From: a virus
DNA: 64,000 nucleotides
IMG/VR virus record: IMGVR_UViG_3300037089_000506
Direction: 5' to 3' (one strand)
Shown: positions 1-64,000 of the stretch, piece after piece
How the letters are laid out: the number at the start of each line of letters is the position of its first letter
Position numbering within the stretch: the stretch's first letter is position 1
Notes under the pieces: model-generated
What the model saw: the letters and a program-made list of their open reading frames with translations, nothing else
Told to the model about the DNA's origin: nothing
Database searches by the model: none
Program-made: the position numbers and the translations under genes

Positions 1-876
1 ACTATATTCCTTATTTATTGTCAAGTCCACAGTGCGCTCCACATGCGAGGAATTATAGCCTACAACCCCTGAATTCTTGAGGGTGAATTTAATACCAGTA
101 GGTAGTGTCTCCAACCAAAGAGTTTTATAGGAAACTTTATTTGTATAGAAACCAATAAAAAAGTTTAATAATTCTTGTAGTTCCTTTTTACTATAGGAGA
201 ACACAGATTCGGTGGGAGCTAATCGTATTAAATCTTCAGTAGTGGGAGGAGTTATATTAGACATTGAATTATTGAGTTTGGCTTTAAACCCATACTTCTC
301 ATCATAGATATATACTTGTTTTTCTATAATGAAAAACTCCATCTTTCCTTTTTTAGCATTTAGATTCAATATAGTCTTTGCTACTTTCTTATGGAGAGAT
401 AAAGGAGGGGCAGTGATAGGGAGGGGGTCAATAAGTCCATACATATAAATATGCCTATTATCATTAGCAATGAGTTGATCCTGATAAATAGCAATAGCAT
501 TATTTCTTACATCATCCTCAATAAAGGATAAACAGTTATTGAGCCCATCGAAGAAATATTCTCTGCCCCCATTAAGCCTATGGGAATCTAAAAGAATTGC
601 CCCTGAAACAGTGATTTCCAACCCTTTCATCAGGATACCTATTTCCTCTATTTCGTTTTTCTTTGGAACCAGATGAACAAAATCTATCTTATCTTTTCCA
701 CAGATAAATTCAAAGAGGGAGCCCTTATCGGTTATTTCAATAGTCATAACTAAACTCTTTCTTTGCTCTTCTGTATAAGTAGAGATTAAATGAACCAAAT
801 TTTCAGAGTATATCATGAGAGCACATTCTTCAAACTCCGAATCTATTGTGGCGGGTATAGTAATAGCTGCCGTCAT
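1..876 (-). CDS. dnaN: DNA polymerase III beta-clamp (DnaN)-like sliding clamp, 3' end runs off the window
   Basis: Hand translation gives an open frame of 292 codons from ATG 876 to position 1 (MTAAITIPATIDSEFEEC...). It is absent from the ORF track because it has no stop in the window. EDDVRNNAIAIYQDQLIANDNRHIY parallels the beta-clamp DVRyyLNG...vATDGHRL segment. A sigma70 promoter lies upstream. Confidence 0.6.
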   Translation of the reverse strand, partial: MTAAITIPATIDSEFEECALMIYSENLVHLISTYTEEQRKSLVMTIEITDKGSLFEFICGKDKIDFVHLVPKKNEIEEIGILMKGLEITVSGAILLDSHRLNGGREYFFDGLNNCLSFIEDDVRNNAIAIYQDQLIANDNRHIYMYGLIDPLPITAPPLSLHKKVAKTILNLNAKKGKMEFFIIEKQVYIYDEKYGFKAKLNNSMSNITPPTTEDLIRLAPTESVFSYSKKELQELLNFFIGFYTNKVSYKTLWLETLPTGIKFTLKNSGVVGYNSSHVERTVDLTINKEYS

Positions 877-967
877 AATATTTCCTTTTATAAAAAAGGA
901 AAAGATATTCTTTTTGTAATAAAGATACGAATCTAGGTTCTCCAATTGTATGTCCGAGTTAGCCCCC

Positions 968-996
968 TTGACAATTCCCGATAATTGTAGTAAGTT
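968..996 (+). promoter_or_regulatory. sigma70-type promoter for the sigma factor gene (TTGACA-17-TAAGTT)
   Basis: TTGACA 968-973, TAAGTT 991-996. Confidence 0.5.
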
Positions 997-1051
997 AGAA
1001 AAGTCAAGATTAGTGGCAGAAAGCTTCATATAAATACCATCCTATAAGGGG

Positions 1052-1080
1052 AGTATACTAGCGATGAAGTAAAAAGTCAA
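1052..1080 (-). promoter_or_regulatory. sigma70-type promoter for the clamp gene (TTGACT-17-TATACT)
   Basis: agtcaa at 1075-1080 and agtata at 1052-1057, 17-nt spacer. Confidence 0.7.
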
Positions 1081-1090
1081 GAGGGGAAAA

Positions 1091-1714
1091 ATGACTGATT
1101 ATGAACTAGTGTGTAAAGCAAAAACAGATCAGACTTATATGTATAACTTATATAAGAAATATGAACATCTTATTCAGGGGAATTATCGAACATTTTTACA
1201 GATAAACCCCTCCACAGATTTTGAGTTCGAGGATTATATGAGTGAGGCGTATCTTATATTAAATAAGACTGTATCCTCTTTTAATCCTAATAAGATTCAA
1301 GACCCAGAAAAATGGAAATTTACTTCATTCTTCATAGAGGGGCTTCTGTGGAATAATTTGGCTACATATAAAAAATCTAATGAGAAATATTGTAAGAAAA
1401 AGAAGAATAATGAGGATAGGGAAAAGTATAGACAAGTTAAAAATACTATCTATAAATCTTTATATGCTTTTATTGATAGGCTACATTATAAAGATACTAC
1501 TATTGAAGCTGTGGAAAACGCCTTACAAATAGAAAATTTCATAGCAATACTATCCCCCCAAGAAAAGACTATAATAAATAATTATTTTATTCCAGGGGAA
1601 AGAAACAGAATCCCTTCCATGAGGGAAATAGGTATACGAATGGGTATGTCCAAGCAGCGTATTAGCGTTATCGTTCGAAAAATGAAAATAAAGTGGCAAT
1701 CACTCGAAAATTGA
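1091..1714 (+). CDS. phage RNA polymerase sigma factor (sigma70 family, regions 2 and 4)
   Basis: Region-2-like FEDYMSEAYLIL...FNPNK...KFTSFF; C-terminal HTH LSPQEKTII...SMREIGIRMGMSKQRISVI. Confidence 0.75.
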   Translation: MTDYELVCKAKTDQTYMYNLYKKYEHLIQGNYRTFLQINPSTDFEFEDYMSEAYLILNKTVSSFNPNKIQDPEKWKFTSFFIEGLLWNNLATYKKSNEKYCKKKKNNEDREKYRQVKNTIYKSLYAFIDRLHYKDTTIEAVENALQIENFIAILSPQEKTIINNYFIPGERNRIPSMREIGIRMGMSKQRISVIVRKMKIKWQSLEN

Positions 1715-1791
1715 TTTTTATGAGTTATACTAATTATATGGATTTTGATTACGCTGGATCAACCAGGTAATCGTTTTATAGGAGGGCTGGC

Positions 1792-2265
1792 ATGGAAGGA
1801 TGCGGCTGTCGTGTTAGGGTGATTCCCAGTGGCTTTGGCTTTGGGGGTATCGAAGAGGCGTTCAGGATGTTTCATGAGATGATGGGCTCCATGGGAGAGG
1901 CTGTCTCACAATTTCCTGCAAATTTAGTATGTGGGGATTTTCCTCCAACTAATATTATTACCGATAAGGATGAAAACTTTATCGTACAAATGTCCGTTGC
2001 AGGATATCCTGAAGATGGAGTAGTACTGAGCTACAAAGACGAATATCTTGTAGTTACTTGTACTCCTGATGAGAAACAATTTGACGGTCTTACTGTCAAA
2101 ATGCGTGGTATTCGTAATTCGAAGGGGCAAAAGAAAATTCTTGTGCCTTCTGCTGAATTCGATGTAAACAAAGCTAATGCTGCTACCAAAGAGGGAATCT
2201 TGACAATAATGATTCCTCGTAAAGAAGAGGCAAAGCCTGTTTCCATTCCTATTTCTAAGGGATAA
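1792..2265 (+). CDS. small heat-shock protein (Hsp20/alpha-crystallin)
   Basis: FPPTNI...VAGY...VVLSY...A..KEGILTIMIP alpha-crystallin pattern; C-terminal IxI motif (VSIPI). Confidence 0.9.
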   Translation: MEGCGCRVRVIPSGFGFGGIEEAFRMFHEMMGSMGEAVSQFPANLVCGDFPPTNIITDKDENFIVQMSVAGYPEDGVVLSYKDEYLVVTCTPDEKQFDGLTVKMRGIRNSKGQKKILVPSAEFDVNKANAATKEGILTIMIPRKEEAKPVSIPISKG

Positions 2266-2270
2266 ACACC

Positions 2271-2299
2271 AAAGGAGAGATTAATTCTCTCCTTTTTTT
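2271..2299 (+). terminator. intrinsic terminator after Hsp20
   Basis: aaaggagaga-ttaat-tctctccttt followed by a T run. Confidence 0.85.
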
Positions 2300-2300
2300 A

Positions 2301-2329
2301 TTGACAATTTTTAAAAAAAAAGGTATACT
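2301..2329 (+). promoter_or_regulatory. early sigma70 promoter (TTGACA-17-TATACT)
   Basis: Near-consensus hexamers at 2301 and 2324. Confidence 0.85.
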
Positions 2330-2349
2330 CTCAAATAAAGGAGACTACA

Positions 2350-2559
2350 ATGAATGAAGCACAGAAACTAGCAATAAAGAAGTTTGAGAAATCTTGGGTA
2401 GTAGATACTAATTTTATAGGGGAACCTATTGTGTATACACATAAAGGAAATTCGCCCGTAATAGAAGAATATGTGATAACCAAAAATGGTGAGGCTATCC
2501 ATACTGCTACTTATCCACGAACAGTGAAACTTAGAGATGAGCTAAAGAGGTATATATAA
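2350..2559 (+). CDS. early hypothetical protein
   Basis: AAGGAG Shine-Dalgarno; first gene after the promoter; coupled to the next gene. Confidence 0.6.
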   Translation: MNEAQKLAIKKFEKSWVVDTNFIGEPIVYTHKGNSPVIEEYVITKNGEAIHTATYPRTVKLRDELKRYI

Positions 2560-2798
2560 TGGTACAAATGGGAACTATAGCAAATTTTGAAGAAGGGCTG
2601 ATATTCAATATTGGTACCCTCTATCTTCAAAATTCTAATAAAAAATTTGATGTAGTTCCCTGTGAGACAAAAAAAACCAAACAAGCATTTAATGCTATAT
2701 TTGGTACCACTAATATTCAATCGTTAGCAGGAAAGAATATACAGTATGATGTGAAAGATGGAATGCTCTCATGGATAGGGTTGGATTATGGCAACTAA
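2559..2798 (+). CDS. early hypothetical protein, paralog of 5259..5531
   Basis: TAATG overlap; shared motif with 5259..5531. Confidence 0.6.
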   Translation: MVQMGTIANFEEGLIFNIGTLYLQNSNKKFDVVPCETKKTKQAFNAIFGTTNIQSLAGKNIQYDVKDGMLSWIGLDYGN

Positions 2799-2958
2799 AC
2801 TTCAACTGTTCTCCTATATGAAGAAAATTATGGCTACCTCTAAATATACAGTGTATGGAGGGAGAAGGGTAAAAACATATCAGGTTCCAGGAACAAAAGA
2901 TTTTATAGAGCATCATAAAGCTAGTTCTGAACTAGCTGAACTTATTCTAAAGGAATAA
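2788..2958 (+). CDS. small early hypothetical protein (MATKLQLFSY..., 56 aa)
   Basis: Hand-translated; overlaps the previous stop and ends before a terminator. Confidence 0.5.
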   Translation: MATKLQLFSYMKKIMATSKYTVYGGRRVKTYQVPGTKDFIEHHKASSELAELILKE

Positions 2959-2977
2959 TACTACACAATTGTAGAGT

Positions 2978-3008
2978 AAAAAGAGAGGGTATTTCCTCTC
3001 TTTTTTTT
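2978..3008 (+). terminator. intrinsic terminator
   Basis: aaaagagagg-gtattt-cctctctttt plus T run. Confidence 0.85.
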
Positions 3009-3105
3009 ATTTTTATGCTTGACACTATACTAAAAATATAGTATTTTTATATTAGAGATAAGAAGTAGTGCGGACGACAAAGGGCGTCGGCTTAAGGAGA
3101 GTAAG

Positions 3106-3270
3106 ATGAATAAACCGGAAAAAAAGAGTTATTTTTATAAGTTGGAAAAAGGTAATTATGTTACTTGTCATTGGGACCCTAAAATGAAAATGTATTTTGA
3201 ATCTCAGTATCATAGTTATACCACTGCTCGTCATGCAGTGGCATGTGCTAATCGTGGGGAGGAATACTAA
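3106..3270 (+). CDS. small early hypothetical protein (MNKPEKKSYF..., 54 aa)
   Basis: AAGGAG SD at ~3094; hand-translated; TTGACA at 3019 upstream. Confidence 0.5.
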   Translation: MNKPEKKSYFYKLEKGNYVTCHWDPKMKMYFESQYHSYTTARHAVACANRGEEY

Positions 3271-3292
3271 TCAATAAAAATTACGATTTTTA

Positions 3293-3321
3293 TTGACACA
3301 TGCCAATATAACATGTATACT
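3293..3321 (+). promoter_or_regulatory. early sigma70 promoter with extended -10 (TTGACA-17-TATACT, TG directly upstream of the -10)
   Basis: TTGACA 3293-3298, TATACT 3316-3321. Confidence 0.85.
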
Positions 3322-3344
3322 ATCTTTAGCTTGGGAGTAAGGAG

Positions 3345-4058
3345 ATGAACATGGAATCGATTGATAGGGTGAAGGATAAGATTCTGAAGCTGTTAGCTCT
3401 CTCGGAGTCTAACAATGTCAATGAGGCTGCTAGTGCTATGGAAAGGGCTAGAGCATTGCTTCTCCAATACAATCTTAATATGGGAGAGCTTGAAATTAAG
3501 TCTCTCATTAAAGAAGAGATTTACGATGAAGGAAAGGGGGAGCATGATTACGAAACAGCCCTTATATCTACTGTAGCTCTTTACAACCTATGTGAAATGT
3601 ATACTTATTATACTCAGGTGTGGATGAATCATCGTAGACATTCCCAATTTAAAAGAATACTAGTAGGGCAGGAACAGAATATAGTTTCAGCTCGTATTAT
3701 GATTAATTATGTATTCGAGGTTATGGAACGAGGAGCACAGAAAATAAAAGGTACAGGAAGGATTGAGGTAACATCCTATAAAAAGGCTTTTTGCCTTACT
3801 CTTTCTAATAGAATTTATAAAATGATTTTGGAAGCACGAATAAAAGAAAATAGTGAGTGTAGAGCATTGGTAATTGTAGCTACTGCTGAGGTTGACAAAT
3901 ATATGAAGGAGAAAGAGGGCATAACTCCAGGAAAGCCTATAGATACTAGCATCAAAGGCTTTCTGGGTGGGATTATGGGAGGACAGGATGCAATGAATGT
4001 ATCCTTAAATGAACAGATTAGCCAGAAGAAGGGTAACCTTCAGGCAATAGGAGCGTAA
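3345..4058 (+). CDS. DUF2786-domain protein
   Basis: N-terminal KILKLLALSESNNVNEAASAMERARALLLQYNL is the DUF2786 helical signature. Confidence 0.8.
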   Translation: MNMESIDRVKDKILKLLALSESNNVNEAASAMERARALLLQYNLNMGELEIKSLIKEEIYDEGKGEHDYETALISTVALYNLCEMYTYYTQVWMNHRRHSQFKRILVGQEQNIVSARIMINYVFEVMERGAQKIKGTGRIEVTSYKKAFCLTLSNRIYKMILEARIKENSECRALVIVATAEVDKYMKEKEGITPGKPIDTSIKGFLGGIMGGQDAMNVSLNEQISQKKGNLQAIGA

Positions 4059-4059
4059 T

Positions 4060-4612
4060 ATGAAAATCTTTATATTTTTTATTGGACTTATCATTTTCTT
4101 TGGTAATACTTTTGGATGTATAGCCTCCATACAAAGATTAAAAGAAAAGGATACTCTTCTACAAGAATTATTAATCGCTCTTAATATCCTTGGTGTCTTT
4201 ATAGGAGCATGTATCCTAAGAGGGTATATAAAATGATGTATTTCTACTTCAAACGAAAACGAACCAAAGTTGTGTTTAGAAGAAAAGTAGAAGCCAATTC
4301 CTTGCCTGAAGCTCAAAAAAAACTAGGAGAAAAGCTTCGTCCTGGAGATTACATTCAGAGTCCTTTGAGTGGAGTTTATTGGCGGTTTGATGGGCTTGAA
4401 TTTGAACCATATACCAGGATAATACTATGACACAACAACAAAGATATATGGCACAAAAAATAGCTTCCATTCATGAAATACAAATAGAACCTGCTGAAAA
4501 AGGTGCTATTTATATTTCCAGTATAAATAAACGAGGAAAAAGAATACTCTGCTATAAAGTAAAACCCACAGGAAAAACGGAATTATTATTCGAAAAAGTA
4601 TTGACAAAATAA
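4060..4612 (+). CDS. three small early ORFs (membrane peptide from 4060; ~4233..4430; 4427..4612)
   Basis: Consecutive short coupled ORFs; the first is hydrophobic (MKIFIFFIGLIIFFG). Confidence 0.45.
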
Positions 4613-4658
4613 TAATAAAGAAGTAGTATAATCATAGCTTAGATAAAGGAGACCATAA

Positions 4659-5272
4659 ATGGTAGATTTTTATGAGTTTGATACTACTCCTCTAGATGAA
4701 ATGGGGGTCCAAGTTTCCTCTTCTACAGATTACATGCCAGCCATGAGGACTGAGGCTAAGAGAATGCTGGAAATATGCAGAAAGCTCTGGCCCTCTATGG
4801 AATGGGGCATTAAAAGTAATCCTCATGATTTCGGCTCCTATCTGAGCATTATAGTTAAATTCAATGACGATGATGAAACTGTCTGGGACTATATCAACAA
4901 AATAGAAAATGAATGGCCCTCAACCTGGGACGAGTGCAATCAGAGGATTGCACAGCTCACTGAGAAGGATGAAGCAATATGACACACTACATTGCTATGG
5001 GAGGGGAGCATGGTTGTCTTCCTGATAACTGTTCATCCTATCGTTCAGAAGAAGATGCCATAGGGGGTATGGATTGTATCTATGAGCTTACCAATAAACA
5101 AAAGAGGGAGCTTAGGGTTCAAGGCTTAACGGAGCTTACCAGAAAGCAGGGTGGGGCATATTGTGAGGTTTCTGAGTGTGATTGTTCAGAGCCTTGGGAA
5201 CATGATGAAATGGGTAGTAGAAATGATTGGCCTGAATACTTTGATGAGGAGGACGAAGATGAAACGAGGTAA
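4659..5272 (+). CDS. two acidic early hypothetical proteins (4659..4982, 4979..5272)
   Basis: AAGGAG SD; ATGA overlap; TTGACA at 4601 upstream. Confidence 0.6.
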
Positions 5273-5531
5273 AATTATAGGGCTAGAGGGCTCCTGGGGT
5301 TCAGGCATAGCTACCCTCTATGTAGAGGATTCTAATGGGGATACTATTCCTCTGTATTGCGAGAACAGCCCTACTATTAAGGCATTGGATAATGCTTTTG
5401 GTGGGGTTATAGCCCCTGGGCATAGAGTCAATGTAGATGCCATCAAAGGTAAGATTATTTATTACAGTGAAGATAATATGGGTATGCTTGAAGGATTCAC
5501 AACGGAGGTGGGTTATGATGAGGACTTTTAG
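5259..5531 (+). CDS. early hypothetical protein (true start MKRGKIIGLEG), paralog of 2559..2798
   Basis: GAGGAGG SD before ATG 5259. Confidence 0.6.
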   Translation: MKRGKIIGLEGSWGSGIATLYVEDSNGDTIPLYCENSPTIKALDNAFGGVIAPGHRVNVDAIKGKIIYYSEDNMGMLEGFTTEVGYDEDF

Positions 5532-6560
5532 CCACGAAGAAATCATGGAATTTGCTGGCATCTCATGGATAAAAGAAATGTCCACTGAAGATACTGAACG
5601 TTTCAATAAAAAATATGATGATGCCCAAGAAGAGCTAGAAAATTTGAGATTAGCATATAAGACTCTTTCCCATAGCCTCAATGTTATGTCCTCTCATAAG
5701 AATATCATTAAAGCTATTCTTACCTGTATAATTCAGGATCATCGGACGTTACAACAATCCTTTTGGGGATTCATCTTTGCTCTTATTGAGGAATATGGCA
5801 AACTCGAAGAGGGAAGATATTCTGATGGTAGAAACGAAGCCTCATTGAAAGCTTGTAAAAAAATAGCTCAGTTCATTAAGACTGAAAGTATCTATCTTCC
5901 ATTGATATAAGGAGAAAGTAAAATGAAGCTTAAAATGTTGAATCCAATGAAATATCTATTAGGAAGAAATCGTATATATTTCTTTTTAATAGCAGGTACA
6001 TCATTGGTACTTATTATTTTGGCTATTATTGGTATTATTATAAATTCAATGTGGGTATTAGGAACAGCATTTTTTGCTTATGTAGTTTTAGGGGAGATTA
6101 GTAATGTTTTCATTACTTATCTTACCCAAAAAGCATACGAGAATTAAGGGAGCATGGTATGATGGACTTAAGCACAATGGAACGAATGAATAGATTAGCT
6201 GAGAGCAAAAGTCATCAGCCTATCTTTATCTCCAAGGAACAGATTGAAACTAATACTGTTCCTAAAATTCCCTATACGGGAGAAACAAGAGACTTTAAGC
6301 GATGGCGAACTGCTACCCTAGAAGAGGTAGATATCCCCGAGGTTAAATACTATGCTGATAGTGATAACCCGGTAAGATTTTTCGTATATATCTCAGGGAT
6401 GGGAGCAGAAGGAGAAGGTGCTATGACGACGCATCAACTTCTAAATACTATCTCTAGGATTGAGGAGAAATATCCACATCAGTTTGGATATGGGTTGTCG
6501 TTTTTTGGGGAGTTCCAGGGGTGGGTGACGGTGTATAAGAAGATAACTTCTCATACATAA
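5515..6560 (+). CDS. three early hypothetical proteins (5515..5910; 5923..6147 membrane; 6159..6560)
   Basis: Each has a GGAG SD; 5923..6147 has two hydrophobic helices. Confidence 0.55.
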
Positions 6561-6839
6561 TCATTAGTAATTCTTTTACATTTTTAACATTATACTGTCT
6601 AAAATAAGGCATCAATTCATATTGTTGCTTTTGATACAGGGGGTCAAAACTTCCTGTATTTTTTTTTATCTCTTCATTTTCTTTATCTTCTTTTTGTAGT
6701 TGTGAATAGAACCATGCTAAATGTTCTGGGCATAGTATGCTTTTAGCATACTTAAACTTATAAGGTATTCTATCTATATCTGCTTTAGTTTTACATCTCA
6801 ATAGAACTAATAAATGAGCATAATACATTCCAGTGTACA

Positions 6840-7097
6840 TTAGAGTATACTTAAAATCCTCTGTTGACGAAGCTGATCCCATTCTTCTTCCTCAGTAAGG
6901 TTTTCATCCTCATTGATTATACTTTCAGTCATAGGAGGAGCATCAGGAGGGGAAGAAGCACCAGGGGGAGAAGCACCCTCTCCCTCAGAAGTATCCCTTA
7001 CTTCTTGAGCTTCCAATCCTGTTCCCATAGATTCAGTTCCCATATCAGGAGCATCCATTGAAACATCTTCCTCAAATTCAAATTGATTAAAATTCAT
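6840..7097 (-). CDS. small acidic Pro-rich protein
   Basis: GAGG SD and an ACTAAAT motif upstream at 7111-7117. Confidence 0.5.
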   Translation of the reverse strand: MNFNQFEFEEDVSMDAPDMGTESMGTGLEAQEVRDTSEGEGASPPGASSPPDAPPMTESIINEDENLTEEEEWDQLRQQRILSIL

Positions 7098-7165
7098 GCT
7101 AACCTCTCTTATTTAGTCTATATACTCCAAGTGTATTCCACTTTTTTCTTTTGGCTGAGGTAATT

Positions 7166-9052
7166 TTATATTAAACTGCATGATCCCCCAGCACAAGCTA
7201 TCTCTCCCCTTTGATTGGTTCCATCCTCAACTTCAGATACTTGGTTTATGTCAAAATTTCCTATTTTGGAATAGAGTTTATTATACTCTTCCTCTGTGCA
7301 TTCAGTGAAAGGAGCCTGATTATAGCTACCATTATCATAGGGTATAACAGCAATACCATTATAGTAATCTTTATTTTCCCACATCCATTTTCCCACAGAC
7401 TCCCATTCATCATCTTTTACAGAAACAGTTATTGATACATTATTTAGATTAGAGCCCTTTCTATGGCCAGGCCTAATCCAATCCTCATGAATAATCTTCA
7501 TTCGTTCTAATAAATCAAAAGGAGATTCATTTCTGAATACACTACCTTCAGGTGCCTTAATTGGAAACTTAAGTAAAGATTGATTAGATTTTACTAAATC
7601 ATCTTCAACTAAAACAGGATTATTGACATTCATATATTGATAAATAGCTTCGTTTTTTCCAGCTATAATTCTACGAATATAAAAAGGTGAGTGCCATGCA
7701 TGAATACCGGAGGATGTTCCTAGAACTGAAGAAGTTGTTCCCTCTGGTTTTACACAGGTAGTTCTAGCAGCTTTATTTATTCCTATTAATTTAGCTATAC
7801 GGGCATTCTCTTTTAAAATAATTTCAGCCCCTTGCTGTCTATCAATATTCTTCATAAACCCATTGGAAGCAATTCCTGTCATTGAGACTCCAATTAATGC
7901 CTCTTTTTCTGTAGTTTCTCTCCAACAATCCCTAAGATAATGAAAATCAGTATACCCTGCTTGTATGGTTCCTATAAAAGCTGCTGCCCTACAACGATTA
8001 TTAAAATCTTCTTGAGTTATAATATCTCCTGCATTCATCGTAGTTACATTACAGAATTGATTAGCCCGAAGTCCAATTTCAACACAAGGATTACACCCCC
8101 AATCTTTATCATTAGTAAAATAAACCCCAGGTTCACCACTATGAGCTAGTTCTGCTATTTTCCACAGAGCAAAAAAATCTTCTTTGGTTACTTTATGTCT
8201 TACTATAACAGCAGAATTATTAGCCCTACCCCGTTGTGGATTCAGTTCTGACCAGTTACCATATTTAGCTGTAAGCATCTCCTCATCATCAAGATTAAAT
8301 AATGAAATCATTGCAGCCCTGCGAATACCACCAGAAAGAACAGCGTCTGCAATATGACATTGAATATCATGAACCTCTATAGGTTTTAATTTTGTATTAT
8401 TACCTCTATCTTGGATAGCATTATCTAATATTTTTCTAATATTATGAACACAGTCTTTAAGAGGTTGAGGACCAGGAGCTTTACCACCTGAGGTAACTAA
8501 TCTAGCGCCCTTTGACCTAATATCCCTATAATCGAATTCTATCTCTCTGGTACCCTCAAAGTAGGATTTCATTAGCATTTTTATTGTATCTGCCCATCCT
8601 GTAATGTCATCTGTAATAAGAAATCGTTTTCGTCTCTCCTGTCCTTTTATCTTTATATCCCCACGTAAAGCAGGTAATTTGTCTATATGATGCTTCTGTA
8701 CTGAATACCCTACACCTGTTCCTCCTAAAAGTAGAAACATAGTTTCATTAAAAGCTTCAACAGCGTCCATAGGTAAATAACAACAATTATACATTCTATT
8801 AGGGCTCAATTCTATTGGCTTTCCAGCAAATTGTAATGCCCTCATTGAAGGCAATACCTTTTTTTCATATACAAGCTTAAATACTTCCCTAATTTCTTCT
8901 TCTAAAAGTGGGTACTTTCTAATATGCATATCCACATTCCTAGATACAATCTCTTCCCAGTTTTCTCTTCTTCCTTTTTCTGGTAAATACTTAGCATATT
9001 TCATATGTACAATAATATCAGAAAATATATCTTTAGACCTATCTTCGCTCAT
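7166..9052 (-). CDS. nrdJ: class II (adenosylcobalamin-dependent) ribonucleotide reductase, monomeric RTPR type
   Basis: MYNCCY, GCNPCVEI (thiyl-radical Cys), TTCVKPEGTTS, C-terminal ACAGGSC redox pair. Confidence 0.92.
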   Translation of the reverse strand: MSEDRSKDIFSDIIVHMKYAKYLPEKGRRENWEEIVSRNVDMHIRKYPLLEEEIREVFKLVYEKKVLPSMRALQFAGKPIELSPNRMYNCCYLPMDAVEAFNETMFLLLGGTGVGYSVQKHHIDKLPALRGDIKIKGQERRKRFLITDDITGWADTIKMLMKSYFEGTREIEFDYRDIRSKGARLVTSGGKAPGPQPLKDCVHNIRKILDNAIQDRGNNTKLKPIEVHDIQCHIADAVLSGGIRRAAMISLFNLDDEEMLTAKYGNWSELNPQRGRANNSAVIVRHKVTKEDFFALWKIAELAHSGEPGVYFTNDKDWGCNPCVEIGLRANQFCNVTTMNAGDIITQEDFNNRCRAAAFIGTIQAGYTDFHYLRDCWRETTEKEALIGVSMTGIASNGFMKNIDRQQGAEIILKENARIAKLIGINKAARTTCVKPEGTTSSVLGTSSGIHAWHSPFYIRRIIAGKNEAIYQYMNVNNPVLVEDDLVKSNQSLLKFPIKAPEGSVFRNESPFDLLERMKIIHEDWIRPGHRKGSNLNNVSITVSVKDDEWESVGKWMWENKDYYNGIAVIPYDNGSYNQAPFTECTEEEYNKLYSKIGNFDINQVSEVEDGTNQRGEIACAGGSCSLI

Positions 9053-9061
9053 GAGACTCCC

Positions 9062-9301
9062 TTATATATTATAATTTTTTGTTATTAATGATTTTTTGAA
9101 CTTTCTATATTGTGCCATAAAAGGCTCTAATTTCTTCTCAAAGTCCTCCACTATGGCTATTACTTCTTTCTGCTTTTCCTCAGATAAATCGTGTAAAGAT
9201 ATCCCCTCTATATAATTATCATCTTCTTTTATTGCTATAACTTTGTAATCTTTACTATATTTCTCCTTCTCTTTATAATACTGAAATTCTTTTATCTTCA
9301 T
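9062..9301 (-). CDS. hypothetical protein upstream of nrdJ
   Basis: ORF with an ACTAATT motif upstream; co-oriented with nrdJ. Confidence 0.55.
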   Translation of the reverse strand: MKIKEFQYYKEKEKYSKDYKVIAIKEDDNYIEGISLHDLSEEKQKEVIAIVEDFEKKLEPFMAQYRKFKKSLITKNYNI

Positions 9302-9335
9302 GTGAACCCCTTTTCTTACTAATTACATAGAATTA

Positions 9336-10267
9336 GTGGAGATACATAGAGTGTACTACGAAGGTGTAATAGAAGTCAATAGGAATGAAATAGACATCAA
9401 TCTTCAGGCTGAAGATGATGTACCAGAATATGATATTCAGATGAATAATGAGCCTGATACATTAGAAAAGTTTATGAGAGTGATAAAACCAGAATTTGCT
9501 CCCGATGAGCCCCCTGAGGCACCTGATGCTTATGCTCAAAAACTGCGAAAACAGGGCTATGGTTCTTTTTACACTTCTCAAACTAATATAAACGACTTGG
9601 TTAATCTCTATGCTACTACTGAGCCTAAAGACTTATATGGTTTTCCAGGTATTGAGGGCCCTCGTGAAAATGGGGATATAGTCTTTATTGAGACTATAAA
9701 AAACTTTAGTGGTGTAATAAATGAGAAAATACTAAAGAATAAAACAGTCCAATTTAGATACAGAGGAGTACTATAATGTCCGATGAAATAAATGATCCTA
9801 CAGTAATGAAACCCTATGAAACATATTCAGATGAAGATGATAATCAACAAGATACTAATTCTGGATATCTAAAAATACTCTTTAACGATTATAAAACTAA
9901 AATACATTCAGCAGTTATCTATCTTGAGAAGATAAAGAGTCAAGGGGAAATACTGGATAAAACAGTTCATGAATGGACATCTACACTCCATAATAAATAT
10001 GAAGTATTAAATAAATTTCAACAGTCTCGTCCTCGAACTACAGTTCCAGGAGACTTCAATTTAGAAGACCGTTCACCTGCTATGACTAATACTGATGATG
10101 ATTTAAAATCTATTGATACTAAAATAACTGACCATTCAGAACAAATAAATTATAGTTTTGAAAAGTTAGAAAAATATTTAGAATTCTTAGGTACTACATT
10201 TTTAGATGCCCAGGATACCATCAATAAAATTTATGATAGGTATATGGAAATCTTTGAGAATATGTAA
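9336..10267 (+). CDS. two hypothetical proteins (9336..9776, 9776..10267)
   Basis: TAATG-coupled; ACTAATT motif at 9318. Confidence 0.55.
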
Positions 10268-10433
10268 TTACTTTCTCCAGTAAATATAATCTGTATTCCA
10301 ACCTGTAAAGGGTAGTACATAAATAATTGTCCACCCTACTTGCTTAGTATCCTCCATTACTCTTGCTAGTCTAATAAACAGAAACTGTAATAAAAAATAA
10401 TTTAAATAAAATAAAGGCTTATGTATTTTCATC

Positions 10434-10637
10434 TTATAGTCCCCCTACATTCCAGCCAGTCTTAATATCCTCTTCTGTTTTTATATCTTCATATATCTTC
10501 ACTATTTTCCATTTACCTTGTGAATCCTTCAATTGAACTATATTCCCTTCTTTTAATTTTCTATCTAATTTAATCCATCCTATAGTCCATGCATTATCCT
10601 TTACACGCCTGAACTCAGCTTGCTTGTATTCAGCCAT
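10434..10637 (-). CDS. small hypothetical protein (SH3-like beta-barrel pattern)
   Basis: GGAG SD; WIKLD...KEGNIVQLKD...WKIVKIY. Confidence 0.5.
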   Translation of the reverse strand: MAEYKQAEFRRVKDNAWTIGWIKLDRKLKEGNIVQLKDSQGKWKIVKIYEDIKTEEDIKTGWNVGGL

Positions 10638-10835
10638 ATTTATTCTCCTGTATCTTCTAATATAAGCTTCCTTTAGTATCTCCAGTTGGAATGATGAATA
10701 CTATATCTCTTCTGGAGTTTTAGCTTTCTATTTTCCCTTATTCTATGTTTCTCTTTCAAAGCATAGTAAGGTTCATATATTCTATTAAAATCATCAGAAA
10801 CAATTATATCTTCTGTTCCCAAGAGCAATTGTAAT

Positions 10836-11489
10836 TTACTCATATATACTCCTCAAGTATTCATATCCTTCTACTATAAATTTGCCATAGATTTCATAAT
10901 TTGTCAAGGTCCCATACCAACCACAAGCAAAAGGATGATGAGCCTCAATCAATGCTAAACCTCTATCTGTAGTCATACCAAAATCTACAGCACCACAATA
11001 GTCTGAAGGAAACTGTATATCTAATTCAGGTGCTGCTTTATCTTCATGAGTATTACCTATATACCATGCTGCATACAAAAGTTTACCATTAATAACATAG
11101 TATCTCCATTCATCAATAAAAGTAATTATTTCTGAACATAAATATGGTGGCTTCTTCTTACCTCTATAAGTACTATCAGTAATTCTACCATCAAATCTCT
11201 TATACCTATCTGAGGGTTTAATAAATACCTTTTCACCTAAAGGCCATTTATCTGTTTCCCATACTTTTCTTTTTACCCAAGAAAATAAAAAGGAAGGAAA
11301 TGTGTCTGGTTTTATTTCCCATCCTGTTACTTTTAGAAACCATTCTACGGTTCCTACAGGTATATAATCTTTAGGGACTTCTTGTGCTCTTACTCTAATA
11401 CAAGGGATATGATTCATTGCAGCGTAAAGAACTATTGCTTTCTCCTCTATATTAGAGTTAGCACCTAGAGCGAAGCCTTTTACTTCCAT
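10836..11489 (-). CDS. ATP-grasp domain protein (DUF4343/R2K-like)
   Basis: KVFIKPS..K.FDG, EWRYYVINGKLL, AVDFG...ALIEAH...GWYG. Confidence 0.75.
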   Translation of the reverse strand: MEVKGFALGANSNIEEKAIVLYAAMNHIPCIRVRAQEVPKDYIPVGTVEWFLKVTGWEIKPDTFPSFLFSWVKRKVWETDKWPLGEKVFIKPSDRYKRFDGRITDSTYRGKKKPPYLCSEIITFIDEWRYYVINGKLLYAAWYIGNTHEDKAAPELDIQFPSDYCGAVDFGMTTDRGLALIEAHHPFACGWYGTLTNYEIYGKFIVEGYEYLRSIYE

Positions 11490-11696
11490 GTATCTAAATC
11501 CTCATAAAATAGTTTTTTTCACCATCTCTCTACATGAGACAAGTCTAGTGGTTTTTCAACATGACTATTCTTTATATAAACAGTACAACCTATACCATTT
11601 GGAATAAACAAATATTTAAACTTTCCTTCATCTCCATATAATTCTTTTATTCTTTATTTCCATTACTCAGGTTCCTTTTCCTGTTCTTCATCTAAT

Positions 11697-12510
11697 TTAA
11701 AACAATATGTATTTTTTAAGCACCCTCACTTCATCCTCGGCTTTCTCGGCACGCTCCCGCTCGGCGGCAAGCTGAGATTGCACGAAGCGATCAATCATAA
11801 CACTGGCCAAATAGATCTGTTCAAATTCCTCGTTAGCGTTACCCGCAAGTGATAGCAATTCTGCAATGGATCGTGCCAGTTCTTTTGTGTTTTCGACATT
11901 CACTTCGTACTTGTCGCTCATCGCTCTTCCTCCTTGGCAACCAGCACATACGACGAATACAGCTCGATGCCTTCCGGTTCTGATTTGTATTCAGCTCGCC
12001 AAGTTCGTGCCGCTTCCTCAATGGACTTAGCGACGACGCAATGTATTTGCGAGTGCAGACCCGTTCCTGTTATGCGGTATACTTTCATCATTTCTATTCC
12101 TCCTTGGCGCTCTCGGGATACTTTTGAGGATTAGAAGCAAATGCTTCCTGCTTAATCTCGGCATCCGAGGGTGGAAACGTCTTGGCGTTCTCAGTGGGGC
12201 GGGAGGCGAGAAGGGTGTCTAGGTCCTTGCGCTTGATATATTCGCCCTCACCTTTGGGGTAAATAGCCATCCATCCGTCGCCTTTTATGCGGACATAATC
12301 ATATCCCTCAATCTTTAACTCCTCCCCGCTCTCCGCTCCGCTCGGGGGCTCGGCGTCGAGCTTGGGCTTGGCGTCGTCGAGGGCATACCAAGCATGCCGT
12401 AGGTCAATATCCACTGCATCCAAAGTATCAGCGTCGCCTAAGTGCTCTAATGCAAGGGAGACAAATGCCTTCGCTCTGTCAATGGCATTATCTTTTAGTT
12501 TTGCTAACAT
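11697..12510 (-). mobile_element. GC-rich foreign island with three short ORFs (12094..12510; ~11918..12088 MKVYRITG...; 11697..11921)
   Basis: Counted lines are 47-63% GC against roughly 30-35% in the flanks; coupled ORFs with GC-ending codons. Confidence 0.65.
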
Positions 12511-14576
12511 AATATATCTCCTTCATTAACCTCTTCAGCATTTACTTTCATTACCTTCCCTCCCCGTTGAATCTTTACCTGCTCATGTGGAAAATATACT
12601 TTTCCATCTAAATGAATTTCTTCTAGAGAGAATTTTACATCCTTACAAAAGATAGAGAAACCCGTTTTACTATGAATATCAACATCAGGATTTTCTTTGA
12701 AAGCTTTCATTAATACAGGGTCTTTAGAATCAATAGCTGCTAAACGAATTTGCATTGACTTATAATCCAAAGTTGTAAGATAATATTTCTTTATATCAGG
12801 GGTAGTTAACACCTGCTTAAACAGTTCTGCTTTTATTGAGGAAGAAGGAATTTGTTGTGGATTAGGATCATGAGCACCATTTCTGTATGTAGACATTAGC
12901 ATTACTGAATAGGTAGGATGAATACGATTAGTACCATCTTCATGAGGGGTTAAATGTGGCCTCCAGCCTTTCTTCTCATTGTTAGGAAGCCCCATAAATG
13001 TCTTTTGGAGTGTAAGTAGGCTCCTCATGTTCTGAATCACTGTAGCCTCATTATAACCCCTCTGAGCCCATCTTTCCAATTCCTCATCACCCGTCTTATA
13101 CCATCCATTTTTTGTTCTGCCAAGACAAGGCCATTTCAAACCTTCAAGTATCTCTCCAAGTTGTTTTCCTGAGTCAAGTTCGTCTTTCTCTATATCTCCA
13201 TTACCTCCAAATAAGTCGTTAAATTCAGAAGTATAGGCTGATGCTGGAATCATTAATGCCTTACGTAAAGGTTCCTTCAACTCAAGAATTTCCTGTTGGA
13301 GCAACAAAGAATTTATATTCCATTTATTGATATCAACACAAAAACCATTATACTCAATCTGAGTAAAGAGGTTCTGATAGGGTATGATTACTTGTTCATA
13401 AAAGTCTCGTACCCTCCACCACCCAGGCTTAGGGGGAGGAAATTGGATATCTTGTTGTGTTAATTGCTCCTGCATAGTTTCTTCTATTCTATAAGCGTAG
13501 ATGGCATCTTTAGCAGCATATGAAGGTAGTATAGGTATATCAAGATAAGTTTTGGGCCTAAAGTTCTGGATATATAAGTCTAAATTATGATCATAGCCAC
13601 CAGCATCGGTATAATAATACGCTAAAGATTTTTGTCCATTGAATCGCATTTCATTTAAAAGATGTCCGAGCTGAAGATTATCTGAATGTGTATAAGCATT
13701 AGTAATTCCATTATGTATCAAAAATTTATCATCAAATTTACTATTAGTTCCTATTTGATATTTATCTTTTAACATCAAGTTTAACTCTTCTTTATTCACT
13801 AGCTCCCAGGGGATATAAAAACCTGTAATACCATCAAAAGATAGAGTAATACAACCAATTCTATCACGATAAAAATTTAATCCACTTGTCTCTAAATCCT
13901 TTGAGACTTTAGCATATCCTTTTGATATAGCATAAACATCTTCCCATCCATTATGATTATAAACTTCAACTATTTGTGTTCGTTGAATTGGGGGCTGCTT
14001 TGATAAAAAATCATAATGTTCTTTTATATATCTAAATTGATAATTCATAAACTCTTTGCGGCTACAGTCTGTAGGTAAATAGCAATAATCCATCCACTGC
14101 ATTAAAGTAGTAGCAAAAGAATCTATAGGAAATATGTATGTACATGTTTGTGGGGCAAAGAAATATGTTTTATTAAAAATATAATCATAAAAACATTCTA
14201 TAGATAAATTATCATCTTCAGTTATTGCTTGTAAAGCATAGCCAGAAGTGATAATAACAGTATTGTCTCTGATATATTGCTTGAAATCAGAATGATTCTC
14301 CTGATAGAACTTATAGACTCCGTGCTTCTGTATTTGTAGGAGGGGGACATTAATTTTAGTGGCTACAACAACATCATAATCAAACCCAGGAAGTTTTTGT
14401 TTGAATATCTCCTCAATAAAATGTTTGAAAGCATCTCTATTCCCTGGTATATTTTCTAGTAAAAGTAATATATGAGCATTACCATAGGTATGTAATGATG
14501 CTATGACTATATTTTGTATAATTTTATCTTGATTTTTAGGCTTTATTGCTATATCTACTCCGAACTCAAAACTCAT
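12504..14576 (-). CDS. polA: family A DNA polymerase, N-terminal fragment (3'-5' exonuclease + motif A), ending in a Hint-like tail
   Basis: ExoI KDLETSGL, ExoIII YAAKDAIYAY, KTGDEEL, IHPTYSV..MSTYRNGAHDPNPQQIP, motif A LDYKSMQIR, DIHSKT; motifs B and C absent. Confidence 0.85.
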   Translation of the reverse strand: MSFEFGVDIAIKPKNQDKIIQNIVIASLHTYGNAHILLLLENIPGNRDAFKHFIEEIFKQKLPGFDYDVVVATKINVPLLQIQKHGVYKFYQENHSDFKQYIRDNTVIITSGYALQAITEDDNLSIECFYDYIFNKTYFFAPQTCTYIFPIDSFATTLMQWMDYCYLPTDCSRKEFMNYQFRYIKEHYDFLSKQPPIQRTQIVEVYNHNGWEDVYAISKGYAKVSKDLETSGLNFYRDRIGCITLSFDGITGFYIPWELVNKEELNLMLKDKYQIGTNSKFDDKFLIHNGITNAYTHSDNLQLGHLLNEMRFNGQKSLAYYYTDAGGYDHNLDLYIQNFRPKTYLDIPILPSYAAKDAIYAYRIEETMQEQLTQQDIQFPPPKPGWWRVRDFYEQVIIPYQNLFTQIEYNGFCVDINKWNINSLLLQQEILELKEPLRKALMIPASAYTSEFNDLFGGNGDIEKDELDSGKQLGEILEGLKWPCLGRTKNGWYKTGDEELERWAQRGYNEATVIQNMRSLLTLQKTFMGLPNNEKKGWRPHLTPHEDGTNRIHPTYSVMLMSTYRNGAHDPNPQQIPSSSIKAELFKQVLTTPDIKKYYLTTLDYKSMQIRLAAIDSKDPVLMKAFKENPDVDIHSKTGFSIFCKDVKFSLEEIHLDGKVYFPHEQVKIQRGGKVMKVNAEEVNEGDILC

Positions 14577-14582
14577 ACAAAA

Positions 14583-14611
14583 AGAATACTACAGAAAGAC
14601 TCAAATGTCAA
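14583..14611 (-). promoter_or_regulatory. sigma70 promoter for polA (TTGACA-17-TATTCT)
   Basis: tgtcaa 14606-14611, agaata 14583-14588. Confidence 0.7.
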
Positions 14612-14731
14612 TAGAGATAAGTAATATATATAAATCTCTATATAGGATTCTTGATACATTAAATATATGAATCTTCATATACTAGGGTAACATTATTAAT
14701 ATAATACTATAAATATAATAAGATTAATATT

Positions 14732-14752
14732 AGAAGGAACTTCGTTCCTTCT
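14732..14752. terminator. hairpin/terminator after the 932-aa gene
   Basis: agaaggaac-ttc-gttccttct, perfect 9-bp stem. Confidence 0.65.
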
Positions 14753-14754
14753 CT

Positions 14755-17553
14755 TTATAAATTAAAGTCTGTATCGTCGGAGAGAGAAAATAAAAGTACT
14801 AAGTTTAATACTGTAGTTATAGTCTCTTTAGGATATTGTTCCATATTCAAGAATTCCTTAACTATCATATCATACATTTTTTCAACTTTATTCCTATAAT
14901 TACTTGACTTCCACTCAGAACTAAATTCATTAGCCCATTCCTTTAAAGAGTCATCAGCAGCCTGAGATTCAGATTCCTGTGCTGCCTCTTCCCTTTGTTC
15001 TTCAGACCAAGCTTCAATATCATTCTTATCTATACCCATACCTGTACCTTTACAGAATCTACATTTATTTCCTATTTTTTGGGCTAATACTTCCATTGCA
15101 GTATCATCCATAGGAATATAAGTACCATCTTCACGTTTCTTTCCATATACAGATATAAATTCATTAACGAGATTAGGGTAATCACTTTGTAATTTACCTA
15201 ATGCAGTAGCATATTGATTTTCATCCAGTTCTGTTGTCCAATCATTATCATTATCTTTAGCATAGATGGCATAACCAGTACCATCACAATAAGAGCATGG
15301 GTCAGCTTCAGATAATAATGCTGGTTCTGTATCCTTCAAGAATTCCCATGGGTTATCATAACCATATTTATATGAATAAGCATCATTACCTGCTGCATCT
15401 TCCCAATAAGTATCATTGAATGCCATATAATAAAATTTATCATCAAGGATATCAGTAAGGTTTTCTATATCAGAATCTATCATAGCAGATGTAAAACTTT
15501 TTAATGCTAATTTTGATTTTAACACTTCAAATTTTTCTGGATTTGTACATATTTCTACTACTATTTTCTTTTTATCAGGAGCGAATACAAATGCTTTAGT
15601 ATGCTCATAAATAGCATTAGATATAGGCTTAGGTAGAGCATTAGCAAACTTAGTATGATTACCAACATCCTCATCTTCCTCATCCATCCATTGATTTGAT
15701 TCTAGATGTATTTGCCACTTATCAGGAGTAGAATATTTCTGGGTACCACCAACTTCAGTTGGATGCTTTTTTATTATGATAATCAGTGGACCCTTATTAT
15801 TATAATAATTGAACTTATTCATTCCAGGATCAGTATATGTTGTACACCATTTTGTATTAGCTCCATATTTACATGCTGCTTTCATTGTCAATGGGCGTAC
15901 TACTAGCCATTGTGAGTCTTCATACCACTTCTCAGCTTCGGTAGGGTCTATAGGCTCTTTAGCCTCAATTTCTTCTAATTGGTATCTATGCACATCTATT
16001 AATTGGGATAAGTCTCTGAAGGATTTAATATTCATTATATTGTATAATGGAGTTGTATCTTTTAGTGTACCTTCAGGAGTTGCAGATAGTAATTTCTTGT
16101 TTTTTAACTTGGTGTATTTCTTTAAGTCCTCAGTAACTTTAGGGTAATCTTCCTGTAAAAATCTTACTAATCTTTTATCATAAAAATAGCCTAATTGTTC
16201 AGCACCACCATAACTAAGAGGATGATAGGTTATAATATGGTCTCTAGCCCTTCCTTCATAGGTTTCATGCCCTTCTTTTTTAAGTACTTCTAATGCATCC
16301 AAAAGTTGAGGAATTCTAAAGTCCTTCATAAAACATCTTATTATCCATACAGCATATTTTCTATCAAGGGTAGGATCAATATCACATAAGAATTCAAATA
16401 AATGAGGGGATAGAATCTCATTATATTTACCATAATTGATAGCTTCAGTGAAATCTATACTCTTTCTTTTTTTAGTTTGTACATAACGAAGTATTCTTTG
16501 TTTTTCCTTTGTAAAGCTTACCATATCTATATATTCATCAAGCCATGACCAATTTTTATTACATAATTCAATATAAGCATTAATCTTTTCAGGGAATCTA
16601 TCAATATCATCTTGTATATCCATAAAACCATAATTACTTATATCTATCATCTTTCCCATTTCAGGGCGTTTTTCAGAAGAACCATAAAAATATCTACTAT
16701 TAGTATTATATGGTAATCCTAACTCTCGTGCTACCCTTCCATGAGAAGTAATATCACCTCTAAATGCTATTAATTCTTTTGTTTCAGAATCTGCTATGAA
16801 TTTCAATCCAGTTTCTTGAGAGGATTTCCATAGTAATATAATTTCTTCAGGGGTAGGATTTTTCATTATATTTACTCTAGTACTATTACCATTTCTATCT
16901 ATATATATTGTTTTTAGACAATATTCTTTTAGTGTATTTTCATTTATATTCCTACTTCTTTTTGAATACTTACCAGTATTAGAATAAGCTGATTTTATTT
17001 GAAAGGGACTAAATACGCAATAAGAAATTCCTTCCCCTTCCCATTCATTTTCGTAGATAAGCCCATCATAACCATAGTGCTGTATTAAAGTAACAATGCT
17101 TTTTAAGCATTTCTGTATTGCTTTAGATGAATCTTGAACAGCAGTATTCCTAGCATATACTTCTTCCATATACTTTTCTATTTTAGCGGATAAATCAAAT
17201 AAAGCATAGGATAATTCTTCATTTTGTTCCTTACATGAATCACCTATAATAGTAGCTACTGTCTCAGGCTCATTATCGCTTTGAGTGTCTTCAATATAGA
17301 GAGGATTTACTATTCTTAAATAGCATACATACATAGAGGGGTTTGTTGTTCCCTTTTCTCTTGATATAGAATCTAATCTCTTATTAGATTGCTCTGGTTT
17401 AGAACCAAAATGAATGCCAATACCACTAAACTTGAAGGCAGTAAAGCCTCCTGCCTTAGTAACATGGTAGCAACGAAGGGGTAAACCAGCATCATCAACT
17501 ACTTTAGAGTCACCAAACCAAGATATAAAGTTAGGGTTTTGTAGAATGTCCAT
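14755..17553 (-). CDS. large polyvalent protein: ART-PolyVal-like N-terminus, YGANTKWC (PcfJ-like) domain, CxxCxGxG zinc finger
   Basis: NPNFISWFGDSKVVD..G.PL.CYH; GYDGLIYENEWEG...VFSPFQIKS; AACKYGANTKWCT; CSYCDGTG/CRFCKGTG. Confidence 0.6.
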   Translation of the reverse strand: MDILQNPNFISWFGDSKVVDDAGLPLRCYHVTKAGGFTAFKFSGIGIHFGSKPEQSNKRLDSISREKGTTNPSMYVCYLRIVNPLYIEDTQSDNEPETVATIIGDSCKEQNEELSYALFDLSAKIEKYMEEVYARNTAVQDSSKAIQKCLKSIVTLIQHYGYDGLIYENEWEGEGISYCVFSPFQIKSAYSNTGKYSKRSRNINENTLKEYCLKTIYIDRNGNSTRVNIMKNPTPEEIILLWKSSQETGLKFIADSETKELIAFRGDITSHGRVARELGLPYNTNSRYFYGSSEKRPEMGKMIDISNYGFMDIQDDIDRFPEKINAYIELCNKNWSWLDEYIDMVSFTKEKQRILRYVQTKKRKSIDFTEAINYGKYNEILSPHLFEFLCDIDPTLDRKYAVWIIRCFMKDFRIPQLLDALEVLKKEGHETYEGRARDHIITYHPLSYGGAEQLGYFYDKRLVRFLQEDYPKVTEDLKKYTKLKNKKLLSATPEGTLKDTTPLYNIMNIKSFRDLSQLIDVHRYQLEEIEAKEPIDPTEAEKWYEDSQWLVVRPLTMKAACKYGANTKWCTTYTDPGMNKFNYYNNKGPLIIIIKKHPTEVGGTQKYSTPDKWQIHLESNQWMDEEDEDVGNHTKFANALPKPISNAIYEHTKAFVFAPDKKKIVVEICTNPEKFEVLKSKLALKSFTSAMIDSDIENLTDILDDKFYYMAFNDTYWEDAAGNDAYSYKYGYDNPWEFLKDTEPALLSEADPCSYCDGTGYAIYAKDNDNDWTTELDENQYATALGKLQSDYPNLVNEFISVYGKKREDGTYIPMDDTAMEVLAQKIGNKCRFCKGTGMGIDKNDIEAWSEEQREEAAQESESQAADDSLKEWANEFSSEWKSSNYRNKVEKMYDMIVKEFLNMEQYPKETITTVLNLVLLFSLSDDTDFNL

Positions 17554-17559
17554 TTACAA

Positions 17560-18417
17560 TTAGTCTGAATAATAAGCCCAATGAAAGCCACCTGCGGTTT
17601 TCATTTGTCCTGAACAGACTCTGGATACTCTGTTTATTCCTGTTTTATTAAATACATCTGTCATTGAATCATATATAATTCCTGTCTCTATACACATTAT
17701 TTTTTTAGCATTTAGAGAGGGCTTACCTGTTTTGATTCCTTTGTTCCAAGGTATTCTTCCTATCCCAACCTGTCTAAGTTTTTCAAGTTCCTCTGGTGTT
17801 CTTTTTCTATTTTTTTGTGCTATACTTATAGCTTGTTTCTGCTCTTTGGTAATATGCCCACCATAATTCCAGTGTTTGTCCCCTTTGATTGCTCTTAGTT
17901 TTTCTAAAGTTTCTTCTGAAGCTTTATACCCTTTTCTTGAGGCTATAAGTTTTTGCTTATTCTCCTCAGACATTACTCTACCTTCACAGTTCTTATTACC
18001 CTTTAATGATTCAGAATATTTTGCTACACGTTCATCAGTTTTGTCTAAGCCCTTATTCCAAGCTGGGGTACCCTTTTTAGATTCACTTATTTTCTTACGA
18101 GTTTCAATAGATTTAGGGCCACTTCCCCCATCACCACCAGTAGTAAGATTATATCCAAATTCAGAATTATTACTTTTATATTCAGCAATATATTTTTTTT
18201 CTAATTCAGCAAGCTGTTCTTTATTACTACACTCTTCAATAACAGTCCAAGTAAAATTTTCAGCACCATATTTTCTCATAGCTGAGTGAAAATAAGTTCC
18301 TTTTCCTATTCTTGCTTTATAAAGATGATCCTTTTTTCTAATTTCCATAGATTTAGATGCTTTTCCAATATAAATTTTATTATTTATATTATTCTCTACC
18401 TTATATATTTCTCCCAT
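17560..18417 (-). mobile_element. free-standing GIY-YIG homing endonuclease with NUMOD3/NUMOD1-type C-terminus
   Basis: GEIYKVENNINNKIYIGKA, YNLTTGGDG, TRKKISESKKG, WNKG repeats, GGFHWAY. Confidence 0.9.
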
Positions 18418-18459
18418 ACCAATCTCCTATATATAGTTAGTATAAGAGAAAGTCGCCGC

Positions 18460-19737
18460 CTACGTAGCACGCACTATGGCGGCTTTGCTAGACATTTGCC
18501 ATAGCTCTAATGTTCTTTGCTCTAATATATCAGCTCTATTCATAAAATGCTCATAATTAATAGTTCCTGGTATATCTGATTTTGCTTGTGAACGTAGCAT
18601 AGCAAAAGCCCTCAAGCAGTATGCTTTAGCCAAGTCTCGAACTTCGTCAACTCTATTCATTGGTATATCTGACCAGAAATTACTCATTGAACCCCACGTT
18701 ATTTCTAATACACCTCTTCGAGTGGTGTATCCATTGACGAAGCCCTGTTGAATATAAATACGAATTCTTTGTCTTGTGCCATAATTAATTATACCCTGCC
18801 TCGCAGCCCTCTCTAAAATATAAGTACTAAAGCTCATCGTATCCACGAAGCCTTGGCGTCTAGATGAATTTATATTGGGTGTACTAAAAGCACCACGAGG
18901 AGATATAGACATTAGAACTTCATCAAAATATCTATATAGGGGGTTGTTAGGAACAGGCCCTACAGGGTAACCCGGATTTAACATTGCCTTAGTAGCAGTA
19001 AATGCCCAGTTAGGTATTGCTATTTTGAAGTTAGCATCGGGCAATGCATATGAAGCTACAGTTTCGATAGGGAACCATTTGTAGAATACTTTCATTGCAG
19101 GTAATAGCATGTAATTACAGATATCATCCCTACTGTATTCTAATTCAGCTATTTTTATGAAGGGTACACCTATATCTATTAAAATTGTATTGATATCATC
19201 ATCATCAATAATAACTTTACTATTGGTATTAGCCTCTTGAAATGGGACCCATGAAGAATTGTAAGGTAGAGTTATTGCTTGATATGCTAATTGAGTCAAT
19301 ACTAAAAAGAAATGGGGGTCTACAATAAAAGTAGAATTATCAATAATAGTGCCTGACGTTGAATCAGCTACCATCATATTAGTCCAAGTAAAAGTAGAAG
19401 CTAGTGTATAATCGGCATCACAAAAAAAGATACACCCGTTCAAAGGAGATGTAGCTTCTACACATCTAAAAACTGTATTTCTAGTATAAACTCTAGTTAA
19501 ATTATCTATTTCTAATTGTCCCATTGATAACCATGTATCCCTAACCTGAGCTGAAGTATAAGTAAAAAAAGTTGATAGTTTTATATTAGTAGTATAAGGC
19601 GAAGACGAGGGGGTTTCAGGGGAGTACCCTGGCTGTATTGTGGTTAGAATTGGATTATAGGAAACGCCAGTTCCAGGAGATAGTGTAGTTCCTGGTGCTT
19701 GGTTGGGATCGGGCTGGAAAGGAATAAAATCTGACAT
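18460..19737 (-). CDS. neck protein (T4 gp13-like)
   Basis: ILIDIGVPFIKIAELEYSRDDI...PAMKVFYKWFP and AKAYCLRAFAMLRS...IPGTIN resemble gp13 N- and C-terminal motifs. Confidence 0.55.
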   Translation of the reverse strand: MSDFIPFQPDPNQAPGTTLSPGTGVSYNPILTTIQPGYSPETPSSSPYTTNIKLSTFFTYTSAQVRDTWLSMGQLEIDNLTRVYTRNTVFRCVEATSPLNGCIFFCDADYTLASTFTWTNMMVADSTSGTIIDNSTFIVDPHFFLVLTQLAYQAITLPYNSSWVPFQEANTNSKVIIDDDDINTILIDIGVPFIKIAELEYSRDDICNYMLLPAMKVFYKWFPIETVASYALPDANFKIAIPNWAFTATKAMLNPGYPVGPVPNNPLYRYFDEVLMSISPRGAFSTPNINSSRRQGFVDTMSFSTYILERAARQGIINYGTRQRIRIYIQQGFVNGYTTRRGVLEITWGSMSNFWSDIPMNRVDEVRDLAKAYCLRAFAMLRSQAKSDIPGTINYEHFMNRADILEQRTLELWQMSSKAAIVRAT

Positions 19738-19739
19738 TA

Positions 19740-20780
19740 CTAACCTCTATATGTTGAATTAGTAGAAATAAACAGGTTTATTACATTGAAATTCTGTGGC
19801 TCTGATTTTAATACAATTTTATCTGTATAATTAGATAATGAAGAAATAGTAGCAATTTGAGGGCGAGTTGATTTTATTGTAATAGTAACAGCATTAGCAG
19901 GTTGTGTAGTGGTAGCGTCAGTATAATCAGAATTATCATAAATGTATAAATTGGTAGTAGGTGTATATATACCTGTAGTTATCTCAAAATTTATATCATC
20001 AGTATAGTTTGCAGTATCGGTAAATCCCCATAATGGTGTTACCTTGAAGATAGTAGAATCAGTATATGATTCTAAACCGGATATTGAATATGATAGTCCT
20101 GTGTATCCAGTGATTGATATTTTCTGTTTTTTCTGTGAAAATAATGTAGGATAGATAGGCAGAGGTATGAATGTTCCTCCTCCTAATGTATTCTTGGTTG
20201 AAGATATAGTAAGAGAAGCTATGAATTTCTCTATAGCCGGTATTGATACTGATTGCTTTTTCTGTGATGGTGAGACTGTACCTACAAATTTTTCTATTCC
20301 TGATAGTAATAATGATTCTTTCTTTTGAGTTAAACTTACTGTACTATAATCAGCAGAGAAAGCAAAACCTACTAATGCTTGTTTCTTTTGGGTTAGAGAT
20401 ATAGTATCTGAAAATATTTCTGAATCAGTGATAGTAATACTATGTTTATTTTGTGAAACAGCAATAGTGCCTATATATACATAAGGGGTATTAGTAGCAG
20501 TAATACTTATAGATTCTTTAGCCTGGACTAGCGTTCCTCCTTGAACAGCAGTTCCTCCAGTCATAGTAATGGCTATTGATTGCTTATTTTGGGATAGAGC
20601 TAGAGTCTCACTAAAAATCTCAGCATCAGTAATAACTACTGAATGTTTCTTTTGGGAAAATGCTAATGAGGAAGAAAATAATTCATTTGAAGTTATTGCC
20701 AATGATTCTTTTTTTTGCGAGACTGCTATTGAGCCTGAAGGGGTACCTTGATTGAAGAACTTAAATAGTAATAAAGACAT
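19740..20780 (-). CDS. virion structural protein with ~20-aa SQKKxS repeats
   Basis: About ten S/TQKK(E/Q/H)S motifs; Ser/Thr-rich; within a late structural block. Confidence 0.55.
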   Translation of the reverse strand: MSLLLFKFFNQGTPSGSIAVSQKKESLAITSNELFSSSLAFSQKKHSVVITDAEIFSETLALSQNKQSIAITMTGGTAVQGGTLVQAKESISITATNTPYVYIGTIAVSQNKHSITITDSEIFSDTISLTQKKQALVGFAFSADYSTVSLTQKKESLLLSGIEKFVGTVSPSQKKQSVSIPAIEKFIASLTISSTKNTLGGGTFIPLPIYPTLFSQKKQKISITGYTGLSYSISGLESYTDSTIFKVTPLWGFTDTANYTDDINFEITTGIYTPTTNLYIYDNSDYTDATTTQPANAVTITIKSTRPQIATISSLSNYTDKIVLKSEPQNFNVINLFISTNSTYRG

Positions 20781-20791
20781 TTAAGCTCCTC

Positions 20792-21274
20792 CTAGAAGTT
20801 TATTAATTCAAACGTGTCTCCCGCACTTGGGGCTCCGGTGAAAGCATTGGTTACAGTAATAAAATAGGTAGAACCGGAGTATCCATTTACCCATTGTACT
20901 TGTCCTGCTAATGTACCTGTTAGAAAGGAACATAATGTGTTAGACCAATAGTTACTTGTAGTTTCAGTTCGTGAAGTTTGAAATGTAGATGCAGTATTAC
21001 TTCCATTAGCTACTACTGTACATATAACTCTATCAGGAACTTCTTGATACACAGTGCCATATTTATAGGCTTCAATAGGGGAAATAGAGGTATCCCCTGA
21101 TATAATATAGGCATAAGGGATACCATAAACAGAAGAAGAAAAATTATAGGAAAATATTCCTGTAGATAATAAAGGAGTCATTACTGTTGATATTACTACC
21201 TGATAATTATCCGTAAGTCTCCAGATACTTATTGTAGGAGTATATTGGGGGTATGCAATACCCCCATTTGTCAT
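20792..21274 (-). CDS. virion structural protein
   Basis: Thr/Ser-rich beta-strand composition; GAGG SD. Confidence 0.5.
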   Translation of the reverse strand: MTNGGIAYPQYTPTISIWRLTDNYQVVISTVMTPLLSTGIFSYNFSSSVYGIPYAYIISGDTSISPIEAYKYGTVYQEVPDRVICTVVANGSNTASTFQTSRTETTSNYWSNTLCSFLTGTLAGQVQWVNGYSGSTYFITVTNAFTGAPSAGDTFELINF

Positions 21275-21305
21275 ATAAGCAGTTATATAGATAATTTTAG
21301 AATCC

Positions 21306-21965
21306 TTATACTGGTATTTCTTCCCAGGTAATTGAGTATCCTACTAATATTGAAGTACCAGCAGCATTCCATGTTGGTACCCAACACATTCCAGGAGTTA
21401 CAACAATTTCGCTATCTATATATTCTATTGCTTTCATTCCTGTTAAATTCGCAATAGTACCAGCAGTATTGAAAAAGATATCAGAAGCACGAATAATCTG
21501 CAATATACTATTACCTGCCAATGCTGTACCGGCAGTAGAAGTCATAACACGAGCCGCACATTGGGTAGCCATAGAGAGATTATTACATTGTATAGCATTT
21601 ACTACAATAGTAGCATTAGTTGGAGCTAAACACCATGAATGGTATAATTGTTCTCCAGCAGCTACTGAAGTACCTGAAATAATACCTACACCAAGTTTGA
21701 GTAAACCTATGTTTACTCCTGACCCCATAGGATTCCATAATGCAAATTGCGTTGAAGAAGCAGCGGCAGCACCATTTAAATTTCCAGCAGCAATATTACT
21801 AGAAGTTACTGGTAATGCTACAGAAAATATTTTCCCTCTTGATGCTTGTTCGTAATATCTACCTTGGGCATCTCCTGTTACCATGGCTCCTAGACGAGTT
21901 GAACGGATAACGGCTGGAGTTCCATCTGCTTGTTGGATTGGACCTACTCTTAATTCTGCTAACAT
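21306..21965 (-). CDS. virion structural protein, paralog 1 of 3
   Basis: Shares YYEQ..G.IFS, FALWNP, ITWEEI with its neighbours. Confidence 0.6.
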   Translation of the reverse strand: MLAELRVGPIQQADGTPAVIRSTRLGAMVTGDAQGRYYEQASRGKIFSVALPVTSSNIAAGNLNGAAAASSTQFALWNPMGSGVNIGLLKLGVGIISGTSVAAGEQLYHSWCLAPTNATIVVNAIQCNNLSMATQCAARVMTSTAGTALAGNSILQIIRASDIFFNTAGTIANLTGMKAIEYIDSEIVVTPGMCWVPTWNAAGTSILVGYSITWEEIPV

Positions 21966-21989
21966 TCTATTCTCCCTTATATTCCTATA

Positions 21990-22640
21990 TTAAATTGCAA
22001 TCTCTTCCCAGGTAATTGATCCACCCCAAGTAACAGCAGTAGCAGAGGGCCATAATGGCACCCACATTGTACCTGGAGCAATAACAATATCACCATCGAT
22101 ATATTCTACCATTTTTAATCCATTCAATACTGCTATTGACCCTGCTGTCATCCAAAAGTCTGCCATACGAATGTATGTAGTGGCACCACCACCAGTTAGA
22201 GCTGAACCACCTTGGTTAGTCATACCTTTGGCTACTGATGCAGCTCCACCTAAATTGTTATTTTGAATACCACCAGTATAAAATGAAGAGTTAATGGTTG
22301 GTACTATTGAAGCCATACCATGCATAATAGGTCCAGCAGGTGAGGTACCAGCAATAGTAAATACAGTGAATTTCAGTAAACTTAAATTCTTACCTGTATT
22401 CACTGGGTTCCACAGTGCGAATTGCGTTGAAGCAGCAGCTCCAGCTCCATAGATATTTCCAGCAGCAATAGAGCCTGAAGAGGCTGGAAACGCTAAACTA
22501 AAAATATTATTACGAACTGTTTGCTCATAATAACGACCTTGACCATCGGCTTTAGCCATACCACCAATACGAGTAATACGAGCAGGGTTTACTGAGCCGT
22601 CTGCCTGTTGATTTGGTCCTACTTTCGCTTCTGCTAACAT
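21990..22640 (-). CDS. virion structural protein, paralog 2 of 3
   Basis: Same motifs as paralog 1. Confidence 0.6.
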   Translation of the reverse strand: MLAEAKVGPNQQADGSVNPARITRIGGMAKADGQGRYYEQTVRNNIFSLAFPASSGSIAAGNIYGAGAAASTQFALWNPVNTGKNLSLLKFTVFTIAGTSPAGPIMHGMASIVPTINSSFYTGGIQNNNLGGAASVAKGMTNQGGSALTGGGATTYIRMADFWMTAGSIAVLNGLKMVEYIDGDIVIAPGTMWVPLWPSATAVTWGGSITWEEIAI

Positions 22641-22660
22641 TCTATTCTCCTATATATCGA

Positions 22661-23656
22661 CTAAACTGGAATTTCTTCCCACGTAATTGAATACCCTACA
22701 TACCATGCTGTCCCTGCTGCTGACCAACAGGGCGTCCAATAGCTTCCCGGACCTATAACAATATCACCATCTATATACTCTATTGCCTTCATTCCTGCTA
22801 AGTTAGCTTCACTACCTGCTGTCATCCAAAAATCTGCTAAACGAAGCATTCCTAAAGTAGCAGTATTTGTATTAAGCCCTGTAGCAGCAATTCCTGCTGT
22901 ATTGACAATGGCACGAGCCACACAGTTAGCAGGAAGTCCAGTGTTATTACATTGGATTACGTTCCCCCCTACATTTACTATAGTACAGCTACCAGGGACA
23001 GTAACACCAGCAGTAGTTCCTGTTACTGCTAATGCTGTTAATCCTAATGGTTTTGAGCCTATAATAGTAACAGTAGCTGAAGTTCCGCCTGCATTTGTAG
23101 CTGTCCAAACTTGAGTAGATGTACCTGCTACTCCATTCATCGTAGCTACTATCAAATTTGATGCTTGCTGTACAGTATTACCATTAGGAACTGAAGTAGT
23201 AATACCATCAATAATAATTGTACCAGGAGAACCAGACTCAGTTGATCCACCTAAAGTTACGGCTTGTATTGGTGTACCCTGAATTGAAGAAAATATAGTA
23301 GGCTGTGTAGCTAATGAAATATTAGTAACTACATGCATCATAGCGCCAGCAGGAGAAGTACCAGAGATAGGTGCTACACCAAATTTTAATAAACTCAAAT
23401 TCTTTCCAGAGTTTAGTGGATTCCATAATGAGAATTGGGTTAAAGGGTTTGCTCCTGATAAAGGATATATATTTCCAACTTGAGCTACAGCGTTTGTTGC
23501 TGGTAGCACTAAACTAAAAATATTTCCTCTTGATGCATTTTCATAGTATTTACCTTGACTCTCTGCTGTTACTAAATTCTGAACACGAGAGAAACGTGTA
23601 GGTGCATTATACCCATCTTGTGCTGTTACTGTTCCCGCTTTTGTTTCTGCAAACAT
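22661..23656 (-). CDS. virion structural protein, paralog 3 of 3, with an inserted ~95-aa module
   Basis: Same motifs plus an internal insertion. Confidence 0.6.
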   Translation of the reverse strand: MFAETKAGTVTAQDGYNAPTRFSRVQNLVTAESQGKYYENASRGNIFSLVLPATNAVAQVGNIYPLSGANPLTQFSLWNPLNSGKNLSLLKFGVAPISGTSPAGAMMHVVTNISLATQPTIFSSIQGTPIQAVTLGGSTESGSPGTIIIDGITTSVPNGNTVQQASNLIVATMNGVAGTSTQVWTATNAGGTSATVTIIGSKPLGLTALAVTGTTAGVTVPGSCTIVNVGGNVIQCNNTGLPANCVARAIVNTAGIAATGLNTNTATLGMLRLADFWMTAGSEANLAGMKAIEYIDGDIVIGPGSYWTPCWSAAGTAWYVGYSITWEEIPV

Positions 23657-23667
23657 ACTTTATTCCT

Positions 23668-24816
23668 TTATCTAATCTCTACCAAGTTGTAATAAGAGGA
23701 GGATGAATACCCTTGAGAAAAACTTATTCCCATAGTATTAGATACACCACCCTCTAAAGCATATAATTCGTAGTCTTGCTTTATTAATAAGTCCCATTCC
23801 TGTTGTTCCACTGTTAATTGCGCTTGTTCTGCTACCCTAATTCTATAAGAATCTTGATCTATTTCTACTCTCAACCTAGATTTATCTGGTCCTATATTAG
23901 CATAGTTAGAAATTAAAGATTTATTTTGTCTAAAATCATATACCCAATAAGTAGTATTACTTGGATAAGGAGCAGGAGTAATACCAGAAGTAGTTAGAAT
24001 ACATCTATATACTTGAGGTATACTTCCAGAACCATTAGGACCTGCCCATAATACTGTATCTCCTGGTTGATACCCACCACCGAGAGCGGCAGTAGCATAG
24101 TAGGGGTTCCAATAATCAATAGAAGTTAATGCATCTTTAGATAAACCAGCATCATAAGTAAATAACTCTGAAGAAGTAGGCTTTTGTACTACAGTTCCAA
24201 CTCCACCAGATACAGTGGCTGTACCTGTCACTGTCACACCAGTATTGGATATAATACCAAAAATAGAAGGTTCTCCAGAGAGAGCTATTGTTACTTGAGG
24301 TGTACCAGCGGTAGCAGTAGAGAATCTACATTGAAAACGTTCAATTCCTGATAAAGGAAATCTATAAATACCATTAGTAGTAGCAGTAGTAATTGGTTGG
24401 CCTTGAGTAGTAATATTAATACCTAATAAGGAATAATATGTACCACCACCAGCAGAGAAGTTTGAACCTTCAAAAGTAACAGTACCAACCCAGGCCCCTG
24501 AAAGTTGTACAGTAGCTGTATCAAAATTACGAGTATCGATACCAAAAACAGTGCTAGGTCCATTTAATGCTAATATACCAGAGTACACTACATCCTTGGT
24601 TATCATATCAACTTTTAGACGTTGCGTTTCCGGGTCTGTTAATCGAGTGCTCCCAAATACTTCCTCCATGTTTGTATCATAGGTGAAGTTAAGTTGCATC
24701 TGTCCTTTCTCATTATCATAGCTCTCTTGTTGATCCTGGGTGCTTACTCCTGTTAGAAAATATCTTTCTTGAGGTAAGTTTGGTGAGCCTGAGATAGAAG
24801 CAGCATTAATAATCAT
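23668..24816 (-). CDS. virion structural/fibre-like protein
   Basis: VQLSGAWVGTVTFEGSN beta-sandwich motif typical of phage structural proteins; late motif at 24821. Confidence 0.5.
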   Translation of the reverse strand: MIINAASISGSPNLPQERYFLTGVSTQDQQESYDNEKGQMQLNFTYDTNMEEVFGSTRLTDPETQRLKVDMITKDVVYSGILALNGPSTVFGIDTRNFDTATVQLSGAWVGTVTFEGSNFSAGGGTYYSLLGINITTQGQPITTATTNGIYRFPLSGIERFQCRFSTATAGTPQVTIALSGEPSIFGIISNTGVTVTGTATVSGGVGTVVQKPTSSELFTYDAGLSKDALTSIDYWNPYYATAALGGGYQPGDTVLWAGPNGSGSIPQVYRCILTTSGITPAPYPSNTTYWVYDFRQNKSLISNYANIGPDKSRLRVEIDQDSYRIRVAEQAQLTVEQQEWDLLIKQDYELYALEGGVSNTMGISFSQGYSSSSYYNLVEIR

Positions 24817-24829
24817 ACCTAATTAGTCC

Positions 24830-25243
24830 TTATTCCGTCACTGAATATACAAATCCTGTAATAGATACAGTAGCACCAGAGGATATAGACGTAGAATTTA
24901 TATTCAAGTCACAACCTACAGTTCCCACAGAACCGTCGCAGACAGTTGAAGCTCCGTTTGTAATTCTAAACCACGTTGCCGTTGAAGAGTAAGAAGCGCT
25001 CACATTGGAAATAGAACCAAAAGTAATGGTAACTACATTTGTACCTGTTGCCACTGTATTTAAGGTATATACTGGTAATGTGAATGTAGCTAAAACATGC
25101 TGTCCTGAAGTTGCTGTATTGGCATTTGCTGGTTGTAATCCATCGTAAATTGTTAGTGTAGCCCCACCAAACCATGAGGCTGAATTTAGTATATTTGCCA
25201 AAGCTGTAGCAGAAACGTTTGACAAATTAAATGTGCTTGCCAT
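24830..25243 (-). CDS. small virion structural protein
   Basis: GATLTIYDGLQPANAN...VLATFTL...ATWFRI motif common in phage structural genes. Confidence 0.55.
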   Translation of the reverse strand: MASTFNLSNVSATALANILNSASWFGGATLTIYDGLQPANANTATSGQHVLATFTLPVYTLNTVATGTNVVTITFGSISNVSASYSSTATWFRITNGASTVCDGSVGTVGCDLNINSTSISSGATVSITGFVYSVTE

Positions 25244-25435
25244 CTATAATCTCCTAATACTTTCTAATTAGTTGTCGAATTGGTTCATATTATCTGATAT
25301 AAAAATGTATTGAGCATTAGAAATATTAGGAGTAATAACAAAGCTTACTGAATCTGTATATATTTCAGTATCTACATTAGACACTGGATTAGGATAATAG
25401 GGTAGAGTTATGCTTATATTTTCTGTTAAGTCCAT

Positions 25436-25939
25436 TTAATTCCCGAGGAATGTCAATTGCCATGTAACTTGTAATGTGGAGGATATACTAACGTTTTGAG
25501 AAGGTACGTTTACATAAGATAAGCACGTTGTAGTAGAACCCTGAACATTGGCTGAAGTTATACATGCTTCATTTATCCCTACTACGTTCAATGAACCAGC
25601 AGCAAATAAGAATACAAAGTTTAATATATTCTGCCCTGAATTACCCCAAGTGCCTACAAGTTGAGGATAGGTGGATGATACCAACTGTCCTGAACCAGTT
25701 TGAGTATTTACCCATGTTTGATTTTTGTTATTTGACCCTGTGTATCCTGTACCTAAAATAACGTAGCAGTTAGTTCCATTTATCTTCTGTCTGGCAGGGG
25801 ATAAAGAGAGTAAATCTGCTATGTATGAATCGCCCTGAGTTGTTACAATATTATGATTATACACTTCTGACTCAATATTTCCAAACCTATCTCTAACAGT
25901 AAACGTGACTAAACCTGTAGGGCTCATTATATTTTCCAT
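25436..25939 (-). CDS. tail/baseplate-associated (tail-collar-like) protein; a 55-aa ORF follows at ~25269..25436
   Basis: HNIVTTQG..YIADLL, ILGTG, INEAC pattern. Confidence 0.5.
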   Translation of the reverse strand: MENIMSPTGLVTFTVRDRFGNIESEVYNHNIVTTQGDSYIADLLSLSPARQKINGTNCYVILGTGYTGSNNKNQTWVNTQTGSGQLVSSTYPQLVGTWGNSGQNILNFVFLFAAGSLNVVGINEACITSANVQGSTTTCLSYVNVPSQNVSISSTLQVTWQLTFLGN

Positions 25940-25985
25940 TACAACCTCTATATTGAATTAGTAGTAGAAATTAGACTAAATAGTA

Positions 25986-27485
25986 ATGAATGTTTTAGAT
26001 AATCCCAATTTTATTCAATGGTTTGGGCAAAGCAAAATAAAAGATAAAGAGGGATATCCTATAGTATGCTATAAATTTGTTCCAAAAGAAACTAATAGTA
26101 TTGAAGTGCCTAATGGTTTAGAACAAAAAGCTATTTTTTTAACATATAGTAAAAAAGCTGCATTACTACGGGGTGGGAATGTAGTACCTCTTTATGTAAA
26201 GATGGAGATGCCCTTTGATATTAGCAATAGGAAGAAAAGTAGAGATTATATTGAATGGAGATTGAAGCATAATACTATGGAAAGTGTTATTGATTATGCT
26301 AAAAGAACAGGTAGAGATGGTATTATTAATAATTCTCTAAATGAATTAATGGTATTTACTTCTAATCAAGTGAAATCAGCAGATAAAAATAATGGTGAAT
26401 TCTCTATAAAATCTAATAATTTATATGAAAGTAGTGCAATCCCTGAAATAGACCCTTATCTGATAGATACTCCTATTTCAAAAAAAATTATTAATCAATA
26501 TGAGATTACTGACGAACCTCTAGATGCTTTTTTCATTCTGGCTGATGGACAATTATTAGATGGCTCTGGTAGGAATATTGGTAATAGAAATGGTGGTAGA
26601 ATTTTAGATCATCATGAAATAGGGAGTTTTGTTAAATTGTTCCAAGATAACTATCATAAAAGAATGCTATATGCAATGAAGAGGTCAGGGGCAATCAGAC
26701 TGGATGCAAAAATAGGCTATATTGCTACTGTGGGTAGACCTAATGGAGCGCAGATTAGAGCTATATTGAATATGTTCCATGGAAAAGAAATAAGAATAGA
26801 CTATTATTCATCTTCTTTAGACTGGATTACAGGACAAATGATACCCGCCACTAAAGAGCAATTAGAATGGTTTTTTAAGTATCCTTTAGACCCTCTATCC
26901 CAGTATACAGAAATGGCATACCCCGCCGGATTTAGTATGGAAACTCTTTTAAGCTTCTCTTCCTATTCTGATAGAATAAAATATGCTAATAAAAATTTAG
27001 AATATATTAATCATGGATCGTCACGGACAGTATTTGGTGTTGATGAGAAAAAAGTATTAAAAGTAGCAAGGAATGATAGGGGATTAGCACAAAATGGGGC
27101 TGAAGTAAGATTTAGTAAAAAACAAATACCAATATGTGCCCGTGTATTTAAGTGGGCAGACGATAATAGTTTTATTGAAATGGAAAGGGCAGAACCTATC
27201 GACGATATGGCTATATTCGAATATGGCACAGGTATTACTAGTATGTTCCTTTTTCATGAATATTTAGGAGAACTTTCATATAGAGAAGATAAGGTTAATA
27301 TAAAAGGTTTTACTGATAATCCCTGGGTTCAAGAATTAGTAAAATTTGCTAAAGATAATAAGTATGAATTACCAGGGGATTTTACTACTCTATCTGCCTA
27401 TGGTATTGTTCATAGAAAAGAAGGATGGAGAGTAGTTATTATTGACTATGGTCTTACTCCTTCGGTGCATAACGATTATTATTAA
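25986..27485 (+). CDS. ART-PolyVal-like domain + unknown domain + protein-kinase-like domain fusion
   Basis: NPNFIQWFGQSKIKD..G.PIVCY; FILADGQLLDGSG...DHHEI; kinase motifs HGSSRTVF, VLKVA, GDF, IIDYG. Confidence 0.6.
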   Translation: MNVLDNPNFIQWFGQSKIKDKEGYPIVCYKFVPKETNSIEVPNGLEQKAIFLTYSKKAALLRGGNVVPLYVKMEMPFDISNRKKSRDYIEWRLKHNTMESVIDYAKRTGRDGIINNSLNELMVFTSNQVKSADKNNGEFSIKSNNLYESSAIPEIDPYLIDTPISKKIINQYEITDEPLDAFFILADGQLLDGSGRNIGNRNGGRILDHHEIGSFVKLFQDNYHKRMLYAMKRSGAIRLDAKIGYIATVGRPNGAQIRAILNMFHGKEIRIDYYSSSLDWITGQMIPATKEQLEWFFKYPLDPLSQYTEMAYPAGFSMETLLSFSSYSDRIKYANKNLEYINHGSSRTVFGVDEKKVLKVARNDRGLAQNGAEVRFSKKQIPICARVFKWADDNSFIEMERAEPIDDMAIFEYGTGITSMFLFHEYLGELSYREDKVNIKGFTDNPWVQELVKFAKDNKYELPGDFTTLSAYGIVHRKEGWRVVIIDYGLTPSVHNDYY

Positions 27486-27502
27486 TAGATAGGAGAACAA
27501 TA

Positions 27503-28213
27503 ATGAGTATAATAAGTGAGTTTCTATTAGAAGATAATTTCCATCTCAATGAGAAGTACCCTAATGGGTTTGATATGAAAACACTTAAAAGTTTAGATAA
27601 CTATGATGATAGGCTAGAGTATGTTGATAAATATTTAGAAAAGTTAGGAGAGGGTAGCTCCCGAGCTGTGTATGCTGTAGATGAAAAAAAAGTATTAAAA
27701 GTAGCAACGGGGGATAATGGCATAGGTCAAAATGAGGCTGAATTTAGGTTTGGTAAGAAACAGCATGGTTCCTCCTCTAATACATATCAATTTACAGGAA
27801 AAGGTTATAATATATGTTCTAGAATATATGATTGGGATGAAGATTACAGATTCCTAGAGGTAGAACGGGCAGAGAGCTTTAATAATGATGGGGATGAAGA
27901 TGGACAAGCACTCTTTTGTTATATAACAGGTTTTAAAGAGTTTGATGACCTTAGATATGCATTAAATCGTCTTAATTGGGAGTGGGGTAGCGGCGCTACT
28001 ATTAAACAAATACATACAAAACCAGAAAAAATGTATGTAAAAAATTTACCCTGGCTTCAGGAGCTTTATACATTTACTTCTAAAAATAGATACTATATTC
28101 CTGGTGATTTCGCTCGTCTTTCTACGTATGGGGCTGTAATGAGAGAAGGTAAACCTCAGATTATTATTGTTGATTATGGTTTTACTCCCAGTGTAGAGTA
28201 CAACTATTACTAA
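27503..28213 (+). CDS. protein-kinase-like protein, paralog of the preceding C-terminal domain
   Basis: LGEGSSRAVY, VLKVA...QNEAE, GDFAR...YG, IVDYG. Confidence 0.7.
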   Translation: MSIISEFLLEDNFHLNEKYPNGFDMKTLKSLDNYDDRLEYVDKYLEKLGEGSSRAVYAVDEKKVLKVATGDNGIGQNEAEFRFGKKQHGSSSNTYQFTGKGYNICSRIYDWDEDYRFLEVERAESFNNDGDEDGQALFCYITGFKEFDDLRYALNRLNWEWGSGATIKQIHTKPEKMYVKNLPWLQELYTFTSKNRYYIPGDFARLSTYGAVMREGKPQIIIVDYGFTPSVEYNYY

Positions 28214-28236
28214 AACTCTATTTTCACTAAGTAAAA

Positions 28237-28677
28237 ATGAATAATGAAGCTGAATGCTGCACAATAATAAAGAATAGCTTTATTACATTAGGACAAGTAA
28301 TGTGGAAGATTCCTGACCCATCAGGGCAATATACTCAAACTATCCAACGGCCCTTTGACTTGTTTGGCACTTGGCGTGGAAAGCCTATATATATGGAAGT
28401 AAAATATATTAATAAACTGAAATCCTTTGATTTACAGAGGATAGAGGAACATCAAATTACTAGTCTACTTGCCCTAAAGAACGCTTTACCTGAATCTATC
28501 TGTTGTATTGCTTTAGGGGTGAAGGTAGGCAGAGGGGACAATAGAATTTATTTTTTTACTGATATTTATGATATAGAGCGAAGAAGAACAAATAAGCAAA
28601 ACTATAAAAAAAAGGAACTTGAATCATTACCTTATTATCCTATCCATAAGGATTTAATACAGCTTGAGACTAATTAG
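28237..28677 (+). CDS. RecU-like Holliday junction resolvase (PD-(D/E)XK)
   Basis: RPFDLFG..RGKPIYMEVK...IEEHQI. Confidence 0.65.
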   Translation: MNNEAECCTIIKNSFITLGQVMWKIPDPSGQYTQTIQRPFDLFGTWRGKPIYMEVKYINKLKSFDLQRIEEHQITSLLALKNALPESICCIALGVKVGRGDNRIYFFTDIYDIERRRTNKQNYKKKELESLPYYPIHKDLIQLETN

Positions 28678-28691
28678 AGGAGGAACATAAA

Positions 28692-28955
28692 ATTTTATAC
28701 GAGTATAAGTGTGAAATCTGCGGAAAAACAGTAAACAAGAATCTACCCATGATGGAAGTACATCCTAAATTTATAAAATGTAAATGCGGGAATAAGGCTT
28801 ATAGGAATTGGAGTTCGTATACAGTGAAGATTCCAGAGCATTTCCAGTCTCAAAATGAACTGTATAATAATAATACAGCTTCTGACTATAATTATATTTC
28901 AGGAAGAATGAAACACGGGGATTTACCCTCAGGTAGAAGACATGCAATCTATTAA
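28692..28955 (+). CDS. FmdB-family zinc-ribbon protein, probable ATT start
   Basis: The frame extends upstream of the tracked ATG to (M)LYEYKCEICG...KCKCG; GAGGAGG SD 8 nt before ATT. Confidence 0.6.
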   Translation: MLYEYKCEICGKTVNKNLPMMEVHPKFIKCKCGNKAYRNWSSYTVKIPEHFQSQNELYNNNTASDYNYISGRMKHGDLPSGRRHAIY

Positions 28956-28967
28956 TGAGAAAAAACT

Positions 28968-29654
28968 ATGGGAATAATTTATTGTGCTACAAATAAAATA
29001 AATGGGAAGATTTATATTGGTGAAACAATTCAATGTTTGAAAAAAAGAATGGCACAACATAAATCTGCTGGATTATGTAATTCTGAATATTATTTTCATA
29101 GGGCTATAAAAAAATATGGATGGGATAATTTTTATTTTATAGTACTTGAATATCTTGATAATACTGAAATATTTGAAAAAGAAAATATGTGGATAATAGC
29201 TTCTAATGCTAATAACCCTAATATTGGTTATAATATGAATGAAGGGGGAAAGGGGCAGAGAGGAAATCATAATTCCTATCAAAAAAAACACAAAAAATGG
29301 TCAGAAGAGTCTAAAAAAAGATTTAGTGAATCTCATACTGGGAGTAAAAATTATAATTTTGGTAAACATTTTTCTGAGAAGCATAGAGAGAAATTAAGAT
29401 TATCAAATATAGGTAAAAACAAGGGTAAGCATCATACTGATGAATCTAAAATAAAGATAGGTAATAGAAGTAGGGGATATCAGAATCCTAATGCTCACCC
29501 TATTATTAATAATGATACCCAAGAAGTATTTTTAACTATTCAAAAAGCTGTAAATAAGTATAAAATAATATCCTCAAATGTAGTAAAATGTTGTCAAGGG
29601 AAAAGAAATACCTGCGGTGGCTATCATTGGGCATATTATAAGGAAGAAAATTAA
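28968..29654 (+). mobile_element. free-standing GIY-YIG homing endonuclease
   Basis: GIIYCATNKINGKIYIGET, GYNMNEGG, NUMOD3-like HFSEKHREKL, GGYHWAY. Confidence 0.9.
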
Positions 29655-31976
29655 GTGAAAGATGAAGTCTCCAATATGATTTCTAGTGCTCCTATATCAA
29701 ACTACAACGGAGGAGAACCTAATTCTAAGTTCCAAGCTCCTCATGCAGGTGCTTCACCTAATTTAGGCAGATTTGGCTTTATTAGGAATTTGACCTCTAT
29801 TTATGGATTTAGAAGAGCTTCGCCTAATAAAAGAAATTCAGTTAATAATGTTGAATTCTTAAAAGTTGATGCTGGTAGTGACTTAAGATTAGCCCAAGCT
29901 AAAATAGGAAGAACATTTTCCACAAAATTATCAGGTAAACTTGAGGAACTCTTCAATAGTTGGTTACGTGATACTACCGATACTTATAAAATACTTGAAG
30001 ATAGAAATAGACGTATTTCTGAATTAGAATTTGCTATTACTAATGATCCTTTCCTTTCAATGGCTTCAGATATGTATGCAGACGAAGCTACACAAATTGA
30101 TGTTCAGGGTAAGTTAATTCAAATAGATTGTGCTGATATTAGAATGAAAGAAAAAATGGAGGACTTATTAGAACAGTGGGGGGTAACACAGAATAGATTA
30201 CGCTCTGTTGCTTGTAATTTAGCCTCCTATGGTGATGCTTTTTGGTCTAATAAAGTTACCAAGAATGGAGTAGTTAGAATAGTCCCTATTGGTATTCATC
30301 AGGTAAAAGAACGATTGGAATTTAATCCTGTACAAGTTCAAACAGATATATCATTACAAAAAGGATATTTAACAGCTATTAATCGTTCCTCTAAATTACA
30401 AGCATTATTTGATACTATAGAAGGTGAAGAGAATGAAGAATTTGCCGATCTCTTTGATACTCGCTTATTCGGCTTTGCTATTGATGATGATATGGTTGTG
30501 CCTCCATGGGCTGTTACTCACTTCAGATTAAATGTAGACCAATCAGAATTTGCCCCCATGGGACGTTCATTATTCCTAAAAGCATTGGCTCCATTTAGAC
30601 AATGTAACGCCACTATGGTATTACAATCCTTAGCCCGTGTTATGTCCTTTCCAGTAACAGTATATAATGTAAAAACTGCTCCTGGTATGGATGAAGCTTT
30701 GCAGTTTGATAAGATAAATCAGATTAGAGAGGAGTATGAACTTATTGGGGATTCTGGTGCTGGTACTGAGGCTTTTTCAGTAAATACAAAAATATGGGCT
30801 CCTGACGGATTACTACGACTTGAAATGCAGACACCTGATGTTGACATAAATGCTACTGGTGATATTGAAATGTACCAGGATCGTGTTGCTGTAGCTTCTG
30901 GCATTCCTAAAGGTTATTTGGTTCAAGAGTGGGGTGGGTTTGGTAATTCAGCTATATCTTTAGTTGAGCAATACAAGCCCTTCGCTAGAAGGGTATTCAC
31001 AATCCAATCTGCAATCCTAGAGGGATTGTCAAATTTATTTAGATTACATTTTGCTATTACAGGTGAATATGATTATCGTGAAGCTTTTATTCTTTCTATG
31101 AAATTTCCTAATGAGGAAACATCTGATGCTAGACAAGCAGCAAAACAAAATTCATTAAACTTATCTACACAAGTGCTACAAACTATAGCAGGTATTATTG
31201 GTGCTATCAATGATCCTTTACCTGCTGATGTAATTCAGGATATACTAACAAAATTTAGTTTCTTAGATCCTGATGATATTAAACGTTGGATAAAGCCTAA
31301 TCCTAATGCCAAAGAACATAATGAAGAGCAGCCCCCAGAGGAGTTTGGTGGTGGTATGGGTGGTGGTATGGGTGCGCCTATGGGTGGAGATATGGGTATG
31401 GGTGCTCCTCCTGAAGGTGAAGAAGGAATAGGGGGAGCTGGTGCTGGTGGTAGTATGGAAGCCCCCATTCCTGCTGCTGGGGGTGCTGGTGGAGCCCCAC
31501 AAGGTAATCCTTTAGCTATGGATGTTAATGGTAATAAGCAGGAAGCAGTCCTTCGGCATAGACGATATAGGATATTAGAGTCAAGATTACGTTTTGAAGA
31601 ACGGCAAAACACCTTAGTAAAACGTTTCACTGAAAATAAAGATTTTATACAAGAAAAAATAATTCATCAATTTGAACGAATTGATGAAGCCCAAATGAAT
31701 AATCGTCATTACAAGTATGCCCGTATTGAAAGCTGTTTAGAGCCTATGTATAGATTATTCTGTAAGAAAATAGAGCCTGCTATGTCACAACCTTTACAAG
31801 AAGATACTCAAGAAATCAAAAGAATTGAGGAGCAAAAAGAATACTCTAGAGATATTTTACGGACTGATAGTAGAAAATTCAACTGGAAGCATATAAAAGA
31901 AGGATTAAAAGAAGAAGAAGAAGTAAATACTGATGATGAAGAGCACTCTAAAAGGATTCATGATATCATTGACTAA
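29655..31976 (+). CDS. portal protein (T4 gp20-like) with a Gly/Met/Pro-rich C-terminal extension
   Basis: GTG start; DMYADEATQ, YGDAF, THFRL, GRSLFLKA, DIEMYQ...IPKGYL. Confidence 0.8.
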   Translation: MKDEVSNMISSAPISNYNGGEPNSKFQAPHAGASPNLGRFGFIRNLTSIYGFRRASPNKRNSVNNVEFLKVDAGSDLRLAQAKIGRTFSTKLSGKLEELFNSWLRDTTDTYKILEDRNRRISELEFAITNDPFLSMASDMYADEATQIDVQGKLIQIDCADIRMKEKMEDLLEQWGVTQNRLRSVACNLASYGDAFWSNKVTKNGVVRIVPIGIHQVKERLEFNPVQVQTDISLQKGYLTAINRSSKLQALFDTIEGEENEEFADLFDTRLFGFAIDDDMVVPPWAVTHFRLNVDQSEFAPMGRSLFLKALAPFRQCNATMVLQSLARVMSFPVTVYNVKTAPGMDEALQFDKINQIREEYELIGDSGAGTEAFSVNTKIWAPDGLLRLEMQTPDVDINATGDIEMYQDRVAVASGIPKGYLVQEWGGFGNSAISLVEQYKPFARRVFTIQSAILEGLSNLFRLHFAITGEYDYREAFILSMKFPNEETSDARQAAKQNSLNLSTQVLQTIAGIIGAINDPLPADVIQDILTKFSFLDPDDIKRWIKPNPNAKEHNEEQPPEEFGGGMGGGMGAPMGGDMGMGAPPEGEEGIGGAGAGGSMEAPIPAAGGAGGAPQGNPLAMDVNGNKQEAVLRHRRYRILESRLRFEERQNTLVKRFTENKDFIQEKIIHQFERIDEAQMNNRHYKYARIESCLEPMYRLFCKKIEPAMSQPLQEDTQEIKRIEEQKEYSRDILRTDSRKFNWKHIKEGLKEEEEVNTDDEEHSKRIHDIID

Positions 31977-32022
31977 CTTATTTAGTTTTATTTAGACTAA
32001 ATATACATATATTGGAGTTATT

Positions 32023-33786
32023 ATGGCATTACAACGTTTTGTTGAGACTTATATTTTTGATAGTGATACATATAATAAAATAGCAATATCTCATAAAATA
32101 ACCGAATCAGAAATCCAGGCTATAAAAGGGCAAAGACTTTCTGAGTCTACTAAAAAGTTATTAGAAGATAATACTATTTTAGCTAATAAAACCGTCTGGA
32201 GATTTCCCGTAGCCCGTTATGATAATATAAACCTTAATAATAGAAAATATGAAAAACGATTGTGGGATAGAGTAATAGCAGAACAAAAAGAAGTATACCA
32301 AGGTGGGGCTGGACTAGAGGAGCATCCTGAAGGTGATAAAGACGGTAGAATTAGGGAGCAGGTAGTAGTTTGGCTTAATATGGGACTAAATGAGGCTGAA
32401 AAAATAGTATGGGCAGAAGGTGTACTTGTAGGGGATGAAGGTAGACATATAGAAGAGATTCTTGAATGTGGTGGCAGAGTTGGTTTTAGTTCTTCCGGTT
32501 TTGGCGAACTAGATGAATCAGACCATTCTACAGTACGTTGGGATTCTTATATGCTAGAAAGAGTAGCCGACACTGTATTAAACCCCTCACAAAAGGTATA
32601 TGGTAATAGTACAATGAAAATAAAGAAAGAAACAGTTACAGTTCCTTCTGGTGAGCAAACTGCTGCCCCAGAACAAGTTGAATATGATAAAGACGCTATG
32701 AATAATAATAAGAATGATTTCCCTCCAGAGTATTTAGGAAAAAAGCAGGAGAGCACGATGCCCGAAGTAAAGATGACAACACGAGAGTTAAGAAAATTCC
32801 ATGAGGACGTAGTAGGATGGCTATCACAAGTTCCTCAAGAGGACCTTCAAGAGAAGCTTAATGAGCTTGAGCTTATTAAGTCATATTTTTCTCCTGGTGT
32901 ACATCCTGACCTTCTAGCCAAGGTTGATGAGCAAATAGCCGAAACTCGTAAGGCTATTGACGATGCTATTAAAGAGCATACAAAAATAGCTACTACTTTT
33001 GGTACATCTACAGCAGAGAAACTAAAAGAAGGTGTAAAGAATTTAGCTGTAGATGCTAAACTCTATGAGAGGGATGCCCAAGATTGGCGAGAAATAGCTG
33101 AGAAGCTTCAAGAAAAGAATAAGATGCTTATGTCCGTTATTTCTTCTCGTCCTACTGCTGAGACATATAAAGAAATGTTAATTCAGATGAATACCATGAA
33201 AGAAGATTATATTTCAAAAGAAGCTTCTTTCGCTGAATATGCTAACTCTCTAAAAGCTAAAATTGTAGAGCACCAAAAATATGAGGAAATAATTATAGCG
33301 GAACTAGAAAAAATGAATGATGAGAATACTCGTATTAAAGAATATGTTGGTAGACTAAAAGAGTACGGACTAAAAATGAAAGAGAAGGTAGCAGTATATA
33401 AAACTGAACAAAAAAACTATGAAGAGGAAATTAAAATTGCTAATCTAGAAGAATCTACAATTCATTTTAGACCTCAAGGTCATGCGATAGATAATTTTGC
33501 TGGATTCAATGAGTCCGATGATGTTCAAGATTATTATGAAGACCTTGAAATGAGGTATGGAAAAGACGTAATAGATTTCAAGGAAGAGATTCTAGGATGT
33601 AAGACATTGAAAGAAGCAATGATAAAATTTAATAAAATTTTTGCTTCCTTAGGCTCGAATAGGACAAAAAGAGTATCAGAGGCATTGGAACCAGAAGAGA
33701 GAAAGAGAATTATTGAGTCTACTACTGGGGTAAAAATAAGAGACCACTCACGTTTTTCTAGCCGATTACCTTCTACATGGGTATAA
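32023..33786 (+). CDS. prohead protease (T4 gp21-like) fused to a coiled-coil scaffold
   Basis: NLNNRKY, GLEEHP, GFSSSGFG, ADTVLNPS, then a long acidic coiled coil. Confidence 0.8.
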   Translation: MALQRFVETYIFDSDTYNKIAISHKITESEIQAIKGQRLSESTKKLLEDNTILANKTVWRFPVARYDNINLNNRKYEKRLWDRVIAEQKEVYQGGAGLEEHPEGDKDGRIREQVVVWLNMGLNEAEKIVWAEGVLVGDEGRHIEEILECGGRVGFSSSGFGELDESDHSTVRWDSYMLERVADTVLNPSQKVYGNSTMKIKKETVTVPSGEQTAAPEQVEYDKDAMNNNKNDFPPEYLGKKQESTMPEVKMTTRELRKFHEDVVGWLSQVPQEDLQEKLNELELIKSYFSPGVHPDLLAKVDEQIAETRKAIDDAIKEHTKIATTFGTSTAEKLKEGVKNLAVDAKLYERDAQDWREIAEKLQEKNKMLMSVISSRPTAETYKEMLIQMNTMKEDYISKEASFAEYANSLKAKIVEHQKYEEIIIAELEKMNDENTRIKEYVGRLKEYGLKMKEKVAVYKTEQKNYEEEIKIANLEESTIHFRPQGHAIDNFAGFNESDDVQDYYEDLEMRYGKDVIDFKEEILGCKTLKEAMIKFNKIFASLGSNRTKRVSEALEPEERKRIIESTTGVKIRDHSRFSSRLPSTWV

Positions 33787-33810
33787 AGATTAGGAATAGG
33801 AGAATATATA

Positions 33811-35301
33811 ATGCCTATAAGCGATGCTAGTTTCACTGATGTTAAATCTCCTCTTTCAACCTTAACGAAAATAATGAGGATGATAGAGCGAGGCTCTATA
33901 GAAGCACATTTCACCAATGAGAAGAATGAACCTACATTGAGTAGAGAATATGTTGAAATGGCTTTTCAAGACTTCGCTATACAGCAGCAGAATTCTCAAG
34001 TAATGAATAAATGGATAGCATTGGATACAAAGTTAGATAAGGCTATGCTAGAGTATGTATCAGAAGTAAAATTATTGATAGCTTCGGTTATACAGACAGG
34101 TACAGCGCAATCTTCAATGGAAGCGCCTACTACATTACCTGAAGCCCCTGGAGAGGGTATGGGTATGGAACCCTTGGGTTCAGCTAAACCTACATCTATG
34201 GATAGACAATTACCAGTAACTAGGGAAGAGTAGATGGCATTGAATGAGTATGATATTGGCTCTAGGAACGTACACCATCATCCTCTGATGAGGTCAACTG
34301 ATATTGATGTTCCTGGTAATGCTATAGAATTTATTGATAGTGGTAATGTTGGTATGCATGATGATGGGTTTCATTTAGACCCACCAACACAATTTGAGTA
34401 TAGCCAGACTAATAGAAATGATTACGATAATGAGGAGACTATAGTGATTACGAAACAAACGGTGGATATGGTGGTAGAGGCTGGATTAAAAGCTAATCTG
34501 TCTTTTCCTAAAATAAAGGAATTCCTAGAGTGCTTAGGATCATGTAGTCCAGTATCAAATGGTACCTCTAAAGAAGGTAAGAATAGGAAAGCAGTAAAGC
34601 TTGATAAGTCTCAGGACTATGAAGAATATCCTGATGATAAGGGTGTGGATAGATTTAAGGATTCTATTATAGATAGAGGATTAAAATTAGGTTTAGCTTT
34701 TTCGGATATTAAGAATATACTAGAAGTAGCCGATAGTGGTAATCCTTCATTAAATCATTCATATCCCTATGAGAGTCAAGGGCATGTTGATGCTAAAGCT
34801 GCTATTAAAACCCCATGGCCACAAGGACATGCTGGTAGTGGTACTGAACCTAAACCAGGAGCAGAACAGGAATTCAGGTCTCCTACAAAAGGTAAAGATG
34901 GCTATGTGCAAGACGCTAAATACCCTGGAAAAGGACATACACCTCAGATGGAATCTATCATTAGGAAGTCTTTAGATATGGGATTAAGTTTCCCAGAAGT
35001 AAAGAAAGTATTAGAGGATATCCAATCCAAGCATGATGGTAAATATGGTGCTGGAGCTAATGAGGATCGTAATGAGGAGAAAGATACTGACAACTCTCCT
35101 GAGGCTGCTGAAGATGATGTAAAGAGAGGTAAGAATACCCAGATTGGTGAAAAGACTAAAAAAGTAAAGGGGGGATATGAGAACATCGGTAAGAAAAAGA
35201 ATGGTAGTAAGAAACATGGTATTGTAAGCAAGAAGAAAGCCGATGCACAAAGAGGTGCTATGTTTGCTAATAGGAAGCCAGGAGCTTCTTGGGGAAAATA
35301 A
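33811..35301 (+). CDS. two head-region proteins (33811..34233; 34234..35301, putative internal head protein)
   Basis: Located between protease and capsid genes; the second has three internal repeats and a basic C-terminus. Confidence 0.55.
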
Positions 35302-35585
35302 TGAAACAGATACTAAAGACAATTAAGCTCATAGAAATGAGTACAGATGGATTTACTTCCATTGAGGACTTACTTTAATACCTAAATAATGATGAAGAAG
35401 CATTACAAAAATTTAAAGCTGACTATTGTGGTAGAAGGGCTGAGGATGAAGACGTAGTTAAAAAGGCTAATCAACTTTTAGCTTATGGTGATGGCCCTGT
35501 TTTAGATAGATATAAAGGAATCCCTGATTGGAGAGATTCAGATTGGGCTAGAAGAGATATGGCAGAGTTTGATCCAGGTAGATAA
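35301..35585 (+). pseudogene. 94-codon head-region ORF interrupted by an in-frame TAA at 35376
   Basis: MKQILKTIKLIEMSTDGFTSIEDLL*YLNNDEEALQKF...FDPGR; both halves are in one frame and the start is TAATG-coupled to the upstream gene. Confidence 0.55.
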
Positions 35586-35771
35586 ACATATTAGGAATTA
35601 CATTACTAAATAATTAGAGTTTAGGGTTTGATTTTAATTGGAGTTAATATGCTCCAGAAATGTATCCCAATATGGATATATCTAAAACTAAAATAGTTTT
35701 ACGTTGATTAAATCTACAATTTATTCCCCTAACTGTTATGTACTCGTGTTTTTATTAAAAGGGAGAATTTT

Positions 35772-37274
35772 ATGGGTATGAGAAGTGCAATGAGAGAATC
35801 AGTACGTAAAACTACTTATGATGAGGCCACTATTGAGGCTTTGAATGAGAAGACTAATCGTGCTGATAGATATGTAGAGAAATGGTCGAGAGTTCCAGAG
35901 ATTGGACCCGGCCTTAAAACAATGAACGAGCGGAAGGCTCGAAACTTAGCTATTCTTTTGGAGAATCAGGCTAGAGCAATGGCACGATTATCTGAGGCTA
36001 CATACAGCTCAGCTTTCGCTGCTACTCCTGAGAACATGATTCGTTTGGTAAGGCTTGCTTATCCAAACTCAATTCGTGATAAACTCTTTACTGAGTTTGC
36101 TATGGAGACAGCTAAGGATTCAATCAAGTATATCAAGCCTATATATACAGCAAATACTAACATCAATCGTGATGATTCATTTGCTGGTGCTGGTTTGAAT
36201 TTTAACCCTAACGTAACATATGAGTCAAAGCAATCAAGGTTCCCAACTGAGATGGCAAACTGCCCATCAATCTCTGGTTCCGTAGGCTCAAACTTCACTC
36301 TTACCTTCCAGGCTAGTGAGTTTACACAAGGCTTCATTCCTGGTTATACAATTCTCTATGATGTGAACGGCAACGTATTAGCATATGAGAATAAGCCTGG
36401 TGGAGCTACAGCTAACTGGGTAATAGCTTCAACTTCTGGTATTACTTCTATAGCTATTGATACTACATCAACGGTATATACTATCGCTGTAGCCTCTGGT
36501 GGTACTGCAATAGCTAACGCTATTGGTAGGTATAACTCAGAGAAGGACTTAACTGGAACCTACTTAGGCGAAGTTGAGTTGACAATGCTTTCCTACCAGT
36601 TCCAAGTTCGTCCTATGACGCTTGGTGTAACATGGACAACACTTTCTGAGCTAGTATTAGACTCCACAGTCGGTGTTAGCACAGAAGAAGTCATCATGGA
36701 TGCTGCTGGACAGGAAATCAAGAAATCACTAGACTTCTTCGCAGTAAAGGTTGCTTATGCATCTGCTACTACGAACGGTTATGCTCCTATCGTTTTCGAT
36801 GCTGAGGCTGGTGCTGGTACACAAGACAGCTATATCCATACTGCACAGACTATTTCCCAAGCAATTGAGAGAGTCGGTGACGTTATGTACAACGCATTAA
36901 ACCGTGGTGGTGTATCTCGTCTTGTTGGTGGTCCTGCTGCTGTTACTTACCTTCGTCTTAATGCTGGATTTACCACAAAGGGTCAACAGCCCCGTATTGG
37001 TGGATATCAGGTTGGCGAGTTGTACGGTATTCCAGTATTCAAGGTACCTAAAGCAATATTACCTGAAAATACACTGATGTGTGTGTGGAAGAACGAGAAT
37101 AACGAGGCTGACGTTTCTGTAGCTTTTGGTACTCTAGTTCCATTCTTCTCAACTGGTGCTCTACAGAGGAAGAACTTCTATAAGGAAGCTGGACTAGCTT
37201 CTTTTGGTGACTACGTAATATTAAATCCTGGATATTTTGGATTAATACAGATTACTAACATAAGAGGGCTCTAA
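35772..37274 (+). CDS. major capsid protein (T4 gp23-like, HK97 fold)
   Basis: LAILLENQ, IRLVRLAYPN, size of 500 aa, position, phage-optimised codons, strong terminator downstream. Confidence 0.85.
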   Translation: MGMRSAMRESVRKTTYDEATIEALNEKTNRADRYVEKWSRVPEIGPGLKTMNERKARNLAILLENQARAMARLSEATYSSAFAATPENMIRLVRLAYPNSIRDKLFTEFAMETAKDSIKYIKPIYTANTNINRDDSFAGAGLNFNPNVTYESKQSRFPTEMANCPSISGSVGSNFTLTFQASEFTQGFIPGYTILYDVNGNVLAYENKPGGATANWVIASTSGITSIAIDTTSTVYTIAVASGGTAIANAIGRYNSEKDLTGTYLGEVELTMLSYQFQVRPMTLGVTWTTLSELVLDSTVGVSTEEVIMDAAGQEIKKSLDFFAVKVAYASATTNGYAPIVFDAEAGAGTQDSYIHTAQTISQAIERVGDVMYNALNRGGVSRLVGGPAAVTYLRLNAGFTTKGQQPRIGGYQVGELYGIPVFKVPKAILPENTLMCVWKNENNEADVSVAFGTLVPFFSTGALQRKNFYKEAGLASFGDYVILNPGYFGLIQITNIRGL

Positions 37275-37299
37275 TCCTTAATCTGAATTGAACAAATAT

Positions 37300-37330
37300 A
37301 AAAGAGAGAGAGGAAACTCTCTCTCTTTTT
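37300..37330 (+). terminator. intrinsic terminator after the capsid gene
   Basis: aaaagagagagag-gaaa-ctctctctctttt. Confidence 0.9.
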
Positions 37331-37364
37331 ATACTTATTCCTCTTCTACATACTAACTATACAT

Positions 37365-38330
37365 ATGGAGAATAAGGATATGGAAAGATGCTGTGATATT
37401 TGTGGTAAACTTCTTAAGAAGGATCAAAGCAAGACTTGTTCCTATGAATGTAGAAACAAGTATATAAGTAAGATAAGGAAAGAGGAGGGTCAAGAACGTA
37501 TTTGTCTGGTATGTGATACTATTTTCACTGTTAAAAAGAAAAGTAGTAAAAAAGAGTGCTGCTCCAGAAGTTGTGCTGTTACTCTAGGGCATCAAAGACA
37601 AGAATCTTTATTTCAATCCAGGATGGAAGAAACAAAAACATGTATAGTTTGTGGTAATACTTTATATAGGAATAGACATGATACAGATAAGAGATGGTCA
37701 GGGCGGCATATTTGTAGCAAAAAGTGTGTTATGGTACATGTTCATAATGATCCATTAAGAATGAATAAAATAAGAAAAACCAACCAAGAAAAGTATGGGG
37801 TTAACTATACTACTCAGGATATTAGCATTCAAAATAAAATTAAAAGCAGTCTTTATAATAAGTATGGAGTTGATAACCCATCAAGAATACCTGAAGTAAG
37901 ACAGAAAATAAGAGAGTATACTATAGAAAGAGTGATAAAAAATAATGGTAATTGTTTTCCTAATTATTCTTCTCGGGCTTGTAGCATATTTGAACAATTA
38001 GATAAAAAATTTGGGTTTATTTCATCTAAAGATTCTTTTTTTGCTGAATCTGGCGGGGGTGAATATAGAATACCCCAATATGGTTATTTTTTAGATTATA
38101 TTAACTTCAAACTCAAAGTAATAATAGAATGGGAGGATAGGACTCATTATGAGAATGATAGTAAACGAACAAAAAAGTCCCAGTTGAGGGAGCAAGAAAT
38201 AAAGTATCAAGCCATGAAAGATTATATTTATCTCTCTATAGATGATAGAAAAAGTGATGAAGAGATAATAAATAAACTATCTAGAATATTTATGAGGATA
38301 ACAAAAAAAGGGCTAAAAAAATCCCTGTAA
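37365..38330 (+). mobile_element. putative homing endonuclease: Zn-ribbon repeats + KYG repeats + PD-(D/E)XK (Vsr/DUF559-like) domain
   Basis: CxxC...CS..C repeats, KTNQEKYGV, YFLDY....KVIIEWE...HY. Confidence 0.7.
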
Positions 38331-38350
38331 TCTTAGTATTGTTTGAACTA

Positions 38351-38376
38351 AACCCTATCTTCGGATAGGGTTTTTT
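38351..38376 (+). terminator. intrinsic terminator with a cUUCGg tetraloop
   Basis: aaccctatc-ttcg-gatagggtt-tttt. Confidence 0.9.
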
Positions 38377-38383
38377 ATTGCTA

Positions 38384-38416
38384 TTGACAAAACATGAAAA
38401 AACCCTTATACTAATT
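38384..38416 (+). promoter_or_regulatory. sigma70 promoter (TTGACA-17-TATACT) overlapping an ACTAATT late motif
   Basis: TTGACA 38384, TATACT 38407, ACTAATT 38410. Confidence 0.75.
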
Positions 38417-38433
38417 ATAGGGAAGTATCCGAA

Positions 38434-40215
38434 ATGGAACTATCAAAAGAAGAACTCATTATTTGGTTAAATACAGTATTAAGAAATAAAAAAGGAATCA
38501 TTGATTCTAACAAAGTAAGGTCTTTGAAATATAAAGAATATATTGATGGATTAAAATCTTTGATAAAGGGTAACTATACATTTTTACAACGAATATGGCT
38601 TATTGATAGAAACCTTACAGAACCCCTAAAGTGTTCTTGTGGAAAAGAAGTTATATGGGTACAGGGTCATAGGGAATATTCTAAATATTGTAGTGCTGAT
38701 TGCGCAAAAAGGGACCCTGAGGTTATACAGAAAAGAAAAGATACAAACCTTCTAAAATATGGATGCGTTGCTCCTTTACAGAATAAAGAAATACAAAGTA
38801 AAGTTCAAAAAACAAATTTAGAGCGTTATGGGGCTAAAAGTTCTTTTGAACGTAAAGATTTTAGAGAGAAGTCAATAAAAACAATGATGAAGAATTATGG
38901 TGTTGATAATCCACAAAAAAATAAGGATATAAGGGAAAAGACAAATAAAACAAATATGGAGAGATATGGGTCTTCTTCACCCTTACATGGTAATACAGCA
39001 TATAAATCTAAAAAAACAATGATAGAAAAGTATGGAGTAGAGTTTGCTTTTCAGAATAAAGAACTTTTTGAAAAGTTTAAAAATACAATGATACAAGTAT
39101 ATGGAACAGAACATGCATTACAAAATAAAGAGATAATTAATAAAGAGATAGAGAAAAGATTTAAAAAGCTTTATGAAAAAATACTATCTGGTGAAAGAAC
39201 TGATAGTAAAGTAATTCCTCTTTTTACTTATAATAATTACAAAGGAACAGAATACACCTATACTTGGAAATGTGTTGAGTGTGGCAATGAGTTTGAGTAT
39301 CATTTGCAAGATGGTCGTATCCCCAGATGTATAAAATGTTATCCTTTAATGACTTCAGTATCCTCTTCTGAAATAGAGATAAAATCTTATTTGGAACAGT
39401 GGGGAATAAAAAATATTATAAGTTCGGATAGAAGTATAATACCTCCGTTAGAACTTGATATATATTTACCAGATAAGAAACTTGCTATAGAGTTTAATGG
39501 CCTATACTGGCATTCTGAAATAGCAGGAAGAAAAAATAAAAATTATCATCTTAATAAACTTAATTTATGTGCTGATAAAGGTATAGAACTTATACAAATA
39601 TTTGAAGATGAATGGATACAGAAAAAAAATATAGTATTGGCATTATTAAAAAGTAAGCTTGGTATCATTACTAATAAGTATCATGCTCGTAAATTAAAAA
39701 TAAAAATAGTGGATAGTAATATAGAAAGAGTCTTTTTAGACTCATATCACATCCAAGGGTATTACCCATCTTTTATTGTTTTAGGTTTATACAATAAGGA
39801 AGAATTAATATCATTAGCTTCCTTTATAAAAGCAAGATATAGAAGAAATTCCGAATGGGAACTATTACGATATGTAACCAAAGCAGACTGTCAGGTTATT
39901 GGGGGACTCTCAAAACTCCTATCATATTTCAGAAAAAGGTATATAGGTTCAATTGTGTCTTATTGCGATAAAAGATTATTTAATGGTAAGGGGTATGAAG
40001 CTGTAGGGTTTACAAAACTTAAAGATTCTTTACCTAATTATTATTATACTAAAAACTATACTAATCGTAGCTCACGAGTACAGTTTCAAAAACATAAACT
40101 CAAGAAAAAATTAGAATCATTTGACTTCACTCTAACTGAATGGGAAAATATGCAAATAAATGGATATGATAGAATTTGGGATTGTGGGAATATGGTATAT
40201 GAACTTATCCCCTAG
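38434..40215 (+). mobile_element. Hef-like homing endonuclease (KYG repeats + PD-(D/E)XK + GNAT-like C-terminal domain)
   Basis: TNLLKYG/TNLERYG repeats, ELDIYLPDKKLAIEFNGLYWH, HIQG, WELLRY, RIWDCGN. Confidence 0.8.
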
Positions 40216-40266
40216 AATAAGGATGTTTTTATTAAAATAGCAACTAATTAGAAAAGAGGAATAATA

Positions 40267-41892
40267 ATGGCTTTAATTCAGAATATGGGAAGAAACTTTA
40301 GCATACAGTATGGTACACAAGCTGTATACCAGTTTTCTATTCGATTTACAACACAGTACTCTACATCTGTAATTCCAATAACATCTTATACTTCTACTAC
40401 TCCTACTGATATACCTGTAGCAGGGACAATAATAATAGCAGGAACTACGATAACATTGAATGCTAATGATGTTTTATCTCCACAGGCTGTAGCATTAAAA
40501 ATAAAATCTTTTGGAGTTACCGGATTTAATGTAGGTATTGACTCATTCAATCCTTTTATTGTGAAGCTTCAGTCAACTACCTATGGGCCTATCTCAAAGC
40601 CTACTATTGCTTTAGGAACAGCAACTAATATACTTTTCTATGATATGAGCTTTGTTCAGGGTGTTGCGTGCCCTAACTCAAATTATCCTGTGCAGACTAT
40701 CACCTTCGGAGGTACCACTGCTGGTGGTGGTACTACCATAGTTGTAGATGGCGTAAACGTAACTGTCTCTAACGGCTTTACTCCTATACAAGCTGCTGCT
40801 GCTGTAGCTGCCACTTCCTTTGTATCTTCAGCAACCACTTCTGGTGAGGGCTGGACTGTACTAGCTTCAGGGCCTACGTGTACTTTTACTGGAACGATTC
40901 CAGGACCCGTAGCAGGAATTATAGTATCAATGGGAACCACTACAGGTGTAACATGTAGTAACTTTGTATTACCTGTCCAAACTATTACTTTCGCTGGTAC
41001 TACTGTAGCTGGTGGAACTACTGTCACTGTTGATGGTATTTCTGTAACTGTATCTGGCGGTAATACCCCATTACAGGTAGCCAATGCGGTTGTAGCTACT
41101 TCTCTAACTGGTGGTACTTCTGGTGAGACATGGACACCAACCAATGGTGGTGGTACTCTAACTACGGTAACATTGACAGGAACTACAGCAAAGCTTATAT
41201 CCCCTGTAGTAATTTCAATGGGTTCAATAACTGGTGTTACTTGTAATGCTGATATTCTACCTGTTCAAAATATAGTATTTGTAGGTTCTGTTGTAGCTGT
41301 TGGAACTACAATAACTGTAGATGGTAAAGCTACCACAGTATCTTTAGGTGATAGTCCTGCTACAGTAGCCACAAAAGTAGCAGCCACTTCTTATGCTTCT
41401 GGTACAACTTCAGGCGAGGCATGGACTACATCAAGGACAAACGCTATTGTAACTTTAACAGGAACAGTCCCTGCTACAATTGCTGGTGTAGCAGTTTCAA
41501 TGGGAACGATTACTGGTGTGTCTACCCCTGCTTATGCATATGTTACTACTCCTGGTTCCAATACTGCTACTCAGACCACCCCTGGTTCTAATCAGGCTGT
41601 GGTAGTGAATGCTGGCTCCTTAGTAACAAACTTGGATGATATTTGGATCGGTGGCAGAACTCCTATTACTTTATGGACAGAATCAAGCAATGTAACCTAT
41701 ACAGTATCTACCTCTGATGGTACTCCAATTGAGCAACAGACAGGAGCATTAGTCTATGGTTCCTCACTCTCTTTGACTACAGTAAATGGGCTTACTAACG
41801 CTATTACATTAACAGCACCTTCAAATTATGTTAGAGTATCTGTATCTAATGTTTTATCTAACTCGTATGTAGAGTTGCATTTATCAAGATAA
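40267..41892 (+). CDS. virion fibre/decoration protein with three ~95-aa Thr/Val/Gly-rich modules
   Basis: PVQTITF...GE.WT...SMG..TGV repeats start at 40687, 40972 and 41260. Confidence 0.6.
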   Translation: MALIQNMGRNFSIQYGTQAVYQFSIRFTTQYSTSVIPITSYTSTTPTDIPVAGTIIIAGTTITLNANDVLSPQAVALKIKSFGVTGFNVGIDSFNPFIVKLQSTTYGPISKPTIALGTATNILFYDMSFVQGVACPNSNYPVQTITFGGTTAGGGTTIVVDGVNVTVSNGFTPIQAAAAVAATSFVSSATTSGEGWTVLASGPTCTFTGTIPGPVAGIIVSMGTTTGVTCSNFVLPVQTITFAGTTVAGGTTVTVDGISVTVSGGNTPLQVANAVVATSLTGGTSGETWTPTNGGGTLTTVTLTGTTAKLISPVVISMGSITGVTCNADILPVQNIVFVGSVVAVGTTITVDGKATTVSLGDSPATVATKVAATSYASGTTSGEAWTTSRTNAIVTLTGTVPATIAGVAVSMGTITGVSTPAYAYVTTPGSNTATQTTPGSNQAVVVNAGSLVTNLDDIWIGGRTPITLWTESSNVTYTVSTSDGTPIEQQTGALVYGSSLSLTTVNGLTNAITLTAPSNYVRVSVSNVLSNSYVELHLSR

Positions 41893-41893
41893 T

Positions 41894-41930
41894 AAAAAAG
41901 GGTATCGATTAAATCGATACCCTTTCTTTA
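41894..41930. terminator. bidirectional terminator between convergent genes
   Basis: aaagggtatcgat-taa-atcgatacccttt, 13-bp stem with A and T runs on either side. Confidence 0.85.
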
Positions 41931-42843
41931 CCCCACCAACACTCACAACCGTATACCTTCTCACCAGAATCGAGAAGAATAGTAGGGTTAGTTATCTGCA
42001 TTTCTACAAGTAACTCACCCAAGCCTCCAGCACCATTAGGTATCTCATCTTCTATTCTAATTCCATACCCAAAGAATCTTGCTTCTGTATCATTTCCTGA
42101 TAGAATTGCACCTACTCGTTCACCAATTTTTGCTTGCATATTATATCCCTTTAGCTGCTTTATACTTCTGAAGATTCATAATGATTTCTTTAAGCATACT
42201 CTTTTCTTGGTATGTAGGCACTACCTCTACACTACGTTCCTTCAAGAGTTGTCGCATAGTTTCCAGAGCCATTACTGCCATAGTAGGGTCGTGCTTAGAG
42301 GAGTCATACTCCATCACTGCTTTTCTAGTAAGTTCCATGTACTCTCTGAGTTTTTTATTTTGTTCTTGAAGCTGGAAATGATCCAATATAATTGGATTTT
42401 TCATTGTTTGAGCCATACGGAGATAATGCCATCCTTTGCAGATAAGCATTATCCATGCGGGTGAAAAAATAACAAACCACACCAAAACGACAGGGATAGC
42501 AGTTCCTAAAGTGATCATATTACGCTCCTTTATGGTACCCAAGTTTTATTAAAGTAGCAATAGCAGTATCCCGCTCTTCCTCTGTGGGCTGCATCATGAT
42601 TTGAGCTACATCAATAAGATTTCTTCTCATCGCCTCCAAAGTTAGCATAGCTATTTCAGGGCTATGATTTGACTGGTCATAGAGTAAGAGTGCGGAACGG
42701 GTTGTTTTCATATACGTTTCTAATCTTTTTGTATATTCCTTACCTTGAGGAGGGAACATAGTATCAGTACTGTCCTTCCTATCCCTCAGCTTGGCGAAAA
42801 CAAAGATACCAATAAGTAATACAATAAAGATTAGAACTACCAT
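41909..42843 (-). CDS. three small early genes: 42520..42843 and 42141..42542 (paralogous membrane-anchored proteins), 41909..42139
   Basis: N-terminal TM helices; a sigma70 promoter upstream; probable first start at 42843 (MVVLIF). Confidence 0.6.
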
Positions 42844-42861
42844 ATCATTCCTCTTACTATA

Positions 42862-42890
42862 AGTATAATATTCACTATACATAATGTCAA
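42862..42890 (-). promoter_or_regulatory. sigma70 promoter (TTGACA-17-TATACT)
   Basis: tgtcaa 42885-42890, agtata 42862-42867. Confidence 0.85.
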
Positions 42891-42931
42891 GCAGAAAAAA
42901 GCAAAATTCTACTAATTATAGAGGAGACAAA

Positions 42932-43990
42932 ATGAAACCAACTTTAGTAGATTTAGATAGGGAAACTCTAAAAACTCCAATATCTCCTATTCCAGTAACT
43001 TCTGTTCCCCTCTCTTATCTACCTATTGAACTTTCTACAAATGGAAGACTAGGTGTACCTAAAGTAGTCTATTGTAGAAATTTTAATACTGAAGATATTT
43101 TAACACTTTCTATGCTTGCTGAGAATATTCTACCTGAAAGAGTTATAGCCGTCTTGAATTCCCTTATGTATGGTGATGTTGACGTTGCTAGTTGGCCCGA
43201 AAAAACTATTATTGAACTTTTGGTACAAATATATGCCAACTATTTTACTCCCGTACTTTTTGAAGTCCGATTTCCATGGAATGAAAGTGATATTACATGG
43301 CTAGAAGAAAAGGGAGATATAAAAAAAATAGAGCAACTCCAGAAGGGGCTATGGATACCACGAATAGATTTAGATTTGCGAACCTGTGTTACTATAAATA
43401 GCCTAAATGAAAATGTAAAGGAAACTGTTACAATAACTAAAAAAGATAAAGAAGGGAAGGTTCTACTAAAAGCAAAGTTTATATCTTATCCAAAGTATGG
43501 AGATGTTCTCATTATAAGAAAAGAGGTTCAGAACAAATTTCAAGAATCCGACAAGAAGTATTCAAAGATACAGAGGTTATCAGAGACGTACTCTACTTAT
43601 ATTGATCAAGACAGAGACCTTTCTACTTTGCCTAATCTTGATACAATGGAATATCTAGAGTGGCAAAATGCCGAACTACAAAAGAATATCTATTTGGCTG
43701 ATGCTACGTTAGCTCTTTACTTATTGGAGTTTAATGGTGAGGATGTATCTGGATTACCTTTGAGTGAGAAGGTACAAATTCTAAAACGCCCAGAATTCGA
43801 TGTGAATATATCTGCTAAAATAAATAAGCATTATAATTCTTTGAAATTTGGTATTGATCCTGAAATCCATGTAAAAAATCCCATTACAGGTGAGAACTGT
43901 ACTAGGAGGTATTCTTTTCGACCATATGATATTATTCAAGCCATACAGTCGAGAGAACCTGATGGATATGATTTATCTTATGACGAGTAG
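42932..43990 (+). CDS. baseplate hub assembly protein (gp26-like), probable start MKPTLV
   Basis: VYCRNFNTEDILTL, YPKYGD, VKNPITGE; first gene of the baseplate cluster; late motif at 42911. Confidence 0.5.
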   Translation: MKPTLVDLDRETLKTPISPIPVTSVPLSYLPIELSTNGRLGVPKVVYCRNFNTEDILTLSMLAENILPERVIAVLNSLMYGDVDVASWPEKTIIELLVQIYANYFTPVLFEVRFPWNESDITWLEEKGDIKKIEQLQKGLWIPRIDLDLRTCVTINSLNENVKETVTITKKDKEGKVLLKAKFISYPKYGDVLIIRKEVQNKFQESDKKYSKIQRLSETYSTYIDQDRDLSTLPNLDTMEYLEWQNAELQKNIYLADATLALYLLEFNGEDVSGLPLSEKVQILKRPEFDVNISAKINKHYNSLKFGIDPEIHVKNPITGENCTRRYSFRPYDIIQAIQSREPDGYDLSYDE

Positions 43991-44120
43991 AACGGCTAAT
44001 TCAATAGAGTCACTTATGAAATTACCATTTCATATTTTTATGTTCCAATGGAATCTTCTAAATAATACTCTAAAAGAGGAGTATAACTCCCGACATAGAA
44101 ATACTATGTCTATAGGATAA
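43968..44120 (+). CDS. small baseplate hub assembly catalyst (gp51-like)
   Basis: MIYLM...SIESLMKLPFHIF pattern; lies between the gp26-like and tape-measure-like genes. Confidence 0.4.
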   Translation: MIYLMTSRTANSIESLMKLPFHIFMFQWNLLNNTLKEEYNSRHRNTMSIG

Positions 44121-44124
44121 AATA

Positions 44125-45915
44125 ATGAGTGATATACCGAGTGGTATTACAAAAGTAAAAAACCCCACTGAAGACCTTTTAAAGGAAGTAAATAAATCCA
44201 TACTTCAACTCAATAAAAGAATGGAGACGAATACAGGTATAATGCAAAATATGTTTTTAGCTGTAGGAGGGAAACCAGATGCGGCTAAGAATATGTTTAA
44301 ACTACAAGAAGACTATTTCAAACGACAGGAAACTAAAGATAAACTTGATGAAAAGTTTGGTACAGATTTCCAAGCTATGCTAAAGTATATGAAAGCCATA
44401 GCAGAAAGTCCTATAATAAAAAAGGGTAATGCTGCTTTAGATAGACAACAAAAAAAAGACTTACAAAAAAATGTTGATAGTGGCTTTTTAGGAAAACTAG
44501 GGGAAGAGATATACTCAAAAATATTGGGTGGAAACTTTAAGCCTAAGCAAGAAAGAGCCCATGAAAACGCAGAAAATATAAATCATGCATATAGTATTGG
44601 GCATAGAAACCTTGTGGGATATTATGATAAGGGGTATTTTGGAGAAAATGTAGGTGGGAATGGTGGAGGAGATGAATCCTCTGGTGGTGGTGGTGGGCTC
44701 CCTGGAATTACTCCTCAAAAAGGAAAAGGTCGCTACCAAAAGAAAATGGATAGAATTAATGGTGGTAGAGGTGGTGGTGGAGGTCTCCACCTAGAAGCCT
44801 ATGGGCAGGGCAAGGAAGAAGTTTCTGCTGGTGAAGTAGCACACTTACCTTTTTTAATTTCAGGCCCGCCATTACTATTACATCACGATTTGAAAGAAAT
44901 GCTAGAGATACAAAGGAAAGCACAGGTAGATGCATCTTGGAAATCTGGGGGAGGGGGAGGAGGAATAGAAGGATTATTAGCCGGTGCAGGAATTGCTACT
45001 GCAATAGGCGCTGCCCTCCCAGGAATATTAGCTGTAGCCCTTCCTGCATTAGGTATTATTGCTGGCGTAGCTGGGCTAGCATTACTAATAAGTGCTGCTG
45101 TTTCTGATACAAAAAAAAGACAACACGAAAGAGATGCTACGTTAGCAAGTCTTACTCCTGAGCAAATCGCAGCATTAAAAGCTAAGGGAATAACTACTAC
45201 CCCTGGTTCTGGTATGTCTGAAACGGCTAATGCACAAAAAGCAATAGCTACAGGTAATGCTGCTGATGTAGATATAAGTGGATCAAATGCTAACTCAATT
45301 ATGGGAACAGGTAGTAAGTCTGAAATTAATACTTATCAAGAAATCCTAAAAGCAAAAGAAGCTAAAAGAAAAGAAGATGAAAGAAGAGTAGGTAATCCCG
45401 AGCAAGCAGGTAATTATTGGATGATGGATGCTCAAGGAAATTATTGGTATTCATCTAATGCAAGTATGTCCCCTTCTGCAAAATTTATGTTTGATGATGA
45501 TAGCCAAAAAACTAATTTATGGCAAAAAATTAAAAACAGTGAATCAGGGCGTAAACTTTATAGTAAATTAGGTTTTGAATCCTCATTTTTTGATCAAGTA
45601 TTACAGGATAATGCGATTCATAAATTTCATAGTGGAGGTGAAGTTAATGCTACTTTACAAGATGGAGAGAGCGTAATAGATAGAAGTCATACTAATAAAT
45701 TAAATATGTTTATAGATAGTTTAGCAAATGTTGCTATGAGCACATCAGATAAGAGTACAACATCTATTTTAGAAGAGCAGAATGAACTCCTACGAGAAAT
45801 GTTAAAAGCTACAAATATGGGTAATGATATTTTAAAAAATTCTAAAGCAGCAGGTTCAAGTAAGGCTACAGTTCAAGCAAATAAAATAGCCCCCCCTGAA
45901 CCAGCAAAGGTATAA
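44125..45915 (+). CDS. tape-measure/hub (gp29-like) protein
   Basis: Helical, Gly-rich linkers, hydrophobic Ala/Gly segment, C-terminal KFHSGGEVNATLQDGESVI motif. Confidence 0.5.
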   Translation: MSDIPSGITKVKNPTEDLLKEVNKSILQLNKRMETNTGIMQNMFLAVGGKPDAAKNMFKLQEDYFKRQETKDKLDEKFGTDFQAMLKYMKAIAESPIIKKGNAALDRQQKKDLQKNVDSGFLGKLGEEIYSKILGGNFKPKQERAHENAENINHAYSIGHRNLVGYYDKGYFGENVGGNGGGDESSGGGGGLPGITPQKGKGRYQKKMDRINGGRGGGGGLHLEAYGQGKEEVSAGEVAHLPFLISGPPLLLHHDLKEMLEIQRKAQVDASWKSGGGGGGIEGLLAGAGIATAIGAALPGILAVALPALGIIAGVAGLALLISAAVSDTKKRQHERDATLASLTPEQIAALKAKGITTTPGSGMSETANAQKAIATGNAADVDISGSNANSIMGTGSKSEINTYQEILKAKEAKRKEDERRVGNPEQAGNYWMMDAQGNYWYSSNASMSPSAKFMFDDDSQKTNLWQKIKNSESGRKLYSKLGFESSFFDQVLQDNAIHKFHSGGEVNATLQDGESVIDRSHTNKLNMFIDSLANVAMSTSDKSTTSILEEQNELLREMLKATNMGNDILKNSKAAGSSKATVQANKIAPPEPAKV

Positions 45916-45917
45916 TT

Positions 45918-47074
45918 ATGAATTTAAGTGGAAGTTATATACATCTATCTAAATCAAGCTCCCCTTCAGGGAAGGCGGTGGAGTGGTATGTCCCTTATGA
46001 GGGAGAAAATGGTATATCTGTAGAGCAACAATATAGAATGCCTATTAAAGAGGCTTACGAAGCATTAGGAGAAATGGTAGAAAACTTAACAGAAACAGTA
46101 AGCACCACAGCAGGAAAAGTTCTCAAGGGTGTTGAATTTTTATCTGATATGTTTGGTATTAAAATATTTACTAAGCTATACTATTCTCAAGCATGGGCAG
46201 GAGAGGAACCTGCTACGTTTTCTATAAAATTAAAATTCTTCAGGGGGATGAATAATGCTTGGGATGCTAAATCAGAAGTATTTGTTCCTATTATGAATAT
46301 AATGTCATGTACTGTGCCTTATGATATAGGTCCTATTTTAACTGCTCCAGGTCCAAATGCTATAGATTGCTTTGCTCTTTTTGCAGGGAGTCTTGTGGGA
46401 ATGGGACTAGCATCAGGAACTGTTGGGAAGAGCTTACAGACTATAGGGCAGGACGCTACAGCTGCTCAGTCTAAAAATCAAAACGGAGTAGCAGTAAAGA
46501 TAGGAACTACTGCTTCTAATATTCTTTTTGGTGGAGGGATGTGGAAAGTAGAGTTTGGGTGGGCATCAGGGGGTAACGGAACTAGATTTAATAGGTATAT
46601 GGGGTATACAAATTTAAATTGTACTCAAGCATCTTATGCATTCTCAAGCACCCTTGAAAGTTCTTCCTACCCTATCTCGGGAGATTTAAATTTAACTTTT
46701 AAAACTCAGGATATACTTACAAGCTCTGATTTTACAAATTTATATAGGAGTAAATAATGCAGTCTCGCTATGATTTAATGAATGCAGGGGTTACGAGTGA
46801 TTCTGTAGACTCTCAGAATTATCCTGATACATTATCTGTTAACTTTGGAGATTTTACTTATGCTAATCCTCCCTATATTGTTGTTCCTAATTCACAATTA
46901 CAACAAAAACCTTATATATTTTGTCAAGCATACTATGGTTCTGCGAATAACGATGATATAGTATTTAATGTATGTAATGTTTTTCATGTATCTTTGCTTT
47001 ATGAAGAAACACAAATTAAGTTCCCAGTGTTAAGCGATCTTAATTCTTTCATAGCCTCACAAGGAAAAGTATAA
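45918..47074 (+). CDS. tail-tube cap-like (45918..46757) and gp53-like wedge (46757..47074) proteins
   Basis: Synteny and size within the baseplate cluster; coupled. Confidence 0.4.
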
Positions 47075-48405
47075 TGCCTGATGAATATAGTGGTAGTACA
47101 GGGGCTATACAGTCTCAAATTCCTTGGATAGCACAATTATTATTATCCTCTGGCGACCTCACTACTTTAAGCAATATAGATACTGCTACAAATAAATTGA
47201 TACTACAAGTAAGTGCCTATAACACCTATTTAATGGCAGAATGGGGGTTTACAGCTTCTTCTGACTTGTTAGATATTGTATCTCAAAATAATATTACTAT
47301 TGGTAGTCCTATTAAATTTACCTTTTTCCCTGCCATGTCAAATGACTCCGTTGAACTAACCCTATGTGTATTATCAATACAATCGGGAGCAGGATTATCT
47401 GCTACTACATTAGGTAATCAGTTTAGTCTTACCTTAATCTCTCCTTGGTATTTTCAACAATATTTAGATTCCCATACTTATTATGGTAACATACCTTCCA
47501 TTGTTTCACAGATATTTACAAATGATAATTTATATGGTAGTAGTGCTCTATCAGATTTAAGAATAGGAGGAACGAACATCAGTGCTCTAGGAAATAGAGT
47601 ATCCTCTTCTTCAGCAGACCCCCCTGCTAATCGTTACCGTACTATGATGAAACAAGGAGATTTTATAGATATTCGATTGCGAAAATACTATAGAGGTATT
47701 GGTAATAGTTCTTCTTTTATGTTTACTAATATAGATAATGTCTTTGATATATGCTGTTTTAGCGATATGGCCGGGCTTGATACTTATATAGCTATTGATT
47801 ATTCTGATCCCCAATTTTCAGCATATGCAGACTGGATGGCGGACCCAAATTTAATAAAATTAATGATATTTCCTAATAGTAATATATTAAAAATAAATAA
47901 AGGGAATAAACAAAACCTATGGGATGTTTTATCTCCAGCTTTAGCTTATTTCGGTAGGCAAAAAACATATATAAAATCTTATTATGATACGCCTATGCTA
48001 CCTATATTAGGATATGATAAGGCTAATAGCTTCAGCTATGTAAATAAAAATAAAGGTATGGGTGCTATAACTAAACTATACATTGATGATACTATGCATG
48101 ATTTTGATGATATACAGTCTATGAAGTTCAATGAGTATAATAAAGACCTTCGAGATGCCCATAAATTTACTTTAATTTGTATGCCAAATTTATTTGTTAA
48201 AGCAGGGCGATTGTGTAATCTGAATTTATTAACAAAAGATCAAACTAGCTCTTCCCTGTTTACCCAAAAAGACTATATTATTTCAGAAGTAACTCATGTA
48301 TTTCAAGGTATTGTATGTAGAACAGAGCTTACCCTAGAAACTTCATGTTTAAGTTATACTGACCCTGACACTGTATCCCTACTATTTACTGCTCCTACGG
48401 ACTAG
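47074..48405 (+). CDS. baseplate hub protein (gp27/late control D-like)
   Basis: C-terminal PNLFVKAGRLCNL...YIISEVTHVF pattern. Confidence 0.5.
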   Translation: MPDEYSGSTGAIQSQIPWIAQLLLSSGDLTTLSNIDTATNKLILQVSAYNTYLMAEWGFTASSDLLDIVSQNNITIGSPIKFTFFPAMSNDSVELTLCVLSIQSGAGLSATTLGNQFSLTLISPWYFQQYLDSHTYYGNIPSIVSQIFTNDNLYGSSALSDLRIGGTNISALGNRVSSSSADPPANRYRTMMKQGDFIDIRLRKYYRGIGNSSSFMFTNIDNVFDICCFSDMAGLDTYIAIDYSDPQFSAYADWMADPNLIKLMIFPNSNILKINKGNKQNLWDVLSPALAYFGRQKTYIKSYYDTPMLPILGYDKANSFSYVNKNKGMGAITKLYIDDTMHDFDDIQSMKFNEYNKDLRDAHKFTLICMPNLFVKAGRLCNLNLLTKDQTSSSLFTQKDYIISEVTHVFQGIVCRTELTLETSCLSYTDPDTVSLLFTAPTD

Positions 48406-48434
48406 TTGACTTTTCCTTTTTTTTGTTGTATTCT
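48406..48434 (+). promoter_or_regulatory. sigma70 promoter for the replication operon (TTGACT-17-TATTCT)
   Basis: TTGACT 48406, TG directly before TATTCT at 48429. Confidence 0.65.
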
Positions 48435-48451
48435 CCTCTCTAGAGGCTCCA

Positions 48452-49489
48452 ATGCAACTATCAATATCTCAACGTCCTCGGCTTTTGAAAGATGTCTTTG
48501 GTCAGAATAATGTTATTAAAGAACTTCTACATCAGCAATCTACACACCACTGGCCACAGGCTATGTTACTAAAAGGGCCTACAGGCACAGGCAAAACAAC
48601 TATAGCACAAATTATAGCCATGGCTATAAATTGTCAATCCCCGGATATTGAAGGAAATCCTTGTGGTGAATGCCCATCATGTAAGTCTATTAAAAGTGAA
48701 GATTTTCATAGAGATACACATAGGCTTGATGGCTCTCAATCAGGAAAAGACGATGTGATTGATATAACATCAGCCATAAATATATCTCCTATGTATGATA
48801 ATAATACTATTATTATTATTGAGGAATCAGATCAACTATCAGCAAAAGCAAAATCAGCCTTATTAAAAGTGCTAGAGAAGCCTAAAGATAATGTATATTT
48901 TATTCTGCTATCTATGGTTAGTACTGGATTACCTATGGAAATTCAGAGTAGATGCCAAGTCTTTAATCTACAAAGATTTACTGTAATAAATATAATGTAT
49001 GCGTTAAAGTCTATATTAGAAAAAAAGAATCTATGGGAATCTGATACTATTCCTAATTCTTTCAAGGTAGAGGGACTGAAGGCAATTGCGGAATCTTCGG
49101 AAGGCTCTTTACGAGCAGCAGTACAGGCATTAGATAAATGTCTAATAGGGGAATATTGGACGTTAGAGTTAATACAACAGAATGTAGGGATAATAGATGA
49201 ACGACAAACATTTAATCTTATTGAATTATTAGTAAATGGAGACACTAAATTCTTTAATGCTTTTGAAGAGGTTGACTTTATAAGTATTTTTGACTATACT
49301 TATAATATGCTATCTAAAACTACTTATGCTGTTTATCCTAATTCTAGATACAATGATCTATTACAGGTTTTTGATGATATTTCTTCCCAGCCCTTCTTGA
49401 GAAAATCCTATATCATAAGTAAGTTTACTCAATTTATACTAAGTCATCCAATGGAAGAGAAAAAAGTTGTGAGGAGGTTTAATGACTAA
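48452..49489 (+). CDS. dnaX: DNA polymerase III gamma/tau-like clamp loader
   Basis: RPRLLKDVFGQ, GPTGTGKTT, C...PCGECPSC zinc module, EESDQLS, ALLKVLEKP, SRC. Confidence 0.9.
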   Translation: MQLSISQRPRLLKDVFGQNNVIKELLHQQSTHHWPQAMLLKGPTGTGKTTIAQIIAMAINCQSPDIEGNPCGECPSCKSIKSEDFHRDTHRLDGSQSGKDDVIDITSAINISPMYDNNTIIIIEESDQLSAKAKSALLKVLEKPKDNVYFILLSMVSTGLPMEIQSRCQVFNLQRFTVINIMYALKSILEKKNLWESDTIPNSFKVEGLKAIAESSEGSLRAAVQALDKCLIGEYWTLELIQQNVGIIDERQTFNLIELLVNGDTKFFNAFEEVDFISIFDYTYNMLSKTTYAVYPNSRYNDLLQVFDDISSQPFLRKSYIISKFTQFILSHPMEEKKVVRRFND

Positions 49490-50240
49490 TGAAGATATTG
49501 TATCTAATTTAAGTTCATCTGCATATACATTGATAAATGATAGAATGTTACGAGGATTAGGAGGAAATGCCTATGAGGCTATTATTTTATCTAAATTTTT
49601 ATCATTCTATAAATATTTTTATGATTGTAAATTACTCACCTCTGATGGTTATTTTTTTCAAACAATAGACGACTTAGAAAAACTATGTGGTATTAGTGAA
49701 TATTACCAGCGCTCGGCAATAAAAGGGCTAGAAAGTAAACATTTACTTTCAGTACGAATATCAGGGTCTCCCCCTAAACGATATTTTAAAATTCATACTG
49801 AAAATATTCTCATTATAATGGAAACCCCTGTTCCTAAGAAATATATAGTGTCTAGGGAAGAGAAGAAAATTCAGCAAGATAAGTTTTACAAGGAATTGAA
49901 TTCAGCTCTAATATTCTCCTGGAAACTAACTCAAGAACGTGGTGGTAATATCCCAAAGCAATTATTATGGTTTATGTATGTATGGCAGGACTATATGAAA
50001 GCTAAAGGGGGCTTTGAATGGAATACAGCCCTTTATGGGGAATTACGTAATTATTGGAGAGTAAAGTATAATAAAAAATTATTTAATTATACTATATTAC
50101 ATGACTTTATGTATCTTGATCAGCCTAAAACTATATATAATTTTATTACCTATGATAGAAAGACACCAGAACTAGCATTTTTAGATAGACTCATTTATAA
50201 TGAGTTTGATATAGAAGGAGAGAAGTATGAGGAGAAATAA
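49482..50240 (+). CDS. replication initiator-like winged-helix protein
   Basis: GYFFQTIDDLEKLCGISEYYQRSAIKGL...PPKRYFKI, typical of phage replisome organisers. Confidence 0.6.
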   Translation: MTNEDIVSNLSSSAYTLINDRMLRGLGGNAYEAIILSKFLSFYKYFYDCKLLTSDGYFFQTIDDLEKLCGISEYYQRSAIKGLESKHLLSVRISGSPPKRYFKIHTENILIIMETPVPKKYIVSREEKKIQQDKFYKELNSALIFSWKLTQERGGNIPKQLLWFMYVWQDYMKAKGGFEWNTALYGELRNYWRVKYNKKLFNYTILHDFMYLDQPKTIYNFITYDRKTPELAFLDRLIYNEFDIEGEKYEEK

Positions 50241-51334
50241 TGGCTAAACGCAAAGAACAGACTGAAGAAGAAAAGCAGACATCACAAATTCTTAAAACTA
50301 TTACTGATTTACGAGTAACATATGGAAAATCTTTACCTTCTATAGAGGAGGCGGGGACTATTCATAGGGTGATATTAAATTCCCCTAAAGCAAACTATAT
50401 TTTTGGTGGTGGGTATCCTTTGAATAGGTCCATAGAACTATATGGTAGTGAAAGTAGTGGAAAATCCATATTCAGTTCTTATATTGGTGGACAGATACAG
50501 AAAAGAACTGATAAGGAAGGACAAAGAATAGTTTTATATGTAGATTCAGAGCACACCTTTGATAGAAAGTATGCAGAAAATGTAGGGCTAGATACTAATG
50601 ATGATAAATTCATTTTGATTCATCCTCTTAATGGTGAAGAGGCATTCACTATTATGGAAGATTTGACTAAAACAGGAGAAATAGGATTAATCATATTTGA
50701 TTCTACCTCTACAATAGCAACAAAAGCAGCAATGGAGGATGATGCGGGTAAGGCTTCTTTTGGTGGTGCTGCTAAAATGTTTGGAGATGGTATGAAAAAA
50801 CTGAATCCATATATGTTTAGATTTGATACTCCAATGATAATGCTAACTCAAATGAGAGCACGTATTGGTGCTTTTGGGCATCAGTCTAAAGATGCGCCTT
50901 CCGGTTGCGGATATGCACCACGATTCTACGCATCGTGGCGAGCTAGATTATCTAAAGGTGAAGATATACTAAATGGCAAAGAGGTTATAGGTAATAAAAT
51001 AACTATAAAGAATACAAAATCTAAGATAGGATACCCTAAGCGTTCAGCCTCTTTAGACTTGTATTATGCTTCTGGTTTTAATTCCGATTTTGAATATATA
51101 GAATTCATGATTCAGTTAGGGTTAATAGAGAAGAAGGGTGGCTGGTATTATTCTGATGAGTATGGACTCAAAGTTCAAGGGGTGGATAAGATATTGCCTT
51201 TACTCTATGAACAACCAGAAAAGTTTGAGGAAGCTAAAAAACAAGTAAATGGACTTTTCTCTACTTATAATGTGTTGGATGAAGGAGAAACTGCTGAAGA
51301 GGAAGACGATGAGGAAATCCCTGAGGAGGATTAA
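50240..51334 (+). CDS. recA: RecA/UvsX recombinase
   Basis: GGGYPLNRSIELYGSESSGKS, DSEH, LIIFDS, TQMRARIG, FYASWR, KNTKSK; acidic C-terminal tail. Confidence 0.92.
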   Translation: MAKRKEQTEEEKQTSQILKTITDLRVTYGKSLPSIEEAGTIHRVILNSPKANYIFGGGYPLNRSIELYGSESSGKSIFSSYIGGQIQKRTDKEGQRIVLYVDSEHTFDRKYAENVGLDTNDDKFILIHPLNGEEAFTIMEDLTKTGEIGLIIFDSTSTIATKAAMEDDAGKASFGGAAKMFGDGMKKLNPYMFRFDTPMIMLTQMRARIGAFGHQSKDAPSGCGYAPRFYASWRARLSKGEDILNGKEVIGNKITIKNTKSKIGYPKRSASLDLYYASGFNSDFEYIEFMIQLGLIEKKGGWYYSDEYGLKVQGVDKILPLLYEQPEKFEEAKKQVNGLFSTYNVLDEGETAEEEDDEEIPEED

Positions 51335-52787
51335 TGGAAGATGATTTAGTTATAAATAAAATAAATCAGCTTATCACTTATGCTCAAGGAAAGGCGTTAG
51401 TAGGAGTATACACTCCCCAGATTCCTCAAATAGCTAAAGATAAAATGATGGCTGAAACTTTATCTCAACCCATCACTATTCTTACCCAAGCAAGCCCAGG
51501 TTCATTTGCTGAGTCTCCTGAATATAATATATATTTAGAAAAAATTATAACAGAAACAATAAAGGAACGAAACATGAAAGCAACAATACAGGTGGGTAGA
51601 GAGCATCTTATAAAATTTTTTGAGGGTATGATGTTATTAGAAGAGGATATAAATTCTCTACGAAAGGAATATGGTAGTATAATAATCAATGCTACAAATA
51701 TTGAGGAAGTAGGTAAAAGCCTACTTACACTAAATGATAAGATAAACGCATTAGATTTTCAGTTGAGTATTACTAAAACTATTTTTGATGCGTATAAGCC
51801 GGGGCTATAAAAGGAGTTAGAATGAGTGTAGAAATTGAGACTATTGGACTTGACATTGATGGGACAAAAATAATACTGGATAAAGATGCAGCTAAGGAGT
51901 TATATTTTAAGCTTAAAGAATTATTTGATAGTAAAAATCCTACTTATATTCCTTATCCTATTTATCCTCAACCTGCATATCCATATATTCCGCTTTATCC
52001 TACTTATTTCAGGAGCCCTTGGTGTACTGCCACAACTAATTTAGCAAATATATCTGTAAGTTCTGGTACTACCTTGACAGTTACAACTTAATGTAGTATA
52101 TTTCTCTTAGAGGTATACAATGGAATCAGACACTTTTCTCCAATTTGTTCAAGAGCAAATTGCTTCTATGAAAGAAGCAACTCGCCTTGGAACTGATAAA
52201 GAAATTAGTTTTATTGAACTAGAGCACGCACTTAAAGGTTATTCTCAAGTGTATATATCTTTACTTTCTATGTATAATATAGCTCGTATAGACTTACAGA
52301 GAGAGAAAGAAAGGTATAATGCATGGTATTCAGCGAAATATGTTGCTGTTCGAGGCGAGGTAAACAAGCCAGAGCTTACAGCACAGAAGTGGGCATCTAC
52401 CAAAGAAATCGAACATATAGTTATTTCTCTAAATCCTGATGAATACCAAGCACAGCGTAATACATATTTAGAAAAAGAAAGTAAAGTGGATTTTCTATCT
52501 GGGCTGATTGATATGTGGAAATCTCACCAGTTTATACTATCTACTCTTAGCTCTAATATCAGAGCTGAAGCGGGGATGCAGCAATGACGTTAGGGGAATG
52601 GTATATTCATGATTCAGCAATCATAGGTGTAGGGAATATGGAGGGGAAAACCTCTCATATCGAGGATGGATATTATTTTCAGGTATTAACTCCTGGAGGA
52701 GTAATAAAAAGTCCTATTTATGATTCAAAAGAGGCTGCCGAGGAAGCCTATAGACAGGTATTAAGCGTAATAACAAACAGATATTAA
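51334..52787 (+). CDS. four hypothetical proteins after recA; 52120..52587 may be a UvsY-like mediator
   Basis: Coupled ORFs with SDs; 52120..52587 is helical with KVDFLSGLIDMWKSHQF. Confidence 0.45.
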
Positions 52788-53021
52788 AATATGCTAATTC
52801 CACTAATTGTATAGTGGGGTTAGCATGGAAGCAGTTAAAAGCGAAGACTATTTATCAGATTCAAATGAAGATACTAATTTCAACTCTCCTGTAGGTGCCC
52901 CAATGCCCCCAGGAGGAGGCGCTATGAATAGTAGTGCTCCTCATGAACCTAATGTATTACAGGAGTCTATCTACTACAATAATCATGTAATTCCTCGTAA
53001 TGCTACATTCAAGGTAGAATA

Positions 53022-54095
53022 ATGGATTATTTATTAAAACTCGGTGTTGTTGTAGATAGCAGGCATTTACTTGATAAAGCCCAACCTACCTATGGGCCTA
53101 ACTATTTTCAAGTTAAGGTTCTACCTGATATGAATGATATTAATGACAAGGATGTTAATGGTAACTACTTACTTCCTCGTTATCCAAATTTCTTTAAAAA
53201 TAATGATATCTGTTATCAGCCTGGGGACCCGGTATGGTTAGTTTGTGATGATGATTACCATGTTGGGTTTATTTTAGGGCCAGCACAACCACCCGCAGGA
53301 GAGGATATAACCTCATTTATAGCATTAATAAATAATGCAGAACTTAATGCTGATATGGAGCAAAGTGCCATAAATGAAATTTCTATTCAAAAGCTATCAG
53401 ATACTTATATTACATTCAGTAATGTTTCTACTGGAACCGCAGGACAAATATATAATACAAATATAGTCTACCTTTATGGCTCTGACGGTTCTATCTATTG
53501 TACCAACGGTAATTTTACTCTCACTGTATCCTCAGTAGGGGATGTATATATGGGAGGAAAATCCGTTACACAATACATTAATGGTGACCATTCTTTAGAT
53601 GCTAATGGCAGTACTGAAAATTTATCTTCAAAACGAATAGATGCTTCAGGTATGATTACCCTGAATTCGGGTGGAGGAATGTCCTTGGTTACGGGAGCTT
53701 CACCTTTATCTATACATACATCAGGGGATTTTGATTCTATTGTAGGAAAGACATATAATGAAACAGTGGTTGGTAGTTGTCATAGAACAGTTATGTTAGG
53801 CACAGACGCACAACAAGTATTAGCAGGGAGTTATACTATAGCAGTTCAAGCAGGAGTAATAACATTAGCCTGTAGTGGGCCTCTGACTATTGCATCTCCA
53901 ACTTCAATAGCCCTGGAAACCCTTGTATTAGATTTATCCAAATGCGATACCATTATTCTCCCTACAAACCCTTTACAGGGATTTGCTACAGGGGTTCCTC
54001 CCGGAACTTCTCCTATTGGTTTTATGGCATCTCTCACCCCTGGAGTGGGGGCAGGTACTGCTGTAGCAACATTGGAAGAATCTATGGCATTATAA
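53022..54095 (+). CDS. baseplate central spike (gp5/VgrG-like OB-fold + beta-helix)
   Basis: LGVVVDS...QVKVLP...YQPGDPVW...GFILG, followed by repetitive beta-strand segments. Confidence 0.65.
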   Translation: MDYLLKLGVVVDSRHLLDKAQPTYGPNYFQVKVLPDMNDINDKDVNGNYLLPRYPNFFKNNDICYQPGDPVWLVCDDDYHVGFILGPAQPPAGEDITSFIALINNAELNADMEQSAINEISIQKLSDTYITFSNVSTGTAGQIYNTNIVYLYGSDGSIYCTNGNFTLTVSSVGDVYMGGKSVTQYINGDHSLDANGSTENLSSKRIDASGMITLNSGGGMSLVTGASPLSIHTSGDFDSIVGKTYNETVVGSCHRTVMLGTDAQQVLAGSYTIAVQAGVITLACSGPLTIASPTSIALETLVLDLSKCDTIILPTNPLQGFATGVPPGTSPIGFMASLTPGVGAGTAVATLEESMAL

Positions 54096-54103
54096 GGTAT
54101 ACT

Positions 54104-55147
54104 ATGGCATTAGATTTAACCGGATCATTATTAGGCACTATTATAGCCAATAATTTATCTAAAAATACTACATCCTCTTCGTCAGCACAACAATACTGGA
54201 CTCTCGTATGTAATAGTCTCCTTAACTATATACAAAGTTATTTTCCTTCTACCTACCCTTCAGATACATTATCGGTTACTAATAATATTTATTGTGGTGG
54301 TAGCTATTATGGTAATGGGAGTGGTTTGACTTCTGTAAATGCTACTACTGCAACTATTACTGCTGATGTTTCTGCTACTACGTATTATCCTTATTTTGGT
54401 GGTGCTACCGCAAATCAATCGTTGAAATCCTCTACTAATTTATCATATGTTCCCTCTACTGGAACTTTATCAGCAACAAACTTTGTTGGTGGTAGCTATT
54501 ATGGTAATGGGAGTGGTTTGACTTCTGTAAATGCTACTACTGCAACTATTACTGCTGATGTTTCTGGTACTACATATTATCCTTATTTTGGCGCTGCTAC
54601 AGCAAATCAGTCGTTGAAATCATCTGCGTATTTGACGTATACTCCATCAACATCATCCCTGTATGTAACAACTCAATACGGGTATCTTGGCATGGGCGGC
54701 GTATATGGTGGCCCTGGGGTTTCCCCGAATATAGCAATTGGTAATACTTTAACAGGTGTGACAAATGGTAATAAGTTTTTACGAGTAAACTACATAGGCG
54801 GATTGGAGGTTATCAACAGTGCGTACAGTGCTGTAATAGCCACACTTGATGATACAGGCAACATCTCAGCTACAGGTTCTTTTTATACTTATCAAGTGAC
54901 TGGAATTACTTCTGTTACTTGGGTAAACTGGTTTGCCCCTACAGCAGGGCAATCTGGATTTATAATTGCTGTGTCGTCTGCTGGTGTAAATAGATATGAT
55001 ATGTACTATTATGTAAACTGCACAGCAACGGTAACAGTAATACAAATAAATGGTGGTGATGGTACTGTTAGAGCATCAGGTAGCTATGTTCAATATGGTG
55101 GGATGGCCAGCAGCACTATGACTTATTCAGCGATAAGAATATCGTAA
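54104..55147 (+). CDS. tail fibre/receptor-binding protein (probable start MALDLTG)
   Basis: AAGG SD before ATG 54104; GGSYYGNGSGLT trimeric-fibre motifs; internal duplication. Confidence 0.6.
   Translation: MALDLTGSLLGTIIANNLSKNTTSSSSAQQYWTLVCNSLLNYIQSYFPSTYPSDTLSVTNNIYCGGSYYGNGSGLTSVNATTATITADVSATTYYPYFGGATANQSLKSSTNLSYVPSTGTLSATNFVGGSYYGNGSGLTSVNATTATITADVSGTTYYPYFGAATANQSLKSSAYLTYTPSTSSLYVTTQYGYLGMGGVYGGPGVSPNIAIGNTLTGVTNGNKFLRVNYIGGLEVINSAYSAVIATLDDTGNISATGSFYTYQVTGITSVTWVNWFAPTAGQSGFIIAVSSAGVNRYDMYYYVNCTATVTVIQINGGDGTVRASGSYVQYGGMASSTMTYSAIRIS
54295..54566 (+). repeat. 192-nt-period tandem duplication inside the fibre gene (80 nt identical)
   Basis: 54295-54374 is identical to 54487-54566, then continues imperfectly. 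Confidence 0.9.
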
Positions 55148-55155
55148 GGAGAATT

Positions 55156-56262
55156 ATGGATTTTATACCCGTTCCTATTACAGAGTTACTAATAACCTCA
55201 AAATGCAATATGAATTGCTCTTATTGCTTTGAAAAAGACAAGCCACAAAAAACTATAAGTAAAGGAATGATTGACGAGTTTCTGTTAAATTTACCCTCTA
55301 CAGGATTAATGGTATTTGGTGGTGAGCCCTTACTTGCTTTAGACGAGTTTGACTACCTCTATACGTCTATTCAGAAACTTGATATAAATGAAGATATAAA
55401 AGTTGATTTACTAAATTCCTTTACTAAAGATGCTCAACTAATAACAAATGGAACCCTAATAATAAAGAATATAAATATCATCAAAAGACTAAACCTAAAG
55501 TTACAGATAAGTATAGATGGACCTGAGGAAATAAATGATTTATGTAGGGTGGACCATAAAGGAAAAGGTACATACAGTACAGTGATAAGAAACATAAAGT
55601 GCTGTATTGCTAATGATATTCCTTGGAGTTGCCATGGTGCTATAGGAAGAAATAATTTTTCTAATCTTTCAAAGTTATTTGATTTTTGGTGGGAAATCTG
55701 TAAATTAGAAGCAAAGGGTGATTTAGATAAAAGTATTGGAATGCTAGGGGAGAATACATTCCAAATAATATTTGAGGAGAATTATACTGATGATGATATA
55801 GACATATTTTTACGAGAACAAGAGGAAATATTTAATAAAATTTTTTTATTGCCAGAACTAAATCAGCAACAAAAGATTACTTTAGCTAATAATTGGTATA
55901 AAAGAAAAGGAGCGGTTTGTACCGCTGGACATTTTATGTATGCATATAATCTAGAGGGAGAATTGTTTCCTTGTCATAGACTAGCAATGATAGCAGATAA
56001 AAGCAACTATAATTTTTTTGAAAGAGGGCCTAAGTTCTTTAATGCCTTTCTTAATATGGGGAAAAATAAGAAGATGTATTCCAGTACGCAGAATATACTC
56101 GATTATAATAATAGTAATAATAAATACTATCAGCAAAATTGGTGTCCTTCTACTAATGTGCAGACATCAGGAACCCCCTATTACCAATCCTGTAAATATA
56201 ATGTACTTATAGCAGAGTATGGTAGGTTTGTAGATGCTTTATTTGAGTATGCCCATATTTAA
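55156..56262 (+). CDS. radical SAM enzyme with a SPASM-like C-terminus (peptide-maturase type)
   Basis: CNMNCSYC, FGGEPLL, TNGTL, ISIDGP, CTAG...GELFPCH...WCPSTN...SC. Confidence 0.9.
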   Translation: MDFIPVPITELLITSKCNMNCSYCFEKDKPQKTISKGMIDEFLLNLPSTGLMVFGGEPLLALDEFDYLYTSIQKLDINEDIKVDLLNSFTKDAQLITNGTLIIKNINIIKRLNLKLQISIDGPEEINDLCRVDHKGKGTYSTVIRNIKCCIANDIPWSCHGAIGRNNFSNLSKLFDFWWEICKLEAKGDLDKSIGMLGENTFQIIFEENYTDDDIDIFLREQEEIFNKIFLLPELNQQQKITLANNWYKRKGAVCTAGHFMYAYNLEGELFPCHRLAMIADKSNYNFFERGPKFFNAFLNMGKNKKMYSSTQNILDYNNSNNKYYQQNWCPSTNVQTSGTPYYQSCKYNVLIAEYGRFVDALFEYAHI

Positions 56263-56274
56263 TAGGAGAAAGTA

Positions 56275-56913
56275 ATGCCAACTATTGCAAATCCAGTAAC
56301 ACAGACTAATATAGTTACTGATTCAGATATTAGTGCTATTATTGTTGCTATAAACTCATTAATCACTTCGAGAAGCGCAGGTTCTGCGGTGGGAGCGCCT
56401 TCTCAGTATACTAAAATATATGGAAGCCTACCCCAAGGAATAATTACACAAGAGAATACATTAAATTCTACTCACACATGGCCTGGATTAATCAATCCTA
56501 ATGGGTATGGAACTTTAGTTCATTCTAATATAGGTACAAATCTTAGTTTAACTGCTGCTAGTGGTAATTTTAATTCTGGTGTAACTCTGCAAGCTTCTAC
56601 AATGAATGCTATTGTAAATGATATTAATAGTTTATATAATCAATGTGCATGTAATGTAGTAACCTCTAATTATTCTACGTGTAGTTCATACTCATGTACA
56701 GCACATGCTTGTGCGTGCAATGTAAAATGCGCAAATGGGTATTCCTGTACATGTTATACTTATGATATCGGGCATGGGGATCAGTGCGTGTGCCATGGGA
56801 CTAATTGTTGTAACTATAATGGGTGTACCCATGTTACTTGTACTTGTGACTATGTGTGTAGTGCTCAAAATACTTGCAGTTGTAATAATCAATGTGTATG
56901 TGAGTATAACTAA
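56275..56913 (+). CDS. fibre-like protein with a Cys-rich C-terminus (21 Cys, 7 CxC); candidate radical SAM substrate
   Basis: Cys counted directly from the translation; Asn/Thr/Ser-rich N-terminal half. Confidence 0.75.
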   Translation: MPTIANPVTQTNIVTDSDISAIIVAINSLITSRSAGSAVGAPSQYTKIYGSLPQGIITQENTLNSTHTWPGLINPNGYGTLVHSNIGTNLSLTAASGNFNSGVTLQASTMNAIVNDINSLYNQCACNVVTSNYSTCSSYSCTAHACACNVKCANGYSCTCYTYDIGHGDQCVCHGTNCCNYNGCTHVTCTCDYVCSAQNTCSCNNQCVCEYN

Positions 56914-57719
56914 TGAAAATAGCTATAGTAACACGTACTCATAATAGGCCATTATTATTACCACGATGCTTACGGAGTATAGATAAACAGGCATATACTA
57001 AATATATCCATATTGTAATATCAAGTAGTAATAATTATGATCAAGATTACTCCTTATGCACGATGCCCTATAATCCTAGAAGAACTATATTAAAAAGTAA
57101 AGAAAATAATTTAGGAATGATGTTAAACCAAGCATTAGAAGTAGCCAAGGACCATAAGTGTGATCTATTTTCTATTCTTGACGATGATGATGAATATGTG
57201 TCTGATAGATTAGAAAAGATAGTAAGGGCATATACTACTGCAAATACCCATGGAATTTCTTGCTTACAGATGACTATAAAAGAGAAGATTATAGATACTT
57301 CTATTATTGAAACCTTTAGGTGGAGACAAAAATTAGATACTTTTAGTATAGTTCCTTATAATGATAAAAATTATAGAAATCCAGGACAATTTACTTATGA
57401 TAACTATGCTTTAGATGTATGTAAAGAGTACCCACCAGAGAGCATTAGCCCCGAACACTACTTTTTACGAAAATTTATGGAGAACAATGCTATTGCTATT
57501 TGCCCTGAATATTTGTTTAGATATCATATAAGAGAGAACGATAAGCCTGGAGAGGGAGAATTACCCAACCTAAATACTATCACCTATGATAATAATATAT
57601 CCCATATACACCGTGATATGGAAATAAGTCAATTGATATCCATAGCTCAATCTGAGAAAAATAATGGGCTTATTTCTTATTTTACTAACTTGTTAGAGGA
57701 AACAAAAAATGATATATAG
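56913..57719 (+). CDS. glycosyltransferase family 2-like (GT-A)
   Basis: IAIVTRTHNRPLLLPRCLRSI, ILDDDD. Confidence 0.8.
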   Translation: MKIAIVTRTHNRPLLLPRCLRSIDKQAYTKYIHIVISSSNNYDQDYSLCTMPYNPRRTILKSKENNLGMMLNQALEVAKDHKCDLFSILDDDDEYVSDRLEKIVRAYTTANTHGISCLQMTIKEKIIDTSIIETFRWRQKLDTFSIVPYNDKNYRNPGQFTYDNYALDVCKEYPPESISPEHYFLRKFMENNAIAICPEYLFRYHIRENDKPGEGELPNLNTITYDNNISHIHRDMEISQLISIAQSEKNNGLISYFTNLLEETKNDI

Positions 57720-58611
57720 TAACAATAATTTTGCATATAATCGAAAATATTTTATTAAAGATTTATTCAATCCTCGGGAAATATTTTCTCATTTTAGCCA
57801 GATAACCTTTTCCAATTTCTTGTCTTTTTATAAGTTTTTAGAGAAAAGTCTGTTTACAATAAATCAAAAAGAGTATAAGATTCCTGTTAGCAACCGTAAT
57901 GAGTTACAGATGTTATTAAAAATTATTAGAGAAACGGATATTATTAAAAATAAAATAAATATACAGTTTTCCTCTAATTTATTAGAAGATATTGAAGAAC
58001 TTATAACGGATACTACTATATATTTATCTTCAGATAATAGTACATTACAAAATATAAAAGAAAAAGAAAATAATTATATTTATAATAATACTTTGTTTTG
58101 GACAGAATATATAATTACATCAGATAACTATGCTCAAGTATATAAGGATATGATAAAACTTTGTATTAAGCATCCTGTACTCAATTATATTGATCTAAAA
58201 ATAGATTATTCCTCTTTTGAGGATAAGCCTCTTTCTGAATTACACTCTTTATTCTTCTATCTTAGTTTACTTAAAAAATGGACAACAGAGCCACAGGCAG
58301 CTATGGGCAAGAATCAGAAAATGATAACACTCAAAAATTCTTTTGACCCCGTTAGATGCTATGTTAGCGAATCCCTAGATATACTTTTAGATAAGGACAC
58401 CCCCTATTTTTCTATGGGAAAATATCTAGATTTAAATGGAGAGGATGTTCCTTTGGAGGAACTTAATACAATAAGAAAACTAATAGATGTAAAGTTTGAA
58501 ACAGAATATAAAAATTGGTATTTAATTGATTTAGCCCAGAATCAAAAGGTTATGGAAGATATTTATGAAACTCCTTATCTTGCCAAGTTGGTTCAAAGTT
58601 GGCTATTGTAA
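57709..58611 (+). CDS. hypothetical protein in the modification cluster (possibly a degenerate radical-SAM-fold partner)
   Basis: Overlaps both neighbours; lacks CxxxCxxC. Confidence 0.45.
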   Translation: MIYSNNNFAYNRKYFIKDLFNPREIFSHFSQITFSNFLSFYKFLEKSLFTINQKEYKIPVSNRNELQMLLKIIRETDIIKNKINIQFSSNLLEDIEELITDTTIYLSSDNSTLQNIKEKENNYIYNNTLFWTEYIITSDNYAQVYKDMIKLCIKHPVLNYIDLKIDYSSFEDKPLSELHSLFFYLSLLKKWTTEPQAAMGKNQKMITLKNSFDPVRCYVSESLDILLDKDTPYFSMGKYLDLNGEDVPLEELNTIRKLIDVKFETEYKNWYLIDLAQNQKVMEDIYETPYLAKLVQSWLL

Positions 58612-59387
58612 TGGTTAATTTTGATATTGATATTACTTATGAGTGTAATTTATCTTGTAAGTATTGTAATAGATTATGCGGTACTAAATTTAATAAAAAT
58701 GATTTTATGTCTGTATCCCAGTTAGAAAAGTATATTGTTGCAGTTTTACCCCATATTTCTTCTGTATCAAGGATAAACATTCTTGGAGGGGAGCCTACAC
58801 TGCACCCTCAAATTTTTGAAGTTTTGGATTTATTAGTAAAAATACTAAGACCTAAACTATCTTTCCCTATGAATATTGTTTCAAATGGAGTAGGAGAAAG
58901 GGTAAATTCCATACTAGAAGAAATAAGAAAAAGATATAACACCTATGACAATTCACGATCTATAACAATGATTAATCCTTATAGTGTAGCAAAATCTAAT
59001 AAAGATTTTTGTATTGTTAGATCAAAATTTTATAATCAAAAAGTTGTAGAATCCAGGCATCACCCGAACTTACGGGGATTAATAGATTATAAAGATGATA
59101 TAAATATTGATTACTGTTGGGTACAAGATAATTGTGGATATAATATTTCCCCTTATGGGATTTATATATGTTCTATGGCTATAGCCATCTCTAGAATATT
59201 CAAATTAGGAGAAGGGCTGGATCATTTTCCTACTCCTGAAGAACTACTGAACCAAAAGAAAAAAATGTGTAAATATTGCCATATAAAATGTATACCCTTA
59301 CCCCCCTCCCCAGCTATATCCAAAAGTTTTGAAATAGCCATAGAAGAATGGGATAAAGACCCTTATTTTTTAAAGGTTTTAGAATAA
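58599..59387 (+). CDS. second radical SAM enzyme
   Basis: CNLSCKYC, ILGGEPTLHP, C-terminal CWVQDNCG...IC and CKYC. Confidence 0.88.
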   Translation: MAIVMVNFDIDITYECNLSCKYCNRLCGTKFNKNDFMSVSQLEKYIVAVLPHISSVSRINILGGEPTLHPQIFEVLDLLVKILRPKLSFPMNIVSNGVGERVNSILEEIRKRYNTYDNSRSITMINPYSVAKSNKDFCIVRSKFYNQKVVESRHHPNLRGLIDYKDDINIDYCWVQDNCGYNISPYGIYICSMAIAISRIFKLGEGLDHFPTPEELLNQKKKMCKYCHIKCIPLPPSPAISKSFEIAIEEWDKDPYFLKVLE

Positions 59388-59409
59388 TACTAATTATAAA
59401 GGAGAATAT

Positions 59410-59673
59410 ATGGACTTAGAAACCTTAGCTGCTCAAGTAGCGGACTTACAAAGCAAGATAAACCAACTAATGGTAGTTATACCTCAAATTGAAACCCTAT
59501 ATAAGCAAACTACTGCTTATCAGACACACCAAAATCATATTAACAGTGTATGGCAAGAGAGGTCATTATTAACACAGCTAAGAATGGAAGGAATGTCTCA
59601 TTCGAAAGCATTGTCTTATATTAAAAGAATAAATACTGGTGAAAAACCTTGGGAAAATGAAGGGGAATCCTAA
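59410..59673 (+). CDS. small coiled-coil protein
   Basis: AAGGAG SD; late motif at 59389. Confidence 0.55.
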   Translation: MDLETLAAQVADLQSKINQLMVVIPQIETLYKQTTAYQTHQNHINSVWQERSLLTQLRMEGMSHSKALSYIKRINTGEKPWENEGES

Positions 59674-59678
59674 TATTT

Positions 59679-60353
59679 ATGATTCCAAAAATCATACACT
59701 ATCTTTGGTTCGGCGACGTTGCTAAAAAACCCATAGATAGGATAAGTTCTTGGAAGAAGATTCTTTCAGATTTTGAGTTTAAAGAGTGGGGTGAATCAAA
59801 TTTAGATATAGACAAATATGAAGCATCTAGAAGGATGTATGATGCTAAACGATACGGTCCTGCATCAGATTCATTAAGAATAGATATATTAGCTGAAGAA
59901 GGTGGAATTTGGTTAGATACTGATATAATAATTCATAGAGATTTGTCTGATTTTTTACCTTATTCATTTTTTATTGGGCATAATGGATTTAATTTTAGTG
60001 TAGGGCTTATAGGGGCGGAACCCCACCATCCTTATATATTAAAGGTAAGGGAATGGTATGAAAATAATTGGAGCAGATGTATGTTTACTGTAGAGGAATT
60101 CAAGAAAAAATCTTTTGATACCTTTTTTCTTGCTAATTACTCCTCCATTTTAGAAAGAGTTTTCAAACAAAGATACAAATGTGTTCTTGATGGAAAGTCT
60201 AAAACATTAGATACTAAAGATGGTTTAATTAGAGTAGAAAATTCTACTGTATTTACTTTTAAAAAGGATAGCAATCCTAATTGCTATGCAGAACATCTTT
60301 ATGAAGGGACATGGCTTTCAAATAATAGGCTTTATCAAAAGACTCGGAAATAG
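59679..60353 (+). CDS. glycosyltransferase family 32 (OCH1-like, DXD)
   Basis: IPKIIHYLWFG, SDSLRI..L..EGGIWLDTD. Confidence 0.88.
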   Translation: MIPKIIHYLWFGDVAKKPIDRISSWKKILSDFEFKEWGESNLDIDKYEASRRMYDAKRYGPASDSLRIDILAEEGGIWLDTDIIIHRDLSDFLPYSFFIGHNGFNFSVGLIGAEPHHPYILKVREWYENNWSRCMFTVEEFKKKSFDTFFLANYSSILERVFKQRYKCVLDGKSKTLDTKDGLIRVENSTVFTFKKDSNPNCYAEHLYEGTWLSNNRLYQKTRK

Positions 60354-60355
60354 AA

Positions 60356-61495
60356 ATGATTAAAATAGCGTATGTGCCACAACATTCTAATTACATCCCC
60401 ATTTTAAGAGGGGGGCAAAGATATGACTTTGGGTATTCTTACCCTTTACAACAGTTAAGCAATGAAGGGCATTTCGAATTAAAAGTTTTTCTTGAAAATA
60501 AAACTTTAGTAAATTTTTCCATGAAAGTAACATTTCCTCTTTTCATAGGGTATCAACAAGATATACCAAACTATACTCACTCAATCCTTGCTATTGATGA
60601 GGTAAGTAAAATGATATCCAAGGATAAAATAGAAAACCCCTTAAAACCTTTTTTAGAACTATACTCAAATAATGACTTATGTAAAAAATTAGATGAATAC
60701 AAGCCAGATATAGTAATATCCTCTTATGCCTTAGATAAAATGGAATATAATTGTAAGAAAATATGGATATGTCATGAGTATTGGCCTGAAACTTTGAGGG
60801 AGTACCTAGAGAATAAAATATCTACAGATATAATTAATACTACTATAGAGATGATAAACAAGGATATGGTAGAAATATTATCTTATTTCGATTACTCTAT
60901 TACTGCTTCTTTAAGGAGTTTTTCTTTTATAGAAAACACAATAAAATCAAAGCGTATTAATATTTATATACCAGAAGGAAATTCTAAGATAGAGTGGGGT
61001 AAAGAGAAATATATAGTACTAAGTGCTTCCGCTGGGTGGTTTAGGTCAAAGGAGCACTTAAGAGAAGTATACCCGCTTATTGAGATGTTAGATAATAGAG
61101 AGAGTAAAAATATTAAATTATACTTACACTGTGGACATGACTTGGGGCTCCCTAAGTGCGATGTAATAAGAAACACCTATAGTCTGTATGATACTTTCAG
61201 CCCTGAATCTGTAGGGTGTGGTATAGCACCAAAAGAGTATAAATCTGCTGACCCCTCCAAAGTGTATATGTACTTATCCTGTGGTATCCCCTCTTTTGTT
61301 CATGAAAACAATTTAGAAAATTTTAAGGATGAAATAGGAGTATCTGCTTATTCTGCTGAAAAAGCTATAGAGAGTATTGAAAACAATATAAGAGAAAAAG
61401 AAAGTAATGCCATTCTCAGTTCCTTTAGATCAAACCATAATTTAGAAACACTAAAGAACCAATGGTTATGTTTTATAAAAGAGATTTTAGGATAG
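60356..61495 (+). CDS. putative GT-B (GT4-like) glycosyltransferase
   Basis: KPDIVISS, WICHE, SKVYMYLSCGIP motif typical of GT-B C-terminal domains. Confidence 0.5.
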   Translation: MIKIAYVPQHSNYIPILRGGQRYDFGYSYPLQQLSNEGHFELKVFLENKTLVNFSMKVTFPLFIGYQQDIPNYTHSILAIDEVSKMISKDKIENPLKPFLELYSNNDLCKKLDEYKPDIVISSYALDKMEYNCKKIWICHEYWPETLREYLENKISTDIINTTIEMINKDMVEILSYFDYSITASLRSFSFIENTIKSKRINIYIPEGNSKIEWGKEKYIVLSASAGWFRSKEHLREVYPLIEMLDNRESKNIKLYLHCGHDLGLPKCDVIRNTYSLYDTFSPESVGCGIAPKEYKSADPSKVYMYLSCGIPSFVHENNLENFKDEIGVSAYSAEKAIESIENNIREKESNAILSSFRSNHNLETLKNQWLCFIKEILG

Positions 61496-61628
61496 AGTAT
61501 GGATGATTTTAAAATAGAAAAGTCTAATGATCAAATACTATCCCAAATAGATATATTTTTGTCGTCTATAAATCTTGTAGCACAAAAAGAAATAGAAGGG
61601 ATAGTAAAAGATGCGGAGAACCTAAAGA

Positions 61629-63851
61629 ATGCCCTCAAACAGCACTATAAGCAACAATAAAGCAGAATGGACCACTAATGCTAACTTTGGTCAAATAATA
61701 CCTCAATCCATAAATAATGCTCTTTCTCAATTTAAGACATTTATTACTGAACTCAATAATGCTATTCAAATAGTAAAAGAAATATTGACTGAAGTAGGAC
61801 AATTTTTAGTCTCTCCTTATGATCTTTTGGCTGTGTTTATTAAAAATTATGCTTCCGCTATTATAACGGTATTTGAAGATGCATTGTCTATAGGGGGCAG
61901 CTATATTGTTATTCACCCTTGGAATGTACTAGGAAGCGATGGAAACCCAAAAAACACTATAGATATGCTAGAGCCCCTTGTTGATAAGAATAACTTTACT
62001 GTTTTTAAATCAATAAGTACAACAGTATTACCTGTTGGAGGGAAAAACTCAGGTAAATCTATCCCAGGGCCAACTGCTACTAAAACCACTACAGGGAAAA
62101 AAAGTTCATTCTTTCAAGCGATTCCTTCCCTCACCCCCCAGCAAGCATTTAATGAATTTTTTGCTTCTTTTAGTAATACTAATGATAAACATAAGCCCAC
62201 ATGGTCAGTGAACACTCAAGCCACTGGGTTTGGGTTTCTTATTACCACTGCCAGCCCTTCAGCTTTTATGTCATTGCTTACTCTTTTAGGCCAGTTCTTT
62301 AATTTTAATGAACTTACAGAGGCTAAAAATAATCTATTCAAAACCTTTGCTAACTTTGGTAATGATACCGCCTCTCAAGGACAGAGCGCTTCTCTTATTG
62401 ACTCTAAGGATTTAAGCAAATTCTCAACAGATTGGGCGGGTATAGCTGAAACTAATAATACTCTTCAAACCGGCAATACATCAGAAAAGCTATCTGCTCT
62501 AGATAGTCTCATTGAGAATTCGAATATAAAAGGATATCATTGGGTAGGATTAAACGTAAATAATTTTAGTGTATTACAAGACCTTATCACAATGCTCCAA
62601 AAACTTATTAAACGTGTACAAGATGAGATGGCAACCCAAGAAAATGCCATACAAGAGATGGTAAATGCACTTATAAAGAAAATAACCTCCTTACAGACAG
62701 TACTCCTACAAATATATAATGTCACTACCTCAATTGTAGCAGCATTGGAATATACAGGAATATATACCTTTGTTATTCCTAAGGGTTATGGTGGAGTACA
62801 ATATATACAGCAAGCGCTACAATCTAGTTTAGCTACTTCACCTATAGCAGCCACCCTTAATCTTACTCAACTGAGCGCATTACTATTCTTTGGGGCATCT
62901 ACAGGAGTGAATATAGACTCGTGGAACTCTCTTTTTGCTGCTGCCTGGGCAGCAACCTCTGCTGAATACAACTCTCTTTTATCAGAGTTTAATTTGAATT
63001 TCAATTATAATATAGCGCCTGCTTTTGATACAACAGTCTTTTCCTTTGGTCAAAGTATTAATCTTAGTGTAACTTCTCCGAATGCCACTAGTATACATCC
63101 ATTTTATTATACCTATCAGCTCACCGATAGCTCAGGAAAAATTATATCACAGCAAACAGAGACAAATATTCTTGCAGGAGATGTAGCAATAGTCAATAGT
63201 AGCAAATTTAATATTATTCTATCTCCTCCTGATCTACTTGTACCTCCTTTTGGGACGCTCTTATATAACATCACTATTACTATTTTTGATGGTTTACTCT
63301 CTTCTTTTAATTATAGTAAAACATTTCATGTATCAGATAGTATAAGTAATGTAAATCCTATTATTACTAATACAAATCCAGGAACATTTACTGCCAATAC
63401 AGATGCTAAAGTTACAGTTTATTCCGGAAACACTAAAGTAGAGGAATCTAACTATACTGCTGGGTCCGTAGGATCATTTGGTTCCTCCCTCTATAAAGAC
63501 CAGCAAGGAGTTACTCTAAGCATTACTGATAGTAATGGAACAAATATAACACTTCCTCTATCTGTCTTTGCAGGATACACACAATATGATTATGTAACAT
63601 TCAATGACTTCACTTCTATAAAATTCCTAAGGGTTGACTCCCTCCCTATTATGATATGTTTGGAATTTGGTGGAATACTACAATGGGGTATTCAAGGTAA
63701 ACTCCTGTTGACATTTAATCTTCCTACTTGTATTAAAGTAGCAGAATCAGGGATATATGAGTATTACTACCTAGATAATAATGGTAAGCAGTGGGGTCCC
63801 TACTATATTTCAATTACTACCTCCCCTCTCAGCTCTCTTCATATTTGCTAA
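61629..63851 (+). CDS. large probable virion/baseplate protein; a 53-aa ORF (61500..61661) precedes it
   Basis: 740 aa; helical N-terminal half and Ser/Thr-rich beta C-terminal half; late region. Confidence 0.45.
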   Translation: MPSNSTISNNKAEWTTNANFGQIIPQSINNALSQFKTFITELNNAIQIVKEILTEVGQFLVSPYDLLAVFIKNYASAIITVFEDALSIGGSYIVIHPWNVLGSDGNPKNTIDMLEPLVDKNNFTVFKSISTTVLPVGGKNSGKSIPGPTATKTTTGKKSSFFQAIPSLTPQQAFNEFFASFSNTNDKHKPTWSVNTQATGFGFLITTASPSAFMSLLTLLGQFFNFNELTEAKNNLFKTFANFGNDTASQGQSASLIDSKDLSKFSTDWAGIAETNNTLQTGNTSEKLSALDSLIENSNIKGYHWVGLNVNNFSVLQDLITMLQKLIKRVQDEMATQENAIQEMVNALIKKITSLQTVLLQIYNVTTSIVAALEYTGIYTFVIPKGYGGVQYIQQALQSSLATSPIAATLNLTQLSALLFFGASTGVNIDSWNSLFAAAWAATSAEYNSLLSEFNLNFNYNIAPAFDTTVFSFGQSINLSVTSPNATSIHPFYYTYQLTDSSGKIISQQTETNILAGDVAIVNSSKFNIILSPPDLLVPPFGTLLYNITITIFDGLLSSFNYSKTFHVSDSISNVNPIITNTNPGTFTANTDAKVTVYSGNTKVEESNYTAGSVGSFGSSLYKDQQGVTLSITDSNGTNITLPLSVFAGYTQYDYVTFNDFTSIKFLRVDSLPIMICLEFGGILQWGIQGKLLLTFNLPTCIKVAESGIYEYYYLDNNGKQWGPYYISITTSPLSSLHIC

Positions 63852-63875
63852 CTAATTAGATAAGGAATGTAAAAA

Positions 63876-64000
63876 ATGGGAGAATTTTTATTATCTTGGA
63901 TATCTAAAACACCTTTAGATCAAATTCTTACCATAGGAATATTATTAGGATCTTTAGCTATAGTAGCAGTCATTATTGTCAAATTAGTAGAGGCTCTTAA
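63876..64000 (+). CDS. partial membrane protein (possible holin), runs off the window
   Basis: MGEFLLSW...ILTIGILLGSLAIVAVIIV; late motif at 63851. Confidence 0.4.
   Translation, partial: MGEFLLSWISKTPLDQILTIGILLGSLAIVAVIIVKLVEAL

Follow-up and report, generated by a model that had tools for sequence, protein, structure and literature searches.

Organization of the locus

The window analysed here is a stretch of 64,000 nucleotides from a large uncultured peat phage (IMG/VR record IMGVR_UViG_3300037089_000506). An earlier note had described in it a cluster of eight genes, and all eight open reading frames were found where it had placed them, on the plus strand. The cluster and the features upstream of it are the following:

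52802–52811, plus strand: motif copy ACTAATTGTA, just 5′ of the short open reading frame that precedes the putative spike gene
53022–54095, plus strand: 357-aa protein, putative "spike", no family match
54104–55147, plus strand: fibre-like protein with two tandem Chlorovirus glycoprotein repeats (PF06598, phrog_30299)
55156–56262, plus strand: rSAM1, radical SAM enzyme (Pfam Radical_SAM) with a single auxiliary-cluster site and no N-terminal RRE
56275–56643, plus strand: N-terminal domain of the Cys-rich protein, aa 1–123, three helices predicted by AF2
56644–56913, plus strand: Cys core of the Cys-rich protein, aa 124–212, 21 Cys with CxC and Cx3C spacing
56913–57719, plus strand: GT2 glycosyltransferase (PF00535, 42.5 bits), accessory
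57709–58611, plus strand: X300, pseudo-rSAM of 300 aa, predicted radical-SAM RiPP maturase fold without iron-sulfur Cys
58599–59387, plus strand: rSAM2, shorter radical SAM enzyme (Pfam Radical_SAM), accessory
59389–59398, plus strand: motif copy ACTAATTATA, directly 5′ of the Shine-Dalgarno sequence of the 87-aa gene
59410–59673, plus strand: 87-aa protein with a conserved GEKPW end and a homologue in locus L004
59679–60353, plus strand: GT32-like DXD glycosyltransferase (PF04488, 34.6 bits, cutoff 23), accessory
60356–61495, plus strand: GT-B fold glycosyltransferase, GT4/Gtf3-like (ESM Atlas), accessory

The three stop/start overlaps reported previously are real: the GT2 start and the stop of the Cys-rich gene share a TAATG at 56913 (1 nt), the X300 start (ATG at 57709) overlaps with GT2 by 11 nt, and the rSAM2 start (TTG at 58599) overlaps with X300 by 13 nt. 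For rSAM2 the ATG at 58611, which forms a second TAATG junction, is an equally good start. The common motif reported at 52802 and 59389 was also recovered, both copies matching ACTAATTRTA, which occurs six times in the window compared to 1.4 expected matches; six were reached in 0 of 100 shuffles. The remark that no sigma70 promoter was visible is uninformative, because consensus matches in the window (60 found, 64.6 expected) are at chance level. The cluster may be a late one, as proposed earlier, but clamp loader and UvsX genes lie only 4 to 7 kb upstream of it.

The designation of the 53022–54095 product as a spike found no support: PHROGs, Pfam, and the PDB sequences gave no match, nor did tblastn against cultured phages. 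The tail-fibre assignment of the next gene was backed by PF06598 (28.3 bits, cutoff 27) and a weak match to the tail-fibre family phrog_30299 (4e-5), but its start is probably located at 54104 and not at 53942, the methionine at residue 55 coming after the stop of the upstream gene.

rSAM1 is related to maturases of Cys-containing peptides

Both radical SAM genes matched Pfam Radical_SAM above the cutoff of 29.5 bits, rSAM1 with 49.5 bits and rSAM2 with 40.8 bits. The label "rSAM/SPASM" given to rSAM1 in the earlier note holds for its first half only. The rSAM1 family keeps CxxxCxxC and C-x12-G-x4-C, beyond which only three to four further cysteines are conserved (conserved positions in rSAM1: 17, 21, 24, 150, 255, 273, and 330). 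With one auxiliary-cluster site, no CX2CX5CX3C motif in the family, and no match of rSAM1 to Pfam SPASM, a full SPASM enzyme was ruled out. As the AuxII cluster is missing, rSAM1 is more like the Twitch enzymes, and judged by its motifs it is a Twitch-like, truncated SPASM enzyme and the catalytic member of the conserved triad described below. Some Twitch enzymes, such as BtrN, act on sugars, and the absence of AuxII together with the adjoining glycosyltransferases counts against a peptide-crosslinking function.

The closest solved relatives of rSAM1 by sequence were CteB (4e-28) and then anSME (1e-21), with alignments extending through the auxiliary-cluster motif (C-x-G-x4-C). The best curated model was PapB, which with 103 bits remained below its cutoff of 340, and the top curated models, including PapB, CXXX-repeat, QhpD, and CrpC-type models, all describe Cys-peptide or Cys-protein maturases. 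None of the thresholds of the CXXX-repeat, PapB, and CrpC models was reached; the CXXX-repeat model TIGR04115 scored 52 bits versus a cutoff of 350, in a full-length alignment with rSAM1 (6–340 of 359). Thioether formation by rSAM1 is suggested by relatives that share only about 25–30% identity with it.

It is improbable in our estimation that the enzyme acts on the same substrate by another chemistry, in which it would make formylglycine as anSME does, epimerise, methylate, or form C–C links. Such an activity would be compatible with the second place of anSME among the solved relatives and with a family lying under every curated threshold, but both CteB and PapB outscore anSME, and so high a density of Cys in strictly kept CxC/Cx3C spacing, as in the presumed substrate, is typical of thioether substrates such as SCIFF, freyrasin, and CrpA.

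The Cys-rich protein shares its N-domain and its ending with tail-fibre-type proteins

The product of 56275–56913, described earlier as Cys-rich, contains 21 Cys in 212 aa; all of them are located within the last 89 residues. The N-domain was modelled by AF2 with a pLDDT of 70–85 and helices at residues 16–33, 51–65, and 107–124, and it is probably a docking or anchor domain. The core, presumed to be the site of modification, is predicted to be disordered (pLDDT about 30) and ends with CSCNNQCVCEYN (pattern CxCNxxCxCEY). In the homologues the core comprises 65 to 200 aa with 19–61 Cys, the last 11 residues being invariant in pattern. The terminal pattern C.C[NDHQ]..C.C[EN][YF] was found in 21 of 8795 open reading frames, every one adjoining an rSAM gene, and was positioned either at the C-terminus or directly before the SDERLK start of Peptidase_S74, a tail-fibre chaperone.

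Homologues adjoining distant rSAMs fuse the same Cys ending to S74, which in four of these fused proteins was above the Pfam threshold. Comparison of the Cys-rich family with rSAM-adjacent, S74-ending proteins by hhalign gave a probability of 96.7% and an E value of 4e-10 for the N-domain. In the ESM Atlas, the structural neighbours of the N-domain were phage proteins that end in fn3, Ig-like, S74, or PF27846 domains; one cluster of phage proteins sharing this N-domain fold carried PF27846 in 53% of its members. The S74 fusion of homologues with the same ending supports a fibre identity of the Cys-rich protein, whereas the absence of S74 from the window's own protein is a point against it. The recurrence of the N-domain and the terminal motif in S74-fused proteins and the tail-gene neighbours described below make a virion appendage more likely than a secreted peptide, as the earlier note had proposed.

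X300 is a probable inactive relative of radical SAM maturases

The gene at 57709–58611, previously listed as encoding an unknown protein, is present, but its place as third conserved member of the triad had been missed. The AF2 model of X300 (pLDDT 74, pTM 0.75) gave VIA-align Z scores of 14.2 with TigE, 13.6 with CteB, 10.3 with ChlB, 9.6 with PqqE, and 9.4 with anSME, compared to about 7–8 for generic TIM barrels, and the match to TigE and CteB spanned 264–271 of the 300 residues. No conserved Cys and no CxxxCxxC was present in 97 representative relatives. Because a maturase fold is predicted yet no Cys is conserved, we read X300 as a dead radical-SAM paralogue and probable docking partner; in hhalign it showed no sequence-profile similarity to rSAM1 (E 0.28), the relation resting on the predicted fold. 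TigE makes cyclopropylglycine, which fits the other chemistry considered above for rSAM1.

rSAM1, the Cys-rich protein, and X300 occur together

A Cys-rich homologue is encoded directly downstream of rSAM1 in eight of the eight related loci that extend past it, its start lying only a few nucleotides from the end of rSAM1 (named relatives L004–L007 and L053–L055; rSAM1 identity 31–57%). None of these rSAM1 homologues lacked the Cys-rich gene, the case that the earlier note had named as refuting, and the adjacency supports its proposal of a functional pair. A homologue of X300 was found in all nine loci with enough flank, either directly upstream or one to two genes downstream, and the HMMs of the Cys-rich protein and X300 matched nothing else among 133 sources. 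Conservation shows that these three genes form a core that travels together. More broadly, 59 of 132 phage and metagenome rSAM loci contained a Cys-dense open reading frame within 3 kb of the rSAM gene, directly adjoining it in 44 (odds ratio 8.2).

Several variants were observed in the loci surveyed. Short versions occur beside family or related rSAMs, namely a 63-aa peptide ending with CNSEFN in L058 and 65–68-aa peptides in L017, and CQxx and CHSN repeat cores adjoin distant rSAMs. In L005 and L006 the Cys-rich gene is followed by genes for CxxCxxCC proteins without a Pfam match, whose motif is presumably that of the YkgJ zinc/iron-binding family.

The neighbours of the triad in L005, L006, L007, L054, and L055 encode tail sheath, tail, baseplate wedge, tail fibre, and beta-helix proteins. 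This location inside tail modules bears on the possibility that the system makes a released RiPP, in which the 123-aa N-domain would be a long leader comparable to Nif11 and NHLP, and the modified core would be cut off and, instead of entering the virion, set free when the cell lyses, to act as a toxin, as a signal, or against competitors. The leader-plus-core layout with its disordered core, the short versions in L058 and L017, and the RiPP maturases as nearest enzymes of rSAM1 are in agreement with such a product. We nevertheless regard it as unlikely: besides the tail-module context, no protease or exporter was found in the window cluster (Pfam, curated models, PHROGs), S74-fused proteins possess a homologous N-domain, and the invariant part of the core is the extreme C-terminus, which would become the mature end after cleavage by S74.

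Glycosyltransferases and rSAM2 are accessory

The GT2 and GT32 assignments were confirmed by the Pfam matches listed above. For the GT4-like product of 60356–61495 no Pfam match was obtained, but the assignment stood in the ESM Atlas, with a feature score of 0.96 to GT4/Gtf3_C clusters and a structural TM of 0.74–0.77 to Glyco_trans_1_4 clusters. A GT2 homologue was present in L053 only (37% identity), and the GT32-like and GT-B genes had no homologue in the related loci. Curated models matched only the N-terminal third of rSAM2, whose closest homologue among the loci was L055:5646–6509 (27%). A different second rSAM with a CxxCx5CxxxC end occurs in L004, L053, and L058, so that the second rSAM represents at least two unrelated kinds. 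The 87-aa protein, without a family match in Pfam, curated models, and PHROGs, has its L004 homologue as a tandem duplicate directly after X300 (phmmer 4e-16).

The glycosyltransferases and rSAM2 vary between loci and are accessory, and the earlier picture of two rSAMs and three glycosyltransferases around one substrate does not describe a conserved unit. The glycosyltransferases are missing from six of seven relatives and the Cys-rich gene from none, which argues against a mechanism including them; glycosylation of the Cys-rich protein may nevertheless occur in the window.

The core composition (26% Cys, rich in N, T, S, G, and D, almost no K or R) also fits a metal-binding protein and to that extent speaks against crosslinking. 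If the protein were a metal-binding fibre or resembled a metallothionein, its CxC repeats would bind metal, for example along a trimer axis, as iron is bound by the HxH repeats of T4 gp37, or would store iron-sulfur, and rSAM1 would act elsewhere, for example on a sugar used by the adjoining glycosyltransferases. The CxC spacing, the CxxCxxCC proteins of L005 and L006, the three adjoining glycosyltransferases, and the single auxiliary cluster of rSAM1, as in sugar-modifying Twitch enzymes, are in accord with this possibility, and CrpA itself is suspected of metal binding (PMC13692751). We assign it a low probability, since the Cys-rich gene is conserved independently of the glycosyltransferases, the cluster contains no sugar-nucleotide pathway genes, and the closest rSAM1 relatives modify peptides or proteins. 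Metal binding and crosslinking are, moreover, mutually compatible.

Discussion

The earlier observations were confirmed in part, and their interpretation was partly supported. We consider it rather likely that the phage encodes a RiPP-like system that matures a protein and not a peptide, with the triad crosslinking a fibre-like virion protein. The substrate would have a folded N-domain of three helices (~123 aa), followed by 89 aa of unstructured core in which about every fourth residue is a Cys. rSAM1, which retains the sites for the radical SAM cluster and for one auxiliary cluster and whose relatives CteB, PapB, and anSME all act on peptidyl cysteine, probably abstracts H atoms of the core and links Cys sulfurs to carbons of neighbouring residues. 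The resulting sactionine or ranthionine thioethers would convert the floppy core into a rigid knot resisting reduction and proteases. As a partner of an enzyme without a leader-binding RRE, X300 most likely has a non-catalytic docking function and would hold the substrate either by its N-domain or by the CxCNxxCxCEY motif conserved at its C-terminus. What results is most likely an appendage of the virion that resembles a fibre and probably belongs to the tail; both the chemistry and the virion location are what we infer for the Cys-rich protein. As lineage-specific add-ons, rSAM2, GT2, the GT32-like, and the GT-B enzyme may add modifications to this protein or to the fibre encoded next to it, a tailoring that is the least certain part of the scheme. 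To our knowledge, bacterial peptides and a single archaeal protein are so far the only demonstrated targets of chemical stapling. The triad beside the fibre genes of this phage suggests that phages staple one of their own virion proteins.

A precedent for thioether chemistry on a Cys-rich protein is CrpC of Methanococcus voltae, which was demonstrated by experiment to install ranthionine crosslinks on the 28.8-kDa protein CrpA (PMC13692751, 2026). In this system (TIGR04463), as here, the rSAM gene adjoins that of a >200-aa protein whose N-terminus resembles a leader and whose Cys repeats lie in the C-terminal region, and the CrpA core was likewise modelled with low confidence. CrpC has an RRE as well as a complete SPASM domain (seven Cys, three clusters), whereas rSAM1 lacks RRE and AuxII and reaches 49.6 bits with the CrpC model (cutoff 525). 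A third adjoining protein, CrpB, is a suspected helper (PMC13692751); it shares the leader of the substrate, whereas X300 appears to be a dead enzyme paralogue. The Crp system belongs to archaeal cells, where a role related to metals has been suggested for it, whereas the one described here is viral and lies among tail genes.

The thioether maturases of CteB/SCIFF (PDB 5WGG/5WHY) and PapB/freyrasin, to which rSAM1 is closest among solved and curated enzymes, also have Cys-rich substrates, and CteB is in addition among the top fold matches of X300. Both enzymes act on short peptides of ~45 aa, possess two auxiliary clusters besides an RRE, and are bacterial, not viral. We know of no pseudo-enzyme partner of CteB or PapB. 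The AuxI site of CteB, with three Cys ligands, binds a substrate cysteine (PMC13692751). The radical SAM enzyme QhpD links Cys with Asp or Glu within a subunit that is retained in a larger assembly (PMC13692751), the gamma subunit QhpC of quinohemoprotein amine dehydrogenase. Its model TIGR03906 matches rSAM1 at 7.5e-15 (54.5, threshold 453), but QhpD forms three crosslinks in an enzyme subunit, compared to tens of Cys in the repeat cores described here. The CXXX-repeat systems (NCBIfam TIGR04115; Pfam PF27846, tSAM_targ_Cxxx_rpt) are curated, uncharacterised models of an rSAM and its Cys-repeat target, with CXXX spacing as opposed to the CxC/Cx3C spacing in the window.

We know of no studied fibre bearing Peptidase_S74 that needs a radical SAM enzyme. 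Compared with such fibres and spikes of the endosialidase type, the sister proteins share the N-domain and the ending of the Cys core and continue directly into S74, a part with matches to proteins of cultured phages that are annotated as structural components of the virion, whereas the Cys-rich protein of the window stops where S74 would start.

Gene organization and conservation of the triad

Every ORF named in the earlier note was present in the window, and the genes of the region are the following.

53022-54095, gene labelled "spike" in the earlier note
53942-55147, fibre-like gene as originally listed
55156-56262, plus strand, radical SAM enzyme (rSAM1)
56275-56913, plus strand, Cys-rich protein of 212 aa
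56913-57719, plus strand, GT2 glycosyltransferase
57709-58611, plus strand, 300-aa protein (X300)
58599-59387, plus strand, second radical SAM enzyme (rSAM2)
59410-59673, 87-aa protein ending GEKPW
59679-60353, plus strand, GT32-like glycosyltransferase
60356-61495, plus strand, GT-B/GT4-like glycosyltransferase

As had been read from the sequence, Pfam searches identified two radical SAM enzymes (PF04055, cutoff 29.5 bits; rSAM1 49.5 bits, rSAM2 40.8 bits) and, likewise above threshold, a GT2 enzyme (PF00535, 42.5 bits) and a GT32-type DXD enzyme (PF04488, 34.6 bits). The product of the last gene was without a Pfam match; in the ESM Atlas, the sole source of its GT4 label, it falls among enzymes of the GT-B/GT4 type. 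The tight junctions described previously were also found. The Cys-rich and GT2 genes meet in TAATG at 56913, X300 (start at 57709) overlaps the GT2 gene by 11 nt, and rSAM2 begins with either TTG (58599) or ATG (58611), the latter giving a second TAATG stop/start junction resembling that at 56913. The 87-aa protein had no family match; it is conserved beside X300 and occurs as a tandem duplicate in the related viral locus L004 (10773-11222).

About 50 full-length relatives of rSAM1 were found (30-57% identity), and four viral loci (L004-L007) and six metagenomic loci (L053-L058) were fetched with the family alignment. In all eight loci reaching past rSAM1, the window counted, the gene that follows it codes for a Cys-rich homologue. 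X300 homologues lie directly upstream in L005, L006, L007, L054, L055, L057, and L058 and one to two genes downstream in the window and L004. HMMs of the Cys-rich protein and X300 gave no further matches among 133 sources. The remaining genes differ: a GT2 homologue was present in L053 only, the other two glycosyltransferases had no homologue in the related loci, and the second radical SAM enzyme is of two unrelated kinds. L006 encodes a sulfotransferase (PF00685), L055 further radical SAM enzymes, and L005 and L006 small proteins with a CxxCxxCC motif, which had no Pfam match and whose motif resembles that of the YkgJ family. These sulfotransferase and CxxCxxCC genes follow the triad where the window has glycosyltransferases (L006:12804-13457, L005:11903-12319, L006:11996-12852). 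As the accessory genes vary between loci and three genes do not, the unit is a triad of rSAM1, Cys-rich protein, and X300 with changeable tailoring genes. The earlier proposal that both radical SAM enzymes and all three glycosyltransferases form one pathway was rejected as a description of the conserved unit. Glycosylation of the Cys-rich protein by the neighbouring glycosyltransferases is a possibility that we entertain only tentatively.

The Cys-rich protein as the probable substrate of rSAM1

The eight homologues of the Cys-rich protein are 190 to 316 aa long and consist of a common N-terminal domain of ~120 aa (N-domain) and a core of 65 to 200 aa with 19 to 61 Cys (Cys core). Spacing of the Cys residues in the core is mostly CxC (104 cases) or Cx3C (76 cases); Cys makes up 26% of the residues, N, T, S, G, V, and D are abundant, and K and R are nearly absent. 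All eight proteins end with CxC[ND]xxCxC-E-[YF]-[NV]. AlphaFold modelled the N-domain as three helices (pLDDT 70-85) and the core as unstructured (~30). Pfam and NCBIfam searches with all eight proteins returned nothing meaningful, and a Foldseek search of the model of the window's protein against BFVD gave nothing significant. Word-based protein searches yielded only one to three matches because the family diverges too fast for this method. The window's Cys core contained no repeat at the DNA level (Tandem Repeats Finder). Two ORFs of other loci, L047:9248-9841 and L040:9197-9832, combine the same N-domain with ~14 perfect tandem copies of CPCNC[ND]F (37 to 43 Cys) and lie directly upstream of a radical SAM gene. 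In L058, a much shortened form of the Cys-rich protein (336-527, 63 aa) sits between a radical SAM/SPASM fragment and the X300-rSAM1 pair. It consists of a leader-like part (34 aa) and a core (29 aa) with a similar kind of ending, CNSEFN, and looks like this substrate reduced to peptide size.

In all eight loci the layout is that of RiPP systems, with a recognition (leader) part and a core encoded directly 3′ of the maturase gene. We consider it very probable that rSAM1 and the Cys-rich protein are an enzyme-substrate pair. Production of a released RiPP is improbable, as searches of the cluster revealed neither a protease nor an exporter. It is also unlikely, beside the constant pairing of the two genes, that the Cys-rich protein is a metal binder and rSAM1 acts elsewhere.

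rSAM1 is predicted to be a single-cluster enzyme without an RRE

The CxxxCxxC motif of rSAM1 is formed by C17, C21, and C24, and since the radical SAM motif begins at residue 17, there is no N-terminal RRE. The only other conserved Cys residues among 47 sequences are C150 (89%), C255, C273, and C330. SPASM domains are defined by seven Cys residues (CX9-15GX4C, CX2CX5CX3C, and a final C) that ligate two auxiliary clusters. The arrangement C255-x12-G-x4-C273 of rSAM1 fits the first SPASM/Twitch element, but CX2CX5CX3C is absent and Pfam SPASM was not matched, so that the SPASM label of the earlier note gives way to a Twitch-like, single-cluster form. From this set of Cys residues, one auxiliary cluster rather than two is expected.

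The best curated models of rSAM1 are all peptide or protein maturases acting on Cys-rich substrates (PapB, CXXX-repeat, QhpD, CrpC-type, and SCIFF), with scores far below their thresholds. The top-scoring model, PapB ranthipeptide maturases (NF047865), reached 103.1 bits (E = 1.7e-29) against a cutoff of 340. The CXXX-repeat target radical SAM model (TIGR04115) reached 52 bits against 350, though the alignment spans positions 6 to 340 of 359, and the CrpC-type model (TIGR04463) 49.6 bits against 525. The latter match begins at profile position 89, and therefore rSAM1 lacks the portion that corresponds to the RRE. Among solved structures, CteB (4e-28) and anSME (1e-21) are nearest in sequence. 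We put the chance that rSAM1 installs thioethers on the Cys-rich protein at about even; that it performs a different chemistry on the same substrate appears unlikely.

X300 is predicted to resemble radical SAM maturases in fold

X300 had no match in Pfam, NCBIfam, or PHROGs, and an exhaustive profile search collected 116 representatives, all of ~300 aa. Its structural model (pLDDT 74, pTM 0.75) was compared by VIA-align, and the best fold matches were radical SAM RiPP maturases: TigE (Z 14.2), CteB (13.6), ChlB (10.3), PqqE (9.6), and anSME (9.4), followed by SkfB and SuiB. These alignments cover 264 to 271 of the 300 residues, and ordinary TIM barrels reach Z-scores of ~7 to 8. Foldseek against the PDB gave borderline E-values only (~1e-3). 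Neither CxxxCxxC nor any conserved Cys column was present in the 97 full-length representatives (97/97), and hhalign found no sequence similarity between the X300 and rSAM1 profiles (E = 0.28), the link between them being structural only. Based on the model, we read X300 as a putative degenerate, iron-sulfur-free descendant of a maturase. As rSAM1 has lost its RRE, the most economical idea is that X300 serves as a docking partner or chaperone. A complex prediction for rSAM1, X300, and the Cys-rich protein scored 0.00, which counts neither for nor against this idea.

The Cys-rich protein may be a fibre or virion protein

Three lines of evidence favour a virion identity of the Cys-rich protein. 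First, in L007 its relative is flanked by tail sheath and tail proteins, in L005 it comes after a beta-helix protein, in L006 and L054 a baseplate wedge gene is 3 kb away, and in L055 a tail fibre gene follows. Second, its structural neighbours in the ESM Atlas are phage proteins that share the N-terminal fold and carry C-terminal fn3, Ig-like, Peptidase_S74, or PF27846 (tSAM_targ_Cxxx_rpt) domains. Third, an N-domain HMM iterated on the loci recovered 19 Cys-core proteins, all adjoining radical SAM genes. In one group of these, a short core (CICNSDCxCNxVCxCxxxCxCNY) is followed by SDERLK, the start of the Peptidase_S74 tail-fibre chaperone, which scored above the Pfam threshold in four proteins of this group; the S74 part of the sister group gave matches in cultured phages to proteins annotated as virion structural. 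Ahead of S74, these proteins are homologous to the Cys-rich family (hhalign of the two profiles, 96.7%, E = 4.1e-10, 128 columns). We consider this direct homology to S74-fused proteins the strongest of the three lines.

Pfam gave no S74 match in the window's Cys-rich protein or the other seven family members. Of 8795 ORFs, 21 contain the terminal motif, which is placed either at the extreme C-terminus or immediately ahead of S74; release of S74 would then leave a mature end that coincides with the native C-terminus of the window's protein. Taking genomic context, structural neighbours, and domain homology together, we favour, with some reserve, the view that the Cys-rich protein is a fibre or virion protein.

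Cys-dense proteins beside radical SAM genes in other loci

In 59 of 132 loci found via radical SAM similarity, a Cys-dense ORF (7 or more Cys within 30 residues) lies within 3 kb, and in 44 of the 132 such an ORF is directly adjacent on the same strand. Such ORFs make up 3.2% of nearby versus 0.4% of distant ORFs (odds ratio 8.2, the loci being not all independent). The core types differ (CQxx, CHSN, CPCNCNF x14, and CxCxxR). The S74-fused Cys-core loci L028, L031, L037, and L043 (about 8000-19500) contain arrays of radical SAM-like genes, with several ORFs of 280 to 350 aa with 9 to 13 Cys, and rSAM2 of the window had repeated phmmer matches in these loci. These arrays suggest multi-enzyme tailoring islands in phages of 25 to 280 kb.

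Setting of the window, regulatory motif, and occurrence in peat

The window also encodes a major head protein, a head protease, ribonucleotide reductase, DNA polymerase, a clamp loader, and UvsX and is part of a large uncultured phage; the rSAM1 protein was recorded on contigs of up to 197,844 bp. In the head-gene region, a 593-aa HNH/homing endonuclease (38434-40215; phrog_3339, E = 1e-131) is encoded shortly past the major head protein gene (35772-37274). No cultured phage shared DNA with the window (megablast of the region), X300 and the "spike" had no tblastn match in cultured phages, and PDB sequence searches with GT2, the "spike", and a 740-aa protein gave no match. Searches at the level of PHROGs, Pfam, PDB sequences, and cultured-phage tblastn thus lent no support to the "spike" label. 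The product of the fibre-like gene contains two near-identical repeats of ~50 aa matching the Chlorovirus glycoprotein repeat. As originally listed, this gene reaches 154 nt into the one upstream, and the true start is probably ATG 54104.

The sequence ACTAATTRTA, which the earlier note had highlighted as a late motif at 52802 and 59389, is enriched in the window, with six copies (1729, 17555 on the minus strand, 38410, 42911, 52802, and 59389) versus 1.4 expected. Most copies lie just 5′ of a start codon beside the Shine-Dalgarno sequence, and this proximity makes a promoter role doubtful; the motif could be a phage-specific promoter, a processing site, or a translation element. The cluster had also been described as showing no visible sigma-70 promoter, an observation that carries no weight given that sigma-70-like matches occur at chance level in the window; a terminator scan gave chance level only as well.

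The segment 55156-58611 was near-identical in peat metagenomes from more than 10 studies (2018-2023). Pieces of it were found in three peat metatranscriptome libraries, where gaps in cover do not mean silence; as DNA carry-over is possible, they are only a weak hint of expression in peat. The anoxic conditions of peat suit radical SAM enzymes, which are sensitive to oxygen.

Implications and comparison with known systems

We tentatively propose that large phages widely build fibre tips with Cys-repeat cores stapled by radical SAM thioethers, with a dead radical SAM paralogue as dedicated assembly chaperone. The thioethers would replace disulfides and could be made in a reducing, anoxic host cytoplasm. 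If this holds true, viruses apply radical SAM crosslinking to their own structural proteins, and the triad would represent the first RiPP-type radical chemistry that matures a structural protein of a virus and X300 the first partner protein of the pseudo-radical-SAM type, the iron-sulfur-free paralogue as obligatory partner being a new route to substrate recognition without an RRE. It would also account for many orphan radical SAM genes of large phage genomes and give phage fibres a new means of becoming stable or receptor-specific in peat, gut, and other anoxic habitats. The hypervariable crosslinked cores might interest protein engineers as compact rigid scaffolds.

Radical SAM crosslinking is familiar from small secreted peptides. 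For whole proteins we know of only few cellular cases, QhpC and, since 2026, CrpA. CrpC, a radical SAM/SPASM enzyme that belongs to TIGR04463, introduces ranthionine thioethers into CrpA, a Cys-rich protein of 28.8 kDa (PMC13692751, September 2026), and QhpC is named there as an earlier protein case of such crosslinking. The principle is therefore not new, and "CXXX-repeat target" systems are covered by existing curated models. A literature search found no report of phage radical SAM fibre modification, of an RRE-less single-cluster enzyme, or of a pseudo-enzyme partner. CrpC is a SPASM enzyme with an RRE, whereas rSAM1 is without an RRE and of the predicted single-cluster form. New in comparison with the known systems are the viral setting, the link to fibres, an enzyme with a single auxiliary cluster and no RRE, and a pseudo-enzyme as its partner.

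Follow-up and report, generated by a model that had tools for sequence, protein, structure and literature searches.

A cysteine-repeat protein encoded beside a radical-SAM enzyme in a phage tail-fibre block: a candidate stapled virion component

Why does a phage encode, between a radical-SAM enzyme and a glycosyltransferase and downstream of a tail-fibre-like gene, a small protein in which almost a quarter of the C-terminal residues are cysteines? The gene in question lies in the window, i.e. the whole 64,000-nucleotide stretch of DNA analysed here, and its source is an uncultivated ~200-kb phage. The Cys-rich gene occupies positions 56275-56913 on the plus strand, from an ATG start to a TAA stop at 56911-56913, and codes for 212 amino acids. 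A ribosome binding site (AGGAG, 56264-56268, plus strand) was read off the sequence 6 nt 5′ of the ATG. The reading frame is genuine, since its Cys columns are kept in homologues of 31-44% identity. Our preferred answer, to which we give an even chance, is that the product is a virion component associated with the tail fibre and that radical-SAM chemistry staples its Cys tail through thioethers.

Two-part architecture and cysteine motifs

The protein is bipartite, as the earlier note on this DNA had described it. Residues 1-123 (56275-56643, plus strand) contain no Cys and make up an N-domain, which is supported by the AF2 model, conserved family columns and hhalign. Residues 124-212 (56644-56910, plus strand) form the Cys-repeat tail with 21 Cys in 89 amino acids (23.6%). 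The Cys positions are 124, 126, 136, 141, 146, 148, 152, 158, 160, 171, 173, 178, 179, 184, 189, 191, 195, 201, 203, 207 and 209. Against a background of 1.25% Cys in the 30 other genes of the window, at least 21 Cys in 89 residues has a binomial P of ~7e-21. The seven CxC motifs counted in the earlier note are present, starting at residues 124, 146, 158, 171, 189, 201 and 207. Their proposed recurrence every 12-20 residues did not hold strictly, the gaps being 22, 12, 13, 18, 12 and 6. Taken alone, the window protein displays no enrichment of CxC over what its Cys density predicts (7 versus 4.7 expected, p=0.14). CxxC (0 versus 4.6) and CC (1 versus 4.7) are both depleted, CxCN is enriched, and CxxxC occurs three times (4.5 expected) with no tandem array of Cys at every fourth residue. 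Asn, Asp or Glu follows five of the seven CxC motifs, and all seven in the strain variant P0001. The tail is also rich in Tyr, Asn and Thr (8 Tyr, and 4 His). It closes with the motif CxCNxxCxCEYx defined by the family alignments (residues 201-212; 56875-56910, plus strand), so that the C-terminus reads CxCEYN, and Pfam detected no S74 domain in the protein. Searches of Pfam, PHROG and NCBIfam with the window protein returned no match.

An AF2 model calculated from a 13-sequence alignment predicts N-domain helices at residues 16-33, 51-65 and 107-122 (pLDDT 70-80), and the Cys tail was modelled at a pLDDT of about 30. The duplicated helix motif seen earlier (residues 21-29 and 112-120) was borne out: its first copy falls within helix 16-33 and its second within helix 107-122, both at columns conserved in the family. 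The N-domain columns that are invariant or nearly so are D18, I19, I22, I26, N27, R33, D116 and L120. The description of this part as a fibre-like N-terminus is not supported by its fold. It has no Pfam, PHROG or NCBIfam match, and fold searches with the small three-helix model returned generic helical matches only (best Z 7.4 among PDB representatives, best E 0.035 in BFVD); the family profile found no match among PDB sequences. As the fold searches yield nothing beyond generic helical arrangements, the N-terminus is not recognisably a fibre or collar domain. Although no profile of the fibre and collar families matched the N-terminal half, a homologue of the N-domain, P0022, bears a Peptidase_S74 domain. 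Comparison of the N-domain by hhalign gave 96.5% for P0022, 87% for the L005 protein and 75% for the L009 protein, the latter two from related phage loci described below.

The family of the window protein is rare, with about 15 clusters: 11 proteins came from an exhaustive HMMER search of 1.84 billion representatives and four more from a profile search. All members are metagenomic and none carries an informative name. They have in common the conserved N-domain, a Cys region whose length differs widely (14 to 58 Cys) and the conserved end CxCNxxCxCE[Y/F]x. In the family alignments C201, C207 and C209 never vary and C203 and E210 hardly do, and CxCE[Y/F] plus one or two residues terminates 13 of the 15 members. 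No DNA or protein match to the cassette or the Cys-rich protein was found among cultured phages (INPHARED), and the genome contigs searched contained no family member. IMG/VR scans with the window protein, P0007 and P0009 as queries gave no match, and the family alignment A1 was too variable for a pattern search. Fused or longer forms sought with the family profile were not found, a result of little weight.

Motif counts were pooled over the 15 non-redundant members and compared with the expectation from shuffles. CxC was observed 133 times (80.6 ± 6.7 expected), CxxC 9 times (79.7 expected) and CC 18 times (81.5 expected). An excess was also found for the longer motifs CxC[NDE] (99 versus 16.8) and CxC[NDE]xxC (51 versus 3.8). 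Asn, Asp or Glu stands directly after 74% of the 133 CxC motifs (z about 21), [NDE]xxC is enriched as well (z 6.5), and successive Cys are alternately 2 residues (133 cases) and 4 residues (94 cases) apart. Because three quarters of the CxC motifs continue with one of these residues and the middle position is mostly Ser or Thr, the family unit can be written as a hexad, C-[ST]-C-[NDE]-x-x.

The same counts bear on the possibility that the tail is not modified at all. It might be a Cys-rich fibre tip that forms disulfides after lysis or binds metal, with the radical-SAM enzymes and glycosyltransferases of the block acting instead on something else, for example a sugar or cofactor needed for glycosylation of the fibre, an explanation that we consider unlikely. 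Metallothioneins do contain CxC, which speaks for it. They combine CxC with CxxC and CC, however, and have few aromatic residues, whereas CxxC and CC are scarce in the family and the window tail is rich in Tyr, Asn and Thr. Moreover, the Cys count is odd in 10 of the 15 members, and the tail produced no metallothionein or zinc family match in Pfam even at E up to 10. Together with the conserved enzyme link, these properties disfavour the metallothionein-like tip that had been put forward as an alternative to a RiPP-like core.

Variation between closely related strains is concentrated in the tail. Among seven near-identical variants (at least 94% identity), 10 of 13 variable positions lie in the tail (binomial p=0.012), all of them within residues 154-186 (56734-56832, plus strand). 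All Cys are kept in the seven variants, and position 172 exists in four states. A diversity-generating retroelement was considered as the source of the variation and rejected, as the window of 64 kb contains neither a template-like repeat of the tail DNA nor a paralogue.

The adjacent radical-SAM enzyme and its gene block

The gene of the radical-SAM enzyme rSAM1 (55156-56262, plus strand; Radical_SAM 49.5 bits) ends 12 nt before the Cys-rich gene. Its CxxxCxxC motif is located at residues 17-24, and with the radical-SAM motif beginning as early as residue 17 the enzyme has no N-terminal RRE. The best NCBIfam match is the ranthipeptide maturase PapB with 103 bits (cut-off 340), followed by DynA, GrrM, nif11, YhhB, QhpD (model TIGR03906, 54.5 bits; cut-off 453), anSME and the CXXX-repeat maturase. 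The best of these matches are all peptide or protein maturases, and every score is far under its cut-off. Only TIGR04115, the CXXX-repeat maturase model, aligned over the full length (residues 11-344, 52 bits). By sequence, the closest solved structures are ChlB, CteB and anSME, and CteB and anSME were also the top structures for the AF2 model, which is of moderate quality (pLDDT 61). A single match to rSAM1 was obtained in INPHARED, a fragment from one Enterococcus phage with 27% identity. Among genome contigs, weak N-terminal matches occurred in two Sphingobacteriaceae genomes, neither with a Cys-repeat neighbour.

The SPASM cysteine pattern CX2CX5CX3C is missing from rSAM1 and from its orthologue in locus L004 (L004:395-1489), and it is present in related phage enzymes. 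Beyond the SAM-cluster motif, the Cys residues conserved between the two are restricted to C130, C150, C255, C273 and C330. C255 and C273 are the first SPASM hairpin cysteines, and C330 is one later Cys. Consistently, the SPASM model TIGR04085 was listed for the enzyme of the related locus L002 and had no listed match for rSAM1. This pattern suggests that a reduced, twitch-like domain has replaced the full SPASM domain in rSAM1, probably with one auxiliary cluster.

The family scores far under the cut-offs, the lack of an RRE and the loss of most SPASM cysteines mean that the chemistry of rSAM1 could differ from that of its characterised relatives. The tail might thus be a radical-SAM substrate but acquire something other than thioether cross-links: formylglycine as introduced by anSME-like enzymes, sactionine-type alpha-thioethers, epimerised residues or another change of Cys, possibly with glycosylation by the GT2 enzyme. 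Like the unmodified tip, this appears improbable to us. The equal rank of anSME and CteB among the solved structures agrees with it, and without CX2CX5CX3C the auxiliary clusters would be unlike those of characterised ranthipeptide enzymes; three glycosyltransferase-like genes in the block fit the glycosylation part. On the other hand, the anSME target motif is absent, and the coupling of Cys to Asn, Asp or Glu at fixed offsets is a better fit to donor-acceptor pairs. Thioether stapling is the preferred chemistry, with the Cys tail very probably the substrate of the adjacent enzyme and rSAM1 its presumed maturase.

The surrounding block is preceded by replication genes and followed by a lysis-like gene. 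Upstream of rSAM1, a tail-fibre-like gene of 348 amino acids (54101-55147, plus strand) matches Pfam Chlorovi_GP_rpt with 29 bits (cut-off 27) and phrog_30299, annotated as 'tail fiber protein', with an E-value of 3.6e-5. Its product contains two long, near-identical internal repeats. This fibre may be glycosylated, as three glycosyltransferase-like genes follow shortly downstream. The preceding gene at 53022-54095 (plus strand), earlier called a spike, had no Pfam or PHROG match even at E up to 1.

Downstream, the start of a GT2 glycosyltransferase gene (56913-57719, plus strand; Glycos_transf_2 42.5 bits) overlaps the stop of the Cys-rich gene in the sequence TAATG. It is followed by a translationally coupled gene of 300 amino acids (57709-58611, plus strand) and by rSAM2, a shorter second radical-SAM enzyme (58599-59387, plus strand; Radical_SAM 40.8 bits). 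In a low-confidence Atlas model, the protein encoded between GT2 and rSAM2 had viral radical-SAM proteins as its nearest neighbours (TM 0.53); a 'pseudo-rSAM' cluster (TIGR04150) was also listed, with a TM of 0.41. It may be a pseudo-radical-SAM partner, since the model is radical-SAM-like, yet CxxxCxxC is absent. After rSAM2, a GT32-like gene and others are tightly packed or overlapping, and a GT4-like gene is also nearby. Promoter and terminator scans performed at chance level, so that operon boundaries could not be set.

These neighbours touch the second half of the unmodified-tip explanation, in which the enzymes serve a fibre glycan. The Chlorovirus glycoprotein repeat in the upstream fibre and the nearby GT2, GT32-like and GT4-like genes would suit such a role, as would the N-terminal part of rSAM2, which resembles viperin/MoaA-type small-molecule enzymes in NCBIfam. 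Against it, the maturase affinities of rSAM1 point to a peptide or protein target, and radical-SAM and Cys-repeat genes are also paired in loci without a glycosyltransferase.

Locus L004, from a metagenome of the Trout Bog hypolimnion (bog lake), retains the order rSAM1, Cys-rich protein, second radical-SAM enzyme and GT2; in the window the order differs slightly, with GT2 preceding rSAM2. Synteny within the family proper rests on these two loci. Identity between them is 57% for rSAM1, 38% for GT2 and 31% for the Cys-rich protein. The presumed maturase is thus better conserved than its presumed substrate. rSAM2 and the second radical-SAM enzyme of L004 are weakly alike (27% over 74 amino acids).

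Related cassettes and the tail-fibre connection

An IMG/VR scan with the rSAM1 alignment alone retrieved seven loci, and in five of the seven (L005-L009) the gene that comes next after the radical-SAM gene codes for a Cys-repeat protein. The earlier note had proposed a RiPP-like core carried by a virion-attachment domain. Its first half, the Cys tail as a radical-SAM substrate, is strengthened by this recurrent pairing and by the gene order kept in L004. The proteins of L005, L006, L007 and L009 combine a helical N-terminal part with CxCxCNY-type repeats, and the cassettes contain two to four radical-SAM genes each. In L006 (7125-7862 and 7892-8269) and L009 (7031-7579) the repeat units comprise 7-8 residues, e.g. 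CTCQCNYA. The relative in L006 has no match in the cultured-phage collection INPHARED. In L008, a 327-aa protein with a terminal CXXX-type Cys repeat (L008:7325-8308) is encoded directly 3′ of a radical-SAM gene of 459 amino acids; two further radical-SAM genes are found at 9298-11384. The radical-SAM ORF at L009:5977-6600 has 207 amino acids. As the tblastn match outruns this ORF and reaches position 6833, a frameshift or sequencing error is suggested.

Tail-fibre genes recur around these cassettes. PHROG tail-fibre genes are located immediately upstream in L007 and L009 and, with a weak match, in L005. In L001-L003, which belong to jumbo phages of 215-260 kb, the segment at 7026-8780 codes for a full SPASM radical-SAM enzyme and then two small proteins that each combine a helix with CQxCQxCQ repeats. 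The order is fibre, radical-SAM/SPASM, two small proteins, radical-SAM, fibre, and PHROG tail-fibre genes flank the cassette in L001 and L002. The 133-aa Cys-repeat protein of L002 was examined as a homologue and rejected: hhalign gave 7.9%, so homology is not detectable and the protein is analogous only.

The best evidence that the architecture belongs to fibres is P0022. Here the homologous N-domain is joined to four copies of a CTCNCNY repeat, and the protein then runs into an intramolecular chaperone, Peptidase_S74. This S74 domain has matches among the virion structural proteins of Microcystis and Brucella phages that have been cultured. The Cys-repeat proteins of L006 and L009 stop 12-14 residues into the S74 opening motif (SDKRLK..I.Y). 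These ends look like a clipped remnant of the complete chaperone domain in P0022. A virion or tail-fibre role is supported only indirectly. Concerning the virion-attachment role put forward earlier, the fibre-like gene upstream, the fibre genes flanking related cassettes and the S74 domain of P0022 favour the role itself, and the fibre-like N-terminus on which it had partly been based is not supported by the fold searches.

A radical-SAM gene next to a protein with a conserved 'leader' and a variable 'core' is equally the signature of a released RiPP. The protein might accordingly be the precursor of a bacteriocin or signalling peptide, from which a 123-aa leader is cut off and whose hypervariable Cys core is the active part. 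The concentration of strain variation in the core and the RiPP maturases among the closest enzyme families agree with such a product. The block, though, yielded no sign of a leader peptidase, a C39-ABC exporter or an immunity gene, and the N-domain is predicted by AF2 to be a folded, conserved three-helix domain. Moreover, the cassettes are located among tail-fibre genes, and in P0022 this architecture is joined to the S74 chaperone of tail fibres. We rate a released peptide as slightly less probable still than either the unmodified tip or a different radical-SAM chemistry.

Proposed function and comparison with known systems

Its place beside a dedicated radical-SAM gene within a tail-fibre block makes the Cys-rich protein probably a fibre part of the virion that is cross-linked by the radical-SAM enzyme. 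In the mechanism that we propose, the N-domain would serve as the assembly or attachment part and possibly also as the recognition handle of the enzyme; the helix that is always present ahead of the first Cys could be a recognition or assembly element. The tail would act as a scaffold of C-x-C-[N/D/E]-x-x-C units, which rSAM1, perhaps with rSAM2, might modify in the reducing cytoplasm before lysis. Stapling by rSAM1 is proposed because the family places Asn, Asp or Glu, the published acceptors, at set distances from Cys and shows an excess of [NDE]-x-x-C. In ranthipeptides the carbon that accepts the Cys sulfur, beta or gamma, is part of Asn (in NxxcA, motif N-x-x-C), of Asp (freyrasin, PapB) or of Thr, and QhpD forms Cys-Asp and Cys-Glu links within a protein subunit (PMC8326336). 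The likeliest chemistry would hence be beta- or gamma-thioether links from Cys to Asn, Asp or Glu, as made by NxxcB, PapB and QhpD. The product could be a redox-insensitive stapled module with strain-variable loops between the staples, which may contact the host. The co-conserved GT2 may glycosylate the Cys-rich protein or the fibre.

A broader version of the proposal, which we put forward more tentatively and believe less probable than the stapled fibre protein itself, is that phages of anoxic habitats display variable loops on a host-contact module that is stapled by a phage radical-SAM enzyme and perhaps glycosylated. Were this true, the protein would be an enzymatically cross-linked virion adhesin, a maturation of the virus particle for which we found no description; our literature search turned up nothing on phage fibre or virion proteins modified by radical-SAM enzymes. 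Radical-SAM thioethers are known from small released peptides and one enzyme subunit (QhpC), and their use on a virion protein would add a new type of particle maturation. Covalent cross-linking of fibres in the reducing cytoplasm without disulfides, useful in anoxic habitats, would then be explained as well. The CxC[NDE]xxC hexad would then represent a new target motif for a reduced, twitch-like relative of SPASM maturases. The family provides a compact scaffold of ~90 amino acids, together with variable loops and its own enzyme, that is of interest to peptide and protein engineers; it is also relevant to reading host-range determinants in uncultivated phages.

Several known systems share parts of this arrangement. 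Compared with S74 tail fibres and tailspikes, P0022 has the N-domain and Cys repeats of the family plus a full S74 domain, which the window protein lacks. A functional analogy exists with the T4-type adhesin gp38, a small protein encoded after the fibre gene, in which N-terminal attachment is combined with a C-terminal scaffold of short repeats carrying hypervariable segments. The gp38 repeats are glycine-rich motifs and are not known to need a modifying enzyme, and PDB searches detected no match between gp38 and the Cys-rich protein in sequence or fold.

A precedent for radical-SAM thioethers that staple a protein subunit instead of a released peptide is QhpC/QhpD, the gamma subunit of quinohemoprotein amine dehydrogenase and its enzyme (PMC8326336). 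The present system differs in having many more Cys, a repeated unit and no quinone cofactor context, and rSAM1 scores far under the TIGR03906 cut-off.

Ranthipeptides (NxxcA/NxxcB, freyrasin PapA/PapB and SCIFF CteA/CteB) are related through the enzyme, with PapB as the best family and CteB among the nearest structures. They are also similar in the substrate, where Asn, Asp or Glu is found at fixed offsets from the family Cys, including N-x-x-C as in NxxcA. In contrast to ranthipeptide and SCIFF precursors of about 45-60 amino acids, the Cys-rich protein has 212 and includes an N-domain folded in the AF2 model. rSAM1 contains neither an RRE nor the full SPASM domain with CX2CX5CX3C and two auxiliary clusters, and the genes belong to a phage tail-fibre block without export or cleavage genes.

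The closest parallel is the CXXX-repeat system (target TIGR04114, maturase TIGR04115, PF27846), in which a Cys-repeat protein is likewise encoded beside a dedicated radical-SAM maturase; our literature search found no published experiment on it. The radical-SAM adjacency is found here with rSAM1 12 nt upstream and the pairing kept in L004, rSAM1 aligns with TIGR04115 over its full length, and the C-[NDE]-x-x-C half of the family unit corresponds to CXXX spacing. An ESM Atlas feature search, taken as a lead only, placed the protein closest to mostly viral clusters in which ~52% of the members carry PF27846 (score 0.89). The window protein did not match TIGR04114 (18 positions, 20-bit cut-off) or any other NCBIfam model at E<=0.01. 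Its family repeats the hexad CxC[NDE]xx, in which Cys residues stand 2 and 4 positions apart in turn instead of at every fourth residue. Furthermore, it possesses its own N-domain, a CxCE[Y/F]x end and a co-conserved GT2, and most SPASM cysteines are gone from rSAM1. A database family named 'radical SAM target CXXX repeat' already exists, and the cassette described here is distinguished from it by repeat grammar, N-domain, C-terminal motif, reduced maturase and GT2.
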